Shown: positions 1 to 44,597 of the stretch, piece after piece | How positions within the stretch are numbered: the stretch's first letter is position 1 | Layout: each line of letters opens with the position of its first letter | Assembly: GCA_013696975.1 (NCBI GenBank) | Contig: JACCXO010000049.1 | Location: 1-44,597, forward strand | Direction of reading: 5' to 3' | DNA from: Nocardioidaceae bacterium | Lineage (GTDB): Bacteria; Actinomycetota; Actinomycetes; Propionibacteriales; Nocardioidaceae | Length of the DNA: 44,597 bases | Program-made: the position numbers and the translations under genes | The notes under the pieces: model-generated | What the model saw: the letters and a program-made list of their open reading frames with translations, nothing else | Told to the model about the DNA's origin: nothing | The model's database searches: none

Positions 1-2
1 CG

Positions 3-941
3 TCAGTCGGCTTCGCGGATGACATCGAGGGCGTGCTGAAGGTCATCGGGGTACGACGAGCTGAACTCCACCCACTCACCACTGCCGGGATGTTCGAAAC
101 CCAACGCCACCGCGTGCAACCACTGCCGCGACAAGCCGACCCGCTTTGCCAGGACAGGGTCGGCGCCGTAGGTGAGGTCACCGACACAGGGATGGTGCAG
201 CGCACTCATGTGCACCCTGATCTGGTGGGTTCGGCCCGTCTCCAGTTGGATGTCGAGCAAGGAAGCAAAACGGTGGGCCTCGAGAGTGTCGAAGTGGGTC
301 ACGCTGTGCCGGCCACCAGCGCCGACAGTGAACTTGTGGTCGTGCTTGGCGTGCCGAACGATCGGGGCGTCGATGGTTCCCCGAAACGGGTCGAGGTGTC
401 CCTGCACCAACGCGTGGTAGGTCTTGTCGACCGCGCGCTGCTTGAAGGCTCGCTTGAGCCGCGAGTAGGCATGCTCGGACTTGGCGACCACCATGAGACC
501 ACTCGTGCCGACGTCGAGTCGTTGCACCACACCTCGCCGCTCGGGCACTCCTGAAGTCGAAATGCGAAAACCCGCTCCCGCGAGGTGACCGACGACGGTG
601 GGGCCGGTCCAACCCACGCTGGGGTGCGCCGCGACCCCGACGGGCTTGTCGACGACAACCAGGGCATCGTCGTCATACACGATGCGTAGTCCCGAAACGG
701 TCCGCGGAACGACCTGGAGCCGCGGCGACGGGCCTGGGAGGTTGACCTCGAGGAAGGCATCCTCCTCAACCCGGTCGGACTTCGCCGGTTGAACACCATC
801 AACGGTGACCTCACCGGCCGCGACCAGCTCGGCCGCCTTGGTCCGCGAGATGCCGAACATCCGGGCGATGGCCGCATCCACCCGCTCTCCGGACAGGCCA
901 CTCGGCACAGAAACCACCTTTGGGCCCGAAGTCGCGCTCAC
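3..941 (-). CDS. rluD: RluA-family 23S rRNA pseudouridine synthase (RluD-like)
   Basis: 312-aa ORF with an S4-like N-terminus, catalytic-Asp motif [16 protein letters not shown] and GRTHQIRVH motif. The GTG start overlaps the lspA stop (GTGA at 938-941). The lspA-rluD pairing is typical of Actinomycetota. Confidence 0.9.
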
Positions 942-1552
942 GAATGGCCTGAGTCGTCGGTCGTCTCGGGTCCAGACCCGCGGTCAGTGGGCGGCATAGC
1001 CGAGCGATCGGCTGACTCACGACTACCGTCCAGATGTATGCCGCGCAGGCTCAACACCAAGAACGCCGCGGCAGCCACGCAGATTGCCGAGTCGGCAACG
1101 TTGAACACAGGCCAGTTCGGCAGCTCGATGAAGTCGACGACATGTCCGCGAAAGGGTCCTGGTGGTCGCAGGATCCGATCAGTAACGTTGCCGAGGGCTC
1201 CCCCCAGCAGCAGACCAAGGGCAACAGCCCAGCCCGTGCTCCCTAACCGTCTCGCCATCTTGACGCACACCACGATGACGGCCAAGGCGATGCCGGTGAG
1301 AACGACGGTGTAACCGGTGCCCAAGCTGAACGCCGCACCCGGGTTGAACGTCAGCCGGAACTGAAACCACTCGCCAAGAAGGGGTCTTGGTAACCCATCG
1401 CGGAGTGCTCGGGTCGCCCATTCCTTGGTTGCCTGGTCGAGTGCGTAAACCGTCGCGGCGACGGCGAGCCAAACAAAGGTCGTGCGCCGACTCGCGAAGT
1501 GGCCGGCAGGGGTGTCGTCGTCGGTCAGCGACGTTCCTGGCGTTGTTTGCAT
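938..1552 (-). CDS. lspA: Lipoprotein signal peptidase II
   Basis: Four predicted TM segments, a conserved FNVADSAI motif and an NPGAAFS-type motif ([10 protein letters not shown]). I chose the ATG at 1552 (MQTTPGTS..., 204 aa) rather than the track start at 1615. It overlaps the 3' end of the upstream zinc-finger gene by 28 nt, so the exact start is uncertain. Confidence 0.85.
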
Positions 1553-2340
1553 TCCATGCACAGTGTCGCACGCGGGAATGCCTGCAACCGCATCTTGCCG
1601 ATGGGGCGGTCGCACGACTCGCAGACCCCATAGCTGCCGGCGTCGATACGCCTTACGGCTTCTTGGACAAGCTCGAGGTTCTCACGGGCGTTCTTGACCA
1701 TTGACATTTCATGGTCACGCTCAAACGTGTTGGAGCCGACGTCTGCCTGGTCGTTGCCAGCACCCTCGCTGCCCGCGCGCAGAAGTTGCCCTATCTCCCG
1801 CTCGGCGGCGACGATCTCCGACTTCAACCGCGTCGCGTCGAAGTCGAGAGTCTCTCGCACCTCGGCAATCTCACCCGCTGTCCACGGTCGCTCACCCTCT
1901 CGAACCGCGAGGCGACTCGAGCCGTTCTTGGCACGCCTCGCCTTGGCTCGGGAAGTCGTCTTCGCTGGGGCCGTCTTCGCGGCGGCTCGTTCCTGGTTGG
2001 GCTTGCTTCCGGTCGCTGCCTTCTTCGCGGTTGCGGTCTTAGCGGGTGCCTTCTTCGCGGGTGCCTTCTGGGCGACCGCCTTCTTGGCGACCGCCTTGTT
2101 CGAGGCCGCCTTGCCCGTGGCCGCCTTGCCCGTGGCAGCCTTGCTGGCGGCAGCCTTCGTTGCAGGCCTGGTGGCGTCGGTTTTCTTTGCTGCCGGCTGC
2201 TTGGCTGATGACTTCTTGGCGGCGGTCTTGGGGGCGGTCACCCCAGCGGCGGCATTCTTGGCTGGGGCGCGCTTGCCATCGGTGGTCTTGGCGGCCACCG
2301 ACTTGTCGGCGCTAACGGCCGACGTCTTCTTGGCTGCCAT
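1525..2340 (-). CDS. TraR/DksA-family C4 zinc-finger protein with a long N-terminal Lys/Ala-rich (AKKA-repeat, histone-H1/HU-tail-like) region
   Basis: The C-terminus has CESC-N17-CMEC (a CxxC-N17-CxxC zinc finger) preceded by a coiled-coil-like region. The N-terminal ~150 aa are almost entirely A/K/T/P (AAKKTSA..AKKAPAKKAPAK..). I chose the ATG at 2340, preceded by GGGAGGGG about 8 nt upstream. The track ORF's 54-aa extension has no RBS. Confidence 0.8.
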   Translation of the reverse strand: MAAKKTSAVSADKSVAAKTTDGKRAPAKNAAAGVTAPKTAAKKSSAKQPAAKKTDATRPATKAAASKAATGKAATGKAASNKAVAKKAVAQKAPAKKAPAKTATAKKAATGSKPNQERAAAKTAPAKTTSRAKARRAKNGSSRLAVREGERPWTAGEIAEVRETLDFDATRLKSEIVAAEREIGQLLRAGSEGAGNDQADVGSNTFERDHEMSMVKNARENLELVQEAVRRIDAGSYGVCESCDRPIGKMRLQAFPRATLCMECKQRQERR

Positions 2341-2483
2341 CCTGAGGCCCCTCCCTGAAAGGCAATCCCCGCAGATGCGGTGACGAGAGGATAGCGGTGC
2401 ATCCAAACGTCCCATGCACCGACGCGCAGGAGTAACTCTGCATGCGGGCAAGGACAGATCGATTAGACTGTGCGCGCCGCACA

Positions 2484-2718
2484 GCGTTGATGAGGCCATC
2501 ACCTCGGAGCCGCCGGAAGAACGGTCAGCCCGCTGACCTACTAGAACCGGCCGCAGCGAAAAGCAAGAGGGTGCACCACCGGTATGTCGAGGTGGTGAGC
2601 CAAGAAGGGTGGTACCGCGGAACCCGGCTGAACCTCAGCCACTTCGTCCCTTCGCCACGACTGTCGAATGCGGCCCATGGCCCGCGACGACCTGTGACGA
2701 AGGGGAAGCGATCCTGCG
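2484..2718 (+). promoter_or_regulatory. T-box leader (tRNA-Ile sensing) of ileS, probably the translational SD-sequestering type
   Basis: The canonical T-box core AGAAGGGTGGTACCGCGG lies at 2603-2620; the UGGU bulge is complementary to an ACCA acceptor end. An upstream K-turn-like TGATGAG lies at 2488-2494, followed by a candidate Ile specifier ATC+A at 2498-2501. CCCTTCG (2648-2654) can pair with CGAAGGG (2699-2705), which overlaps the ileS Shine-Dalgarno GAAGGGGAAG. There is no U-tract terminator. Confidence 0.7.
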
Positions 2719-5700
2719 ATGAGCGCTCAATACCGAGCCGTGCCAACCCAGGTCGACCTGCCGGCCCTCGATCGCGACATCTTGACCTGGTGGCGCGACC
2801 ACGACACCTTCGCCCGGTCGCTGACAGAGTCCGCTGATGATGCCCCACGCTGGACGTTCTACGAAGGCCCCCCAACGGCCAACGGCAAACCTGGTACGCA
2901 TCACGTGGAGGCCAGGGTCTTCAAGGACGTTTTTCCACGTTTCAAGACGATGCAGGGTCACCTCGTCGAACGAAAAGCCGGGTGGGACTGCCAAGGTCTG
3001 CATGTCGAAGTAGGTGTCGAGAAGGAGCTCGGGGTCTCCGGCAAGCAGCAGATCGAGGCTTACGGCATCGCTGCCTTCAACGCCAAGTGTCGCGAGTCCG
3101 TGCAGCGTTCCACCGACCAGTTCGAGGAAATGACCGAACGGATGGGCTACTGGGTCGACACGGCGCAGGCCTACCGCACCATGGATCCCTCGTACATCCA
3201 GAGCATCTGGTGGTCGCTCAAACAGATATACGACAAGGATCTGTTGTTCGAGGCCAACCGCGTGTCGCCATACTGTCCACGCTGCGGAACCGTCTTGTCG
3301 GACCACGAGCTCGGACAGCCTGGTGGCTATGAGACCGTCGTCGACCCCTCGGTCTACGTCCGATTCCCGCTCACATCGGGGCCGGTTGCCGGTGCGGCGT
3401 CGTTGCTTGTCTGGACTACCACGCCCTGGACCCTGGTTTCCAACACCGCGGTCGCTGTGCATCCCGATATCGACTACGTCATCACCACCGACGGCACAGA
3501 GACGCTGATCGTCGCCCAGCCATTGTTCGAGGCGGTGCTCGGTGATGGTTGGACCATCACGTCGACCGTCTCCGGTCGCGAGATGGAGTATTGGCGCTAC
3601 CAGCGCCCCTTCGACCTGGTCGACTTCCCCTCTCCGGCCCACTTCGTCGTGCTCGCCGAGTACGTCACCACCGAGGACGGTTCAGGTCTGGTCCATCAGT
3701 CTCCCGCATTCGGCGCGGACGACCTCGAGGTGTGTGCGTCGTATGGCCTGCCCGTGGTCAACCCCGTCACCGCCGACGGGCACTTCGCCGCCGACGTCCC
3801 CCTGGTGGGTGGTCAGTTCTTCAAGCACGCCGACGCCGACCTGGTCTGCGATCTGGACAAGCGCGGCTTGCTCTTCCGCCACGTCGCGTACGAACACTCC
3901 TACCCGCACTGCTGGCGCTGCCATACGCCGCTTCTGTACTACGCCCTGCCGGCTTGGTATATCCGCACCACCGCGATCAAGGATGCGTTGATCGCGGAGA
4001 ACGAGAAGACCAACTGGCATCCGGAGAACATCAAGCATGGACGTTTCGGTGACTGGCTCGACAACAACGTCGACTGGTCGCTTTCGCGGACCCGTTACTG
4101 GGGCACCCCACTGCCGATCTGGCGCTGCGCCGACGACCACACGGTCTGCGTGGGGTCGTTGGCGGAGCTGGGCGAGTTCGCGGGCCATGACCTCAGTGAG
4201 CTCGACCCACATCGACCCTACGTCGACGACGTCGGGTGGCCCTGCCGCGAGTGCGGGCAAGAGATGCGGCGGGTCACGGAGGTGATCGACGCCTGGTACG
4301 ACTCCGGCTCGATGCCCTTCGCTCAATGGGGATACCCCTACGCCGAAGGGTCGAAGCAGCAGTTCGACGACGCCTATCCAGCGCAATTCATCAGCGAGGC
4401 GATCGACCAGACGCGTGGATGGTTCTACTCGCTGATGGCGATCGGCACTCTGGTCTTCGGCAGGTCGTCATACCAGAACGTCGTCTGTCTGGGGCTGCTG
4501 CTCGCCGAGGACGGGCGCAAGATGAGCAAGCACCTCGGCAACATTCTGGAACCGATGCCGCTCATGGACACCCACGGCGCCGACGCGGTTCGCTGGTTCA
4601 TGGTTGCGTCGGGCTCGCCGTGGGCAGCTCGGCGCATAGGTCCCGAGACCTTGCAGGAGATCGTCCGCAAGGTCTTGTTGACCTACTGGAACACGGTTGC
4701 CTTCCACACGCTCTACGCCCGCACCGCCGGCTGGGTTCCGCACGCGACGCCCGCGCCGGATATCGACCAGCGACCGGTCCTGGACCGCTGGGCGGTGTCG
4801 CAGGCCCACCGACTCGTCGTCGACGTGACCGCGGCCATGGAAGCCTTCGACACCCAACGCGCCGGGGCGCTGCTCGCGGCCTACATCGACGACCTCTCGA
4901 ACTGGTACGTACGCCGCTCTCGTCGGCGCTTCTGGGACGGTGATCCCGCGGCCCTTGCCACCTTGCACGAATGCTTGTATGTCGTGACGCTGCTCATGGC
5001 GCCGGTCACGCCGTTTATCACCGAGCGGGTCTGGCAGGACGTGTTCCGTGCTGCGTCCGTGGAGCTCCCGGAGTCCGTGCACCTTGCGCGCTGGCCCCGG
5101 GCTGACAAGAGCCTCGTGGACAACGAGCTCGACGCCCAAGTGCGACTTGCCCGTCGGCTAGTCGAGCTGGGACGTTCGGCGCGGGCAGAGGCCAAGGTCA
5201 GGACCCGGCAACCGCTGCAGCGGGCGCTCATCGGGTCCGCCGCGTTCGAGCGGCTGAACGGGGAGCTGCTTGCAGAGGTCGCGGGCGAGTTGAATGTACA
5301 GCGGGTGGAGTCGTTCGCATCAGCCGGCGACCTCGTGGAGCACACCGTGAAGGCCAACTTCCGCACACTGGGCAGACGGTTCGCCAAGCGCACACCTGCG
5401 GTGGCCGGTGCTATCGCAGCGGCAGACGCGGCGTCGATGGCCGACGAGCTGCGCACCCGCGGCACCGCGACGGTCTTCGTGGAGGGTGCCGACATCCAGC
5501 TGACCCCCGATGACGTGATCATCTCCGAGCGCCCGGCGCAAGGCTGGTCCGTCATCAACGAGCAGGGTGAGACCGTGGCCCTCGATCTCGACGTGACGCC
5601 TGACCTGCGTCGTGCTGGACTCGCGCGGGAGGTGATCCGGCTGGTTCAGGAAGCTCGCAAGGGCGGTGGCTTCGACGTCTCCGATCGGATCAGGTTGACC

Positions 5701-5889
5701 TGGGCAGCCGGGCCTGACACCGCGGAGGCCATCCGCGAGCACAGCGACCTGATCGCCGGTGAAGTGCTCGCCGTCTCGCTCGTCGAAGCAGTCTCAGGAA
5801 AAGCGATATCGGAGGAAGCTGCCGCCTCCTGGTCTCGCGACGCCGAGCTGGGCTTGTCCTTCGCGATCACTTCGGCCGGACCTGGCTAG
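2719..5889 (+). CDS. ileS: Isoleucyl-tRNA synthetase (long actinobacterial/type-2 form)
   Basis: 1056 aa. It has a HIGH-region equivalent (PPTANGKPGTHHVEAR), a KMSKS motif (RKMSKHLGN), and an editing-domain and anticodon-binding architecture typical of IleRS. Confidence 0.97.
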   Translation: MSAQYRAVPTQVDLPALDRDILTWWRDHDTFARSLTESADDAPRWTFYEGPPTANGKPGTHHVEARVFKDVFPRFKTMQGHLVERKAGWDCQGLHVEVGVEKELGVSGKQQIEAYGIAAFNAKCRESVQRSTDQFEEMTERMGYWVDTAQAYRTMDPSYIQSIWWSLKQIYDKDLLFEANRVSPYCPRCGTVLSDHELGQPGGYETVVDPSVYVRFPLTSGPVAGAASLLVWTTTPWTLVSNTAVAVHPDIDYVITTDGTETLIVAQPLFEAVLGDGWTITSTVSGREMEYWRYQRPFDLVDFPSPAHFVVLAEYVTTEDGSGLVHQSPAFGADDLEVCASYGLPVVNPVTADGHFAADVPLVGGQFFKHADADLVCDLDKRGLLFRHVAYEHSYPHCWRCHTPLLYYALPAWYIRTTAIKDALIAENEKTNWHPENIKHGRFGDWLDNNVDWSLSRTRYWGTPLPIWRCADDHTVCVGSLAELGEFAGHDLSELDPHRPYVDDVGWPCRECGQEMRRVTEVIDAWYDSGSMPFAQWGYPYAEGSKQQFDDAYPAQFISEAIDQTRGWFYSLMAIGTLVFGRSSYQNVVCLGLLLAEDGRKMSKHLGNILEPMPLMDTHGADAVRWFMVASGSPWAARRIGPETLQEIVRKVLLTYWNTVAFHTLYARTAGWVPHATPAPDIDQRPVLDRWAVSQAHRLVVDVTAAMEAFDTQRAGALLAAYIDDLSNWYVRRSRRRFWDGDPAALATLHECLYVVTLLMAPVTPFITERVWQDVFRAASVELPESVHLARWPRADKSLVDNELDAQVRLARRLVELGRSARAEAKVRTRQPLQRALIGSAAFERLNGELLAEVAGELNVQRVESFASAGDLVEHTVKANFRTLGRRFAKRTPAVAGAIAAADAASMADELRTRGTATVFVEGADIQLTPDDVIISERPAQGWSVINEQGETVALDLDVTPDLRRAGLAREVIRLVQEARKGGGFDVSDRIRLTWAAGPDTAEAIREHSDLIAGEVLAVSLVEAVSGKAISEEAAASWSRDAELGLSFAITSAGPG

Positions 5890-6629
5890 CTCTGTTGCCC
5901 TTCACCGAGCAACTCATGAAGTCGACGCGGAGTCTCACCGTCGGCTGACGGAGTGACCTGCACATCGCCGTCAGTGTCGCCTTCGAGTGCCTTGAGCTGG
6001 CTTTGGAAGTAGCTCTTCAGACGGCTGCGGTACTCCCGTTCGAAGGCGCGCAGGTCTTCGAGCTCACGCGCCAGGTTGTCTCGGTCGCGCTCGAGCTGAC
6101 CGAAGATCTGCTGGCGGCGCTCGGTGATTTCGGAGTCAAGGCGCTCCGAGCGGCTGCGCGCATCCGCGTCGAGCTGCTCGGCTGTCGTCTTGGCATCGGA
6201 TTGCAGACGCTCGGCTTTGGTGCGGGCCTCACCGACGATCTTGTCGGCGTCGTCGTGCGCCTCCGAGACAAGCTGATCGGCGTTCTGAGCGGCGATCTCA
6301 AGCAGTCGAGCGGCCGCGCCTGACGCTTGGGGCACAGTGCTCACAGCTGGCAGCGAGGCTGAAACGGACGTGGGTGCTGCTTCGGGCTTCGCCTGGCGAA
6401 CCGATCGTGACTCCGGCTCGGAAGCTTGGTCGGCGACGCCCGCCGGCCGCGACGTCGCGGAAGTGGCGGTGGCAAGCTTGCTGCCAAGGTCTTCGTTCTC
6501 TGCTTGTAGGCGACTCAACTCGACCTCGACCTCGTCGAGAAACTGATCGACCTCGGCCATGTCATAGCCTTCACGAAGGCGGACAGGCGTGAAGGTCTTC
6601 TTGTGCACGTCCTCGGGCGTCAACGGCAT
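5886..6629 (-). CDS. divIVA: DivIVA/Wag31 polar-growth and division scaffold protein
   Basis: The N-terminus MPLTPEDVHKKTFTPVRLREGYDMAEVDQFLDEVE is the DivIVA lipid-binding domain, followed by coiled-coil segments. The position after yggT/sepF is conserved. Confidence 0.93.
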   Translation of the reverse strand: MPLTPEDVHKKTFTPVRLREGYDMAEVDQFLDEVEVELSRLQAENEDLGSKLATATSATSRPAGVADQASEPESRSVRQAKPEAAPTSVSASLPAVSTVPQASGAAARLLEIAAQNADQLVSEAHDDADKIVGEARTKAERLQSDAKTTAEQLDADARSRSERLDSEITERRQQIFGQLERDRDNLARELEDLRAFEREYRSRLKSYFQSQLKALEGDTDGDVQVTPSADGETPRRLHELLGEGQQS

Positions 6630-6724
6630 GAACTCACCTCAGGTAGGTCGGGGAAATGGATACGGCCTGGAACAGGCTCACGGTATCGGTCCGTCGCACG
6701 TCCCGACAATCGAGCATGCGGCGC

Positions 6725-7027
6725 TCAGCCGAGGAGCAGGAGACGCTGGTTGAGCTGACGCAGCACCCAACAGATAAGGAGCACGAACAAGATCGAAAGG
6801 TCGATGGCCGCATTACCGAGTCGCAGCGGCGGGACGAGCCGACGCAGGAGCCTGATCGGAGGATCGGTAGCGGTGTAGACCAGCTCAAGTCCCACCAAAG
6901 TGGGTCCGACTGGCTGCCAGGATCTGGCGAACATCTGCACCCATTCAGCCACCACGCGAGCCAAGATGAGCATGAAGTAGGCCCAGAGCACGAGCTCGAT
7001 GACACTTCCGACAACTACCACGCGCAC
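6725..7027 (-). CDS. yggT: YggT-family small integral membrane protein
   Basis: 100 aa with two hydrophobic segments, in the conserved slot between sepF and divIVA. The competing 126-aa ORF in another frame (6634-7014) is Cys/Ser-rich and was rejected. Confidence 0.85.
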   Translation of the reverse strand: MRVVVVGSVIELVLWAYFMLILARVVAEWVQMFARSWQPVGPTLVGLELVYTATDPPIRLLRRLVPPLRLGNAAIDLSILFVLLICWVLRQLNQRLLLLG

Positions 7028-7066
7028 AGCCTAGGGGCAGTCGACGCGGGCATCAGCCCTACTTGG

Positions 7067-7558
7067 TCAGCTCTGGTTGAAGAACCCATCTTCGGCGATG
7101 CGCTGCTTGTCTTCAGCCGCCACGGTGACATTGGGTGGGGACAACAAGAAGACCTTGCTCGTTACGCGCTCTATCGAACCGCGCACGGCGAAGACCAGGC
7201 CGGCCGAAAAGTCCACCAGCCGCTTGGCGTCGCTGTCATCCATCTCTGAGAGGTTCATGATGACCGGCGTGCCCTCGCGAAAGTGTTCACCGATCGTCCG
7301 CGCCTCGTTGTAGTTGCGCGGGTGGAGAGTGGTGATGCGGGATAGCTCGGTGACGACATTCACCGGGCGGCGATGATCGGACAAGGATGCCACCGGGGCG
7401 GGGCGGCTCTCGGGCGCTGCTTTGACCGATCGATTAGGCGCCCCGACGGCCGTGCTTCCGGTGCTGTCGTCGTCGGAGTGGTAGTCGTCGTCCTGGTAGC
7501 GGTCGTCGCCTTCGACCAGACCCAGGTAGACCCCCATCTTGCGCATTGCGCCCGCCAT
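7067..7558 (-). CDS. sepF: Cell division protein SepF (FtsZ membrane tether)
   Basis: I chose the ATG at 7558 ([16 protein letters not shown], the typical actinobacterial SepF amphipathic N-terminus) with GGAGG upstream; 163 aa. The C-terminal SepF core is present ([27 protein letters not shown]...). Confidence 0.9.
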
Positions 7559-7625
7559 GACCTCGTCGCCTCCGGTTCGCTGATGAATGTCGGGAGCTGC
7601 CATTGGCGGCGGCTCGAAACTGACC

Positions 7626-8336
7626 CTACCGGAGCGCGGGGCGCTCACCGAGTATCGCGCTGCCGACTCGCACGTGTGTCGCGCCGGCGAGAATCGCGGC
7701 CTCGAAGTCGCCGCTCATTCCCGCTGACACCACCATTGCGGAGGGGGCGATCGAGCGCACGGCCCGGCTCGCCTCGCCGAGTCGCTGGTATGCCGACGCA
7801 CGGTCTCCTGCCGCAGGCGCCAGACCCATGACCCCCGCCAACCGGAGCGCTCCGGCACTGTGGATAGCTATCGCCACGGCTTCCAGGTCGGCCCAGCCCA
7901 CGCCGCCGCGACCCACCTGCGCTGTCTCGTCGTCCAGGCTCACCTGGACCAGGCAGTCGATCTCGCGGTCATGCTTATGTGCACCCAGATCGAGCCGCCG
8001 AGCCACTCGCGCCGAGTCGACGGAGTGAACCACGTCGGCATAGGAGGCGATGCGGGCGGCCTTGTTGGACTGGATCTGCCCCACGAAATGCCAACGCAGG
8101 CCGAGCTCGGCCACCTCGGTCGCCTTGGTCTCCGCGTCTTGGTGCCTGTTCTCGGCGAAGTCCCTCACACCCAGCTCGTGGAGCAGACGGATGTCACTGA
8201 CCGGCCACGACTTCGTCACTACCACCAAGGTGATGTCTTGTGGCTGGCGATCGACCACTCGCGCTGCGGACGCGATGCGCTCAGACACGCCCGTCAGAGC
8301 CGACGTCAACTCGGCGCGGCGAAGATCACCGTTCAC
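7626..8336 (-). CDS. yggS: YggS/YlmE-family pyridoxal-phosphate homeostasis protein
   Basis: Alanine-racemase-N-like fold with [10 protein letters not shown] (PLP lysine) and [12 protein letters not shown] chose the GTG at 8336, which forms a GTGA overlap with the pgeF stop; 236 aa. The track's 87-aa extension overlaps pgeF. Confidence 0.88.
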
Positions 8337-9064
8337 GTCGCCGGCTCCTTGAGCACGACGATTCCCGCGAGTCGTCCGGACTGGTCTGCATCCCGGCGAA
8401 AGGAGAAGAGGTTCGGGGACTCGAGGGTGCAGCTGCCGACATCGGTCACCCGGCATCCGGAGTTCTCCAGCTGGCGACTGACCGCTGCCCCCAAGTCCAC
8501 GGCCGGCGTGCCCCAGGTCGTGCACCCGTATGCGGTTGGCACGACCGCAGCCACCTCGGCACGCATCTTCGCGGGGACTTCGTAGCAGCCGCCGCATACG
8601 TGCGGCCCAACCCAGGCCTCGATTGCCTCAGCACCGCGTCCCCGCATGGTCGACACCGTGGAGCCGACAAGATTGGTCATCACTCCGGCCCGCCCCGCGT
8701 GAACGACGCCCACCACACCTGCGTCCGCATCGGCCAGGACAACCGGCACACAGTCAGCAACGCGAACGCACAGCGCCACGTGATAGGAGTCGGTCACCAT
8801 GGCGTCGCAGGGTGTCTGCGGCGGATTGGACGAGTCAAGGACCGAGACGTCGGCGCCGTGGATCTGCTCCATCAAGGTCAAGCGTGGCACACCCAAGGCA
8901 CGAGCCACCCGATCGGCGTTCTGTGCCAGGTCGAGCCAGCGACCGGCTGCACCACTGAGGTCTAGCGAGTCGAAGGGCGAGCGGGAGACTCCCCCGTGGC
9001 GGTCAGTGAAGGCCACCTCGATGACTCCAGCCGACCCTCGGCGAGACACCCGAGCGGTGAACAC
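8333..9064 (-). CDS. pgeF: YfiH/PgeF (DUF152) purine-nucleoside phosphorylase / peptidoglycan-editing-factor family protein
   Basis: Contains FTDRHGGVS, QIHGADV, HAGRAG and CGGCYEV motifs. It occupies the conserved ylmD slot immediately after ftsZ. The start codon is GTG. Confidence 0.88.
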   Translation of the reverse strand: MFTARVSRRGSAGVIEVAFTDRHGGVSRSPFDSLDLSGAAGRWLDLAQNADRVARALGVPRLTLMEQIHGADVSVLDSSNPPQTPCDAMVTDSYHVALCVRVADCVPVVLADADAGVVGVVHAGRAGVMTNLVGSTVSTMRGRGAEAIEAWVGPHVCGGCYEVPAKMRAEVAAVVPTAYGCTTWGTPAVDLGAAVSRQLENSGCRVTDVGSCTLESPNLFSFRRDADQSGRLAGIVVLKEPAT

Positions 9065-9067
9065 GAA

Positions 9068-10312
9068 CTACTTCAGGAAGTCGGGAACATCGAGATCGTT
9101 GTCGTCGAAGGGAATCGGCCGGGGCTGACGACTCTGTGCGGGAGCACCGCTGGCTGGTGGTGGCGGACCCGGTTGCTGCTGGGGGCGGTTTTGTTGCTGC
9201 TGCTGCGGGTGTTGCGGCTGCCGCTGCTGCTGCTGCGGGTGTTGTTGCTGCTGCGGGTGTTGTTGCTGCGGCGGTTGCTGCTGCTGCCCCTGAACCTCGG
9301 CAGTGGTCGCGGTGCTGGGACCCTCACGGCGCAGCGCCGGCTGGCTTTGGTCTCTCCGCTTCGGCATACCTCCGTCGAAGCCGGCCGCGATGACGGTCAC
9401 GCGCACCTCGTCACCGAGGGCATCGTCGATCACAGCACCGAAGATGATGTTGGCGTCGGCATGGGCCGCCTGGGACACCAGTGCGGCAGCTTCGTTGATC
9501 TCGAACAAGCCCAGATCGGAACCACCGGAGATCGATAACAAGACGCCGTGGGCGCCGTCGATAGAAGCCTCGAGCAACGGGCTCGACACGGCCATCTCGG
9601 CGGCGACGACAGCGCGGTCGTCGCCGTTGGCGCGACCGATGCCCATCAAAGCAGAACCAGCGTTCTGCATGACTGACTTGACATCAGCGAAGTCCAGGTT
9701 GATCAGACCGGGTGTGGTGATGAGGTCGGTGATACCCGAGACACCTTGGAGCAGGACCTGATCGGCCTGCTTGAAGGCGTCGAGCACGCTCACGCTGCGG
9801 TCTGAGATCGAGAGCAGTCGGTCATTGGGTATGACGATCAGGGTGTCGACTTCTTCGCGCAGGGCCGCGATGCCCTCCTCGGCCTGATTCGCGCGACGCC
9901 GGCCCTCGAACGCAAACGGACGTGTGACGACACCGATGGTCAAGGCACCCAGCGAACGAGCGATCCTCGCGACGACTGGAGCTCCGCCGGTCCCCGTGCC
10001 GCCACCCTCGCCAGCGGTGACGAACACCATGTCGGCGCCCTTCATGACCTCCTCGATCTCGTCGGCATGGTCCTCAGAAGCTCTGCCACCCACATCCGGG
10101 TCAGCCCCGGCTCCCAGACCTCGGGTGAGCTCACGACCGATGTCGAGCTTGACGTCGGCATCGCTCATCAGCAACGCCTGCGCGTCGGTGTTGATGGCGA
10201 TGAACTCGACGCCGCGGAGTCCAACCTCGATCATCCGATTGACGGCATTGACGCCCCCGCCGCCGATACCTACAACCTTGATGACCGCCAGATAGTTTTG
10301 CGGTGCTGCCAC
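9068..10312 (-). CDS. ftsZ: Cell division GTPase FtsZ
   Basis: Contains [13 protein letters not shown] and the tubulin signature [11 protein letters not shown], plus the C-terminal anchor peptide [12 protein letters not shown]. The Gln/Pro-rich linker is unusual (see the repeat feature at 9170-9297). Confidence 0.98.
9170..9297 (-). repeat. CAG/CTG-rich low-complexity tract encoding the poly-Gln/Pro FtsZ C-terminal linker
   Basis: The plus strand reads as reiterated tgctgctgcgggtgttg-type units. It translates to [38 protein letters not shown]. Confidence 0.8.
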
Positions 10313-10564
10313 GAGCGCGCCTCTCGACTTTGACCATGTCTGCTGGCGACCGGGAACGGCGCCAGAGCTTGAAAACCTACCGATACCTGCTGACGGGGGA
10401 AGCGCCGACGAACCAGAAAGTCTCGACCTGAACTATAGGGTGAAACCAACGTCAACCTGTTCGTGAGGTCAAACCTAAAACACAGGTGGAGACATGAGCA
10501 ACCGACACGCCCAAACTAGGTTGCCTTGCAGAACACCGCACACAGATCAATCGCCGCCCCTAGC

Positions 10565-11305
10565 TCATTCCACGGCGCGAGAGGTGGGCTGTTGGGGCAC
10601 GCTCACGTCGAAGATGTCAGCCCGACTCTGCGCCAGCAAGAGGTTGATCACCTGAGCCTTGCGCTGCGAATCCGCGCTACTGCCCCACATCACTTCTCTT
10701 GCTCCTTCGAGCTGCAAAGTAATCGAGTCCAGCGACCGTGCGGTGACGCTGTCGACCTTGGCGATCAGAGCAGGAGGCAAAGCGTCGACAACCACGGCGA
10801 CCTCGCTAAGGATGTCTGGATCGCCATTCATTGCCACTTCGACGCTTGGCAGGTCGAGCGGGAGTTCCGTCCGGTCAGTTGACTCCCGAAAAAGGACGCC
10901 CTCCTTGTCCATGGCCCACCAACCACCGTCGTCTCGCATCACGGCTAACGCCTCCCGCTCGGTAATCGAGATACGCACAGTGTTCGGCCAGGAACGGTGT
11001 ACAGCTACCGCCGCCACCTCGGGAACCGCCGCCACTCGATCATGGATCTCGTCGAGGTTGAGCCTGAGCAGCGGAGTGCCGAGGGCCACATCAGCAGCAG
11101 CTAGCACATCGCGCTCACTCAACTGGCGCTCCCCTGCGACGTCTGTCTTCTCTGCCGCCAGATACGAGGAGACCGTCAATAGCCAGGCAATCCCTGCCAG
11201 CAACCCGAACAGCAGGGTCGCGATGATCCAGGGTCGCCAGGTTCTCGTTCGGCGCCGCCGCTGACGACGCGAGAAGCGAGAGTCGGATGTGACTGAGGTA
11301 CTCAT
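10565..11305 (-). CDS. ftsQ: Cell division protein FtsQ (POTRA domain)
   Basis: Arg-rich cytoplasmic tail, a single TM segment, then a POTRA-like segment (VLAAADVALGTPLLRLNLDEIHDRVAAVPEVAAVAVHRSWPNTVRISITE). ATGA overlap with the murC stop. Confidence 0.85.
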   Translation of the reverse strand: MSTSVTSDSRFSRRQRRRRTRTWRPWIIATLLFGLLAGIAWLLTVSSYLAAEKTDVAGERQLSERDVLAAADVALGTPLLRLNLDEIHDRVAAVPEVAAVAVHRSWPNTVRISITEREALAVMRDDGGWWAMDKEGVLFRESTDRTELPLDLPSVEVAMNGDPDILSEVAVVVDALPPALIAKVDSVTARSLDSITLQLEGAREVMWGSSADSQRKAQVINLLLAQSRADIFDVSVPQQPTSRAVE

Positions 11306-12720
11306 CGGTTGCGCGCTTCGAGTTTCGCGATGATGGTCGCACCGAGCTCTGTCACATCGCCAGCCCCTAACGTGAGGACTACATCTCCGGGACTGCTGAA
11401 GTCCACCACGCGTTGCGCTGCGAGGTCGCGGTCAGGCTCGTAGGCGACCTGGTCGCTCGACAGCGGGACCGCCGACGCGACGAGACCGCCGTTGATGGCA
11501 GGGTCAGGGTCTTCTCTGGCGGCGTAGACGTCCATGACAACGACACGGTCTGCGGCACCTAGAGCGACACCCATGCGTGCACCGAAGATCCGTGTCCGGC
11601 TCACTAGATGCGGCTGGAAGCAGGCCACGAGCTTGCCGTCGGGAGCCAGCGCCCGCGCGGCCTGCAGGTCGGCTGCGATCTCAACGGGGTGGTGAGCGTA
11701 GCTGTCGTAGACATCGACCTCCCCGGCTCGGTACTTGAACTGCATTCGACGGTCGCTGCCGCGAAAGCCGGCGAGTCCCACCGCCAGCTCGTCGAACCCG
11801 AAGCCGAGCTCGAGACCCGCAGCGAGCGCTGCTAGTGAGTCCGTGACATAGACGACGCCGGGCACCTGCAACGTCACGGTGCCGAGGCTCCTGGCCCCGT
11901 CCCAGACGTCGTAGGCAGAGCTCGACCCGACGAAGGCCACGCTGCGGGCCTGGAGGTCGGCCTGGTCCGATCGACCAACTCCGATCACCTTGAGACCGCG
12001 GCGGTTCGCACGGCCCGCAAGGCGTACGGCGCCCGGGTCGTCCACACAGCACACCAGGAAACCGGTCGGGGATATCCGGTCTAGGAACGCGTCGAACACG
12101 GCCACATAGGCGTCGACAGTCCCGAAGTGGTCCAAGTGGTCGGCATCAACGTTCGTCACCACCGCTCCCGCTGGGGTGTAGGCGAGGATCGCCTCGTCGC
12201 TTTCGTCGCCTTCGGCTATGAAGATCGGACCGCTGCCGGCTGCTGCGTTGAGGCCGGTCGCAGTCAAGGTCGATCCGATGGCGTATGACGGTTCGGCACC
12301 GCAGGCGATGAGCGCCGTCGCGAGCATGGAGGTCGTGGTTGTCTTGCCGTGGGTGCCGGTCACCACGACCGCGTTGCGACCCAGCAACAGTGACTGCACG
12401 GCAGCAGCGCGCGGCCAGACGCGCAGATCAAGGTCTCGGGCCCTGACGACCTCGACGTTGTCGTCTCGAACCGCGGTGGACACCACCACGGTGTGAGCGC
12501 CTTCGACGTGGTCGGCCCGATGACCAACGTGACAAGGGATATCCAGTTCGCGCAGGGAGTCGAGCATGGCGGAGTCGTTGGCGTCACTGCCTGAGACCGC
12601 CACGCCCCGACCGACCATGATACGAGCCAGACCAGACAGCGCAGCACCACCGATGCCGACAAAGTGAACGTTCCCGAGTTCCTCTGCCGGCTGAATGCTG
12701 TCAGGCACCTCGATGATCAC
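11302..12720 (-). CDS. murC: UDP-N-acetylmuramate--L-alanine ligase
   Basis: Contains VHFVGIGGAALSGLA and the Mur-ligase P-loop GTHGKTTTTSM; 472 aa. Confidence 0.95.
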   Translation of the reverse strand: MIIEVPDSIQPAEELGNVHFVGIGGAALSGLARIMVGRGVAVSGSDANDSAMLDSLRELDIPCHVGHRADHVEGAHTVVVSTAVRDDNVEVVRARDLDLRVWPRAAAVQSLLLGRNAVVVTGTHGKTTTTSMLATALIACGAEPSYAIGSTLTATGLNAAAGSGPIFIAEGDESDEAILAYTPAGAVVTNVDADHLDHFGTVDAYVAVFDAFLDRISPTGFLVCCVDDPGAVRLAGRANRRGLKVIGVGRSDQADLQARSVAFVGSSSAYDVWDGARSLGTVTLQVPGVVYVTDSLAALAAGLELGFGFDELAVGLAGFRGSDRRMQFKYRAGEVDVYDSYAHHPVEIAADLQAARALAPDGKLVACFQPHLVSRTRIFGARMGVALGAADRVVVMDVYAAREDPDPAINGGLVASAVPLSSDQVAYEPDRDLAAQRVVDFSSPGDVVLTLGAGDVTELGATIIAKLEARNR

Positions 12721-12733
12721 TGCGCTGCCTCGA

Positions 12734-13822
12734 TCACTGAGCTGCCTCGATGATCATCGAGGTCAAGACGTCGTCTGCGTCCCGACGTATGAGACCGCTC
12801 GACGCGCGAGACATCTCCTGGAGTCGCGTTGTGTCGCTGACCATCGCGGGCACATGCCGGCGAACCCAGCTCGGTGTGAAGTCGCCATCGTCGACCAGCA
12901 CGGCGCCGCCCGCCTCTACCACCGCCCGAGCGTTGAGAGCCTGTTCGCCGTTGCCGATCGGCAAGGGCACAAAGACCGCAGGCAACCCCAGCGATGCCAT
13001 CTCCGTCACTGAGTTGGCCCCACAGCGACCGATGGCTGCATCGGCGGCCGCATAGGCCAAGTCCATCCGGTCGACATACGGGACGACGACGTAAGCCGGA
13101 CGCAGAGTGCCACTGTCCGAAGGGACTTCGGCCACCCCCTTCCGCCCAGTGACGTGCAGCACCTGGACTCCGGCCGCGGCGAAGTCGGCCACACCGGCCG
13201 AGACCGAGTCGTTGATGCGCTTGGATCCTTGGGAGCCGCCGGTGACCAGCAACGTGGGAAGGTCTTGGTCGAGACCGAAATGAGCCCGCGCCAACGGCCG
13301 CAGCTCAGCGCGGTCGAGGGTCGAGATCGCCCGTCGGATCGGAAGCCCGATGTAGCGTGCGTGAGGCAGCTTGGTGTCAGGGAACGACGTGGCGACGTGG
13401 CGGGTGCAGAACCGCGCACCGAACCGGTTCGCCAGGCCGGGCAAGGCATTGCCCTCGTGTACGACGACAGGCACCTTGGCGCGACGCGCAGCTAGATAAG
13501 CGGGAGTGGATACGTAGCCTCCGAAACCGACCACCACATCGGGTTTGAACGTATCGATCAGGCGCCGCGCCGCGGAGACTGCGTCTCTCATGCGAAGTGG
13601 CACGCGCAGCAGCTCAGTCGAGGGCTTGCGAGGAAGCGGGACGGGCGGGATGAGCTCCAGGCGATAACCAGCAGCTGGGATGACGCGGGTCTCGATACCA
13701 CGCTCAGTGCCGAGGCAACAGATTTCGACATCCTGGGTGCGTCGGCGTAACGCGTCAGCTGTGGCGATCAGGGGCGATGTGTGCCCGGCGGTTCCACCGC
13801 CGGCTAGAAGTACACGCACCAA
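12734..13822 (-). CDS. murG: Undecaprenyldiphospho-muramoylpentapeptide beta-N-acetylglucosaminyltransferase
   Basis: N-terminal LLAGGGTAGHTSP and a GT28 architecture. The start is either TTG at 13822 or GTG at 13819. Confidence 0.95.
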   Translation of the reverse strand: MVRVLLAGGGTAGHTSPLIATADALRRRTQDVEICCLGTERGIETRVIPAAGYRLELIPPVPLPRKPSTELLRVPLRMRDAVSAARRLIDTFKPDVVVGFGGYVSTPAYLAARRAKVPVVVHEGNALPGLANRFGARFCTRHVATSFPDTKLPHARYIGLPIRRAISTLDRAELRPLARAHFGLDQDLPTLLVTGGSQGSKRINDSVSAGVADFAAAGVQVLHVTGRKGVAEVPSDSGTLRPAYVVVPYVDRMDLAYAAADAAIGRCGANSVTEMASLGLPAVFVPLPIGNGEQALNARAVVEAGGAVLVDDGDFTPSWVRRHVPAMVSDTTRLQEMSRASSGLIRRDADDVLTSMIIEAAQ

Positions 13823-15139
13823 TTACCCACTGTTTTCCGTTGTGCTTCGCGGGGTAGTGGTGCTGCTCGAGACGGCCGCCGTTGCTCTGAGCGGGCCGGC
13901 TACCGAGCCGAGCGCGGCGAACAGGCCGCGGCGGCCCAGGGCGCGGCTTAGGCGAAGGGCTTCGGCTGCTCCTGGCTCGGTGCGCGCGATGGCGAGCAAC
14001 AGTCCCAGCGCGACCAGTGTGGGCAGTAGACTCGATCCCCCATAAGAGATCAGCGGAAGGGGGATGCCGATGACCGGCAGCAGACCCAGCACCATTCCCA
14101 TGTTGATGACCGCTTGGCCCAACAGCCACACCACCACGCCCGCTGCCACGTTCCGGGCGAAGATGTCTGACGTGCGCGCGGCGATGCGGATGCCGGCATA
14201 CGCCAGTGTCACGAATAGACCCAGCACCACCAAGGTCCCGAATAAGCCGAACTCCTCACCGATGATGGCGAAGATGTAGTCGGTGTGCGCCTCGGGGAGT
14301 GCCCCCCACTTCTGGCTGCTGGCACCGATACCGCTCCCCCACCAGCCGCCGGTCGCCAAGGCGAAGAAACCGTGGCTGGCCTGCCAGCCACCGTCGCCGA
14401 AATCGGCCAGTGGATCGACGAAACCGGTGAGCCTGGCCTTGCGTTCCTCGTCTGTTGCCGCTAGTGCGAACGCTGTCACGCCGGCGACCAGCGAGGCCCC
14501 GAGAAACAACCGGGCGGGTGCGCCGACGACCCACAGCATGCCCAGCGCGATGGCGAACAGGACGAGCGCGGTCCCCAGGTCGCCTTGACCGATCACCGCC
14601 GCGATGACAAGCACGCTGACGGGCAGGACCGGGACGAACAGGTGTCGCCAGTAGGCGAGCAGCTTGGCCTTTCGGGCGTAGACATCAGCGCACCACAGGA
14701 CCAGCGCCAGCTTGGCGAGCTCCGACGGCTGCACCTGTAATCCACCGCCGAGCGAGAGCCAGTTGCGGTTGCCGTTGACCTCGACACCGACACCGGGCAG
14801 GTACGTCGCCAGGACCAGAGCCAGGGAGACGAGCAGAGCGGGCCACGCGAGCAGACGCACCAAGCGAAGCGGCAGGCGTGAAGCCACCCACGCGACGGGA
14901 ACCCCCAACACGACCCACACGACTTGTCGGACAAAGATCGCGTACGAGCTGTCGTGCAGCCGCAGGGACAGCACGCTCGAGGAGCTCAGCACCATCAACA
15001 GGCCGAGAGCCAACAGCACAGCAGAGACCCCGAGCACCAAGTGATAGGACATGAGTGGCTTGTCGAGCCCTCGCTTCAGCGAGGCCGCTAAACCATCGGC
15101 GCCAGCCCTCCCCGGATGCGTCTCGCTCGCTGTGGCCAC
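13823..15139 (-). CDS. ftsW: SEDS-family peptidoglycan glycosyltransferase FtsW
   Basis: Polytopic membrane protein with SEDS motifs (PSELAKLALVLW, TDYIFAIIGEEFG, PLPLISYGGSS). The track ORF (to 15607) runs through murD, so I trimmed it to the GTG at 15139. The ATG at 15052 is an alternative start. Confidence 0.9.
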   Translation of the reverse strand: MATASETHPGRAGADGLAASLKRGLDKPLMSYHLVLGVSAVLLALGLLMVLSSSSVLSLRLHDSSYAIFVRQVVWVVLGVPVAWVASRLPLRLVRLLAWPALLVSLALVLATYLPGVGVEVNGNRNWLSLGGGLQVQPSELAKLALVLWCADVYARKAKLLAYWRHLFVPVLPVSVLVIAAVIGQGDLGTALVLFAIALGMLWVVGAPARLFLGASLVAGVTAFALAATDEERKARLTGFVDPLADFGDGGWQASHGFFALATGGWWGSGIGASSQKWGALPEAHTDYIFAIIGEEFGLFGTLVVLGLFVTLAYAGIRIAARTSDIFARNVAAGVVVWLLGQAVINMGMVLGLLPVIGIPLPLISYGGSSLLPTLVALGLLLAIARTEPGAAEALRLSRALGRRGLFAALGSVAGPLRATAAVSSSTTTPRSTTENSG

Positions 15140-15191
15140 CAGCGCCCTCTCGTGTGCAGCCTGGCAGATCGGTGCCTGAGCAGGCTTGTCG

Positions 15192-16655
15192 TCAACGTTC
15201 GCCGAGCTGCTCGACGGCGGCAACGAAGGCGTCACCACGTGCCGAGTAGTTCCTGAACTGGTCGAAGGAGGCACATGCCGGCGCCAACAACACGGTGTCA
15301 CCCGAGCGGGCGAGTGAGGCTGCGGCCGACACGACGCGCTCCATGACACCAGTGTCGATGTCGGGCACGGCAATGACGGGTACATCGGGCGCGTGTCGCG
15401 CGAGCGCTGCGGCGATGACGTCTTGGTCGGCGCCGAGCAGCACCACTCCGCGCAGCCGGTCGACTGCGGAGGCGACGAGATGGTCGAATGACGCGCCTTT
15501 GGCGAGCCCCCCGGCGATCCATACAGTGGACTCGAACGACCGCAGCGATGCCAACGCCGCGTGCGGATTCGTCGCCTTGGAGTCATCGACGTAGGTGACG
15601 CCGGCAACGGTCGCCACCGTGGCTATGCGGTGTGCGTCAAGCTTGAACGCACGCAGGCCCCGCGCCACCGAACTTGCGGAGATGCCGTGGGCACGAGCGA
15701 GAGCCGCGGCGGCGAGGGCGTTGGACACGTTGTGCGGCGCCCCCGTCGGAACGTCACGCACCTGAGCCAGCTCTGCCGCATTACGGTCACGACCCTCGAT
15801 GAACGCACGATCGGCCAGCACGTCGTCAACCACACCCACCATACCGATGCTGGGGATGCCGAGGGTGAAGCCGATCGCTCGACACCCCTCGACGACGTTG
15901 GCCTCCTCGACAAGCCGCCGGGTGGTGGCGTCTTCGACGTTGTAGACACACGCCAGCTGGGCGTTCTGGTAGATCTTTGCCTTGGCCTCGGTGTAGCGCT
16001 CGACGTCGCCGTGCCAGGACAAGTGGTCGGGTGCGACGTTAAGCACAGCCGAGGCTTGGGCCGACATACAGCTCAGCCAGTGCAGCTGGTACGACGACAG
16101 CTCCACGGCCAGGACGTCGTAGGGGGTCGGGTCCATCACCACCTCGCACATCGGCAGGCCGACGTTGCCGGCAGCCACTGTCCGCAGACCTTCGGCCCGC
16201 AGCATCGCCTCGAGCATCTGGACGGTGGTGGTCTTGCCGTTGGTGCCCGTCAGGCACAGCCAGGGCGCGCTGTGCTCCGGGTCGCGCAGTCGCCAGGCAA
16301 GCTCTACATCACCCCAAACCGGCACTGAGTGCGAGGTGGCCAGCTGGAGGAGCTCCGCTGAGGGCGGCCACCCAGGCGAGGTGACCAGCAGCTGGGTGTC
16401 GGCTTCAAGCGCCGCGCTTGCACCCGGACCCAGCCTGACCTCGACTCCCAAGATCTCGAGCAAGGTGGCCTTGTCAATCGCACTCTCGCTGATCTGGTCG
16501 TCGAGCACGGTGACGGATGCGCCGAGATGTTGCAACGCGTCGGCAGCGGCGAAGCCGGCGACGCCGATTCCTGCGACGACGACACGTAGCTGTTCCCATG
16601 CTGAGTTTCGGTGTGCATCCGGTAGCCAGGGCACAGCGCCACTGTCGGCCGTCAT
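15192..16655 (-). CDS. murD: UDP-N-acetylmuramoylalanine--D-glutamate ligase
   Basis: Rossmann-type N-terminus (VVVAGIGVAGFAAADAL) and P-loop TGTNGKTTT. The ATG at 16655 forms an ATGA overlap with the mraY stop; 487 aa. Confidence 0.93.
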   Translation of the reverse strand: MTADSGAVPWLPDAHRNSAWEQLRVVVAGIGVAGFAAADALQHLGASVTVLDDQISESAIDKATLLEILGVEVRLGPGASAALEADTQLLVTSPGWPPSAELLQLATSHSVPVWGDVELAWRLRDPEHSAPWLCLTGTNGKTTTVQMLEAMLRAEGLRTVAAGNVGLPMCEVVMDPTPYDVLAVELSSYQLHWLSCMSAQASAVLNVAPDHLSWHGDVERYTEAKAKIYQNAQLACVYNVEDATTRRLVEEANVVEGCRAIGFTLGIPSIGMVGVVDDVLADRAFIEGRDRNAAELAQVRDVPTGAPHNVSNALAAAALARAHGISASSVARGLRAFKLDAHRIATVATVAGVTYVDDSKATNPHAALASLRSFESTVWIAGGLAKGASFDHLVASAVDRLRGVVLLGADQDVIAAALARHAPDVPVIAVPDIDTGVMERVVSAAASLARSGDTVLLAPACASFDQFRNYSARGDAFVAAVEQLGER

Positions 16656-17716
16656 ACCCCGAGCACCCACTCGGCGTAGAAGAGCCCGAGCCCGGTGGCC
16701 ACACAGATGCCGCAGACGATCCAGAATCGTACGACGATGGTGACCTCCGCCCACCCCAACAGCTCGAAATGATGTTGCAGAGGCGCCATGCGGAACAGGC
16801 GTTTGCCGTTGCTCAGCTTGAAATAGCCAACCTGCAAGATCACCGACATCGTGATGACGGCAAACAGACCACCGAAGATGATGAGCAGCAGCTCGGTGCG
16901 CGTCATGATGGCAAGGCCCGCCATGGCTCCGCCCAGTGACAAGGATCCGGTGTCACCCATGAAGATCTTCGCCGGCGACGCGTTCCACCACAGGAAACCG
17001 AAACAGGCTCCGGTCAACGCCGCGGTGACCACGGCAAGGTCGAGCGGGTCTCGGATCTCGTTGTAACAACCGGGCCCAGGAGTGATCAGGCAGAACTGGT
17101 TGTGCTGCCAGATACCCACCAGGGTGTAGGCGCCGAAGATCATCACAGAGCTGCCGATGGCAAGACCGTCGAGACCGTCGGTGAGGTTAACCGCATTGCT
17201 GGTTCCCGCGATCATGATGATCACCCAGATCACGATCAGCAGCGTAGGCAGCTCCCAGTTGAAATCGCGTACCCAGGAGATCGCGGGGGAAGCGGGCGCG
17301 TTGCCACGATCGTCCGGGAACTGCAAGGTGGCCCAGCCGAAGAGCGCGGCTACCGAGGTCTGGCCGGCGAATTTCGCCTTGCTGCGCAGGCCCAGACTGC
17401 GTTGTTTGGAGATCTTGATGTAGTCGTCCAAGAAGCCGACGGCGCCGAGTCCGGCGAACAGGAAAAGCAGCAGCAGCGCAGACATGGACGGCGCGTCACG
17501 CAGGATCAACTTGGCCGCGCAGTAGGCGACGAGCACGGCGACGATCACGACCAGACCCCCCATAGTCGGGGTGCCTCGCTTCGTGTGGTGCGCCGTTGGC
17601 CCGTCATCGCGGATCAACTGGCCGTAGCCCTTCTTGACGAGGATCGAGATGGCCCAGCGCGTGCCGAGGAGAGTGCCGATCAGTCCGAAGCTGCCCGCCA
17701 GCAGCAGTGCCCTCAT
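16652..17716 (-). CDS. mraY: Phospho-N-acetylmuramoyl-pentapeptide transferase
   Basis: Contains TKRGTPTMGG, LDDYIKI and NAVNLTDGLDGLA motifs. The ATG at 17716 forms an ATGA overlap with the murF stop; 354 aa. The track's 153-aa Arg-rich extension overlaps murF. Confidence 0.95.
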   Translation of the reverse strand: MRALLLAGSFGLIGTLLGTRWAISILVKKGYGQLIRDDGPTAHHTKRGTPTMGGLVVIVAVLVAYCAAKLILRDAPSMSALLLLFLFAGLGAVGFLDDYIKISKQRSLGLRSKAKFAGQTSVAALFGWATLQFPDDRGNAPASPAISWVRDFNWELPTLLIVIWVIIMIAGTSNAVNLTDGLDGLAIGSSVMIFGAYTLVGIWQHNQFCLITPGPGCYNEIRDPLDLAVVTAALTGACFGFLWWNASPAKIFMGDTGSLSLGGAMAGLAIMTRTELLLIIFGGLFAVITMSVILQVGYFKLSNGKRLFRMAPLQHHFELLGWAEVTIVVRFWIVCGICVATGLGLFYAEWVLGV

Positions 17717-19122
17717 CGGCTCGGCTCGCCTTCGTCGTCCACGAGCAAGGCGAGCGCCACCCGCTCGAGCCCAGCAGCCCTGGAAGCCTTGACCAGCACG
17801 ACATCTCCGGCGCGCGCCGTCGCACGGACAAAGCTCACTGCCGACTCGACGTCGGGCACGAACATCGATTCTGAGTCCCAGGAGCCTTCGAGGCAGGCAC
17901 CGAGATGCAAAGCCCGAGCCTCTTGTCCCACGACCACCAGTTGGTCGATGTCGAGCCGCACCACAAGGCGCCCGATGGCGTCGTGCTCGTCGCGGCTCTG
18001 CTCTCCCAGCTCCCGCATTTCTCCCAACACGGCGAAGGTCCGACAATCCGGCCTCCGGCGGTGCCCGATCGCCGCCAAAGTCTGCAAGGCGGCTCGCATG
18101 CTGTCGGGGTTGGCGTTGTAGGCATCGTTGATGATCGTCAACCCGCTGGCCGTCGTCGACATCTCCATGCGCCATCTCGACGTCTGCTTCAAGCCCGCCA
18201 GCACGGCTGGTACGGCCTCAAAGGCAACTCCACAATTGAGGGCGACCGCGACGGCGGCCGCCACGTTGCGAGCGTGATGCTCTCCGACGAGCGGAACCGA
18301 CAACGCCTGCCTGACACCATCCACCTCGAGGGCGCATCGCAACCTGCCGCTCTCGTCGAGCTCGATGTCGTCGACACGCACGCCGGCGTCAAGCGACGAG
18401 CCAAAAAGAACGACGGTGGCAGCGGTGCGAGTCGCCATCGCGCGCACATGCTCGTCATCGGCGTTGAGCACCGCCACCCCACTCGACGGCAGTGCCTCGA
18501 CGAGCTCGCCCTTTGACCTCGCGATGCCTTGCTGGGACCCGAACTCGCCTATGTGTGCGACTCCGACGTTCAGCACCGCACCGACGACCGGACGCACCAT
18601 GCCGGCCAGGTCTCGGACGTGGCCTCGGCCGCGCGCGCCCATCTCGACAACCAAGAACCGGGTCGCCTCTGTGGCCCGCAACGCGGTGAGGGGCACCCCG
18701 ATCTCATTGTTGTAGGAGCCGGCGGCTGCGATGGTCTCGCCTGATGAGGCCAGCAGCTGGGCCACAATGTCCTTGGTGGAGGTCTTGCCCTGGGAACCGG
18801 TGATGCCGACGACACGCAACGAAGGCAGACGCGAGAGCACATGGTGCGCCAACAACCCGAGAGCGTGGACGGGGTCGGCCACCACAACCGCCGGTACTCC
18901 CACCTCGCGCTGCACCAACGCGGCGGCGGCGCCGCCGGCGATGGCCTGTCCGGCGTAGTCGTGGCCGTCGACGTGCTCGCCGGCCACTGCGACGAACAGC
19001 CCCCCCGCTGCGACGTCTCGTGAGTCCACGAATGCCGACCCCCTGACGACGGTCTCGGTCGAGGCGCCCACGACGGTCCCCCCCACGGCGCTGGCCACCT
19101 CGGCAAGCGTCAAGGCGATCAT
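17713..19122 (-). CDS. murF: UDP-N-acetylmuramoyl-tripeptide--D-alanyl-D-alanine ligase
   Basis: P-loop GITGSQGKTSTKD and a Mur-ligase C-terminal domain. ATGA overlap with the murE stop. Confidence 0.93.
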   Translation of the reverse strand: MIALTLAEVASAVGGTVVGASTETVVRGSAFVDSRDVAAGGLFVAVAGEHVDGHDYAGQAIAGGAAAALVQREVGVPAVVVADPVHALGLLAHHVLSRLPSLRVVGITGSQGKTSTKDIVAQLLASSGETIAAAGSYNNEIGVPLTALRATEATRFLVVEMGARGRGHVRDLAGMVRPVVGAVLNVGVAHIGEFGSQQGIARSKGELVEALPSSGVAVLNADDEHVRAMATRTAATVVLFGSSLDAGVRVDDIELDESGRLRCALEVDGVRQALSVPLVGEHHARNVAAAVAVALNCGVAFEAVPAVLAGLKQTSRWRMEMSTTASGLTIINDAYNANPDSMRAALQTLAAIGHRRRPDCRTFAVLGEMRELGEQSRDEHDAIGRLVVRLDIDQLVVVGQEARALHLGACLEGSWDSESMFVPDVESAVSFVRATARAGDVVLVKASRAAGLERVALALLVDDEGEPSR

Positions 19123-20717
19123 GGCAACTTCTGGATGCGAGTATCTGAACTTGCCAGGCCGGTGTCCGACATCGTGGCTAGTGCCCGTAGTGCGACCTCT
19201 CGGTCATCGAAGGGCAACACCTGACCATCGACCTCCTGGCCCAACTCATGGCCCTTGCCGGCGATGAGCACGGCGTCACCGGCGCGGGCTGCGGCTAGGG
19301 CTGACCGGATGGCCGTCTCACGGTCCGCCATCTCCAGCACGTCAGCCTTGCTCCCGAGGGCTGCCCTGGCACCGGCGAGCAGCTCAGCACGGATGCCGGC
19401 CGGATCCTCAGTGCGCGGGTTGTCGTCGGTCACGATGACGATGTCAGCCAAGCGCGCAGCGATCTCGCCCATGACCGGTCGCTTGCCGGCGTCGCGATCT
19501 CCCCCTGCGCCGAGAACGATGATCACCTTGCCCTTCGTGACCACGCGCAGCGCTTCCAGAGCCGCCGTGACGGCGTCTGGCTTGTGCGCATAGTCGATCA
19601 GCACCGTAAACGGCTGACCCTGGTCGACGCGCTCCATCCGACCACGCACCGAGCGCAGCGAGGCAAGCCCAAGGGCTGCCGCTTCGACGTCCTCCCCGAC
19701 CTCACCAACCGCGGCGAGAGCGCACAATGCGTTGGCAACGTTGAAAGGCCCGGAGAGAGCAATCGTTGCCGTGAACTGCAGCTGATTCGGACCAGTCACC
19801 ACGAATATCGACCCGTCCGGCCGGGCGGTCTCGATTTCAGCGGTCCAGTCGGCGTCAGCACCCGTCGTGGAGAAGGTTCGGGTCGGGATGGCTGGCTCCG
19901 TCAACAGCCGCGCAACCCAAGGGTCGTCGAGGTTGAGAAGCGCACGTCGCGAACGTTGAGCAGTGAACAACTGCGCCTTTGCAGCGAAATAGTCGTCGAC
20001 GTCGGCGTGAAAGTCGAGGTGGTCGCGCCCGAAGTTCGTGAACACCGCGAGGTCGAAGACCACTCCGTCCGCCCGACCCATCACCAGCGCGTGACTCGAG
20101 ACCTCCATCGCGCAGGTTTCGACTCCTCGCTCGACCATGACGGCGAACAACGCGTGCAGGTCAGGAGCCTCAGGTGTGGTGAGCGCTGTTGCGACCGGGT
20201 GCCCGTCGATCCAGGTGCCCATGGTTCCGATGACGGCCGCAGAGCGACCCCGCGCCTGCAACCCGGACGTGAGGAGCTGGGTCGTGGTCGTCTTGCCTTG
20301 GGTCCCGGTGACACCGATCAAGGTCAAAGAGCGAGCGGGGTGGCCGTAGATCACCGCCGCCAGTTCTCCCAGCTGACGACGCGGCTGCTCGACCACCAGA
20401 GTCGGCAGGCCGGCCTCTTCGCCATACGCAGCGCCAAGCCCGTCAGTGAGTACGGCCACTGCTCCCCGCTCCGCGGCCTCGCCGACGAAACGCGCACCGT
20501 GGTGCCGAGCCCCGGGCAAGGCGGCGTACAGATCGCCTGGTCTCACCGAGCCAGACGCCAGCGCAATTCCGGTGACCGCCGCTGTGCCTGAGCCGGCAGT
20601 CTGGAGGCCGAGATGGGCAGCCGAGAGCCCGAGATGACCAGCGAGGACGGCCAGCGAGACCGGAGCGACCGTGACGGGGCGCGCCGAGATGCTGGGGACG
20701 GATTCGTCGGATGACAC
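19119..20717 (-). CDS. murE: UDP-N-acetylmuramoyl-L-alanyl-D-glutamate--2,6-diaminopimelate ligase
   Basis: P-loop GVTGTQGKTTT and a DNPR motif (VTDDNPRTEDP) characteristic of DAP-adding MurE. The start codon is GTG. Confidence 0.93.
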   Translation of the reverse strand: MSSDESVPSISARPVTVAPVSLAVLAGHLGLSAAHLGLQTAGSGTAAVTGIALASGSVRPGDLYAALPGARHHGARFVGEAAERGAVAVLTDGLGAAYGEEAGLPTLVVEQPRRQLGELAAVIYGHPARSLTLIGVTGTQGKTTTTQLLTSGLQARGRSAAVIGTMGTWIDGHPVATALTTPEAPDLHALFAVMVERGVETCAMEVSSHALVMGRADGVVFDLAVFTNFGRDHLDFHADVDDYFAAKAQLFTAQRSRRALLNLDDPWVARLLTEPAIPTRTFSTTGADADWTAEIETARPDGSIFVVTGPNQLQFTATIALSGPFNVANALCALAAVGEVGEDVEAAALGLASLRSVRGRMERVDQGQPFTVLIDYAHKPDAVTAALEALRVVTKGKVIIVLGAGGDRDAGKRPVMGEIAARLADIVIVTDDNPRTEDPAGIRAELLAGARAALGSKADVLEMADRETAIRSALAAARAGDAVLIAGKGHELGQEVDGQVLPFDDREVALRALATMSDTGLASSDTRIQKLP

Positions 20718-20736
20718 GTGCAGAGGTTATCGGCGC

Positions 20737-22647
20737 TCACCAGGCTATGGGCAGCGCGGGTGAACGACGCCCGGTCGGCGAAACTCCGTATTTCTGCAGT
20801 GCAGCAGCCATCAGGTCGTGGAAGACCGGACCCCCAGCGCTGCCGCCGCCACTGCCGTCGGTCGGTTCCTGGATCACCACGTAGACCACGAATCGGGGTT
20901 CGTCCGCCGGGGCGAAGCCCGCGAACGAGATAGTGAAGCCTCGGTAGCCGCCCTGCTCGCTCGCCCGCTGCGCCGTACCGGTCTTGCCGGCCACGCGATA
21001 GCCGTTGATGGCGGCGAGCGGTGCCGTGCCCTCGGGCCCGGTGACGCCCTCCATCATGTGGGCGACCTGCTTGGCTGTCTTGACACTGATGACTCGGTGT
21101 CTGCTTGGCGCATCGGCACCCTCGAGCGCGCCATCACTGCCGACATACCCGCTCACGAGGGAGGGTTTGACGTAGACACCGTCGTTGGCGATCGCCGAGA
21201 GCGCCGTGGACATCTGGACGGCGTTGACGCTGAGACCCTGTCCAAAGGAGATGGTGTCGCGGCTGATCGGCAGCCAGTCGGCAGGCTCGGGGAGCAGTCC
21301 ACCGCTCTCACCGATGAGGCCCACGCCGGTCGGTTCGCCGAGGCCGAAGCTGCGCAGGTAGCGATGCAGCTGCGGGATGGGCATCTGCTCGGCTGACAAG
21401 GCGGTGCCGATGTTGGACGACCTGGCCAGCACACCGGCTGCCGTCAGCCGCAGGGTGCCATGGTCGAAGTAGTCGTTGATGGTGCTGTCTGCGCGCGGCA
21501 GGCTCGGAGGAACCGTGATCTTCGTCTTCGGCTTGACGTAACCCGCGTCGATCAGCGCCGCAAAGGTGAGCGCCTTCTGGACACTGCCGGGTTCGTAGAC
21601 GTCCATGAGCGCCCGGGAACCGTAGTTCTTCTCTGCTGTCGCCATCCACTCGTTGGGGTCGTATGTCGGATAGTCCGCCAACGCCAATAGCTCACCGGTC
21701 TCGACGTCTTGGACCACAGCGACACCCGAGCTCCCCCCGGTCTCTTTGACGGCTTGCGCGAGGCGGCGCTGGGCCAGGAACTGCAGATCCTGGTCGATGG
21801 TGAGTTTCACACCGGTGCCCTCGATGGGCGCAGTCACCGTGCTGTCCGCGAGTGGGATCTGCTGTTCGTCCGCCATCAGGTAGGTGGCAGAACCGTCCTT
21901 ACCCGCCAACAGCGAGTCGAGTGCGCGCTCGAACCCGTACAGACCCCCGCCTTCGGCGCCTGTGAAGCCCAATAGATTCGCCGCGACGTCGCCCGCCGGA
22001 TAGAAGCGCGCAGTGTCGTCGTAGGCGAAGACCCCTCCAAGGTCCGCGGAGTTCAGGCCGTTGACCACGGCTTCGGCTTGTCTGTCCGGAAGGTGGCGGG
22101 CGAGCTCCACATAGCGGGTGTCCTTCTTCAGCAGCTCGAGAGTGGCGATGTAGTCGACTCCGACCCGCCGGTGAAGACGGGTGGCGACTGCCGCCGGATC
22201 CCTGATCATGGCGGGGTCAGCCACCAACTTCGCCGCATCCACCGTCTGTGCCAGGGCCACGCCGTTGCGGTCATAGATAGGTGCGCGTGGAGCTTGCAGC
22301 GCAACCGTCTTCGCGCCCTTCTGCACCGCCATTTGGGCGTAGTCGTTCTCATCGATGCCTTGCAGTTGGATCAACCGTGCCGCAAAGAGCGACAACACGA
22401 ACGCCAAGACTCCTAAGGCGCTCCAGAGCCGTCCTGCGCCGTGGGCCACGGTTTCGGCAACACTGCTTCCCGAGGTCGGACGCCTTCTCGGAGCCGGCTG
22501 CCTCGGAGCCGGCTGCTTTCCTCGAGTCGGGCGTTGTCGTGTCGCCGGTCGCGCAGCCACAGGTCGCCCGGACGCCGGTCGCCCGGACGCCGGTCGCTTC
22601 GCCGCCTTGGACCGACCACTAGCGCCGTTCGGGGTGTGCTCAGCCAC
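20737..22647 (-). CDS. ftsI: Division-specific class B penicillin-binding protein (FtsI/PbpB)
   Basis: Contains SxxK (GSVQK), SxN (SSN) and KTG (KTGTA) motifs. The N-terminal cytoplasmic tail is Arg/Pro-rich, followed by one TM segment. I chose the GTG at 22647, overlapping the ftsL stop region; 636 aa. The track ORF extends through ftsL. Confidence 0.9.
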   Translation of the reverse strand: MAEHTPNGASGRSKAAKRPASGRPASGRPVAARPATRQRPTRGKQPAPRQPAPRRRPTSGSSVAETVAHGAGRLWSALGVLAFVLSLFAARLIQLQGIDENDYAQMAVQKGAKTVALQAPRAPIYDRNGVALAQTVDAAKLVADPAMIRDPAAVATRLHRRVGVDYIATLELLKKDTRYVELARHLPDRQAEAVVNGLNSADLGGVFAYDDTARFYPAGDVAANLLGFTGAEGGGLYGFERALDSLLAGKDGSATYLMADEQQIPLADSTVTAPIEGTGVKLTIDQDLQFLAQRRLAQAVKETGGSSGVAVVQDVETGELLALADYPTYDPNEWMATAEKNYGSRALMDVYEPGSVQKALTFAALIDAGYVKPKTKITVPPSLPRADSTINDYFDHGTLRLTAAGVLARSSNIGTALSAEQMPIPQLHRYLRSFGLGEPTGVGLIGESGGLLPEPADWLPISRDTISFGQGLSVNAVQMSTALSAIANDGVYVKPSLVSGYVGSDGALEGADAPSRHRVISVKTAKQVAHMMEGVTGPEGTAPLAAINGYRVAGKTGTAQRASEQGGYRGFTISFAGFAPADEPRFVVYVVIQEPTDGSGGGSAGGPVFHDLMAAALQKYGVSPTGRRSPALPIAW

Positions 22648-23221
22648 GTGGCTTCCCTTCGTCCGTGCGCGGTTTCTCCTGGCCAGGGCGGTCACGGTCG
22701 GGTTTCGCGACCGCGACGAGAGGGGCATAAAGGGTGTTGCCGGCGCCAGCGACCGGGGCATCGATCTTGCCGTTGCCCACGGCCCCAGCACCCGGAGTCC
22801 CCAGGCCCACGTCAACTTGGTTCGCCTCGTCAGCGGCGAGTTGCTTGCCGATGATTGATCCGCTGGCCAGGGACAAGAACACTGGACTGTCGTTTTGCAC
22901 CATGCCGAGCTGGATCGCCTGTTGAGCCACCCGTTGCGGGTCTTGCAGCCCCCCCACCTTCGTCTGGAGCAACTCCCGTCGCACCTCGAGCGCATTGAAC
23001 TCGTTCCGGAGGTCGGTTGCGGCATAGGCCCCTCGCTGCAGCGCCGTGTTGAGCAGCAGCAAGCCGACGAGGCCACTCACAAGCAACATCATGACAAACA
23101 AGACGAAAGGTAGCCGCGGCGCCTGCGAGTTCGGCTGGGCAACGATCGTCAGCCGCTGACGCGGCACGACAGTGGCGGGGTCCAACACCCGTGCTCTTCC
23201 CGCCCAGGCATCGATGCTCAT
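22640..23221 (-). CDS. ftsL: FtsL-like septation protein (single TM plus coiled coil, extended C-terminal tail)
   Basis: It sits between rsmH and ftsI, as Rv2164c does. It has a TM helix [21 protein letters not shown] followed by a leucine-zipper-like segment. ATGA overlap with the rsmH stop. Confidence 0.75.
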
Positions 23222-24171
23222 GCGGCGTCTCGGATTCGCTCAGCGGCGCGCAGTCGTACCGACGCTGCTCGGGGGTTGGCGGTGATCTCGATCGCGGACG
23301 CAGTCTCTGCTCCACGAGTGACGAGCCGCAGCTCCGGTTCGTGCCCCAACAGCTCGACCGGTAAGTCGACCGGCGCCGTCGAACGGGCTCGGCTGGTCAA
23401 GAGCCGCTTGACCAGCCGGTCTTCGAGAGAGTGGTAGGACATGACGACGATGCGACCGCCGACTGCCAGTGCGTCCACCGCACGCGGTAATGCGCGTTCC
23501 AGAGCAGCAAGCTCGTCGTTGACCTCGATCCGCAGAGCCTGGAACGTGCGCTTCGCGGGATTCCCGCCAGTGCGTCGAGCCGGAGCTGGAATCGCGGCCC
23601 GGATGAGCTCCACCAGCCGCGCACTGCCGGCGAAGGGCGTTTCGGCCCGCTCCCGTACGACGAACTGCGCGATCCGTCGGGCGAAGCGCTCTTCGCCGTA
23701 TCGGGACAAGACCTGTGCGAGCTCGGTCGCCGAGTAGGTGTTCAACACCTCAGCGGCCGTCTTGCCGGTGGCATTGTCCATCCGCATGTCGAGGGGAGCG
23801 TCTTGGGTGTAGGAGAAACCGCGCTCGCGCACATCCAACTGGAGAGATGACACTCCCAGGTCGAACAGCACCCCCTGAACACTTGGCAGGCCGAGCTGTT
23901 GAAGCACTCGCGGGATTTCGTCGTAGACCGTATGCACGAGCGTTGTGCGTGCAGAGAAGGGCGCGAGTCGAGCCTGGGCGAAAGCTAACGCCTCTTGGTC
24001 GCGGTCGCAGCCCACGACATAGGCAGCGGGACAACGGTTCAAGATCGCCTCGGTGTGACCGCCGAGCCCCAGCGTTGCATCGACCAGCACCGAGTCCGGG
24101 GCCCCAAGTGCTGGTGCAACCAGCGCGACGACCCGGTCCAAGAGCACCGGAACGTGAAGAGGGTCGGTCAT
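23218..24171 (-). CDS. rsmH: 16S rRNA (cytosine1402-N4)-methyltransferase
   Basis: Contains [23 protein letters not shown] and [11 protein letters not shown] motifs; 317 aa. Confidence 0.95.
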
Positions 24172-24178
24172 GGTCCGC

Positions 24179-24337
24179 TCAGCCGGCTAGCTTCACGAAT
24201 GCCGTCAGCGCGAGCGCGATTGCCGAGGATGCCAGCACAGAGAAGCAGACGACGCTGACCCCGTCCTTGACCTCCTCGCGAACCCTCCGGACGCGTTGTT
24301 CTTGTTGCTGAGTGGTGACAACTCGCCAACCAGACAT
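24179..24337 (-). CDS. Candidate 52-aa tail-anchored membrane miniprotein between mraZ and rsmH (speculative)
   Basis: ATG at 24337 with GAAGGG about 7 nt upstream. The peptide is [52 protein letters not shown], with a hydrophobic C-terminal helix. The stop lies 8 nt before the rsmH ATG. GC3 is high only in the C-terminal half. It is below the ORF-track length cut-off. Confidence 0.25.
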
Positions 24338-24419
24338 GTTCGACCCTTCGACTCGTGCCCTGCGTACTTTGAGGTGCCGTTGATCAGTGCAAGGTCTGCT
24401 CGTGCAGCCAGGTCCCCGC

Positions 24420-24476
24420 CCGCTTCTTCGGTTCCGTCTGGCACCGGGGAAGGTGTGCCAGCTGGCGAAGAAGCGG
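24420..24476 (-). promoter_or_regulatory. Extended stem-loop in the mraZ-rsmH spacer (possible attenuator, processing site or 'mraW'-type leader structure)
   Basis: A perfect 11-bp stem pairs ccgcttcttcg (24420-24430) with cgaagaagcgg (24466-24476). It encloses a second 6-bp stem, tggcac (24439-24444) with gtgcca (24455-24460). It begins 39 nt after the mraZ stop. No U-tract follows on the transcribed strand. Confidence 0.4.
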
Positions 24477-24515
24477 TCCGGAGGCCAAGTCGCGCGGACA
24501 TCGACCTCCCCGCAC

Positions 24516-24953
24516 TCAGGTGGCTGCCGACACGGGTCGCACCTCCTCTGACCAGTCAGCGAAGGCTTCTTCTTGTTCGGCGTTGTAGGTGGACCACGCT
24601 GCGGCATCCCAAATCTCGACCCTGCGAAAGGCACCTATGACAACGCAATCTCGGCCCAGGCCGGCGTAGTCGCGCAGCGACTGAGGCAGGGTGATCCGAC
24701 CCTGCTTGTCGGGATTCTCCGCGGATGCTCCCGCCGAGAGCATGCGCATGAAGTCGCGACCTCGCTTGTCGGTGACGGGAGTCTGGCCGAGTTCGTTGGT
24801 GAAAGCGCGGAACTCAGCGCTTGGCCAGACATAGAGACAGCGCTCTTGGCCCTTGGTCACGACCAGGCCTTCCGACAGGTCATCTCTGAACTTCGCCGGG
24901 AGGATGAGGCGGCCCTTGTCGTCAAGGCGCGGAGTATGCGTACCGAGAAACAT
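24516..24953 (-). CDS. mraZ: Transcriptional regulator MraZ
   Basis: [24 protein letters not shown] plus a second DxxxR-type repeat ([14 protein letters not shown]), giving the duplicated SpoVT/AbrB-like fold. Tandem GGAGG motifs lie upstream. Confidence 0.95.
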
Positions 24954-24985
24954 GACTTCCCTCCTCCGCTCTCCTCCATTTCACG

Positions 24986-25010
24986 CCACTTTACTCCACT
25001 AACCCCCACT
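24986..25010 (-). promoter_or_regulatory. Putative MraZ operator: three AGTGG boxes at exact 10-bp spacing
   Basis: Plus-strand CCACT occurs at 24986-24990, 24996-25000 and 25006-25010. The mraZ-sense strand reads tAGTGGgggt tAGTGGagta aAGTGGcgtg. The boxes lie 33-57 nt upstream of the mraZ ATG, in the mraZ/moxR divergent region. Confidence 0.6.
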
Positions 25011-25165
25011 AGCCAACCATCGGGCGCCTACGCGTCGCGTCCCACTCCCGCCGTGACACATGCGAGCAGGGTCGATCCCGAACGGGCTTGGCGGAGATGA
25101 CAAGATCGGAGAGGACACGGCCCGGTTCAGGCGGACGTCTGACGTCGACGCTCACGAGGAGATCC

Positions 25166-26137
25166 ATGAGTAGCTTCGAGACTCTCGCCACGGTGACCGA
25201 TCGGGTGTGCAAGAACATCGAGCGTGTCATCGAGGGCAAAGCCCAGGTTGTGCGCACAGCTATCACCGTCCTGCTCGCTGAGGGTCACTTGCTCATCGAG
25301 GATGTGCCGGGTGTGGGCAAGACAATGCTGTCCAAGAGTCTGGCCAGGTCGATCGACTGTTCGGTCAAGCGCATCCAGTTCACCCCCGATCTGCTGCCAT
25401 CAGATGTGACTGGCGTGTCCATCTACAACCGTGAAACCCGTGAGTTCGAGTTCCGCCCCGGTGGGGTGTTCGCCAACATCGTGGTGGGAGACGAAATCAA
25501 CCGAGCCTCCCCGAAGACGCAGTCAGCGCTGCTCGAATGCATGGAGGAGCGGCAGGTCACGGTGGACGGCACGACATACGAGCTGACGGCGCCGTTCATG
25601 GTGATCGCCACGCAGAACCCAATCGAGATGGAGGGCACCTACTCACTGCCCGAGGCTCAGCGCGACCGCTTCATGTCCCGGTTGTCGATGGGCTACCCAG
25701 TGCCCCGATCAGAGCTGGCGATGCTCGACTCGCATTCAGCCGCAAACCCGCTCGATGACTTGGAGCCGGTCACCGACGCCGCCGAGATCGCCAAGCTGGT
25801 CGACGTGGTCCGCACGGTGCACGTCTCCGAGGCTGTCAAGCAGTACGCGATAGACATCACGTCCGCAACTCGACGGTCACCAGATCTGCGCCTCGGCGCC
25901 TCGCCCCGCGCCAGCCTGCACCTCATTCGGGCAGCCCGAGCACATGCCGCGCTGGAGGCGCGAGACTACGTGATCCCGGACGACCTGCAGACCCTGGCCG
26001 TCCCTGTGCTCGCGCACCGCCTCATCACCAACCTGGAGGCTCAAATGGGCGGACGGGGAGCTGAACAGATCGTCAGTGCACTATTGCGCTCCATCCCTAT
26101 CCCCGAGCAAGCGCCCTCGGGTCGGCGTGACGGCTAG
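25166..26137 (+). CDS. MoxR-family AAA+ ATPase
   Basis: Walker A DVPGVGKTML and Walker B IVVGDEINRASPKTQSALLE, plus the ATQNPIEMEGTYSLPEAQRDRF motif. I chose the ATG at 25166, preceded by GAGGAG; 323 aa. The TTG at 25088 is an alternative start. Confidence 0.9.
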   Translation: MSSFETLATVTDRVCKNIERVIEGKAQVVRTAITVLLAEGHLLIEDVPGVGKTMLSKSLARSIDCSVKRIQFTPDLLPSDVTGVSIYNRETREFEFRPGGVFANIVVGDEINRASPKTQSALLECMEERQVTVDGTTYELTAPFMVIATQNPIEMEGTYSLPEAQRDRFMSRLSMGYPVPRSELAMLDSHSAANPLDDLEPVTDAAEIAKLVDVVRTVHVSEAVKQYAIDITSATRRSPDLRLGASPRASLHLIRAARAHAALEARDYVIPDDLQTLAVPVLAHRLITNLEAQMGGRGAEQIVSALLRSIPIPEQAPSGRRDG

Positions 26138-26148
26138 GCGGCTTTCCT

Positions 26149-27459
26149 GTGAAGCGCGGCACGCTGTCCTCCTTGACCACTCGGGGACGCGGTTTCCTGT
26201 CGGCGGGACTGACGAGTGCGCTGTGTGCCATCGTGCTCGGCCAACGCGACCTGCTCCGGGTCGGACTGCTGTTGATCGCGCTCCCCGTCATCACAGCGCT
26301 GATCGCGAATCGGTCGCGCTATCTCTTGTCATGTTCTCGTGAGACAACACCCGCGAGGGTCGAGGTGGGCCAGGGCGCAACCGTGACCCTGACGCTCGAG
26401 AACCCAGGCCGCATTCCGACCGGGTTGATGCTGCTCGAAGACCATTTGCCCTACGTCCTCGGCACCCGACCACGATTCGTGCTCGACCAGTTGCGGCCAC
26501 GATGGCACCGATCCATGCAGTACGTCGTCCGCTCCGAGGTCCGGGGTCGCTTCAGCATCGGGCCCTTGAGCGTGCGGATCAGCGACCCATTCGGATTCGT
26601 CGAGCTCAACCGGTCCTTCACGAGCCGCGCCACGCTGGTCGTCACTCCGCAGGTGAGCGCCTTACCCACGGTGCGGTTGTCGGGTGACTGGTCGGGCACC
26701 GGCGACAACCGGCCACGGGCCTTTGCGGCGGCCGGCACCGAAGACGTCATGGTCCGCGAATATCGCCTTGGCGATGACCTACGCCGGATCCACTGGCGGT
26801 CGAGCGCTCGCGCTGACGAGCTGATGGTTCGTCGCGAGGAACAGCCACACCAGAGCCGGGCCACCTTGCTCCTTGACACTCGCACCAGCGCCCATCGCGG
26901 TTCGGGTCCGGCATCGTCTTTTGAGTATGCCGTTTCGGCTGTGGCCTCCATCGGCGCACACCTGGCCCGGGAAGGCTTCACTGTCCGGATGCTGACAGAT
27001 GGAGCACACGGCTCGACGTCGGACTGGCATGAGCGAGGCATCAGCGGTCCGGCCGAGGTGCAGCTGCTGCTCGACTCGTTGGCGGTGATGCAGACGAGTA
27101 CCCGGCGGGAGTTCGCGGGCGGCGGCGAGCAGCATTCGAGCGGCCTTGTCGTCGCGGTGCTGGGTGACGTGAACCCCACCGATATCGCCGCCTTGTCGCG
27201 ACTGCGAGCTGGTTCCACCCGCAGCCTCTGCATCCTGCTGGATGTGGCCGCCTGGGCGCGAGCCGACAATGTGGGCGCTGGCGACCTTGCTTCTGTACAG
27301 AGCCGGGCCGAAACTTTGCAGCGACAGGGCTGGACGGTAAGAATCGCCAACCCGAGCGACCGGCTGCCGAGTCTGTGGGGCGACTTCGGGAACCCTGCGA
27401 CGGCTGCGCTCAGCTACGTCCCCGATGCTGGTGTCACAGAAGGGTCACCTGCGGCATGA
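26149..27459 (+). CDS. DUF58 (vWA-like) domain protein, the usual MoxR partner
   Basis: Two N-terminal TM segments and the DUF58 signature VREYRLGDDLRRIHWRSSARADELMVRREE. GTG start 12 nt after the moxR stop. Confidence 0.88.
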   Translation: MKRGTLSSLTTRGRGFLSAGLTSALCAIVLGQRDLLRVGLLLIALPVITALIANRSRYLLSCSRETTPARVEVGQGATVTLTLENPGRIPTGLMLLEDHLPYVLGTRPRFVLDQLRPRWHRSMQYVVRSEVRGRFSIGPLSVRISDPFGFVELNRSFTSRATLVVTPQVSALPTVRLSGDWSGTGDNRPRAFAAAGTEDVMVREYRLGDDLRRIHWRSSARADELMVRREEQPHQSRATLLLDTRTSAHRGSGPASSFEYAVSAVASIGAHLAREGFTVRMLTDGAHGSTSDWHERGISGPAEVQLLLDSLAVMQTSTRREFAGGGEQHSSGLVVAVLGDVNPTDIAALSRLRAGSTRSLCILLDVAAWARADNVGAGDLASVQSRAETLQRQGWTVRIANPSDRLPSLWGDFGNPATAALSYVPDAGVTEGSPAA

Positions 27460-29798
27460 CGGCACGCACGAACGAGCGGCACAAGATGGCCTTATTGGGT
27501 TGGCTCGCGACGGTTGCCACGTCGTTGAGCTTCTCCCCTGCCCTGGCCGACAAACGGTTCGTGCTCATCGGCGCCTTGCTCGCAGCGTTGGTGATATGTG
27601 CTGGGGCAGTCCTCCGACAGCTCAAAGCGCCATGGCCCGTGGTCCTCATCGTGCAGCTGCTCCTGCTCCTCGAACTGCTCGCCGTCGGATACGGCAAGGG
27701 GCTGAAGTACAACGTCGTGCCCACCGACAAAACGTTCGCCGGGATAGCGCAGGTGCTGCGCGCGGGCGTGACAACGGCTCAGGAGTACGCCGCGCCAGCC
27801 CCCAAGAGCGCCGGCCTGACGCTCATGGTCGTGTTCCTTATCGCAATGGTGGCGATCCTGGTGGACCTCTTGGCGGTGGGGCTGGGGCGCGTGCCGCTAG
27901 CGGGACTACCGCTGCTCACTCTTTACACCGTTCCGGTTGCGGTCCTCCCCACCGGCGTTCCTATCTACGCCTTCGTACCCGGCGCAATCGGCTACATCTG
28001 CATGCTGACGACCGCTGAGCGCGAACGCTTGGCCCACTGGGGACGGTTGGTCCGCCGCTCGGAGGGGCCGACGGGAGCGCACGAGACCGTCGACACGTCT
28101 GTGCTGGCGGCGACGGGTCGCAAGGTGTCGTTCCTGGCCCTGTCGGCGGCGGTCCTGCTGCCCTTCGTCATACCGGCTTTTGCGCCCTCGATCTTGGACG
28201 GCGGTCGCCAACCCGGACGGGGCAGCGGTGCTGGCGGAACGCTGAGTTTCGATGATCCGATGGTGAGCTTGGCGCAGAGCCTGAGGCGCCCAGATCCCGT
28301 GGACGTCCTGTTGGTCGAGAGCGATGAGCGTCCCGAGTACCTTCGGCTTGCGGTGCTCGACCAGCCCGGTCCCGACGCTTGGCGCACCCGGCCGATCGAT
28401 CTGGCCGGCGACACTGTGCAACTGGACCAGGAGCTACCTGCTCCCGTGGGGTTGTCGACAGCGGTAGTCGGCGAGAACCGCGGCATGCACATCTTGCCCA
28501 CGAGCAACTTCCCGAGCGACAGCCCATGGCTCCCGGTTCCGTTCGCCAGCCAGGATGTGGCCGCAGGCAATGAGTGGGCATTCGTTCCCGAGGATCAGAC
28601 CGTCACCGGTGCTGTGGACTCGGCGGATTTCCCCACCGACGGCTACGACGTGGACTACCGGACCGTGGAACCCACCGCAGAGCAGCTCACATCAGCCAGT
28701 TCGACCCCGAATGACATCGTTGATCGCTACGCGTCGGTGCCCGAGGATGTGCCGGCCGAGATAGGCACCACAGCGCGAGCCGTCGTGTCCGGAGCGGGCA
28801 GCGACTACGAGGCGGCGGTGCTGCTGCAGGACTTCTTCCGCGACGGCGACAACTTCGACTACGACCTGGAGGTCGGCTACGGCTACGGCTACGGCGCCAT
28901 GGTCGAGTTCCTCGAAGAGAGACGAGGATTCTGCCAGCAGTTCGCTGCCACCATGGCGATGATGGCGCGAGAGGTCGGCATCCCGTCACGCATCGTGGTC
29001 GGCTTTTTGAAGCCCGAGAGGCTCGACCAGGGCAGCGACAACGTCTTCACCTCAGACAATGTCCACTCCTGGCCAGAGCTGTACTTCGAGGGTGTGGGTT
29101 GGGTGCGGTTCGAGCCGACGCCGGGGAACGGAGCAACGCCGCCGGCATACGCTCCTCGACCACAAGCGAACCCTCCAGGCGGTCCGCGGCCGCCCGTAGC
29201 GACGGCGACTGCGCAGCCCGAAGAGCTGCGACCGTCGCTCGACCCGGATCCGGGTGGCGCGTCGGCCCCAGCCGACTCCTCATCGTCGAAATCTGGTTCA
29301 GATGGTGCGCTTCCCTCCGAACGCTGGCTGGTAGCCCTCGGAGCGCTGATTTTGTCGGTGCTACCTTCCCTCCTGCGCAGCGCCATCCGCCGTCGTCGGA
29401 CAAGTCAGCTTGTCGACCAGATCGCGGCGGCCGAGGCAGCCTGGCTCGAGCTCCGCGACTCCATGATCGATCTCGGTCTACCGTGGAAGGGCTCCATGAC
29501 CCCGCGGGCACGCGAACGGGAGACCCAACGCTTCCTTGATGGGGATCCCGCCGGATTGTCTGCGCTCAGACGTCTGACGTTGAGTGTTGAGCAAGCCCGT
29601 TATGCCAGCTCATCGCCGCCAGACACACAGCCAGGTGACGACGTGAGCAAGGTGGTGTCATCGTTGACACGGGCGGCGGATCGTGGCCAACGGTTGCGTG
29701 CGTTACTGATGCCTGCATCGCTAGTGCCGGACTTGCGGGCCGAAGCAGCGCGGCTACGCGAACAGTGGGCCACCCGCCGGGTGCGGCCGATTCCTTGA
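27456..29798 (+). CDS. Polytopic membrane transglutaminase-like protein (TgpA-like: DUF3488 / transglutaminase core / DUF4129-like tail)
   Basis: ATGA overlap with the DUF58 stop; 780 aa. It has about 6 N-terminal TM segments. The core has Cys (RGFCQQFAATMAMMAR) and His (NVHSWPELYF), then GWVRFEPTP, where Glu replaces the usual Asp. A late TM segment and an Arg-rich tail follow. Confidence 0.88.
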   Translation: MTARTNERHKMALLGWLATVATSLSFSPALADKRFVLIGALLAALVICAGAVLRQLKAPWPVVLIVQLLLLLELLAVGYGKGLKYNVVPTDKTFAGIAQVLRAGVTTAQEYAAPAPKSAGLTLMVVFLIAMVAILVDLLAVGLGRVPLAGLPLLTLYTVPVAVLPTGVPIYAFVPGAIGYICMLTTAERERLAHWGRLVRRSEGPTGAHETVDTSVLAATGRKVSFLALSAAVLLPFVIPAFAPSILDGGRQPGRGSGAGGTLSFDDPMVSLAQSLRRPDPVDVLLVESDERPEYLRLAVLDQPGPDAWRTRPIDLAGDTVQLDQELPAPVGLSTAVVGENRGMHILPTSNFPSDSPWLPVPFASQDVAAGNEWAFVPEDQTVTGAVDSADFPTDGYDVDYRTVEPTAEQLTSASSTPNDIVDRYASVPEDVPAEIGTTARAVVSGAGSDYEAAVLLQDFFRDGDNFDYDLEVGYGYGYGAMVEFLEERRGFCQQFAATMAMMAREVGIPSRIVVGFLKPERLDQGSDNVFTSDNVHSWPELYFEGVGWVRFEPTPGNGATPPAYAPRPQANPPGGPRPPVATATAQPEELRPSLDPDPGGASAPADSSSSKSGSDGALPSERWLVALGALILSVLPSLLRSAIRRRRTSQLVDQIAAAEAAWLELRDSMIDLGLPWKGSMTPRARERETQRFLDGDPAGLSALRRLTLSVEQARYASSSPPDTQPGDDVSKVVSSLTRAADRGQRLRALLMPASLVPDLRAEAARLREQWATRRVRPIP

Positions 29799-29838
29799 CA
29801 GCTCCGCACCCAATCAGTGACTCAGCCAAGCCAGGGAG

Positions 29839-30237
29839 TCAGTAGTCGTCGCGTCGGCGGCGCCAGCGATCTTCCATCCGATTCATGAAACCCGACTGAC
29901 GCGCCGATGCAGAGCGCTGCCTCCCGTCGGAGATGGGGCGCACATTGTCTGGCAGGTCAGCGTTTCGAAGGTGCCGACCATGGGACAAGGCGACGTATGC
30001 CGAGCCGAGCATCACCACGAAGCCGCCGACCGCGATCGCGGTCATGGCCAACACGGCGCCGGTCATCAACAAGGCGATGCCAGCAGCGAAGCCGAGCGCC
30101 GCCAGGATGGTCAGTTTCTTGTGACGGGAACGCGCGGAGGCCCCACGCAGGGCAGAAGCAAACTTCGGATCCTCAGCGGCGAGCGCTTCTTCCATCTGCT
30201 CCAGCAGACGCTGCTCTTCTTCTGAGAGCGGCACCAT
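29839..30237 (-). CDS. DUF3040-family small membrane protein
   Basis: The N-terminus MVPLSEEEQRLLEQMEEALAAEDPKFASALRG is the DUF3040 signature as I recall it. Two TM segments follow. Confidence 0.8.
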   Translation of the reverse strand: MVPLSEEEQRLLEQMEEALAAEDPKFASALRGASARSRHKKLTILAALGFAAGIALLMTGAVLAMTAIAVGGFVVMLGSAYVALSHGRHLRNADLPDNVRPISDGRQRSASARQSGFMNRMEDRWRRRRDDY

Positions 30238-30512
30238 GTCCTCCAGCCGACGAGAGTGGTTTGTCGGGTCTATCTCAGTAGTCTAAGCACGCTCGAACGG
30301 GGAAGAAACCCAGCGACAAGAATTGGTCGGATAGAACGCCTGGTGCTGGACTTGACGGCGTCCGAGGCGCAAGCGGCGAAGGCTCCGGATCACGTTTTCG
30401 CTTCCTTAGCGCTGGCAACCTTTCGCCATGTCGTCGGGTGGCGTTACGCTAAGCCCTCCTATAGGTCACCGGCACGGCCCGGTTCTCGCGCAGAGGCGCA
30501 CAAAGGATTGAG

Positions 30513-31355
30513 ATGAAGAAGTTATTGGGGGTCATCAGTGCGGCCGCGTGCGTGGCCAGCCTCGCTGCAACACCTTCGCAAGCCACCACCCCCATCGCCA
30601 AGAGGCCGATTTCTGTCGGGGCGTTGTCACCCTCGGCTGCGTCCTTGGCTGCTGCGGCGTTGTCGTCCTCCACCGCGTCCCTGACCGCCGCGGCACCGCG
30701 AGGGCGTTTCAGCATGAAGGATCGGTGGGCCCGCGAATCCACGCGCTACGGCGACTCGGACTCGTCGGTCTATCGCATCGAACACGTGACCGAGCTGCAG
30801 TACCGCCTGACCTGGGCAGGGGTGTACAAGTCCGGCGCCACCGGCTACTTCGGACCCAAGACGCGAGAAGGCGTGCGCACCTATCAGCGCCGGGAGAAGC
30901 TGCGGGTCACGGGGGTGGCGACGCACAAGACCTGGGCGCATCTGCTGAGGGACACCGTGCGTCAACGCGGACGCATCCCTCGCGTCTGCAAAACCAACGG
31001 CTGGCACGCTTGCTATGACCGCTCCACGCACCAAGTGACCTTGTGGCGCGGTGGACGGATCCGTAACACCTGGTTGGTCAGAGGTGGCGCCTACGGCGGT
31101 TACGAGACCCGGGTCGGGAAGTCTGTCGTCTACTACCGCGACATTGATCACGTCTCGGGGCTATACGGCTCCCCCATGCCTTACTCCCAGTTCTTCGATG
31201 GTGGCCAGGCTTATCATGGTTCGAGTTACATGCTGAACCCGTTCGTGGGGCACAGCCATGGCTGCATCAATATGTACAACGAGGATGCTCGACAGCTCTG
31301 GAGGCTCACGTCGAAGAAGCGGCTCGAAGTGAGGGTCTACGGCGCTTGGGACTGA
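30513..31355 (+). CDS. Secreted L,D-transpeptidase (PG_binding_1 plus YkuD domains)
   Basis: Signal peptide MKKLLGVISAAACVASLAATPSQA. Peptidoglycan-binding repeat (LQYRLTWAGVYKSGATGYFGPKTREGVRTYQ). YkuD catalytic motif GHSHGCINM. AAGGA RBS. Confidence 0.88.
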   Translation: MKKLLGVISAAACVASLAATPSQATTPIAKRPISVGALSPSAASLAAAALSSSTASLTAAAPRGRFSMKDRWARESTRYGDSDSSVYRIEHVTELQYRLTWAGVYKSGATGYFGPKTREGVRTYQRREKLRVTGVATHKTWAHLLRDTVRQRGRIPRVCKTNGWHACYDRSTHQVTLWRGGRIRNTWLVRGGAYGGYETRVGKSVVYYRDIDHVSGLYGSPMPYSQFFDGGQAYHGSSYMLNPFVGHSHGCINMYNEDARQLWRLTSKKRLEVRVYGAWD

Positions 31356-31412
31356 CAGTCGCGGTGCGAGTCTGGCTCAGAGCAAGCTGGTAGGGAACAC
31401 TCGCGTCCGGCT

Positions 31413-32609
31413 TCAGGGTCGCGACGTCTTGAGGAGGGTTGCCGGTCGCACGGCGGCACCACCGAATCGATGCACAGCGCGATCGACAGCCCTCTCGGCG
31501 TCTTCCCAGCCATGTTGGCGTTCCCCCAGCAACAGCTGGCGCGTGGCGGTGGCCGAGTCGCAGAGGTTCTCGACTCGTACCCCCACCATGCGGATGCGAG
31601 CGCGCTGCAACCCGAGCGCTGAGAACAAGCCGGCAGCGGTCGCATAGATCTCGGGGGTCAGGTCGGTCGCATCTCGCAACGTTCGCGATCGGGTGAAGGT
31701 GGTGAAGTCGTAGAACCTGACTCGAATGGTCACGGTGCGGCCTTTGACGCAAGCCTTGCGCATCCGAGCTGCCACCTTGGTCGACAACCGCAACAGCTCT
31801 CGAAGCACGATCGCAGCGTCGTCCACGTCTCGGCTGAATGTCTCGTCGGCACCGATGCTGTGCTCAGGCTCATCGGCACCGCGGCGAGCGATGATCGTGT
31901 GCTGGTCACTTCCCCATGCCATCGCATGCACTCGAGCGCCGACGACCGGCCCCAAGGCTCGTTGCATGATGCTGACCTGCGTGTGGGCGATGTCGCCGAC
32001 AGTGCGCAGGCCGAGCCGATGTAGCTGGGCCGCTGTCTTTTCGCCAACACCCCACAGCTCTTCGACCGCGAGCGGGTGCAAGAACGCCGTGACTTCATCG
32101 TGAGGTACGACGACCAGCCCGTCTGGCTTGGCGCGTCTGGATGCCAGCTTGGCCACCTGCGTGGTCGCCGCCACCCCCACTGAACAGGTGATGCGCTGTT
32201 CATCAGCGATTCGAGCTCGTAGGTGCTCCCCGATCCGGGTCGATGAGTCGAACCGGCGAAGGGAACCTTTGACCTCGAGGAAAGCCTCGTCCATCGACAA
32301 CGGTTCGACGAGTGGTGTCACACTGCGGAAGGTCTCCATGATGGCCGACGACACCGTGCTGAACTGTTCGAAGTCGGGAGCTATGACCAGGGCCCGCGGA
32401 CACAACCGACGTGCCCGGGTCATGGGCATGGCGGATCGGACTCCGGATTGTCGAGCGGCATACGTCGCCGAGAGCACCACGCCACGATTCCCACCGCCCA
32501 CGATGACTGGTTGGCCCTGCAGCTCAGGTCGATCGCGAATCGCGACAGAAGCATAAAAGGCATCCATGTCGACGTGGAGAATGGTGCAGCCGGTGTCGTC
32601 AGCAGTCAT
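31413..32609 (-). CDS. dinB: Y-family DNA polymerase IV (DinB type, catalytic residues intact)
   Basis: Contains ILHVDMDAFYASV (catalytic Asp pair and steric-gate position) and LSMDEAFLEV (catalytic D/E), followed by HhH and little-finger regions. A QLLLG clamp-motif-like sequence lies near the C-terminus. Confidence 0.9.
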   Translation of the reverse strand: MTADDTGCTILHVDMDAFYASVAIRDRPELQGQPVIVGGGNRGVVLSATYAARQSGVRSAMPMTRARRLCPRALVIAPDFEQFSTVSSAIMETFRSVTPLVEPLSMDEAFLEVKGSLRRFDSSTRIGEHLRARIADEQRITCSVGVAATTQVAKLASRRAKPDGLVVVPHDEVTAFLHPLAVEELWGVGEKTAAQLHRLGLRTVGDIAHTQVSIMQRALGPVVGARVHAMAWGSDQHTIIARRGADEPEHSIGADETFSRDVDDAAIVLRELLRLSTKVAARMRKACVKGRTVTIRVRFYDFTTFTRSRTLRDATDLTPEIYATAAGLFSALGLQRARIRMVGVRVENLCDSATATRQLLLGERQHGWEDAERAVDRAVHRFGGAAVRPATLLKTSRP

Positions 32610-32671
32610 GTCCCTAGCCGCTCAGGAGGAGGGCCGACCGACGACGGGTCCGCTCGAAGGCGGGTGTCAGC

Positions 32672-33421
32672 TCAAAGCCGGGTCGCCAACAGGTGCAGCT
32701 GGGTCGCGATAGCCAAAAAGTCCGGATCGGTGGCGACTGCGGCTTCGAGTGCATGCAGCTCCTCAACCGCACCGGGCTCAGAGTCGACCATGGTGCTGGC
32801 GATGTGGTCGGTGAAAACCCTGACGCCACGCACCTCGGTGACGGTGAAGTGCGCTGAGGCGAGGAGCTCACATAGCTCTGCCAGTGAGAAGCGGCGTGGC
32901 GCGGAGTCGGCTCTGCTATCGGAGGTTTCGCGTTGCTGGAGCAGCGCTCTGGCGTCGGCGAGATGACCAGCGATCGCACGAGAGAAGACCGCGGCTGAGC
33001 GTTGCGCCACCAGGACGGACAGACACCCACCCTCGACCAGAGCCGTTGCCGCCGACGTGAGGGCAAGCGCTGGTTCGTCAACCACCTCGAGCACCCCGTG
33101 ACAGATGACGACATCCGCACTGGCCGGCTGAACCTCGTCGAGCAAGGTTGCCGCATCACCGAGGACTCCGCGGACGCCTGCGCTGACGGACACCTCAGCT
33201 GCTCGCCGCTCGAGGGATGCGAGCGCGTCCGGGCTGGGATCGACCACGAGGACGTGATGACCGAGCTCGGCAACCCGCACCGCCAGACCTCCGGTGCCGC
33301 CACCGAGGTCGATGACCTGCAGCGGTCGGTTAGCGCCCACGTCGAGGTGTCGTGCCCGCAGCGCCTCATGCAGCGCATCCCACACCATCGCAGTGCGCAG
33401 TGCGCTGCGACGATGCTCCAC
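32672..33421 (-). CDS. Class I SAM-dependent methyltransferase, substrate unknown
   Basis: Motif I VIDLGGGTGGLA and motif II-like DVVICHGVLEVV; 249 aa. I preferred it over the overlapping 313-aa ORF in another frame (32614-33555), which has no motifs and an Arg/Ser/Pro-biased composition. Confidence 0.8.
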   Translation of the reverse strand: MEHRRSALRTAMVWDALHEALRARHLDVGANRPLQVIDLGGGTGGLAVRVAELGHHVLVVDPSPDALASLERRAAEVSVSAGVRGVLGDAATLLDEVQPASADVVICHGVLEVVDEPALALTSAATALVEGGCLSVLVAQRSAAVFSRAIAGHLADARALLQQRETSDSRADSAPRRFSLAELCELLASAHFTVTEVRGVRVFTDHIASTMVDSEPGAVEELHALEAAVATDPDFLAIATQLHLLATRL

Positions 33422-33524
33422 CGATGACCTCTTTCGCTGCCCAACAGGTGGCTAAACCCTAGGCCATGACGGCTGGCTCGCCGCGGTCGTTGCGAGCGGC
33501 GCTCGGCGAGAGGGCGCACCGTGT

Positions 33525-36500
33525 TCATCCGGCGCTGCCGGGGCTGCGATGCCACAGCTTGCGAGGCACGGACTTGGAGTCCTCACCAGCGGGGCGGATA
33601 TCGGAGTACGGTGACTGCTTGTACCCACTGGTATGCACTAACACTCGGCGGCGGCCCATCCCGCCGGCAGTTGGAGCCGCCTCGTCTGTATCTTCGACGA
33701 GAGGGGTAGGTCCGGTGTCGTAGCTGGGTGGGCGTGCCATCACTGGTCGGCTCGATGAGCTACCGGCTGCTCCGTGAACAGCGTGGTCGTCGACCGTGCC
33801 GCTGGCGTGCTCGTCGAACCCCGCAGGCAACAACCGCATGCAGTCGTACACGGCCTCGATCCCTTGGCGTTGCCAGATCTCGTGGAGCATCGGCAGCTCC
33901 CAACAGCCGGTAGCGCGCAAGGACACCCCCTTGGGCCCGGTGCGGCGCAGCACTCCACGCACCACCAGCAGCCACGAGTGGAACAAGGTCGCGGCATAGG
34001 GTCCCTGGGCGTCTTCGAAGAAGGTCGCGTCAACAGGGCCGGTGCCGTCATCGAGGGTCAGGAACACCACGCGCCTGCCGGATCTGATCGGCGGTGTCTG
34101 GGTGGCGACCTTCACTCCAGCGACCAGCAGCTCACACTTGGTGCGGCGATGCAGAAGGTCTCGAGACCAACAGACATCGAGCTCGCGGAGCAGAGGTGCG
34201 TAGAAGTCGACGACATGGTGGCTCACGTCGAGTCCGAGAATCTCCAGCTCCGCTCGCACCCGCTCGGCTCCTGACATCTCTGGCAGGCCAGACGACTCCG
34301 TCAAGGCGGGAGTGTCGTCGAGGTCGAGAGTCAGCTGGACGCCGGTGACCGGCTCCACGGCTTTGGCGCCTTGTGACTGAGCCGCCGCCAGCGCGCGGGG
34401 GTCGGTGCCAGTTGGCGGGAGATGAGCCGAGGTGGTCGCGGCGCGGCGAGGCGAGGCGGCCCGCACTGCCTTGTCAGTGGCTCGGCTCCAACGGTCGAGG
34501 TCGAGCACCTGCAGCAAGAGGTCGCGCCTGGTCACGGTGCCCCGACGGCGTACCGGAACTGGGGAACCGATGCCATAGACCGCATCCAGGCCCCCCGCAA
34601 GCACCAGTCGTTCGGCGATGGGCCGGGAGACGCGAGCTCGTTGCCACAGGTCGGTGAGCGAATGGAAGGGACGCGCGGCCAGGATGCGCGCGATCTCCGC
34701 GTCGCTGATGCCCTTGACGTCCGCGAGCGACAGCCGGATACCGTAGGCCCGCCCGTCGGGCAGGTCAGGAGCGGGTGCTGGGCGGGGTGCGCGGCCGAGC
34801 ACCTCCGGTGGCGGCTCGTCATAGCTGCCGACTCTCTCGATCCGATAGACGTCGTCGGAGCAGTTGACGTCCAGGGGCAGCACGGCGATCCCGAACTGGC
34901 GAGCGTCGTCGAGGATCAACCGCTTGGGATACATGCCCGGGTCGTGGGTGAGCACGCCTGCCAGGAACGCCGCCGGATGGTGTGCCTTGAGCCATGCTGA
35001 CTGGTAGGTCGGAAGCGCGAAAGCCGCCGCATGGGCTTTGCAGAACCCGAATGAGGCGAAGGCTTCGAGGACCTCCCAGCAGCGTCGAGCGATGAAGGTG
35101 GAGTAGCCCCGGGCCAACACCCGCGGGAAGAACCAGAGCTTGATCGACTCTTTGCCCTGCTTGTCTCCCAACGCCCTGCGCGCTTCGTCGGCCTCCGCCA
35201 GCGTGCAGCCAGTGAGGGTGGCGATGATCTCGATCACCTGTTCGTGGAACACCACCACGCCGCACGTGGAGGCGAGAGACTCTTCGAGGTCGGGGTGGAT
35301 GTACTCCGGTTCTGACCAGCCTTGCCGGGCGCGGAGAAAGGGGACCACCATGTCGCTCTTGACCGGTCCCGGACGAAACAGCGAGATGTCGATGATGATG
35401 TCTTCGAAGGTCTCGGGAGCGAACTTGCCGACGAGCTCGCGCTGACCCGGGGACTCGATCTGGAAGCAGCCCAGGGTCTTGGTGCTCTGGATCAAGGCGT
35501 ATGTCGCGGGATCATCTCGTGGCGCCTGCGCCTCGTCGTCGATGTCGATCTGGATGCCATCGACCCGCTTGATCTCGTCGAGCGCATAACACATCGCCGA
35601 CTGCATCCTGATGCCGAGCACGTCGAGCTTGAGCAGGCCGAGGTCTTCGACGTCGTCCTTGTCGAACTGGCTCATGGGGAAGCCGAGATAGCTGGCCTCG
35701 ACCGGGGTGCGGTCGAGCAACGTGGCGTCGGACAGCAACACACCGCAGGGGTGGACGGCGATGTGGCGAGGCAACCCGTCGAGCTTTTCGACCAGCCCGA
35801 ACAACCGGTCGAGACGCTCCTCTCCCAGGCCGGAAGCGCGCAGCTCAGGGAGCTCGCGAAGGGCATTGCGCGCATCGCGAGCCCGGATGTGCGGGAAGGA
35901 CTTGGCGATGGAGTCGATCTCTCCCGGTGGCATCCCTAGAGCAGCCCCGACATCGCGGATCGCGTGGCGCACCCGATAGGTGTCCATCATCGAGACACAG
36001 GCGCAACGGGTGCCTGAGTAACGCTCGAGGATGCGCTCGTAGACCTCGGTGCGGCGAGCTGACTCGACGTCGACATCGATGTCGGGCAGTGCCTGCCGCA
36101 GCGGTGAGAGAAACCGCTCCATCAGCAAGCCGTAACGAATCGGATCCACGCCGGAGATGCCGAGCAAGTAGTTGACGACGCTGCCTGCACCTGAGCCGCG
36201 AGCGGCAACGCGCACGCCCATCTCGCGGATCAGATCGACGACGTCGGCCACGGTGAGGAAGTAGGTCGAGTACTTAAGCCGCTCGATCACCCCGAGCTCG
36301 TCGCGGAGCCGACTGCTCACCGCCTTGTGCTGGTCAGGAGAATAGAGCCGTCCGATGCCGGCTTCGCAGCGCGCGCGGAGCAGAGCATCGCCAGGAGAAG
36401 CAGACGGAGACCCAGATCCACGGCCGATGTTGAACTTAGGGCCGATGTTGAATTCAGGGCTGATGTTGAATTCAGGGCCGATGTTGAATTCAGGGCTGAT

Positions 36501-37499
36501 ATTGAATTCAGGGAAGTGCACCTCGCCGAGGCCGAGGTCGGCCTTGGGGTCCACGGCGCAGCGGTCCGCCACCGCTCGGGTGCGAGCAAGCATCCGGTCG
36601 GCCTCGCGTACGTCGAAGCCTGCGAACCGGCAGATCTCATCGGCGATGTCGGCCATCTCCTTGCCGGACTTCAAAAAGCCTTCGGCGTTGGCTCGATCGA
36701 CGTGGCGAAGGTCGAGAGGCACCAGGCGGCGTACGGAATCCAAGATGTCGACGGTCGGCGCGTCAGATCTGTCGGCGTAACGGACCGCGTTGGTGAGGAC
36801 TGCCCCAAAGCCTGCGCTGGCGGCAAGCCCCGCCATCCGCGCCGCATGGGAGCTCGAACCGGGGCCGTGCCCGCCGCTGCGGTGGGAGAATACCTCGACC
36901 ACGACCTGGAGAGGATCGGTGACCTCCCGCCAGCTGCGCAACACCTCACGAGCGAGGTCGTCTCGTCGCAACGTCGTCGCCCATCCCAGTTCAGAGGCGG
37001 GTCCCAACATCACCACCGCGTCATGGTCTGACTGGAGCCCTGCTAAGTGGGTGGCAACCAGCTCTCGAGTGGCGACAGGAGCACCGCGCTCGCCACGCAG
37101 GTGAGTCGCCGACACGAGTCGGCACAAGGCTGCCCACCCCGCCTTGCTGCCGGCGAACACCGTGATGCGAGGCAAGGCATGAGAGCTCGGGTCTCGATAG
37201 CTTCCCCCACGCGCAGGCGAGGAGCGAGACACCCCAGCCCGACCAGTCTGAGCCGGTGAATGACCCAAACCCATCAGACCAGAGGGCTCCACAGCGAGAT
37301 CGACACCCAGCACTGGCCGGATGCCACCACTCAGGCACGCCTTGGCGAAGCGCACGGCGCCATAGAGCCCGTCGCGGTCGGTGAGAGCGAGGGTGTCCAT
37401 CTCGGATTCGACGGCCCGCTCCACCAGTCGGTGCGGATGCGAGGCGCCGTACTTCAGCGAGTAGCCGGAAGCAACATGCAGGTGGACGAAGGGATCCAT
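33525..37499 (-). CDS. dnaE2: Divergent DnaE2/ImuC-like error-prone DNA polymerase III alpha homolog (1324 aa)
   Basis: It has a PHP N-terminus (FVHLHVASGYSLKYGAS, with the second His of the HxH pair replaced by Ala), Pol III alpha palm/fingers blocks (GFCKAHAAAFA, LLKLDVLGIRMQSA) and an OB-fold region. The terminal PRKLWHRSPGSAG resembles DnaE2 C-termini as I remember them. A LexA box and a damage promoter lie upstream. It is longer than typical DnaE2 because of several low-complexity insertions. The DnaE1-versus-DnaE2 assignment needs phylogeny. Confidence 0.75.
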   Translation of the reverse strand: MDPFVHLHVASGYSLKYGASHPHRLVERAVESEMDTLALTDRDGLYGAVRFAKACLSGGIRPVLGVDLAVEPSGLMGLGHSPAQTGRAGVSRSSPARGGSYRDPSSHALPRITVFAGSKAGWAALCRLVSATHLRGERGAPVATRELVATHLAGLQSDHDAVVMLGPASELGWATTLRRDDLAREVLRSWREVTDPLQVVVEVFSHRSGGHGPGSSSHAARMAGLAASAGFGAVLTNAVRYADRSDAPTVDILDSVRRLVPLDLRHVDRANAEGFLKSGKEMADIADEICRFAGFDVREADRMLARTRAVADRCAVDPKADLGLGEVHFPEFNISPEFNIGPEFNISPEFNIGPKFNIGRGSGSPSASPGDALLRARCEAGIGRLYSPDQHKAVSSRLRDELGVIERLKYSTYFLTVADVVDLIREMGVRVAARGSGAGSVVNYLLGISGVDPIRYGLLMERFLSPLRQALPDIDVDVESARRTEVYERILERYSGTRCACVSMMDTYRVRHAIRDVGAALGMPPGEIDSIAKSFPHIRARDARNALRELPELRASGLGEERLDRLFGLVEKLDGLPRHIAVHPCGVLLSDATLLDRTPVEASYLGFPMSQFDKDDVEDLGLLKLDVLGIRMQSAMCYALDEIKRVDGIQIDIDDEAQAPRDDPATYALIQSTKTLGCFQIESPGQRELVGKFAPETFEDIIIDISLFRPGPVKSDMVVPFLRARQGWSEPEYIHPDLEESLASTCGVVVFHEQVIEIIATLTGCTLAEADEARRALGDKQGKESIKLWFFPRVLARGYSTFIARRCWEVLEAFASFGFCKAHAAAFALPTYQSAWLKAHHPAAFLAGVLTHDPGMYPKRLILDDARQFGIAVLPLDVNCSDDVYRIERVGSYDEPPPEVLGRAPRPAPAPDLPDGRAYGIRLSLADVKGISDAEIARILAARPFHSLTDLWQRARVSRPIAERLVLAGGLDAVYGIGSPVPVRRRGTVTRRDLLLQVLDLDRWSRATDKAVRAASPRRAATTSAHLPPTGTDPRALAAAQSQGAKAVEPVTGVQLTLDLDDTPALTESSGLPEMSGAERVRAELEILGLDVSHHVVDFYAPLLRELDVCWSRDLLHRRTKCELLVAGVKVATQTPPIRSGRRVVFLTLDDGTGPVDATFFEDAQGPYAATLFHSWLLVVRGVLRRTGPKGVSLRATGCWELPMLHEIWQRQGIEAVYDCMRLLPAGFDEHASGTVDDHAVHGAAGSSSSRPVMARPPSYDTGPTPLVEDTDEAAPTAGGMGRRRVLVHTSGYKQSPYSDIRPAGEDSKSVPRKLWHRSPGSAG
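36426..36515 (-). repeat. 5 x 18-bp in-frame tandem repeat inside dnaE2
   Basis: The plus-strand units are gatgttgaacttagggcc, gatgttgaattcagggct, gatgttgaattcagggcc, gatgttgaattcagggct and gatattgaattcagggaa. They encode PEFNIS-PEFNIG-PEFNIS-PEFNIG-PKFNIG. Four units carry GAATTC. GC content is visibly far below the surrounding DNA. Confidence 0.95.
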
Positions 37500-37511
37500 G
37501 ACTGGTCTGCC

Positions 37512-37817
37512 TCAGTCGATGCTGCAGACGAGCTGCCATTGGCCGCTGGCCCAGTCAAAGGCCAGGTCGAACACACCGGCGCCGCCCTCGGCTGCAACAC
37601 CTGAGCGGCCGTTGATGGCCTCGACCCGCCACAGCTCTCTCTCGCCCAACAGATCGGTCGACAGGTCTGGCTGCTCCCACCAGGCGCTGGTCTCGATCCA
37701 ATGGGCGATGAGGTCACGCACCACCCAGAACGTGCCGCGCCACAAGAACTGCTCGGGTGCCTCTTGACCTGCCACCAGACCCCGACGCACCTCAATGGGA
37801 TCGCAATAGCTACGCAT
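37512..37817 (-). CDS. 101-aa protein resembling the C-terminal domain of ImuB, stand-alone
   Basis: GGAGG lies 7-8 nt before the ATG, and the stop is 12 nt before the dnaE2 ATG. The Trp-rich pattern FLWRGTFWVVRDLIAHWIE..WWEQ...ERELWRVEA...GVFDL..D..SGQWQLV matches my recollection of the ImuB C-terminal block (F.WRG..h.V......ERI...WW....RDYfRVE...G...wlf.d....W.l.G). The functional call is inference. Confidence 0.55.
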   Translation of the reverse strand: MRSYCDPIEVRRGLVAGQEAPEQFLWRGTFWVVRDLIAHWIETSAWWEQPDLSTDLLGERELWRVEAINGRSGVAAEGGAGVFDLAFDWASGQWQLVCSID

Positions 37818-37970
37818 CTGGTGACCTCCACACAGATTTGGCCGCTCTCAGCTGGCAGCAGAGGAAAGAAATGACGGGGTATCGCCCGGCGGGGAAGGGG
37901 GTCGAAGCCTTCCTCGCCGTGGCGATCCGTTCCATCGAGTGGCGCCGCGAAACGCCAGCTTCATGGCTGA

Positions 37971-37986
37971 TCGAACAAATGTTCGA
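37971..37986. promoter_or_regulatory. LexA SOS box (perfect actinobacterial Cheo-type palindrome)
   Basis: tcgaacaaatgttcga equals TCGAAC-N4-GTTCGA with no mismatch. It lies 154 nt upstream of the miniprotein ATG and immediately downstream of the putative -10 element below. Confidence 0.75.
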
Positions 37987-37995
37987 ATCAATAAG

Positions 37996-38018
37996 ACAGT
38001 AAACCCCGCTACCGACAA
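37996..38018 (-). promoter_or_regulatory. RecA-NDp / PafBC-type DNA-damage promoter motif
   Basis: The minus strand reads TTGTCGGTA-gcggggtt-TACTGT, which fits tTGTCRgtg-N8-TAnnnT. It is oriented toward the miniprotein-dnaE2 operon. Confidence 0.6.
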
Positions 38019-38197
38019 TCCCGTCAACCCCTTCTGCCAAGTTGGGGGAACTCGCTTCATCACAGGAGCACAACAGATCGGCATTCCTTGCCGCTGACGC
38101 GTTCTCCTCTGCGACCATGAAACCGGGCACTCAGGGGACTCAACGAGTCAGCGGCCAGCCTTGAAGCACCACCACGCAGGAACACGGGGAACAGATC

Positions 38198-38734
38198 ATG
38201 GACGAGACACATTGGCAGCGCCATCTGCTAGTCGGACTGCTGGCTCTCGCCGTCGCCACGGTCTCACTAGGGGGGATAGGCGGCATCCTCACCCTGCGAG
38301 CAGTCGAGCTCACCGGCATCAAACCAGCCACCGAGACCGCCTCCAAGGAACCTGCGGGGCCTGCGGGGGCCGCGGGGCCCAAGCCTCGACCCAGGGCGCC
38401 GCATGCCACCGAGGCGGCTCAACCCAAACCGACCAACCCTGAACGACCACGGACCGCAAGCAATCGGCTCATCACGTTGAATGCCACTCCTCAGTCGGCC
38501 GAGGCCTACGAACGGGTGGACCTGACCGGCACCTACCAGGGCGAAGGCGCCACCACCTCGTTGCAGGTGCAACGCCTTGACGGTGGGACCTGGGTGGACT
38601 TCCCTGTCAGCGCGAGTGTCGACGGTCGGACGTTCTCGACATACATCCTGACGGGCGTGGTAGGTGAGAACCGGTTTCGGGTCCAGGACGGCAGCGGTCA
38701 GACTTCAAACGTCGTCACGGTCACGATCACCTGA
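38198..38734 (+). CDS. Hypothetical membrane-anchored protein (N-terminal TM, Pro-rich linker, beta-rich Ig-like C-terminal domain)
   Basis: 178-aa ORF. It has a TM helix LLVGLLALAVATVSLGGIGGIL, a P/A/K linker, and a C-terminal ~95 aa with alternating beta-strand-like pattern. I recognised no family motif. Confidence 0.6.
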   Translation: MDETHWQRHLLVGLLALAVATVSLGGIGGILTLRAVELTGIKPATETASKEPAGPAGAAGPKPRPRAPHATEAAQPKPTNPERPRTASNRLITLNATPQSAEAYERVDLTGTYQGEGATTSLQVQRLDGGTWVDFPVSASVDGRTFSTYILTGVVGENRFRVQDGSGQTSNVVTVTIT

Positions 38735-38884
38735 CGTCCTTGTCCTCATCTCCCAGGCGAGGTCCAGCACGTTCAACCGCTCCAGTACCTTGAGCTGCGG
38801 GTTCGCCGGGTCGAAGTCGAGATCGAGGCTGGTACGACGGATGACAGTGGCGTAGCGCTCGCCATAGTCGGCGAGTACCTCCAT
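38705..38884 (-). CDS. Candidate 59-aa ORF or gene remnant (below the ORF-track cut-off)
   Basis: My manual translation is MEVLADYGERYATVIRRTSLDLDFDPANPQLKVLERLNVLDLAWEMRTRTSGDRDRDDV. Third-position GC is high over most of its length. There is no clear RBS. An in-frame stop lies 22 codons upstream of the ATG. Its 3' end overlaps the convergent 38198-38734 gene by 30 nt. Confidence 0.25.
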   Translation of the reverse strand: MEVLADYGERYATVIRRTSLDLDFDPANPQLKVLERLNVLDLAWEMRTRTSGDRDRDDV

Positions 38885-38990
38885 CGCCGCTTGCTCGTCT
38901 TTGCCGGAACGGGCCCTCTCCTTCGCCGGCTGGTGTGCGTGCGGCCCAGGTCAGCTGGGCTAGGACAATCACCAGGTCAGCCCGACCGCG

Positions 38991-39641
38991 ATGCCACGGG
39001 TTACTGCGGCGGCGAAACGGCGCTCTCGCACTACAGTGGCGCCCGTGGACGTACTCCCCCTCGTGCTGACGTCCGGCTGGGCCAGTGGCATCAACGCCTA
39101 TGCCGTCGTTTTCGTCATGGGGATTCTCGGCCGGATCACCGGCCTCGAGGTGGTTCCCGAAACCGTGCAGCGACCTGAGGTGCTGGCGATCGCTGGTGGC
39201 ATGTTCGCTGTGGAGTTCGTGGCTGACAAGATCCCTTACGTCGACTCGATGTGGGACACGGTTTCGACGCTGATCAGGCCGACGGTGGGTGCCATCGTTG
39301 GATACGCCATCGCCGGCGATGCGCAGGCAGTCGACCAGGCGCTCTACGCCTTCGCCGGCGGTGGCTCCGCCTTGGCCTCGCACCTGGTGAAGGGCAGTCT
39401 GCGGCTGGCGATCAACTCCTCGCCCGAGCCCTTCACCAACATGACGGTCTCCCTCGGCGAGGACATCACCGTGGCCTCAGTCATCGCGCTGGCCCTCTAT
39501 CACCCGTGGATCGCCCTGGGAGTCGCGTCGTTCCTGTTCGTGACCGGCACGATCTTGGTCATCGTGCTCTTCCGACTGGTGTTGCGCGGCTGGCGACGTT
39601 GGAAGGCGCGACGGGAATCAGCTGGTGTCATCAGCGGCTGA
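38991..39641 (+). CDS. DUF4126-family integral membrane protein
   Basis: Several TM segments plus GINAYAVVF and FVADKIPYVDSMWD motifs, which I recall as typical of DUF4126. The real start may be the GTG at 39036 or 39045. Confidence 0.75.
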   Translation: MPRVTAAAKRRSRTTVAPVDVLPLVLTSGWASGINAYAVVFVMGILGRITGLEVVPETVQRPEVLAIAGGMFAVEFVADKIPYVDSMWDTVSTLIRPTVGAIVGYAIAGDAQAVDQALYAFAGGGSALASHLVKGSLRLAINSSPEPFTNMTVSLGEDITVASVIALALYHPWIALGVASFLFVTGTILVIVLFRLVLRGWRRWKARRESAGVISG

Positions 39642-41157
39642 CCCCTCCCCGGTGTCCCACCCGTCGCCAACGGGACGCAACGAGACACCCACACCGAACG
39701 CTGGCCGGCTCGACGATTGGGAGGCCCACCTGTGCGCACCCTTCACTGGTCGCAAGGTCATCTGCGCCTTCGAGGTGCTCGCCGGCATGACGGGGCTCGT
39801 CGATCTGGTGCAACGCTGGGGTGCGCAGCGACCACTCCTCATCGCTGACGGGTTCGGCACCGGACCGCTGCCCGACACGGCTGACGCCGACGTGCTCGTG
39901 CTCGAGCCTCCAGCCGTCGACTCGGTCACAGAAGAGGTACGGGCACGTCTGAGCCCTGAGCAACGCTTGACTTCACAGGTGATTGCGGCGGTCAAGCACT
40001 ACGACCCGGAAGGCGAGGCGCTGTGGTGGCTCAACCCGATTCCCCACAACTCGCCTCTGCTCGGCCGGGCCGTGTGGGGTGGCCGGCCATCTCATCAAGT
40101 GACGCTCGAAGACAAGTTGCTGACTGACGACTTGCTTGCGGATATCGACGCACCGAAGGTGGGGAGTGTCAACGCGCGTGCGACATACGACGACTTGACG
40201 ACTGCCACCGAACACCTGCTTTCGTTTACCAGCGGCACCCAGGCCGTATGGGCGGGTGACAGTCGCGACGGCATCAACGGCGGCGCTGACTACGTGCGTT
40301 GGATCCAGACACCAGAGCAGGCTCAGGAGGCAGCTGACTTCTTTGCCCGACATTGCGACCAAGTGCGCGTCTCGCCGTTTCTGGAGGGGGTGCCGTGCAG
40401 CATCCACGGCATCGTTCTCCCCGACGGGGTGGTCGTCCTGCGGCCGGTCGAACTCGCCATCTTGCGCGATGTCAGGCAGGGACGCTTCGTGGAGGCCGGC
40501 ATGGGCACCACATGGGAGCCGCCGCCACAGGACACGCGGGCCATGCGAGAGCTGGCCCGCTCCTTTGGCCTCAACCTGCAACGTCGTTTCGCCTATCGCG
40601 GTGGCTTTGGCCTTGACGGCGTGCTCACCGCTGAAGGTTTCCGGGTGACCGAGCTCAACCCGCGGTTCAGCGGTGGCCTCACTCGGTTGGCGCGATGTGC
40701 ACCGAAAGCACAGCTGCAGCTTGTCCATCTGAATGCCCTCGTCGGCCGAGATGTGGGGCGCTCGGCCAATGAGATCGAGGCTGAGGCGCTGCACCCCTTA
40801 GAGGCGAAGCGATTCCAGGAAGCAGTCGGTTGGTCGGATGCCCTGCACACCATGGAGACGCAGACCGTGCCTGTGCGCGTGGTCTCGGGTCGGCTCGAGG
40901 CGATCTCCCAACGGGCCGATCCGACTGAGGAGCGATCGATCGGGTCAGTCCTGTGCGGTCCGTCGTCGGTCGGCACATTCGTCCGGCTGGTTCCCAGTGC
41001 TGCCGATCCGCCGAGCGACACAACCGAACCAATACCTCTCCGGGCGGCTGAGCTCGCGATTCTGCTGCTCGACTTCACCGACCGCACCTGGGACACCCAG
41101 TTCGGTCCCCTAACGGCGGCTCCCGGCGTGGCCACCAGGTGGGGGCCGGTCGTTTGA
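39625..41157 (+). CDS. Orphan ATP-grasp-fold protein (510 aa)
   Basis: The central/C-terminal pattern is VRVSPFLEGVPCSIHGIVLPDGVVVLRPVE...YRGGFGLDGVLTAEGFRVTELNPRFSGG. This is the typical ATP-grasp beta-sheet followed by the E-x-N-P-R Mg/ATP motif. The N- and C-terminal extensions have no motif I recognise. It overlaps the DUF4126 stop by 17 nt; an alternative start is M55 at 39787. Confidence 0.6.
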   Translation: MSSAADPSPVSHPSPTGRNETPTPNAGRLDDWEAHLCAPFTGRKVICAFEVLAGMTGLVDLVQRWGAQRPLLIADGFGTGPLPDTADADVLVLEPPAVDSVTEEVRARLSPEQRLTSQVIAAVKHYDPEGEALWWLNPIPHNSPLLGRAVWGGRPSHQVTLEDKLLTDDLLADIDAPKVGSVNARATYDDLTTATEHLLSFTSGTQAVWAGDSRDGINGGADYVRWIQTPEQAQEAADFFARHCDQVRVSPFLEGVPCSIHGIVLPDGVVVLRPVELAILRDVRQGRFVEAGMGTTWEPPPQDTRAMRELARSFGLNLQRRFAYRGGFGLDGVLTAEGFRVTELNPRFSGGLTRLARCAPKAQLQLVHLNALVGRDVGRSANEIEAEALHPLEAKRFQEAVGWSDALHTMETQTVPVRVVSGRLEAISQRADPTEERSIGSVLCGPSSVGTFVRLVPSAADPPSDTTEPIPLRAAELAILLLDFTDRTWDTQFGPLTAAPGVATRWGPVV

Positions 41158-41191
41158 GCCAGGACGAGCAGCAGGGTGGCTGAGGTCGCCG

Positions 41192-42565
41192 ATGGCTGAA
41201 ATTGTGGTTGTGGGTGGTGGCCTCGCCGGGTTGGCCGCGGCAGCCCGTCTCGCCAAGCTGCGTCATCGAGTGACGCTCATCGAACGCGACCCGACGATCG
41301 GCGGTGCACTGCGCGGTGTGGAGCGCGACGGTTTCCGCTGGGACGCCGGCGCAGCGACGACCACGCTGCCAGCGGTTCTGCGCGACCTGTTCCGCAAGTC
41401 AGGTCGGCCACTCGAGAGCTACCTCGACATACAGCTGAGCAACCCGTCGCGGCGCCACGTCTTCACCGACGGCGCCGTGGTCGACCTGCCGACCGGTTCC
41501 AGGGCGGCCCAGATCACCGCGGTCGATGCTGGTCTCGGCGATGGCACCGGCCTTCAGTGGGCAGCGTATGTCGACCAGCAGGCCGACCGCTGGCACCTGC
41601 TACGCAGCCTCGTCCTCGACGACCCGCGAGGCGGGTCTCGCCTCTCCGACCGTGAGGTGGTTCGCCAGCTCGACGCCAGGACCTCGCTGGCTCAGCAGCT
41701 GAAGCGGTCGCTCCCCGACGAGCGACTGCGCGCGGTCGTCTCGTCCAGCTTCGAGCTGGCTGGTTCCGACCCAGCGCGCGTCCCGGCATACGCGGCGGTC
41801 GAGTCGTATGTCGAGCGGAACTTCGGCCTGTGGCAGCTGCCCGGGGGCATGGCCGCCCTCATCGGTGCACTCGCCGCCCGGTTGAGCGAGCGCGGCGTCG
41901 ACGTGCGCTGTCGCGAAACCGTCACCCGTGTCATGACACGCGGTGATGCTGCTGCCGGAGTCGAGACGTCTGCTGGCCACCTGGTCTCCGCCGACGTGGT
42001 GGTGTGCGCGGTCGACCCCCGGGTCGTCTTCGGCCAACTGCTGGCCCTCTCATTGGCCGGCAAAGCCCGCCGGGTGTTTGACGCTGCCAGACCGGTCACT
42101 CCTCCATGCATCACGCACGTCGGATTGCGGGGCGCGCTGCCGGACCTGCCGGCCGAGACAGTCCTGCATGGCAACCCGTTGATCGTCATCCGCCAGCAGT
42201 TGCACCCGCTCGTAAGCGCGACTCACGAGGCAACCACTGGACCGCACAGTGAGTCTGCTTGGACGATTCTCCAGCGCGGCGGCCATGACGTCGACGTGCT
42301 GGCGACGTTGGCGAGCCGCGGCGTTGACATCCGCTCACAGGTCGTTGCCAGAGTCGACCGGAGCCCCGACGAGGTCGTGGCCGAGACAGGCGGGTCGTCA
42401 TACGGCTTCGAATGGGACGGCTGGCGGGCCTCCGCCAAGCGTGCCGCCCTCACCAACCCGCTGCCAGGGCTGCACCTCATCGGCGCGTCGATGCATCCCG
42501 GGTCAACTATTCCGTATGCCGCCTGGGGCGCTGCTCACGTCGCTGAACGCCTCGGCAAGGCCTGA
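41192..42565 (+). CDS. FAD/NAD(P)-binding oxidoreductase of the phytoene-desaturase (CrtI)/amine-oxidase superfamily
   Basis: The N-terminal dinucleotide fold is IVVVGGGLAGLAAAARLAKLRHRVTLIERDPTIGG. Its length (457 aa) and C-terminal GASMHPGSTIPYAAWGA are typical of this superfamily. Confidence 0.8.
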   Translation: MAEIVVVGGGLAGLAAAARLAKLRHRVTLIERDPTIGGALRGVERDGFRWDAGAATTTLPAVLRDLFRKSGRPLESYLDIQLSNPSRRHVFTDGAVVDLPTGSRAAQITAVDAGLGDGTGLQWAAYVDQQADRWHLLRSLVLDDPRGGSRLSDREVVRQLDARTSLAQQLKRSLPDERLRAVVSSSFELAGSDPARVPAYAAVESYVERNFGLWQLPGGMAALIGALAARLSERGVDVRCRETVTRVMTRGDAAAGVETSAGHLVSADVVVCAVDPRVVFGQLLALSLAGKARRVFDAARPVTPPCITHVGLRGALPDLPAETVLHGNPLIVIRQQLHPLVSATHEATTGPHSESAWTILQRGGHDVDVLATLASRGVDIRSQVVARVDRSPDEVVAETGGSSYGFEWDGWRASAKRAALTNPLPGLHLIGASMHPGSTIPYAAWGAAHVAERLGKA

Positions 42566-42601
42566 ACTTCATGCGCTGCACCCGCTTGTAGGCTCAGCCG
42601 C

Positions 42602-43780
42602 GTGACGGAGACGAGCTCGACCCGCCCGCTCAACACCTCTGCCTCTCCCCCGGCCTCGGCCGTTGCGGCTACCGCAGTGGCGACCGTGTCGACCCCCACG
42701 AGCGAGCCGATCAGCGCCGAGTTTCGAGACCGGATTGTTGTCACCCTCACGACCTTCATCGACCAGCGGCAAGCCGCACTTGCCGCACTGGGCGACGACC
42801 TCGATCCCCTTTTCGCCACGGCTCGGCACTATGTGAGTGGCGGAAAACGACTGCGCCCCGCCTTCGCCTACTGGGGTTGGCGGGCCGCGGGTGGCAAGCC
42901 GGACAAGGCCGACGCCATCATCTCCGCAGCAGCAGCCATCGAACTGGTCCATTCCAGCGCGCTCGCGCACGACGACGTGATGGACGACTCCGCCACCAGA
43001 CGGGGGCAGGCGGCTGCTCATCGCAAGTTTGCCGACCAACGGGCCGAGCAGCTCGGCGTCGAGCCTACCGACCCGGCGATGCGCCGCTTCGGGCGTAGTG
43101 CCGCGATCCTGCTCGGCGACATGCTCTTGTCGTGGTCCGACGAGCTGTTGGCGGCCAGCGGATTCAAACCCAAGGCGGTCGCTCGCGGGCGCGTGTACTT
43201 CGACAAGCTGCGCACCGAGGTCGTCGCCGGCCAGTTCCTGGATGTGTTGGCTCAGACCAGCTCGACCAGTAGCTCGTCCGAGGCGATGCGCATCGTCCGA
43301 TACAAGTCGGCCAAGTACACAGTGGAGCGCCCGTTGCAGTTCGGTGCTGTGCTCGCGAAGGCGGATCGGCCACTGCTGAGAGCCCTGTCGTCATACGGCG
43401 TCCCACTGGGCGAGGCGTTTCAGCTCCGAGACGACCTGCTCGGGGTTCTCGGCGAGTCAAGCCAGACCGGAAAGCCGAGCGGCGACGACATCCGTGAAGG
43501 CAAGAGGACACTCCTCGTCGCGCGTGCCTTCCAGCTCGCGACACCCGAGCAGCGCGCAGTCTTGCGTGCCAACTTCTCCAAATCTGACATCGACTCCGAG
43601 GGAATCTCGGCCGTGCAGGAGGTCATGCGAGCCACGGGCGCGGTGAGGGCAGTCGAGACGGTGATCACCGAGCTCACCGCCGCCTCACTCTCGGCGCTCG
43701 CTCAAGCGCCGATCCGCGACGAGACAGCCAGAGATGCGTTGCGGGTCTTGAGTGACCGCGTCACCAACCGCACAGTCTGA
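42602..43780 (+). CDS. Polyprenyl (geranylgeranyl or longer) diphosphate synthase
   Basis: First Asp-rich motif LAHDDVMDD and second Asp-rich motif FQLRDDLLGV. Small residues precede the first motif. The position next to the Rv2175c/pknL-like pair mirrors idsA2 (Rv2173). GTG start. Confidence 0.9.
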   Translation: MTETSSTRPLNTSASPPASAVAATAVATVSTPTSEPISAEFRDRIVVTLTTFIDQRQAALAALGDDLDPLFATARHYVSGGKRLRPAFAYWGWRAAGGKPDKADAIISAAAAIELVHSSALAHDDVMDDSATRRGQAAAHRKFADQRAEQLGVEPTDPAMRRFGRSAAILLGDMLLSWSDELLAASGFKPKAVARGRVYFDKLRTEVVAGQFLDVLAQTSSTSSSSEAMRIVRYKSAKYTVERPLQFGAVLAKADRPLLRALSSYGVPLGEAFQLRDDLLGVLGESSQTGKPSGDDIREGKRTLLVARAFQLATPEQRAVLRANFSKSDIDSEGISAVQEVMRATGAVRAVETVITELTAASLSALAQAPIRDETARDALRVLSDRVTNRTV

Positions 43781-43789
43781 ATGAGTCGG

Positions 43790-44182
43790 TCAAAGCAGAG
43801 CCTGAGCCCGCCTTCGCACCTCGGTGCCACGGTTCCCTCGAAGCGCATCGATGGGCCGCCCTGGCAACGAGTCTTCTGGTGTGAACAGCCACTCGATCGC
43901 CTCCACGTCACTGAAGCCGCGGTCGGCGAGCAGGATCAAGGTCCCGCTCAAGCCCTTGACGATGGTGCCCTCCTGCACACAGTCGGCGGGGATTCCCGGC
44001 TCTCGCAGTGATTGGCGCCGCACGGCCACGAGCTGGTGCTCCCTCGTCAGCTGTCTAACCTTGTTGGAACTGATCCCGAGCAGCTCTGCGACTCGACCCA
44101 TCGTCAGCCAAGAGTCGACGAGGTCGTCAAGTGCGTCGGACGTGGGAGCCGGAGCCGCCTGGCTCGGCTGGATGTCGGTCAT
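43790..44182 (-). CDS. Rv2175c-like winged-HTH DNA-binding protein
   Basis: LTMGRVAELLGISSNKVRQLTREHQLVAVRR...LLADRGFSDVEAIEWLFTPEDSL...EVRRRAQALL aligns by eye with my recollection of Rv2175c (DLPRVAELLGVPVSKV..LREGHLVAVRR...RWLFTPDPSL...VVRRAQAMAY). I chose the ATG at 44182; 130 aa. Confidence 0.8.
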   Translation of the reverse strand: MTDIQPSQAAPAPTSDALDDLVDSWLTMGRVAELLGISSNKVRQLTREHQLVAVRRQSLREPGIPADCVQEGTIVKGLSGTLILLADRGFSDVEAIEWLFTPEDSLPGRPIDALRGNRGTEVRRRAQALL

Positions 44183-44304
44183 CCGGTCAGCCTGCCATGC
44201 CGCCGTCCGGCACTCGCGATGAGCCACTGGTTGCGATGGACGCTCGACCCGCGCAGCGGCGAGGCTTGCTCTTCTGAGCCTCAGACCGAACGTAGACTCG
44301 CCAG

Positions 44305-44597
44305 GTGGACAAGCGTGCCACTTCCGATTCGCTCGTGGGGCGCGTGCTCGACGGGCGTTATCTCGTAGGCGAAAGAATCGCCCGGGGCGGCATGGCCACC
44401 GTCTACGAGGCCACCGACCTGCGCCTCGACAGAGTGGTGGCTCTGAAAGTCCTCCCGAATGCGCTGGCAGAAGACGAGGAGTTCCATCAACGCTTCGCCC
44501 GTGAGGCGCGTTCCGCTGCCAGGCTCACCCATCCCAACGTCGTGGCGGTCTACGACCAAAGCGACGACGACGGCGTGCTGTTCTTGGTGATGGAGTA
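44305..44597 (+). CDS. pknL: Hanks-type Ser/Thr protein kinase, 5' fragment running off the window (PknL-like by synteny)
   Basis: This ORF is not in the supplied track. My manual translation from the GTG at 44305 is VDKRATSDSLVGRVLDGRYLVGERIARGGMATVYEATDLRLDRVVALKVLPNALAEDEEFHQRFAREARSAARLTHPNVVAVYDQSDDDGVLFLVME. That covers the Gly-rich loop, the VALK lysine and subdomains III-V. It is divergent from the Rv2175c-like gene. Confidence 0.9.
   Translation, partial: MDKRATSDSLVGRVLDGRYLVGERIARGGMATVYEATDLRLDRVVALKVLPNALAEDEEFHQRFAREARSAARLTHPNVVAVYDQSDDDGVLFLVME

Follow-up and report, generated by a model that had tools for sequence, protein, structure and literature searches.

A LexA-boxed operon of a Nocardioidaceae-like actinobacterium that probably encodes an ImuA/ImuB-free DnaE2B translesion-synthesis module, with an embedded methyltransferase gene

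The canonical mutagenesis cassette imuA(imuA')-imuB-dnaE2 of Caulobacter, Pseudomonas and Mycobacterium is under SOS regulation and combines a DnaE2-type polymerase with degenerate PHP domain and a Y-family protein with clamp-binding and RecA-NT-type motifs, whose ImuB-C-type beta domain is proposed to dock DnaE2. An Actinobacteria-only system without ImuA and ImuB, DnaE2B-PolY-[ImuB-C]-RecA, has been defined computationally (NAR 2026, PMC12926913), after such a type had been foreshadowed earlier (NAR 2019, PMC6511836). AlphaFold 3 models described as 'good tetramer' were reported for Nocardioides, Janibacter, Kineococcus, Ornithinimicrobium and Tessaracoccus, and Micrococcales possess a module limited to DnaE2B and [ImuB-C] (PMC12926913). 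In Deinococcus, the imuY-imuB-C-dnaE2 cassette, whose ImuB-C stands alone, is required for UV mutagenesis; for no other split-ImuB system has such a role been proved genetically (PMC8072749). For the Streptomyces dnaE2-dinB2 pair (DnaE2B-iPolY-RecA), LexA binding and induction by UV and mitomycin C have been shown by experiment, with 30-fold and 14-fold induction by mitomycin C (PMC9380542) and about 6-fold induction by UV (PMC3273824); Streptomyces dinB1 is constitutive (PMC3273824).

The window analysed here is a stretch of 44.6 kb from a Nocardioidaceae bacterium. Four genes lie on one strand and are separated, in operon order, by 12, 103 and 62 nt (Table 1). The original prediction, made from the sequence without database searches, had described this arrangement; the open reading frames derived anew agree with it, and all four gene identities were correct, the suggested profile searches having returned DUF6504, PHP/DNA_pol3_alpha, a SAM methyltransferase and IMS plus IMS_C. 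We consider it probable (roughly 0.8) that the locus belongs to the chromosome of an uncultured Nocardioidaceae-like actinobacterium and is an SOS operon under LexA repression, encoding an ImuA/ImuB-free DnaE2B-PolY-[ImuB-C]-RecA translesion-synthesis module. Neither ImuA' nor ImuB is encoded in the window or in 80 related 20-kb loci, the sole ImuB cross-match in the window being the Y-family core of the active DinB, and the local absence of both proteins had been predicted as well. The recA gene is likewise absent from the window. Since the composition is that of the published module, the architecture is not new: the original prediction had taken it for an undescribed one and had named an already catalogued cassette type as evidence to the contrary, and the type is catalogued in both papers (NAR 2019; NAR 2026). 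The split or rewired mutasome that it saw in the locus agrees with the published interpretation. What keeps some novelty is the embedded methyltransferase.

Table 1. Features of the operon and its upstream region (positions in the window)
Feature	Position	Strand	Remarks
LexA (SOS) operator, perfect palindrome TCGAACAAATGTTCGA	37971..37986		match to TCGAAC-N4-GTTCGA
imuB-C-like gene (DUF6504)	37512..37817	-	101 aa; GGAGG ribosome-binding site
dnaE2B	33525..37499	-	1324 aa, C-family polymerase
In-frame 18-bp tandem repeat within dnaE2B, 5.1 copies	36422..36513	-	Tandem Repeats Finder score 149, 91% matches
Class I SAM-dependent methyltransferase gene	32672..33421	-	249 aa; GTG start; AAGAGG ribosome-binding site
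dinB/PolY	31413..32609	-	398 aa, Y-family polymerase

The large protein shows PHP, DNA_pol3_alpha, finger, HHH_6 and OB domains. The DDD of the polymerase site is kept, whereas the PHP ligands read HHYRDR-AR against the consensus HHDHEHCDH, with two of nine metal ligands retained; judged from these residues, the polymerase site is intact and the PHP site is dead. In a neighbour-joining tree the polymerase groups with 14 relatives; this clade has actinobacterial DnaE2A as its sister and is separate from the DnaE1 proteins of M. tuberculosis and E. coli. By its sequence the polymerase belongs to the DnaE2B clade, being neither DnaE1 nor DnaE2A. The notion that it is a housekeeping replicative DnaE1, and the cluster accordingly no mutasome, could draw on the full-length match to NCBIfam PRK05673, which at 627 bits scores near the error-prone model (639 bits), with both scores under their cutoffs. 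It is effectively refuted by the distance to M. tuberculosis DnaE1 (29% identity, 300 bits) and to E. coli DnaE1 (365 bits), as compared with the 720 bits that these two DnaE1 proteins reach with each other, by the grouping with DnaE2A in the tree, and by the loss of PHP ligands in a group of bacteria whose DnaE1 proofreads via this domain. The LexA box upstream, and the fact that the orthologs are classed as DnaE2B in genomes that also possess a DnaE1, point in the same direction. The DnaE2-like nature of the protein, for which a phylogeny had been proposed as the check, was thereby borne out. Its N-terminal 400 aa share 55% identity with the published DnaE2B QBR90836 of Nocardioides euryhalodurans, and the protein carries an internal clamp-like motif, QLTLDL, and a conserved C-terminal PRKLWHRSPGSAG tail. 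The tandem repeat encodes PEFNI(S/G) hexapeptides between the PHP and palm regions, an insert that is missing from the N. euryhalodurans ortholog.

The 101-aa protein belongs to Pfam DUF6504 (E=1.7e-15) and is 47% identical (E=9e-29) to N. euryhalodurans QBR94233, which the authors of the module assigned to ImuB-C (PMC12926913). On the strength of this similarity we regard it as an ortholog of the published stand-alone ImuB-C proteins, and it is presumed, following the published models, to be an adaptor docking on the PHP domain of DnaE2B. Its AlphaFold2 model (pLDDT 84.8) is all-beta with six strands and found no significant PDB neighbour with Foldseek; sequence searches of the PDB with the miniprotein and with ImuB returned nothing, and no solved structure of a DnaE2 or a mutasome was found there. 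It is a small domain without a catalytic residue pattern and with conserved tryptophans, of which W26, W31, W40, W46, W47, W63, W89 and W94 are invariant, a C-terminal one among them. Our literature searches turned up no paper on DUF6504. Among its family representatives one DUF6504-HEPN fusion was seen, which could be a gene-calling artefact.

The original prediction had called the miniprotein a free-standing look-alike of the ImuB C-terminus. Its orthology to the published ImuB-C proteins stood up well, and its likeness to genuine ImuB C-termini, the domain of the ImuB-C superfamily (Aravind 2013), found weak support in our own tests. Pfam DUF6504 matches neither the genuine ImuB2 of a Tsukamurella plasmid nor the DnaE2X-type ImuB-C proteins, so that Pfam cannot equate DUF6504 with ImuB-C; the ImuB C-terminal fragments are also without Pfam annotation. 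With hmmsearch the DUF6504 model gave a marginal signal of about 10 bits at residues 456-494 of ImuB, and the comparisons by hhalign were marginal as well, both the shallow one (E=0.09) and the deep one (128 against 126 sequences; P=0.039, collinear over 5-101 and 6-90). These profile-profile values (P 0.04-0.09), together with the absence of any fusion to a Y-family domain among the 150 best DUF6504 representatives, the long ones of which were checked, would suit a miniprotein that is no homolog of the ImuB C-terminus and comes from an unrelated small beta family that independently became a partner of DnaE2B. We think this quite unlikely, since the weak alignments run collinear from end to end and place the W...V..W...WW core and the C-terminal tryptophan in register with ImuB2, and both families are predicted to be all-beta and lack a PDB neighbour. 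Moreover, PSI-BLAST, HHpred and a shared novel beta-barrel fold in AlphaFold 3 models led the authors of the module to assign the orthologs to ImuB-C (PMC12926913).

The product of the last gene has IMS (E=1e-48) and IMS_C (E=4e-27) domains and reaches the cutoff of the NCBIfam DNA polymerase IV model (367.6, cutoff 367). The acidic residues of DMDAF and SMDEAF are present, within the catalytic motifs DMDAFYASV and SMDEAFLEV that had been quoted at the outset and were recovered in the translation, and the protein is accordingly predicted to be a catalytically intact Y-family polymerase. With the published PolY QBR90838 of N. euryhalodurans it shares 64% identity, and the similarity includes the C-terminal motifs. 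Its C-terminus carries a clamp-type QLLLGE followed by the RecA-NT-like AERAVDRAVHRFGGAAVRPA, and the stretch QLLLGE...WEDAERAVDRAVHRFGGAAVRPA can be aligned position by position with its counterpart in QBR90838. The RecA-NT-like segment fits the pattern hxxhxxxFGxxxh of RecA N-termini in the published listing; by pattern and orthology, it is a probable RecA-NT-like motif.

What had been read as a damage-type promoter turned out to be a perfect actinobacterial SOS box, the only zero-mismatch match to TCGAAC-N4-GTTCGA in the whole window. It precedes the first ATG, that of the imuB-C-like gene, by about 150 nt and lies inside a divergent intergenic region of 380 nt (37818-38197), and the same motif is bound by LexA at Streptomyces dnaE2 (PMC9380542). 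In 67 of the 80 related loci a perfect LexA box precedes the first gene by no more than about 450 nt, and no internal one was seen in the 49 related loci examined for it. By analogy with Streptomyces dnaE2-dinB2, the operon would be repressed by LexA and inducible by DNA damage. A scan of positions 31000-38400, which is uninformative for a high-GC actinobacterium, returned no sigma-70 promoter-like site, no terminator-like site in the internal gaps of the operon and a single weak terminator-like site (38079-38093) upstream of it.

The proposal to survey related genomes for the gene order was followed with 80 related actinobacterial loci of 20 kb from many families. All four genes are kept in the same order in 47 of them, most of the others being interrupted by contig ends, and a DUF6504 gene stands upstream of dnaE2B in nearly all 80. 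The order dnaE2B-(methyltransferase)-dinB, on one strand and with short gaps (medians of 72 and 78 nt), recurs in at least six actinobacterial orders; the gene arrangement is conserved far beyond chance. The linkage of dnaE2 and dinB is not obligatory, since dinB lies 6.6-7 kb from dnaE2 in Geodermatophilaceae, where phosphodiesterase, beta-lactamase-like and JmjC genes separate it from the methyltransferase gene. The genes inserted between dnaE2B, the methyltransferase gene and dinB in Geodermatophilus and Enemella loci (PhnB-like, phosphodiesterase, beta-lactamase-like, JmjC and CarboxypepD_reg proteins) are unrelated and gave no functional hint.

Such insertions would fit an SOS unit that consists of the DUF6504-dnaE2B pair alone, with the methyltransferase gene and dinB expressed on their own, retained nearby through synteny and not belonging to a single machine. 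Promoters could lie in the gaps of 103 and 62 nt, 14 of the 80 loci have no methyltransferase gene, a module of just DnaE2B and ImuB-C is known from Micrococcales, and dinB1 of Streptomyces is constitutive. We nevertheless regard this restricted unit as unlikely: the recurrence of the three-gene order across at least six orders speaks against it, as do the gaps free of terminator-like sites, the confidence of the published AlphaFold 3 tetramers of DnaE2B, PolY, ImuB-C and RecA, and the co-induction, in Streptomyces, of the dinB gene downstream of dnaE2B with dnaE2B itself.

The full operon is closest to the NAR 2026 module, with which it shares the stand-alone ImuB-C/DUF6504 protein, DnaE2B, an intact PolY-core DinB with a RecA-NT motif and the phylum, at 47%, 55% and 64% identity between the window orthologs and the N. 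euryhalodurans set (miniprotein, N-terminal 400 aa of DnaE2B, and DinB, respectively). The published work differs in treating a module of proteins and in omitting the methyltransferase and HEPN genes inside the operon; the window's clade differs in having no HEPN gene, and its DnaE2B in having the hexapeptide insert. A canonical ImuA-ImuB-DnaE2 cassette was rejected, since there is no ImuA' match, the DinB is active and unfused to ImuB-C, and the polymerase falls outside the DnaE2A clade and has a QLxLDL clamp-like motif that three DnaE2A references lack. The Deinococcus cassette resembles the locus in its stand-alone ImuB-C adjoining dnaE2, the absence of ImuA and RecA/LexA control; however, its Y-family protein ImuY is predicted to lack activity, its genes stand in a different order, lexA lies inside the operon, and its ImuB-C proteins are not matched by Pfam DUF6504. 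Streptomyces dnaE2-dinB2 likewise has a DnaE2B-clade polymerase gene followed by a Y-family gene and a LexA box upstream (PMC3273824; PMC9380542), but there DinB2 lacks catalytic activity, its gene overlaps dnaE2 by 4 bp without an intervening methyltransferase gene, and no ImuB-C partner has been assigned.

The methyltransferase gene between the two polymerase genes, pointed out in the original prediction, is real and widely conserved, being present at this place in at least 49 of the 80 related loci. Its product has Methyltransf_11/12/25 domains (Pfam), and the best NCBIfam match is CmoM, at 100 bits and thus below the cutoff of 366. The best PDB match of its AlphaFold2 model (pLDDT 90) is E. 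coli CmoM, the tRNA cmo5U34 methyltransferase (8joz, E=6e-18, TM 0.83; see also 4htf), which aligns over the whole length of the protein. With 24% identity and a score this far under the cutoff the fold alone is similar, and identity with CmoM itself was rejected; an SOS polymerase operon is moreover a context unrelated to tRNA modification.

In 71 of the 80 related loci a HEPN_SAV_6107 gene lies between imuB-C and dnaE2; the HEPN protein of these relatives is catalytically degenerate. No remnant of it was found in the window, and the 12-nt gap between imuB-C and dnaE2B indicates a clean loss, so that, on the comparison of these loci, the window's clade has lost this gene. The methyltransferase is not mentioned in NAR 2019 (PMC6511836), NAR 2026 (PMC12926913) or the 2026 supplements, nor are the HEPN_SAV_6107 gene and LexA control in NAR 2026 (PMC12926913). 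SAV_6107 occurs in one HEPN survey, which notes no context for it. Gaps in the accession numbering of PMC12926913 itself mark the methyltransferase and HEPN genes. The loss of the methyltransferase in several lineages argues for an accessory or passenger gene and against a core subunit, and from its distribution the CmoM-like methyltransferase would be a conserved but dispensable passenger or accessory gene of the operon. It is possible, though we hold it doubtful, that the methyltransferase, and perhaps likewise HEPN_SAV_6107, is an unrecognised functional part of the DnaE2B damage response and no passenger. Either protein could then act in regulation, modify a nucleic-acid substrate or serve as an additional subunit, which would leave the published four-protein module incomplete and make the window's clade a natural HEPN-less variant.

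The mechanism that we propose connects parts read from the sequence by steps that we infer, the complex being known from AlphaFold models of orthologs; the reading as a mutasome complex follows the published AlphaFold 3 models, which include RecA. DNA damage would activate RecA, upon which LexA would cleave itself and leave the operator, and the four genes would be transcribed together. The small beta-barrel DUF6504/ImuB-C protein may bind the dead PHP domain of DnaE2B, as in the AlphaFold 3 models of the orthologs, while the active DinB-type polymerase may bind the beta-clamp and, via its RecA-NT-like motif, RecA, which would stand in for ImuA. The resulting complex would deliver both active polymerases to a fork that has stalled, where they would bypass lesions and cause mutations in response to damage. 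In most lineages the gene of the CmoM-like methyltransferase would be part of the same transcript; several have lost it.

In Actinobacteria, mutagenesis after DNA damage and the evolution of drug resistance are driven by DnaE2-type mutasomes, and descriptions of their ImuA/ImuB-free DnaE2B variants have been purely computational to date. Our survey adds that the module appears as a tightly conserved operon fronted by a LexA box across many actinobacterial families, and that two genes usually accompany it that the published descriptions omit, those of a CmoM-like methyltransferase and of a degenerate HEPN protein, each lost in some lineages. These losses provide natural knock-out lineages in which the roles of the extra genes may be probed, and Nocardioides, Kineococcus, Intrasporangium and Geodermatophilus are cultured hosts in which induction and a mutagenic role would be measurable.

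The four minus-strand open reading frames were found exactly where the original prediction placed them, with gaps of 12, 103 and 62 nt. Domain searches bore out its naming of the parts and gave a DUF6504 miniprotein, a polymerase with PHP and DNA_pol3_alpha domains, a methyltransferase and a DinB retaining DMDAF and SMDEAF (see table). The claim that this architecture is undescribed did not stand, since it is already catalogued as the DnaE2B-PolY-[ImuB-C]-RecA module (PMC12926913) and was foreshadowed in two earlier papers (PMC6511836; PMC3765255). ImuB-C was defined by Aravind et al. (2013), with stand-alone copies adjoining DinB and DnaE2 (PMC3765255), and Timinskas and Venclovas (2019) reported ImuA-less variants with active or inactive PolY, stand-alone ImuB-C and/or DnaE2 (PMC6511836). 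The 2026 NAR survey recognised three DnaE2 groups (A, B and X), stated that ImuA and ImuB are absent from DnaE2B genomes, and provided AlphaFold 3 "good tetramer" models with sequences (Supplementary data file 4) for Nocardioides euryhalodurans, Janibacter indicus, Kineococcus radiotolerans, Ornithinimicrobium pratense and Tessaracoccus lapidicaptus (PMC12926913). The window proteins share 47% (ImuB-C, E=9e-29), 55% (DnaE2B N-terminus) and 64% (PolY) identity with the N. euryhalodurans set, and the two PolY proteins also agree in a C-terminal QLxLGE and RecA-NT-like segment. Judged by these sequence identities, the window operon is therefore an ortholog of the catalogued module. The observation is confirmed, and the window represents a further member of a known, computationally defined module type.

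Features of the operon, its surroundings and one related locus
Feature	Position	Strand	Description
101-aa miniprotein	37512-37817	-	Pfam DUF6504, E=1.7e-15
1324-aa DnaE2B	33525-37499	-	PHP, DNA_pol3_alpha, finger, HHH_6, OB domains
Tandem repeat in dnaE2B	36422-36513	-	18-bp unit, 5.1 copies, 91% matches, in frame
QLTLDL of DnaE2B	about 34000-34020		
C-terminal tail of DnaE2B	33525-33566		
249-aa protein	32672-33421	-	class I SAM methyltransferase
398-aa DinB (PolY)	31413-32609	-	NCBIfam DNA polymerase IV cutoff reached; DMDAF and SMDEAF kept
LexA box TCGAACAAATGTTCGA	37971-37986		perfect palindromic, actinobacterial; ~150 nt upstream of first ATG
Divergent gene	38198-38734	+	178-aa product; start 211 nt from LexA box
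dcw division and cell-wall cluster	10565-24171	-	complete (rsmH, ftsI, murE, murF, mraY, ftsW, murG, murC, ftsQ)
MoxR-DUF58-TgpA cluster	25088-29798	+	
HEPN_SAV_6107 gene of related locus L010	7487-7999	+	between DUF6504 gene and dnaE2B

The possibility that the polymerase is the replicative DnaE1 was rejected on its low DnaE1 bit scores, tree position and degenerate PHP site. It scored 300 bits against DnaE1 of M. tuberculosis and 365 bits against that of E. coli, as compared with 720 bits between these two. A neighbour-joining tree (1017 trimmed columns) was built from the window protein, 14 relatives, two DnaE1 references and three DnaE2A references, the last being encoded on actinobacterial plasmids that each also bear an imuB-type Y-family gene. 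The window protein and its 14 relatives formed a single clade, sister to the plasmid DnaE2A and away from both DnaE1, as the predicted DnaE2-like character had implied. Only two of nine PHP metal ligands are kept (HHYRDR-AR vs HHDHEHCDH), and all three polymerase aspartates are retained. The motif QL[TSAV]LDL, common to the DnaE2B clade, lies at the site of the DnaE1 internal clamp-binding motif and suggests direct clamp binding, and the tail PRKLWH(S/A)SPGS(S/A)G, invariant in every DnaE2B examined, suggests a putative partner-binding element; both are absent from the three DnaE2A references. Taken together, scores, tree, PHP site and motifs therefore identify the protein, at the sequence level, as a divergent DnaE2 and not a replicative enzyme. 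Between its PHP and palm regions the tandem repeat encodes PEFNI(S/G) hexapeptides, which were not found in the N. euryhalodurans ortholog; since the L010 polymerase carries another, SGLSGG-type repeat near the same place, this segment is suggested to be a repeat-tolerant linker.

Close homologs of the miniprotein number 1239, and nearly all of them are either without a name or called "DUF6504 family protein"; searching 1.84 billion representatives with a profile gave 764 clusters, almost all stand-alone and of 90-180 aa. In most homologs the WWEQ motif and the LLGERE strand are separated by a low-complexity loop of 10-50 residues; the window protein, lacking this loop, is a minimal form in the family alignment. 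AF2 models the window protein with six beta-strands (pLDDT 84.8), and the model has no significant structural neighbour in the PDB. Pfam DUF6504 matched neither genuine ImuB2 nor DnaE2X-type ImuB-C proteins, and the family HMM reached only ~10 bits against ImuB, at residues 456-494. Profile alignment with hhalign (128 vs 126 sequences) was marginal (P=0.039), yet it is collinear throughout and keeps the tryptophan cores aligned. Direct sequence evidence for homology to the ImuB C-terminal domain is weak, and it is consistent with the published ImuB-C assignment.

The predicted damage-type promoter is matched by a perfect LexA box, the sole zero-mismatch match across the window, and neither an SOS box nor a terminator-like site was found by scanning the internal gaps of the operon. 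The divergent gene sharing this intergenic region, whose product begins with a hydrophobic helix and matches no Pfam family, could be SOS-regulated too. An L,D-transpeptidase gene convergent with dinB flanks the operon, with DUF4126 and polyprenyl synthase genes on the opposite side, and no sign of a mobile element was seen in the flanks. Given its dcw and MoxR-DUF58-TgpA neighbours, the operon therefore sits in the conserved chromosomal core and not in a mobile element.

A scan that used the polymerase as query against a single genome of each species gave more than 590 relatives, of which the best 80 loci, all from Actinomycetota, were kept. The closest are Nocardioidaceae metagenome-assembled genomes (70-81% identity); among the others are Geodermatophilaceae, Intrasporangiaceae, Kineococcus, Acidothermaceae, Jiangellales and Propionibacteriaceae. 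According to tblastn with the four window proteins, the same gene order is conserved in 47 of these 80 loci; in 14, including Tessaracoccus, Propioniciclava, Micropruina, Brooklawnia and Ornithinimicrobium, the methyltransferase is missing and dinB directly follows dnaE2, and the rest are mostly interrupted by contig ends. In 67/80, the first gene is preceded within ~450 nt by a perfect TCGAAC-N4-GTTCGA. Where all three downstream genes are present (49 loci), the gaps have medians of 72 and 78 nt, and no internal SOS box occurs. One contig (L041, CALRVO020000210.1), whose label assigns it to a Sphingomonas paucimobilis metagenome-assembled genome, bears actinobacterial dnaE2B, methyltransferase and dinB genes (59% identity) and is therefore probably mis-binned.

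Two genes extend beyond the published module. The 2026 main text (PMC12926913) nowhere uses the words methyltransferase, HEPN, DUF6504 or LexA, "methyltransferase" appears neither in its supplements nor in the 2013 (PMC3765255) and 2019 (PMC6511836) papers, and the HEPN_SAV_6107 gene is not discussed in any of the three. The accessions in the PMC12926913 supplement nevertheless pass over one gene between DnaE2B and PolY (QBR90837, APH01280, ABS04678), which is the methyltransferase, and another between ImuB-C and DnaE2B (APH01278, ABS04680, QFG68258), which is the HEPN_SAV_6107 protein (PF18726, E=8e-33). The methyltransferase model (pLDDT 90) best matched E. coli CmoM (8joz, E=6e-18, TM 0.83, 24% identity); the score is well under the CmoM equivalog cutoff, so that only the predicted fold is called CmoM-like. 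The HEPN_SAV_6107 gene lies directly upstream of dnaE2B, after the DUF6504 gene, in 71 of the best 80 loci; the window (37512/37499 junction) and its nearest relatives (L001-L006, L032, L040) lack the gene through a clean loss. A HEPN survey describes the SAV_6107 family as actinobacterial and without catalytic motif, giving no context. In one 680-aa representative (P0481) DUF6504 and HEPN are fused, which may be real or a gene-calling artefact.

The sequence thus shows an SOS operator and four genes on one strand with short gaps between them. DnaE2B and PolY both keep their catalytic residues and carry clamp-type motifs, the PHP domain is dead, PolY has a RecA-NT-like motif, and a small beta-protein partner is encoded as well. 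By the ortholog AlphaFold 3 models and the ImuA'-ImuB-DnaE2 paradigm, ImuB-C would dock onto the DnaE2B PHP domain, PolY would recruit RecA in the stead of ImuA, and the complex might perform lesion bypass and induced mutagenesis. Induction is presumably LexA-dependent, by analogy with related systems: in Streptomyces, LexA binds at dnaE2-dinB2, for which mitomycin C gives 30-fold and 14-fold induction (PMC9380542) and UV ~6-fold (PMC3273824), and the Deinococcus split-ImuB cassette has been tied genetically to UV mutagenesis (PMC8072749). The remaining interest lies in the conserved methyltransferase and in the HEPN gene of the relatives, within a module type so far defined computationally.

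Follow-up and report, generated by a model that had tools for sequence, protein, structure and literature searches.

The question raised by this locus is whether a short tandem repeat lying inside a DNA polymerase gene is a genuine and variable part of that gene, how old it is, and whether its size matters to the polymerase. The window (the whole stretch of 44,597 nucleotides that was analyzed) comes from a Nocardioidaceae MAG, the host being an uncultured soil or rock actinobacterium. The features discussed below, with positions counted from the first letter of the window, are the following.

31413–32609, minus strand: DinB / DNA polymerase IV gene, 398 aa (Pfam IMS and IMS_C), downstream of the polymerase
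32672–33421: probable methyltransferase ORF, between the polymerase and dinB
33525–37499, minus strand: C-family polymerase, DnaE2 type, 1324 aa; its domains are PHP, palm (pol3_alpha), fingers, HhH, and OB
36381–36422, minus strand: rest of the variable PHP-palm linker, unrepeated (RGSGSPSASPGDAL), its translation ending at the conserved LRARCEAG helix
36423–36512, minus strand: 18-bp minisatellite of five in-frame units, inside the polymerase ORF
36495–36512, minus strand: unit 1, CCTGAATTCAATATCAGC = PEFNIS, which includes the native PEF
36477–36494, minus strand: unit 2, ...AACATCGGC = PEFNIG
36459–36476, minus strand: unit 3, ...AACATCAGC = PEFNIS
36441–36458, minus strand: unit 4, identical to unit 2
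36423–36440, minus strand: unit 5, CCTAAGTTCAACATCGGC = PKFNIG
37512–37817, minus strand: DUF6504 gene, 101 aa (Pfam PF20114, E = 1.7e-15), upstream of the polymerase, with 12 nt between its end and the polymerase start

The polymerase has the domain architecture of the C family (Pfam PF02811, PF07733, PF17657, PF14579, and PF01336). Its palm aspartates are kept (LPDIDVDVE aligns with MPDIDTDFS of Taq), and in the PHP motif, TDRDG stands in place of the TDHGN of Taq, a comparison that concerns one position of the nine ligands. The best NCBIfam model is the error-prone polymerase NF004225, which matches in three stretches with 639.3 bits for a cut-off of 939; the DnaE model NF004226 gives 627 bits for a cut-off of 1002, and both values are probably kept low by the large low-complexity inserts. 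Because the protein falls under the curated DnaE2 score, it carries a generic name at NCBI. In the PDB, the α subunits of Taq (2e-64) and E. coli (3e-62) match better than DnaE1 of M. tuberculosis (6e-53). A replicative DnaE1 ortholog would match the latter best; hence, the polymerase is not one. The DnaE2 label given in a preliminary description of the locus stands by exclusion and by gene context, and not by the NF004225 score. The polymerase looks like the ImuA/ImuB-independent DnaE2B type.

Within this gene, Tandem Repeats Finder reports an array at 36422–36513 with a period of 18, 5.1 copies, 91% matches, and a score of 149, the top score of the whole window. The consensus CCTGAATTCAACATCRGC, searched with up to three mismatches, has five matches head to tail on the minus strand (36423–36512, for 0.02 expected) and no copy outside the array within the 44.6-kb window. 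The encoded protein reads ...GEVHF PEFNIS PEFNIG PEFNIS PEFNIG PKFNIG RGSGSP..., the array corresponding to residues 330–359. The preliminary description had placed the array at 36426–36515, an offset within 3 nt, and its five in-frame units following VHFPEF are borne out by the translation (PEFNI four times, then PKFNIG). It held that the units differ only at wobble or adjacent positions, which is true of AAT/AAC but not of AGC/GGC, a first-position change between Ser and Gly, nor of the last unit, which has AAG for GAA. The array has the form of a VNTR: the units fall within about 10–100 bp, lie head to tail, and are 78–100% identical in pairwise comparison.

Copy Number and Age of the Array

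Alleles of two, three, four, and five units, with flanks that are 96–99.8% identical, are found in independent public assemblies of soil, rock, and sand metagenomes dated 2017 to 2025. A MAG contig (L081) that is 99.8% identical to the window over 2953 nt has three units, as have three metagenome assemblies (X12, X8, and X19). Four units are present in contigs that span the array (X2, depth 23.6; X7, 4696 nt, depth 18.8; X9, depth 34; and X13). The two-unit allele is a 71-nt unitig of depth 7.3 (X5), in which unit 4 runs directly into the flank. The order B2-C-B1-A of the five-unit allele recurs independently in a 54-nt unitig without mismatch (X1), the exact count of five resting on the assembler of the MAG, since an allele of seven units would have the same 31-mers. 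This read-level evidence consists of Logan contigs, built with k = 31 and broken within the array, and the alleles were read against the window. The 31-mers at the S-to-S junction of the four-unit allele and at the flank-to-G-unit junction of the two-unit allele are absent from the five-unit allele; hence, the shorter alleles are not mis-assemblies of it. A scan of JGI metagenome contigs, both for the unit-junction pattern and for the flank with the first unit, gave no match.

On this assembly evidence, copy number is polymorphic within the species, and the alleles differ by 18 or 36 bp only. The unit lies within the ORF and is a multiple of 3, so that every allele is in frame, in line with the earlier statement that the frame is kept at any copy number. 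Because all length steps are multiples of 3, none of them would turn the polymerase off. The proposal that the locus is a strain-variable VNTR is supported by these near-identical sequences, and copy number is neither invariant, as in an ancient insertion, nor an artefact of assembly, as the alleles vary and have junctions of their own. The array is thus a real, polymorphic in-frame minisatellite that is usable as a strain marker, the one sense in which it could be said to mark the polymerase.

A more distant relative (L082, 87% identical) gives an indication of age. It has three degenerate units and aligns without gaps to the three-unit contig L081, with the same total linker length, and the units of the two match at 67–78% when compared position by position. 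The presence of three units in this relative indicates that a three-unit array is old and predates the split. This qualifies the suggestion of a recent slipped-strand expansion, which holds for the latest steps only. The origin proposed for the repeat, from the native FPEF, agrees with the data: unit 1 is the native PEF at the edge of the PHP domain, and its codons CCT GAA are found in L082 and in all units. One could then regard the array as an old and stable loop expansion without ongoing turnover, the positional homology of the three units in L082 and a linker as long as that of the three-unit allele being what one would expect. This is very improbable, because strains 96–99.8% identical have from two to five copies and because the units of the window are 78–100% alike, whereas those within L082 have decayed to 33–78%. 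This difference implies ongoing homogenization. As far as these alignments go, the lineage appears to keep homogenizing and resizing an old array of three units.

Base Composition and EcoRI Sites

The 90-bp array has 46.7% GC, against 65.6% for the gene; the low GC reported earlier (about 40–45%) is therefore confirmed, at a slightly higher value. The four GAATTC sites that had been pointed out are likewise present and are the only ones of the window. These two features would fit an artefact or foreign DNA, that is, an expansion or collapse during assembly, contamination by an EcoRI adapter or linker, or the horizontal acquisition of an AT-rich insert. Any such origin is exceedingly improbable. 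The repeat is found in frame in the independent metagenome assemblies mentioned above as well as in a second MAG, L082 has decayed units homologous to it, and the window has no further copy of the unit, as a mobile insert might. Moreover, the encoded peptide would be expected to give 51.0% GC under the codon use of the gene itself, and the native-motif codons CCT GAA are shared with L082 and present in every unit, most other relatives having CCC or CCG followed by GAG. The composition, which had been called alien, follows from the encoded amino acids and from two amplified local codons, and does not point to foreign DNA. The reduced GC content, like the EcoRI sites, would be a by-product of the amplified codons CCT-GAA-TTC-AAC-ATC. 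An avoidance of EcoRI sites in the rest of the window was also considered and dropped: zero sites outside the array compare with 5.4 expected under a first-order model and 1.4 under a third-order model, the latter giving P(0) = 0.25, which is not significant.

The PHP-Palm Linker among Homologs

The family profile aligns "lGlGevhlPel" with "rlGEYFLPQF" of the E. coli α subunit, at the PHP/palm border, and agrees with the earlier placement of the repeat at the region of FLPQFP in E. coli DnaE. The N-terminal 700 residues match the fold of the solved α subunits (Foldseek E about 1e-28) and share with them (E. coli 2HNH/5FKU, Taq 2HPI, and M. tuberculosis DnaE1 5LEW/7PU7) the "G-E-x-h-h-P-x-F" edge and the helix that follows. 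The difference lies in between. E. coli α has PTGDMST, fewer than about 10 residues from motif to helix, whereas the polymerase studied here has a gap of 43 residues, of which 30 are repeat. None of the solved Pol III α structures has an insert at this point. In the AlphaFold model of residues 1–700 (of modest quality, with a mean pLDDT of 63.5 and TM 0.35–0.41 to solved α subunits, and used for local confidence only), residues 325–365 are coil with pLDDT <50, which is not proof of disorder, and the flanking helices (297–314 and 369–385) have pLDDT of about 88–92. The model thus agrees with the suggestion of a loop, and this loop is presumably at the surface. The unrepeated remainder of the linker (36381–36422), partly within the same coil, is variable across homologs too.

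Among 120 homologs, the linker is anywhere between 11 and 72 aa long; its basal length is 12, as in cultured Nocardioides. The linker has the highest density of tandem repeats in the protein, about 42 times that of the remainder (3.57 versus 0.085 per 1000 aa). The several unrelated unit types among homologs include PELRS, LDVTE/LDVRG, PEMNS, GISTRSITGAG, and LRSSSTTG; in addition, one homolog (L026) has three perfect 15-bp units encoding GLGSA, and the linker of one relative contains an in-frame palindromic dispersed element. From these sequence comparisons, the border of PHP and palm in these DnaE2-type polymerases appears as an insertion-tolerant hot spot.

Neighboring Genes and the Role of the Repeat

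Actinobacteria have a DnaE2B-[ImuB-C]-PolY(-RecA) module, with Tessaracoccus as its representative (Nucleic Acids Res 2026, gkag133, PMC12926913), and a standalone ImuB-C beside DnaE2 or DinB has been described (Biol Direct 2013, PMC3765255). The relatives of the polymerase include one from Tessaracoccus, with 53% identity (L070). The locus resembles the module in its predicted organization: a DnaE2-type gene for which neither imuA nor imuB is found in the window, a small protein modeled as all-β directly before it, and an apparently active DinB after it (NCBIfam NF003015, 367.6 for a cut-off of 367). The adjacency of DUF6504 and polymerase is also found in L082 and in another relative, L083; the latter keeps the order DUF6504-polymerase-methyltransferase-IMS, and L082 is without the methyltransferase. 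A 313-aa ORF (32614–33555) between the polymerase and dinB was considered as ImuA/ImuB-like and rejected, since it has no family matches and the Arg/Ser/Pro-rich look of a wrong frame; the methyltransferase ORF (32672–33421) is probably the true gene at this place.

The AlphaFold model of the DUF6504 protein is all-β (mean pLDDT 84), and the protein has a conserved C-terminal Trp. Its best 120 homologs are all standalone (93–166 aa), tblastn against plasmids gives one unannotated match, and Foldseek against the PDB gives nothing at E < 1. The all-β model, the C-terminal Trp, and the context, taken with PMC3765255 and PMC12926913, point to a probable ImuB-C-like, standalone partner. Neither of these two papers describes a repeat-bearing PHP-palm linker, and the words "linker" and "insertion" are absent from the text of PMC12926913. 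A search of the literature on DnaE2 with a tandem repeat and on DUF6504 found nothing relevant.

In this context, the repeat could be thought to tune the polymerase, with the copies of PE[F/L] or the length of the spacer acting through PHP-palm geometry or through the docking of a DUF6504/ImuB-C-like partner; strains with different copy numbers would then differ in translesion or mutagenic activity. The copy-number variation is real, units starting with PE[F/L] are found in several lineages (PELRS four to five times, PEMNS twice, PELQS/PEFQS, and PEFQRS/PEFDLS), and most changes from allele to allele are synonymous or exchange Ser and Gly. In addition, the AlphaFold models of the mutasome have the PHP domain as the main interface to the ImuB-C barrel (PMC12926913), and the DUF6504 gene is immediately upstream. 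Against this, the linkers of other lineages hold unrelated repeats (LDVTE, GLGSA, and GISTRSITGAG), in one case the palindromic element, and the linker of cultured Nocardioides has only its 12 residues, which points to tolerance of insertions and not to a required motif. The PE[F/L] repeats may also descend from one old duplication and not have independent origins. We consider such tuning unlikely.

The best explanation, with a probability of about 0.75, is that the array is a slippage-driven, probably near-neutral coding VNTR in a disordered PHP-palm linker of a DnaE2-type polymerase. Replication slippage, or unequal recombination, between 18-bp units (and 36-bp Ser/Gly double units) would add and remove copies, and the same turnover would keep the units homogeneous by concerted evolution. 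If the linker is a solvent-exposed, insertion-tolerant loop, changes in its length would be neutral or nearly so. The prevalence of synonymous and Ser/Gly differences and the recurrence of PE[F/L] copies in several lineages weigh against neutrality, as the peptide could instead be under selection.

The 24-bp Xr repeats of S. aureus spa are an in-frame coding VNTR used for strain typing. The array has in common with VNTRs of this type the short head-to-tail units in multiples of 3 bp, the strain-variable number and make-up of these units, and the location in a flexible, noncatalytic segment, where slippage or recombination alters the units and leaves the reading frame intact. It differs from them in lying between the catalytic-core domains of a cytoplasmic DNA polymerase instead of in a surface or cell-wall-spanning protein, and in having only two to five units, in an uncultured organism without a typing scheme. 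It also resembles contingency loci, as these are slippage-prone intragenic tandem repeats whose copy number differs between strains. It is not a phase-variable locus of this kind, since the 18-bp unit keeps the frame and gives no on/off switch; only the length of the linker changes.

In conclusion, the array is directly usable as a strain-resolving marker in metagenomes. The linker also bears on the modeling of the recently proposed DnaE2B complexes and points to a permissive site for tags. It is conceivable, though unlikely, that the PHP-palm linker of this DnaE2B clade is a selected "length and valency dial," in which the amplified PE[F/L] motif may give alternative docking registers or extra sites for a DUF6504/ImuB-C-like partner or for RecA/PolY. 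If this were true, slippage would provide heritable and reversible variation, within populations, in the engagement of a mutagenic polymerase, and if copy number affected mutagenesis, this would amount to an evolvability switch of a new kind.

An 18-bp array in a DnaE2-type polymerase gene

The array and the gene that carries it are located as follows.

36423-36512, minus strand: array of five head-to-tail 18-bp units, in the order CCTGAATTCAATATCAGC, CCTGAATTCAACATCGGC, CCTGAATTCAACATCAGC, CCTGAATTCAACATCGGC, CCTAAGTTCAACATCGGC
33525-37499, minus strand: DnaE2-type polymerase gene, next after a DUF6504 gene

Tandem Repeats Finder places the array at 36422-36513 (period 18, 5.1 copies, 91% matches), with the highest score (149) of its 39 rows for the window; the preliminary description had located the array correctly but for a shift of 3 nt. 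A search of the 44.6 kb with the unit consensus (at most 3 mismatches) gave five matches against 0.02 expected, all in the array, and no further copy outside it. Units are named by array order as A (PEFNIS with AAT), B (PEFNIG), C (PEFNIS with AAC), and E (PKFNIG), with S and G for Ser-type and Gly-type units; the window, which is one entire 44,597-bp contig from a metagenome-assembled genome (MAG), has the five-unit allele A-B-C-B-E. The array is in frame with ORF 33525..37499 (minus strand, 1324 aa), forms residues 330-359, and is translated as ...GEVHF-PEFNIS-PEFNIG-PEFNIS-PEFNIG-PKFNIG-RGSGSPSASPGDALLRARCEAG.... Elsewhere in the window, tandem repeats whose period is likewise a multiple of 3 occur at 2017-2157 (15 bp), 9192-9287 (18/3), 22482-22597 (15), and 30620-30694 (36), and presumably these are also coding.

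The array has 46.7% GC, against 65.6% for the gene, slightly more than the 40-45% first estimated. This low GC had been called alien to the flanking DNA, but it is explained by the peptide and by local seed codons. With the codon usage of the gene, the 30 residues of the repeat would be encoded at 51.0% GC; CCT and GAA (each 21% of the Pro and Glu codons, respectively, elsewhere in the gene) account for the rest of the deficit. The native FPEF motif uses both codons in the window and in L082, the next relative (87% nucleotide identity); CCC/CCG GAG is found at native FPEF in 44 of 49 related loci. Thus, the low GC and the EcoRI sites are by-products of the amplification of one local seed, as expected if the array grew out of the native FPEF. 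The four GAATTC sites reported in the array are present (36450-36509), and the window has no others. Their scarcity elsewhere (0 seen, 5.4 expected under a first-order model) is not significant under a third-order model based on tetranucleotide composition (1.4 expected, P(0) = 0.25).

The by-eye placement of the array between the PHP and palm domains is borne out by a profile of 36 family members, which aligns "lGlGevhlPel" to "rlGEYFLPQF" of E. coli alpha and pairs "adavLrarceag" with the helix following "PTGDMSTEDYL". This alignment was the input for an AlphaFold2 model of residues 1-700 (mean pLDDT 63.5). The fold agrees with solved alpha subunits (Foldseek E ~1e-28), but global superposition is poor and the model was therefore used only locally. 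The linker that holds the array is predicted to be unstructured (residues 325-365, pLDDT <50, no secondary structure), between helices 297-314 and 369-385 (pLDDT ~88-92). An in-frame minisatellite, the array lies at the PHP/palm border, is seeded from native PEF codons, and belongs to a known class, the coding VNTRs; the literature search found no report of repeats in DnaE2.

Copy-number alleles and their history

The array is polymorphic in nature, with 2-5 units among near-identical strains, as proposed when it was first described as a strain-variable VNTR. Apart from the two MAGs, alleles were taken from Logan contigs (k = 31), which usually break within the array, with spanning contigs for the shorter alleles. 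The metagenomes (soil, rock, sand, and terrestrial) belong to different studies and date from 2017-2025.

Alleles of the array in a second MAG (L081) and in metagenome contigs and unitigs (X)
X1: consistent with 5 units; 54-nt unitig, 0 mismatches, covering an internal order exclusive to alleles of at least 5 units (at k = 31, a 7-unit allele would look identical to a 5-unit one)
X2: 4 units, A-C-B-E, 18 bp missing; 353-nt contig, depth 23.6
X7: 4 units, A-C-B-E, 18 bp missing; 4696-nt contig, depth 18.8, 1 other mismatch
X9: 4 units of different make-up (S-G-G-G), two GAG codons, no Lys unit; 1127-nt contig, depth 34
X13: 4 units, no Lys unit
L081 (GCA_030858565.1): 3 units, PEFNIS-PEFNIG-PKFNIG
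X12: 3 units, 36 bp missing
X8 and X19 (about 96% strain): 3 units, S-G-S, no Lys unit
X5: 2 units; 71-nt unitig, depth 7.3, units 5 and 4 passing straight into the upstream flank

L081 is 99.8% identical to the window across 2953 nt of the polymerase gene; the two arrays are set apart by a 36-bp Ser/Gly double unit, absent from L081, and a synonymous AAT>AAC change. The S-to-S junction of X2 and X7 and the flank-to-Gly-unit junction of X5 would need 31-mers that are absent from the 5-unit sequence. Hence, these alleles are not mis-assemblies of the 5-unit allele, and an assembly artefact is ruled out by such allele-specific junctions in runs from different studies; the allele series likewise rules out an invariant copy number. 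Slippage, or unequal exchange between units of 18 or 36 bp, would account for unit gain and loss. A single G>A change separates the Lys unit (AAG) from the GAG unit that X9 and X12 have in its place.

In L082, the units are CCTGAATTCCAACGCAGC-CCTGAGTTCGACCTCAGC-CCGCCGTCCAGCATCGAC (PEFQRS-PEFDLS-PPSSID), followed by an RGSGSP tail common to the window. This linker has the exact length of the 3-unit allele, aligns without gaps, and matches L081 unit by unit (78%, 78%, and 67% identity); therefore, a 3-unit array is older than the split. Identity among units is 33-78% in L082 and 78-100% in the window, whose lineage seems to be still homogenising and resizing the array, the L082 copy having decayed.

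The polymerase and its gene neighbourhood

The protein has the complete C-family domain set (PHP, pol3_alpha, fingers, HhH, and OB), with an intact palm aspartate motif (LPDIDVDVE); at one PHP ligand position it has TDRDG, compared with TDHGN in Taq. Its best NCBIfam match is NF004225, "error-prone DNA polymerase" (639 bits, E = 1e-191, under the curated cut-off of 939), and the DnaE model NF004226 scores about equally (627 versus a cut-off of 1002). Several low-complexity inserts are probably responsible for both sub-cut-off scores. The homologues (1250-1430 aa), from Nocardioidaceae and Propionibacteriales, are called "error-prone DNA polymerase" by JGI; NCBI records use the generic name "DNA polymerase III subunit alpha" for the clade because the scores fall under the NCBIfam cut-offs. 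PDB matches to Taq alpha (2e-64) and E. coli alpha (3e-62) are stronger than to M. tuberculosis DnaE1 (6e-53), and the protein is not the replicative DnaE1 of its phylum.

Two further variable inserts lie in the PHP domain (residues ~70-116, window ~37150-37290, minus strand; pLDDT <50 at 84-106) and before HhH (~860-1000, ~34500-34920, minus strand). In various homologues these contain tandem peptide repeats, such as VGSVP x3, EPSGLVP x2, and PFETLTSFAPQGP x2.

The neighbouring genes are the following.

37512-37817, minus strand: DUF6504 gene (Pfam E = 1.7e-15), with its end 12 nt upstream of the polymerase start
32672-33421, minus strand: probable methyltransferase ORF, between polymerase and DinB
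31413-32609, minus strand: DinB/Pol IV gene (NF003015, 367.6 versus a cut-off of 367)

This order is kept in the homologous locus L083. In L082, the ~0.9 kb between the polymerase stop and dinB (window 32610-33524) is missing, methyltransferase included, and dinB overlaps the polymerase stop. In the window, as in L081 and L083, this segment probably encodes a SAM-dependent methyltransferase; a 313-aa ORF at 32614-33555, without family match, looks like a wrong-frame artefact. No imuA or imuB was found near the polymerase. The cluster matches the actinobacterial module "DnaE2B + standalone ImuB-C + active PolY (+ RecA)" proposed in PMC12926913, and also the standalone ImuB-C/DnaE2 neighbourhoods of PMC3765255. 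The DUF6504 protein has a confident all-beta model (pLDDT 84) and invariant tryptophans, one near the C-terminus, which together with gene context is consistent with a putative ImuB-C-like partner. No PDB structural neighbour of the model was found, nor any mention of DUF6504 in the literature searched.

Linker variation across the family

The linker is hypervariable across the clade. Its length, counted between "HFP" and "LRARCEAG" in 120 homologues, ranges from 11 to 72 residues (median 18), with an equal spread in loci from GTDB genomes; the basal linker has 12 residues, e.g., EFGSSGQEAQAM in cultured Nocardioides. In a scan that accepted peptide repeats of period 4-14 with 80% identity or more and no fewer than 4 residue types, 10 tandem repeats fell in the linkers (2,802 residues) and 13 in the other 153,642 residues, i.e., 3.57 versus 0.085 per 1000 aa, a ~42-fold difference. 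The unit types include mutually unrelated ones: PELRS x4-5, LDVTE/LDVRG x3-4, PEMNS x2, GISTRSITGAG x3, and LRSSSTTG x2. In a Frankiaceae MAG the unit is GLGSA, present as three perfect 15-bp copies. A single ancient duplication may lie behind some of the PE[F/L]-type repeats, and therefore independent origin can be claimed only for unrelated unit types. The linker of L003 (11068-11182), another homologous locus, contains an in-frame ~42-nt palindromic element, GGTCGAGCTTGTCGAGACC...GGTTTCGACAAGCTCGACC, translated ...SSLSRPAGFDKLDHR..., with more copies or half-copies in L003, L032, and L019. GISTRSITGAG, ETSLRSSSTTG, and SRGQAQQATR in other homologues look as if small dispersed GC-rich elements had inserted in frame there too.

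Given the unrelated unit types and the palindromic element, the site accepts almost any sequence, and this is the main argument for a repeat that is tolerated, not required. It also makes it improbable that PE[F/L] copy number or linker length modulates the polymerase, or how it contacts the putative DUF6504 partner, even though an ImuB-C-type partner has been modelled on the PHP domain (PMC12926913). With a tolerated repeat, the effect on the enzyme would be neutral or nearly so. The array is useful as a strain marker, the linker inserts would explain why these polymerases score under curated family cut-offs, and the array suggests where DnaE2B polymerases have a permissive site.
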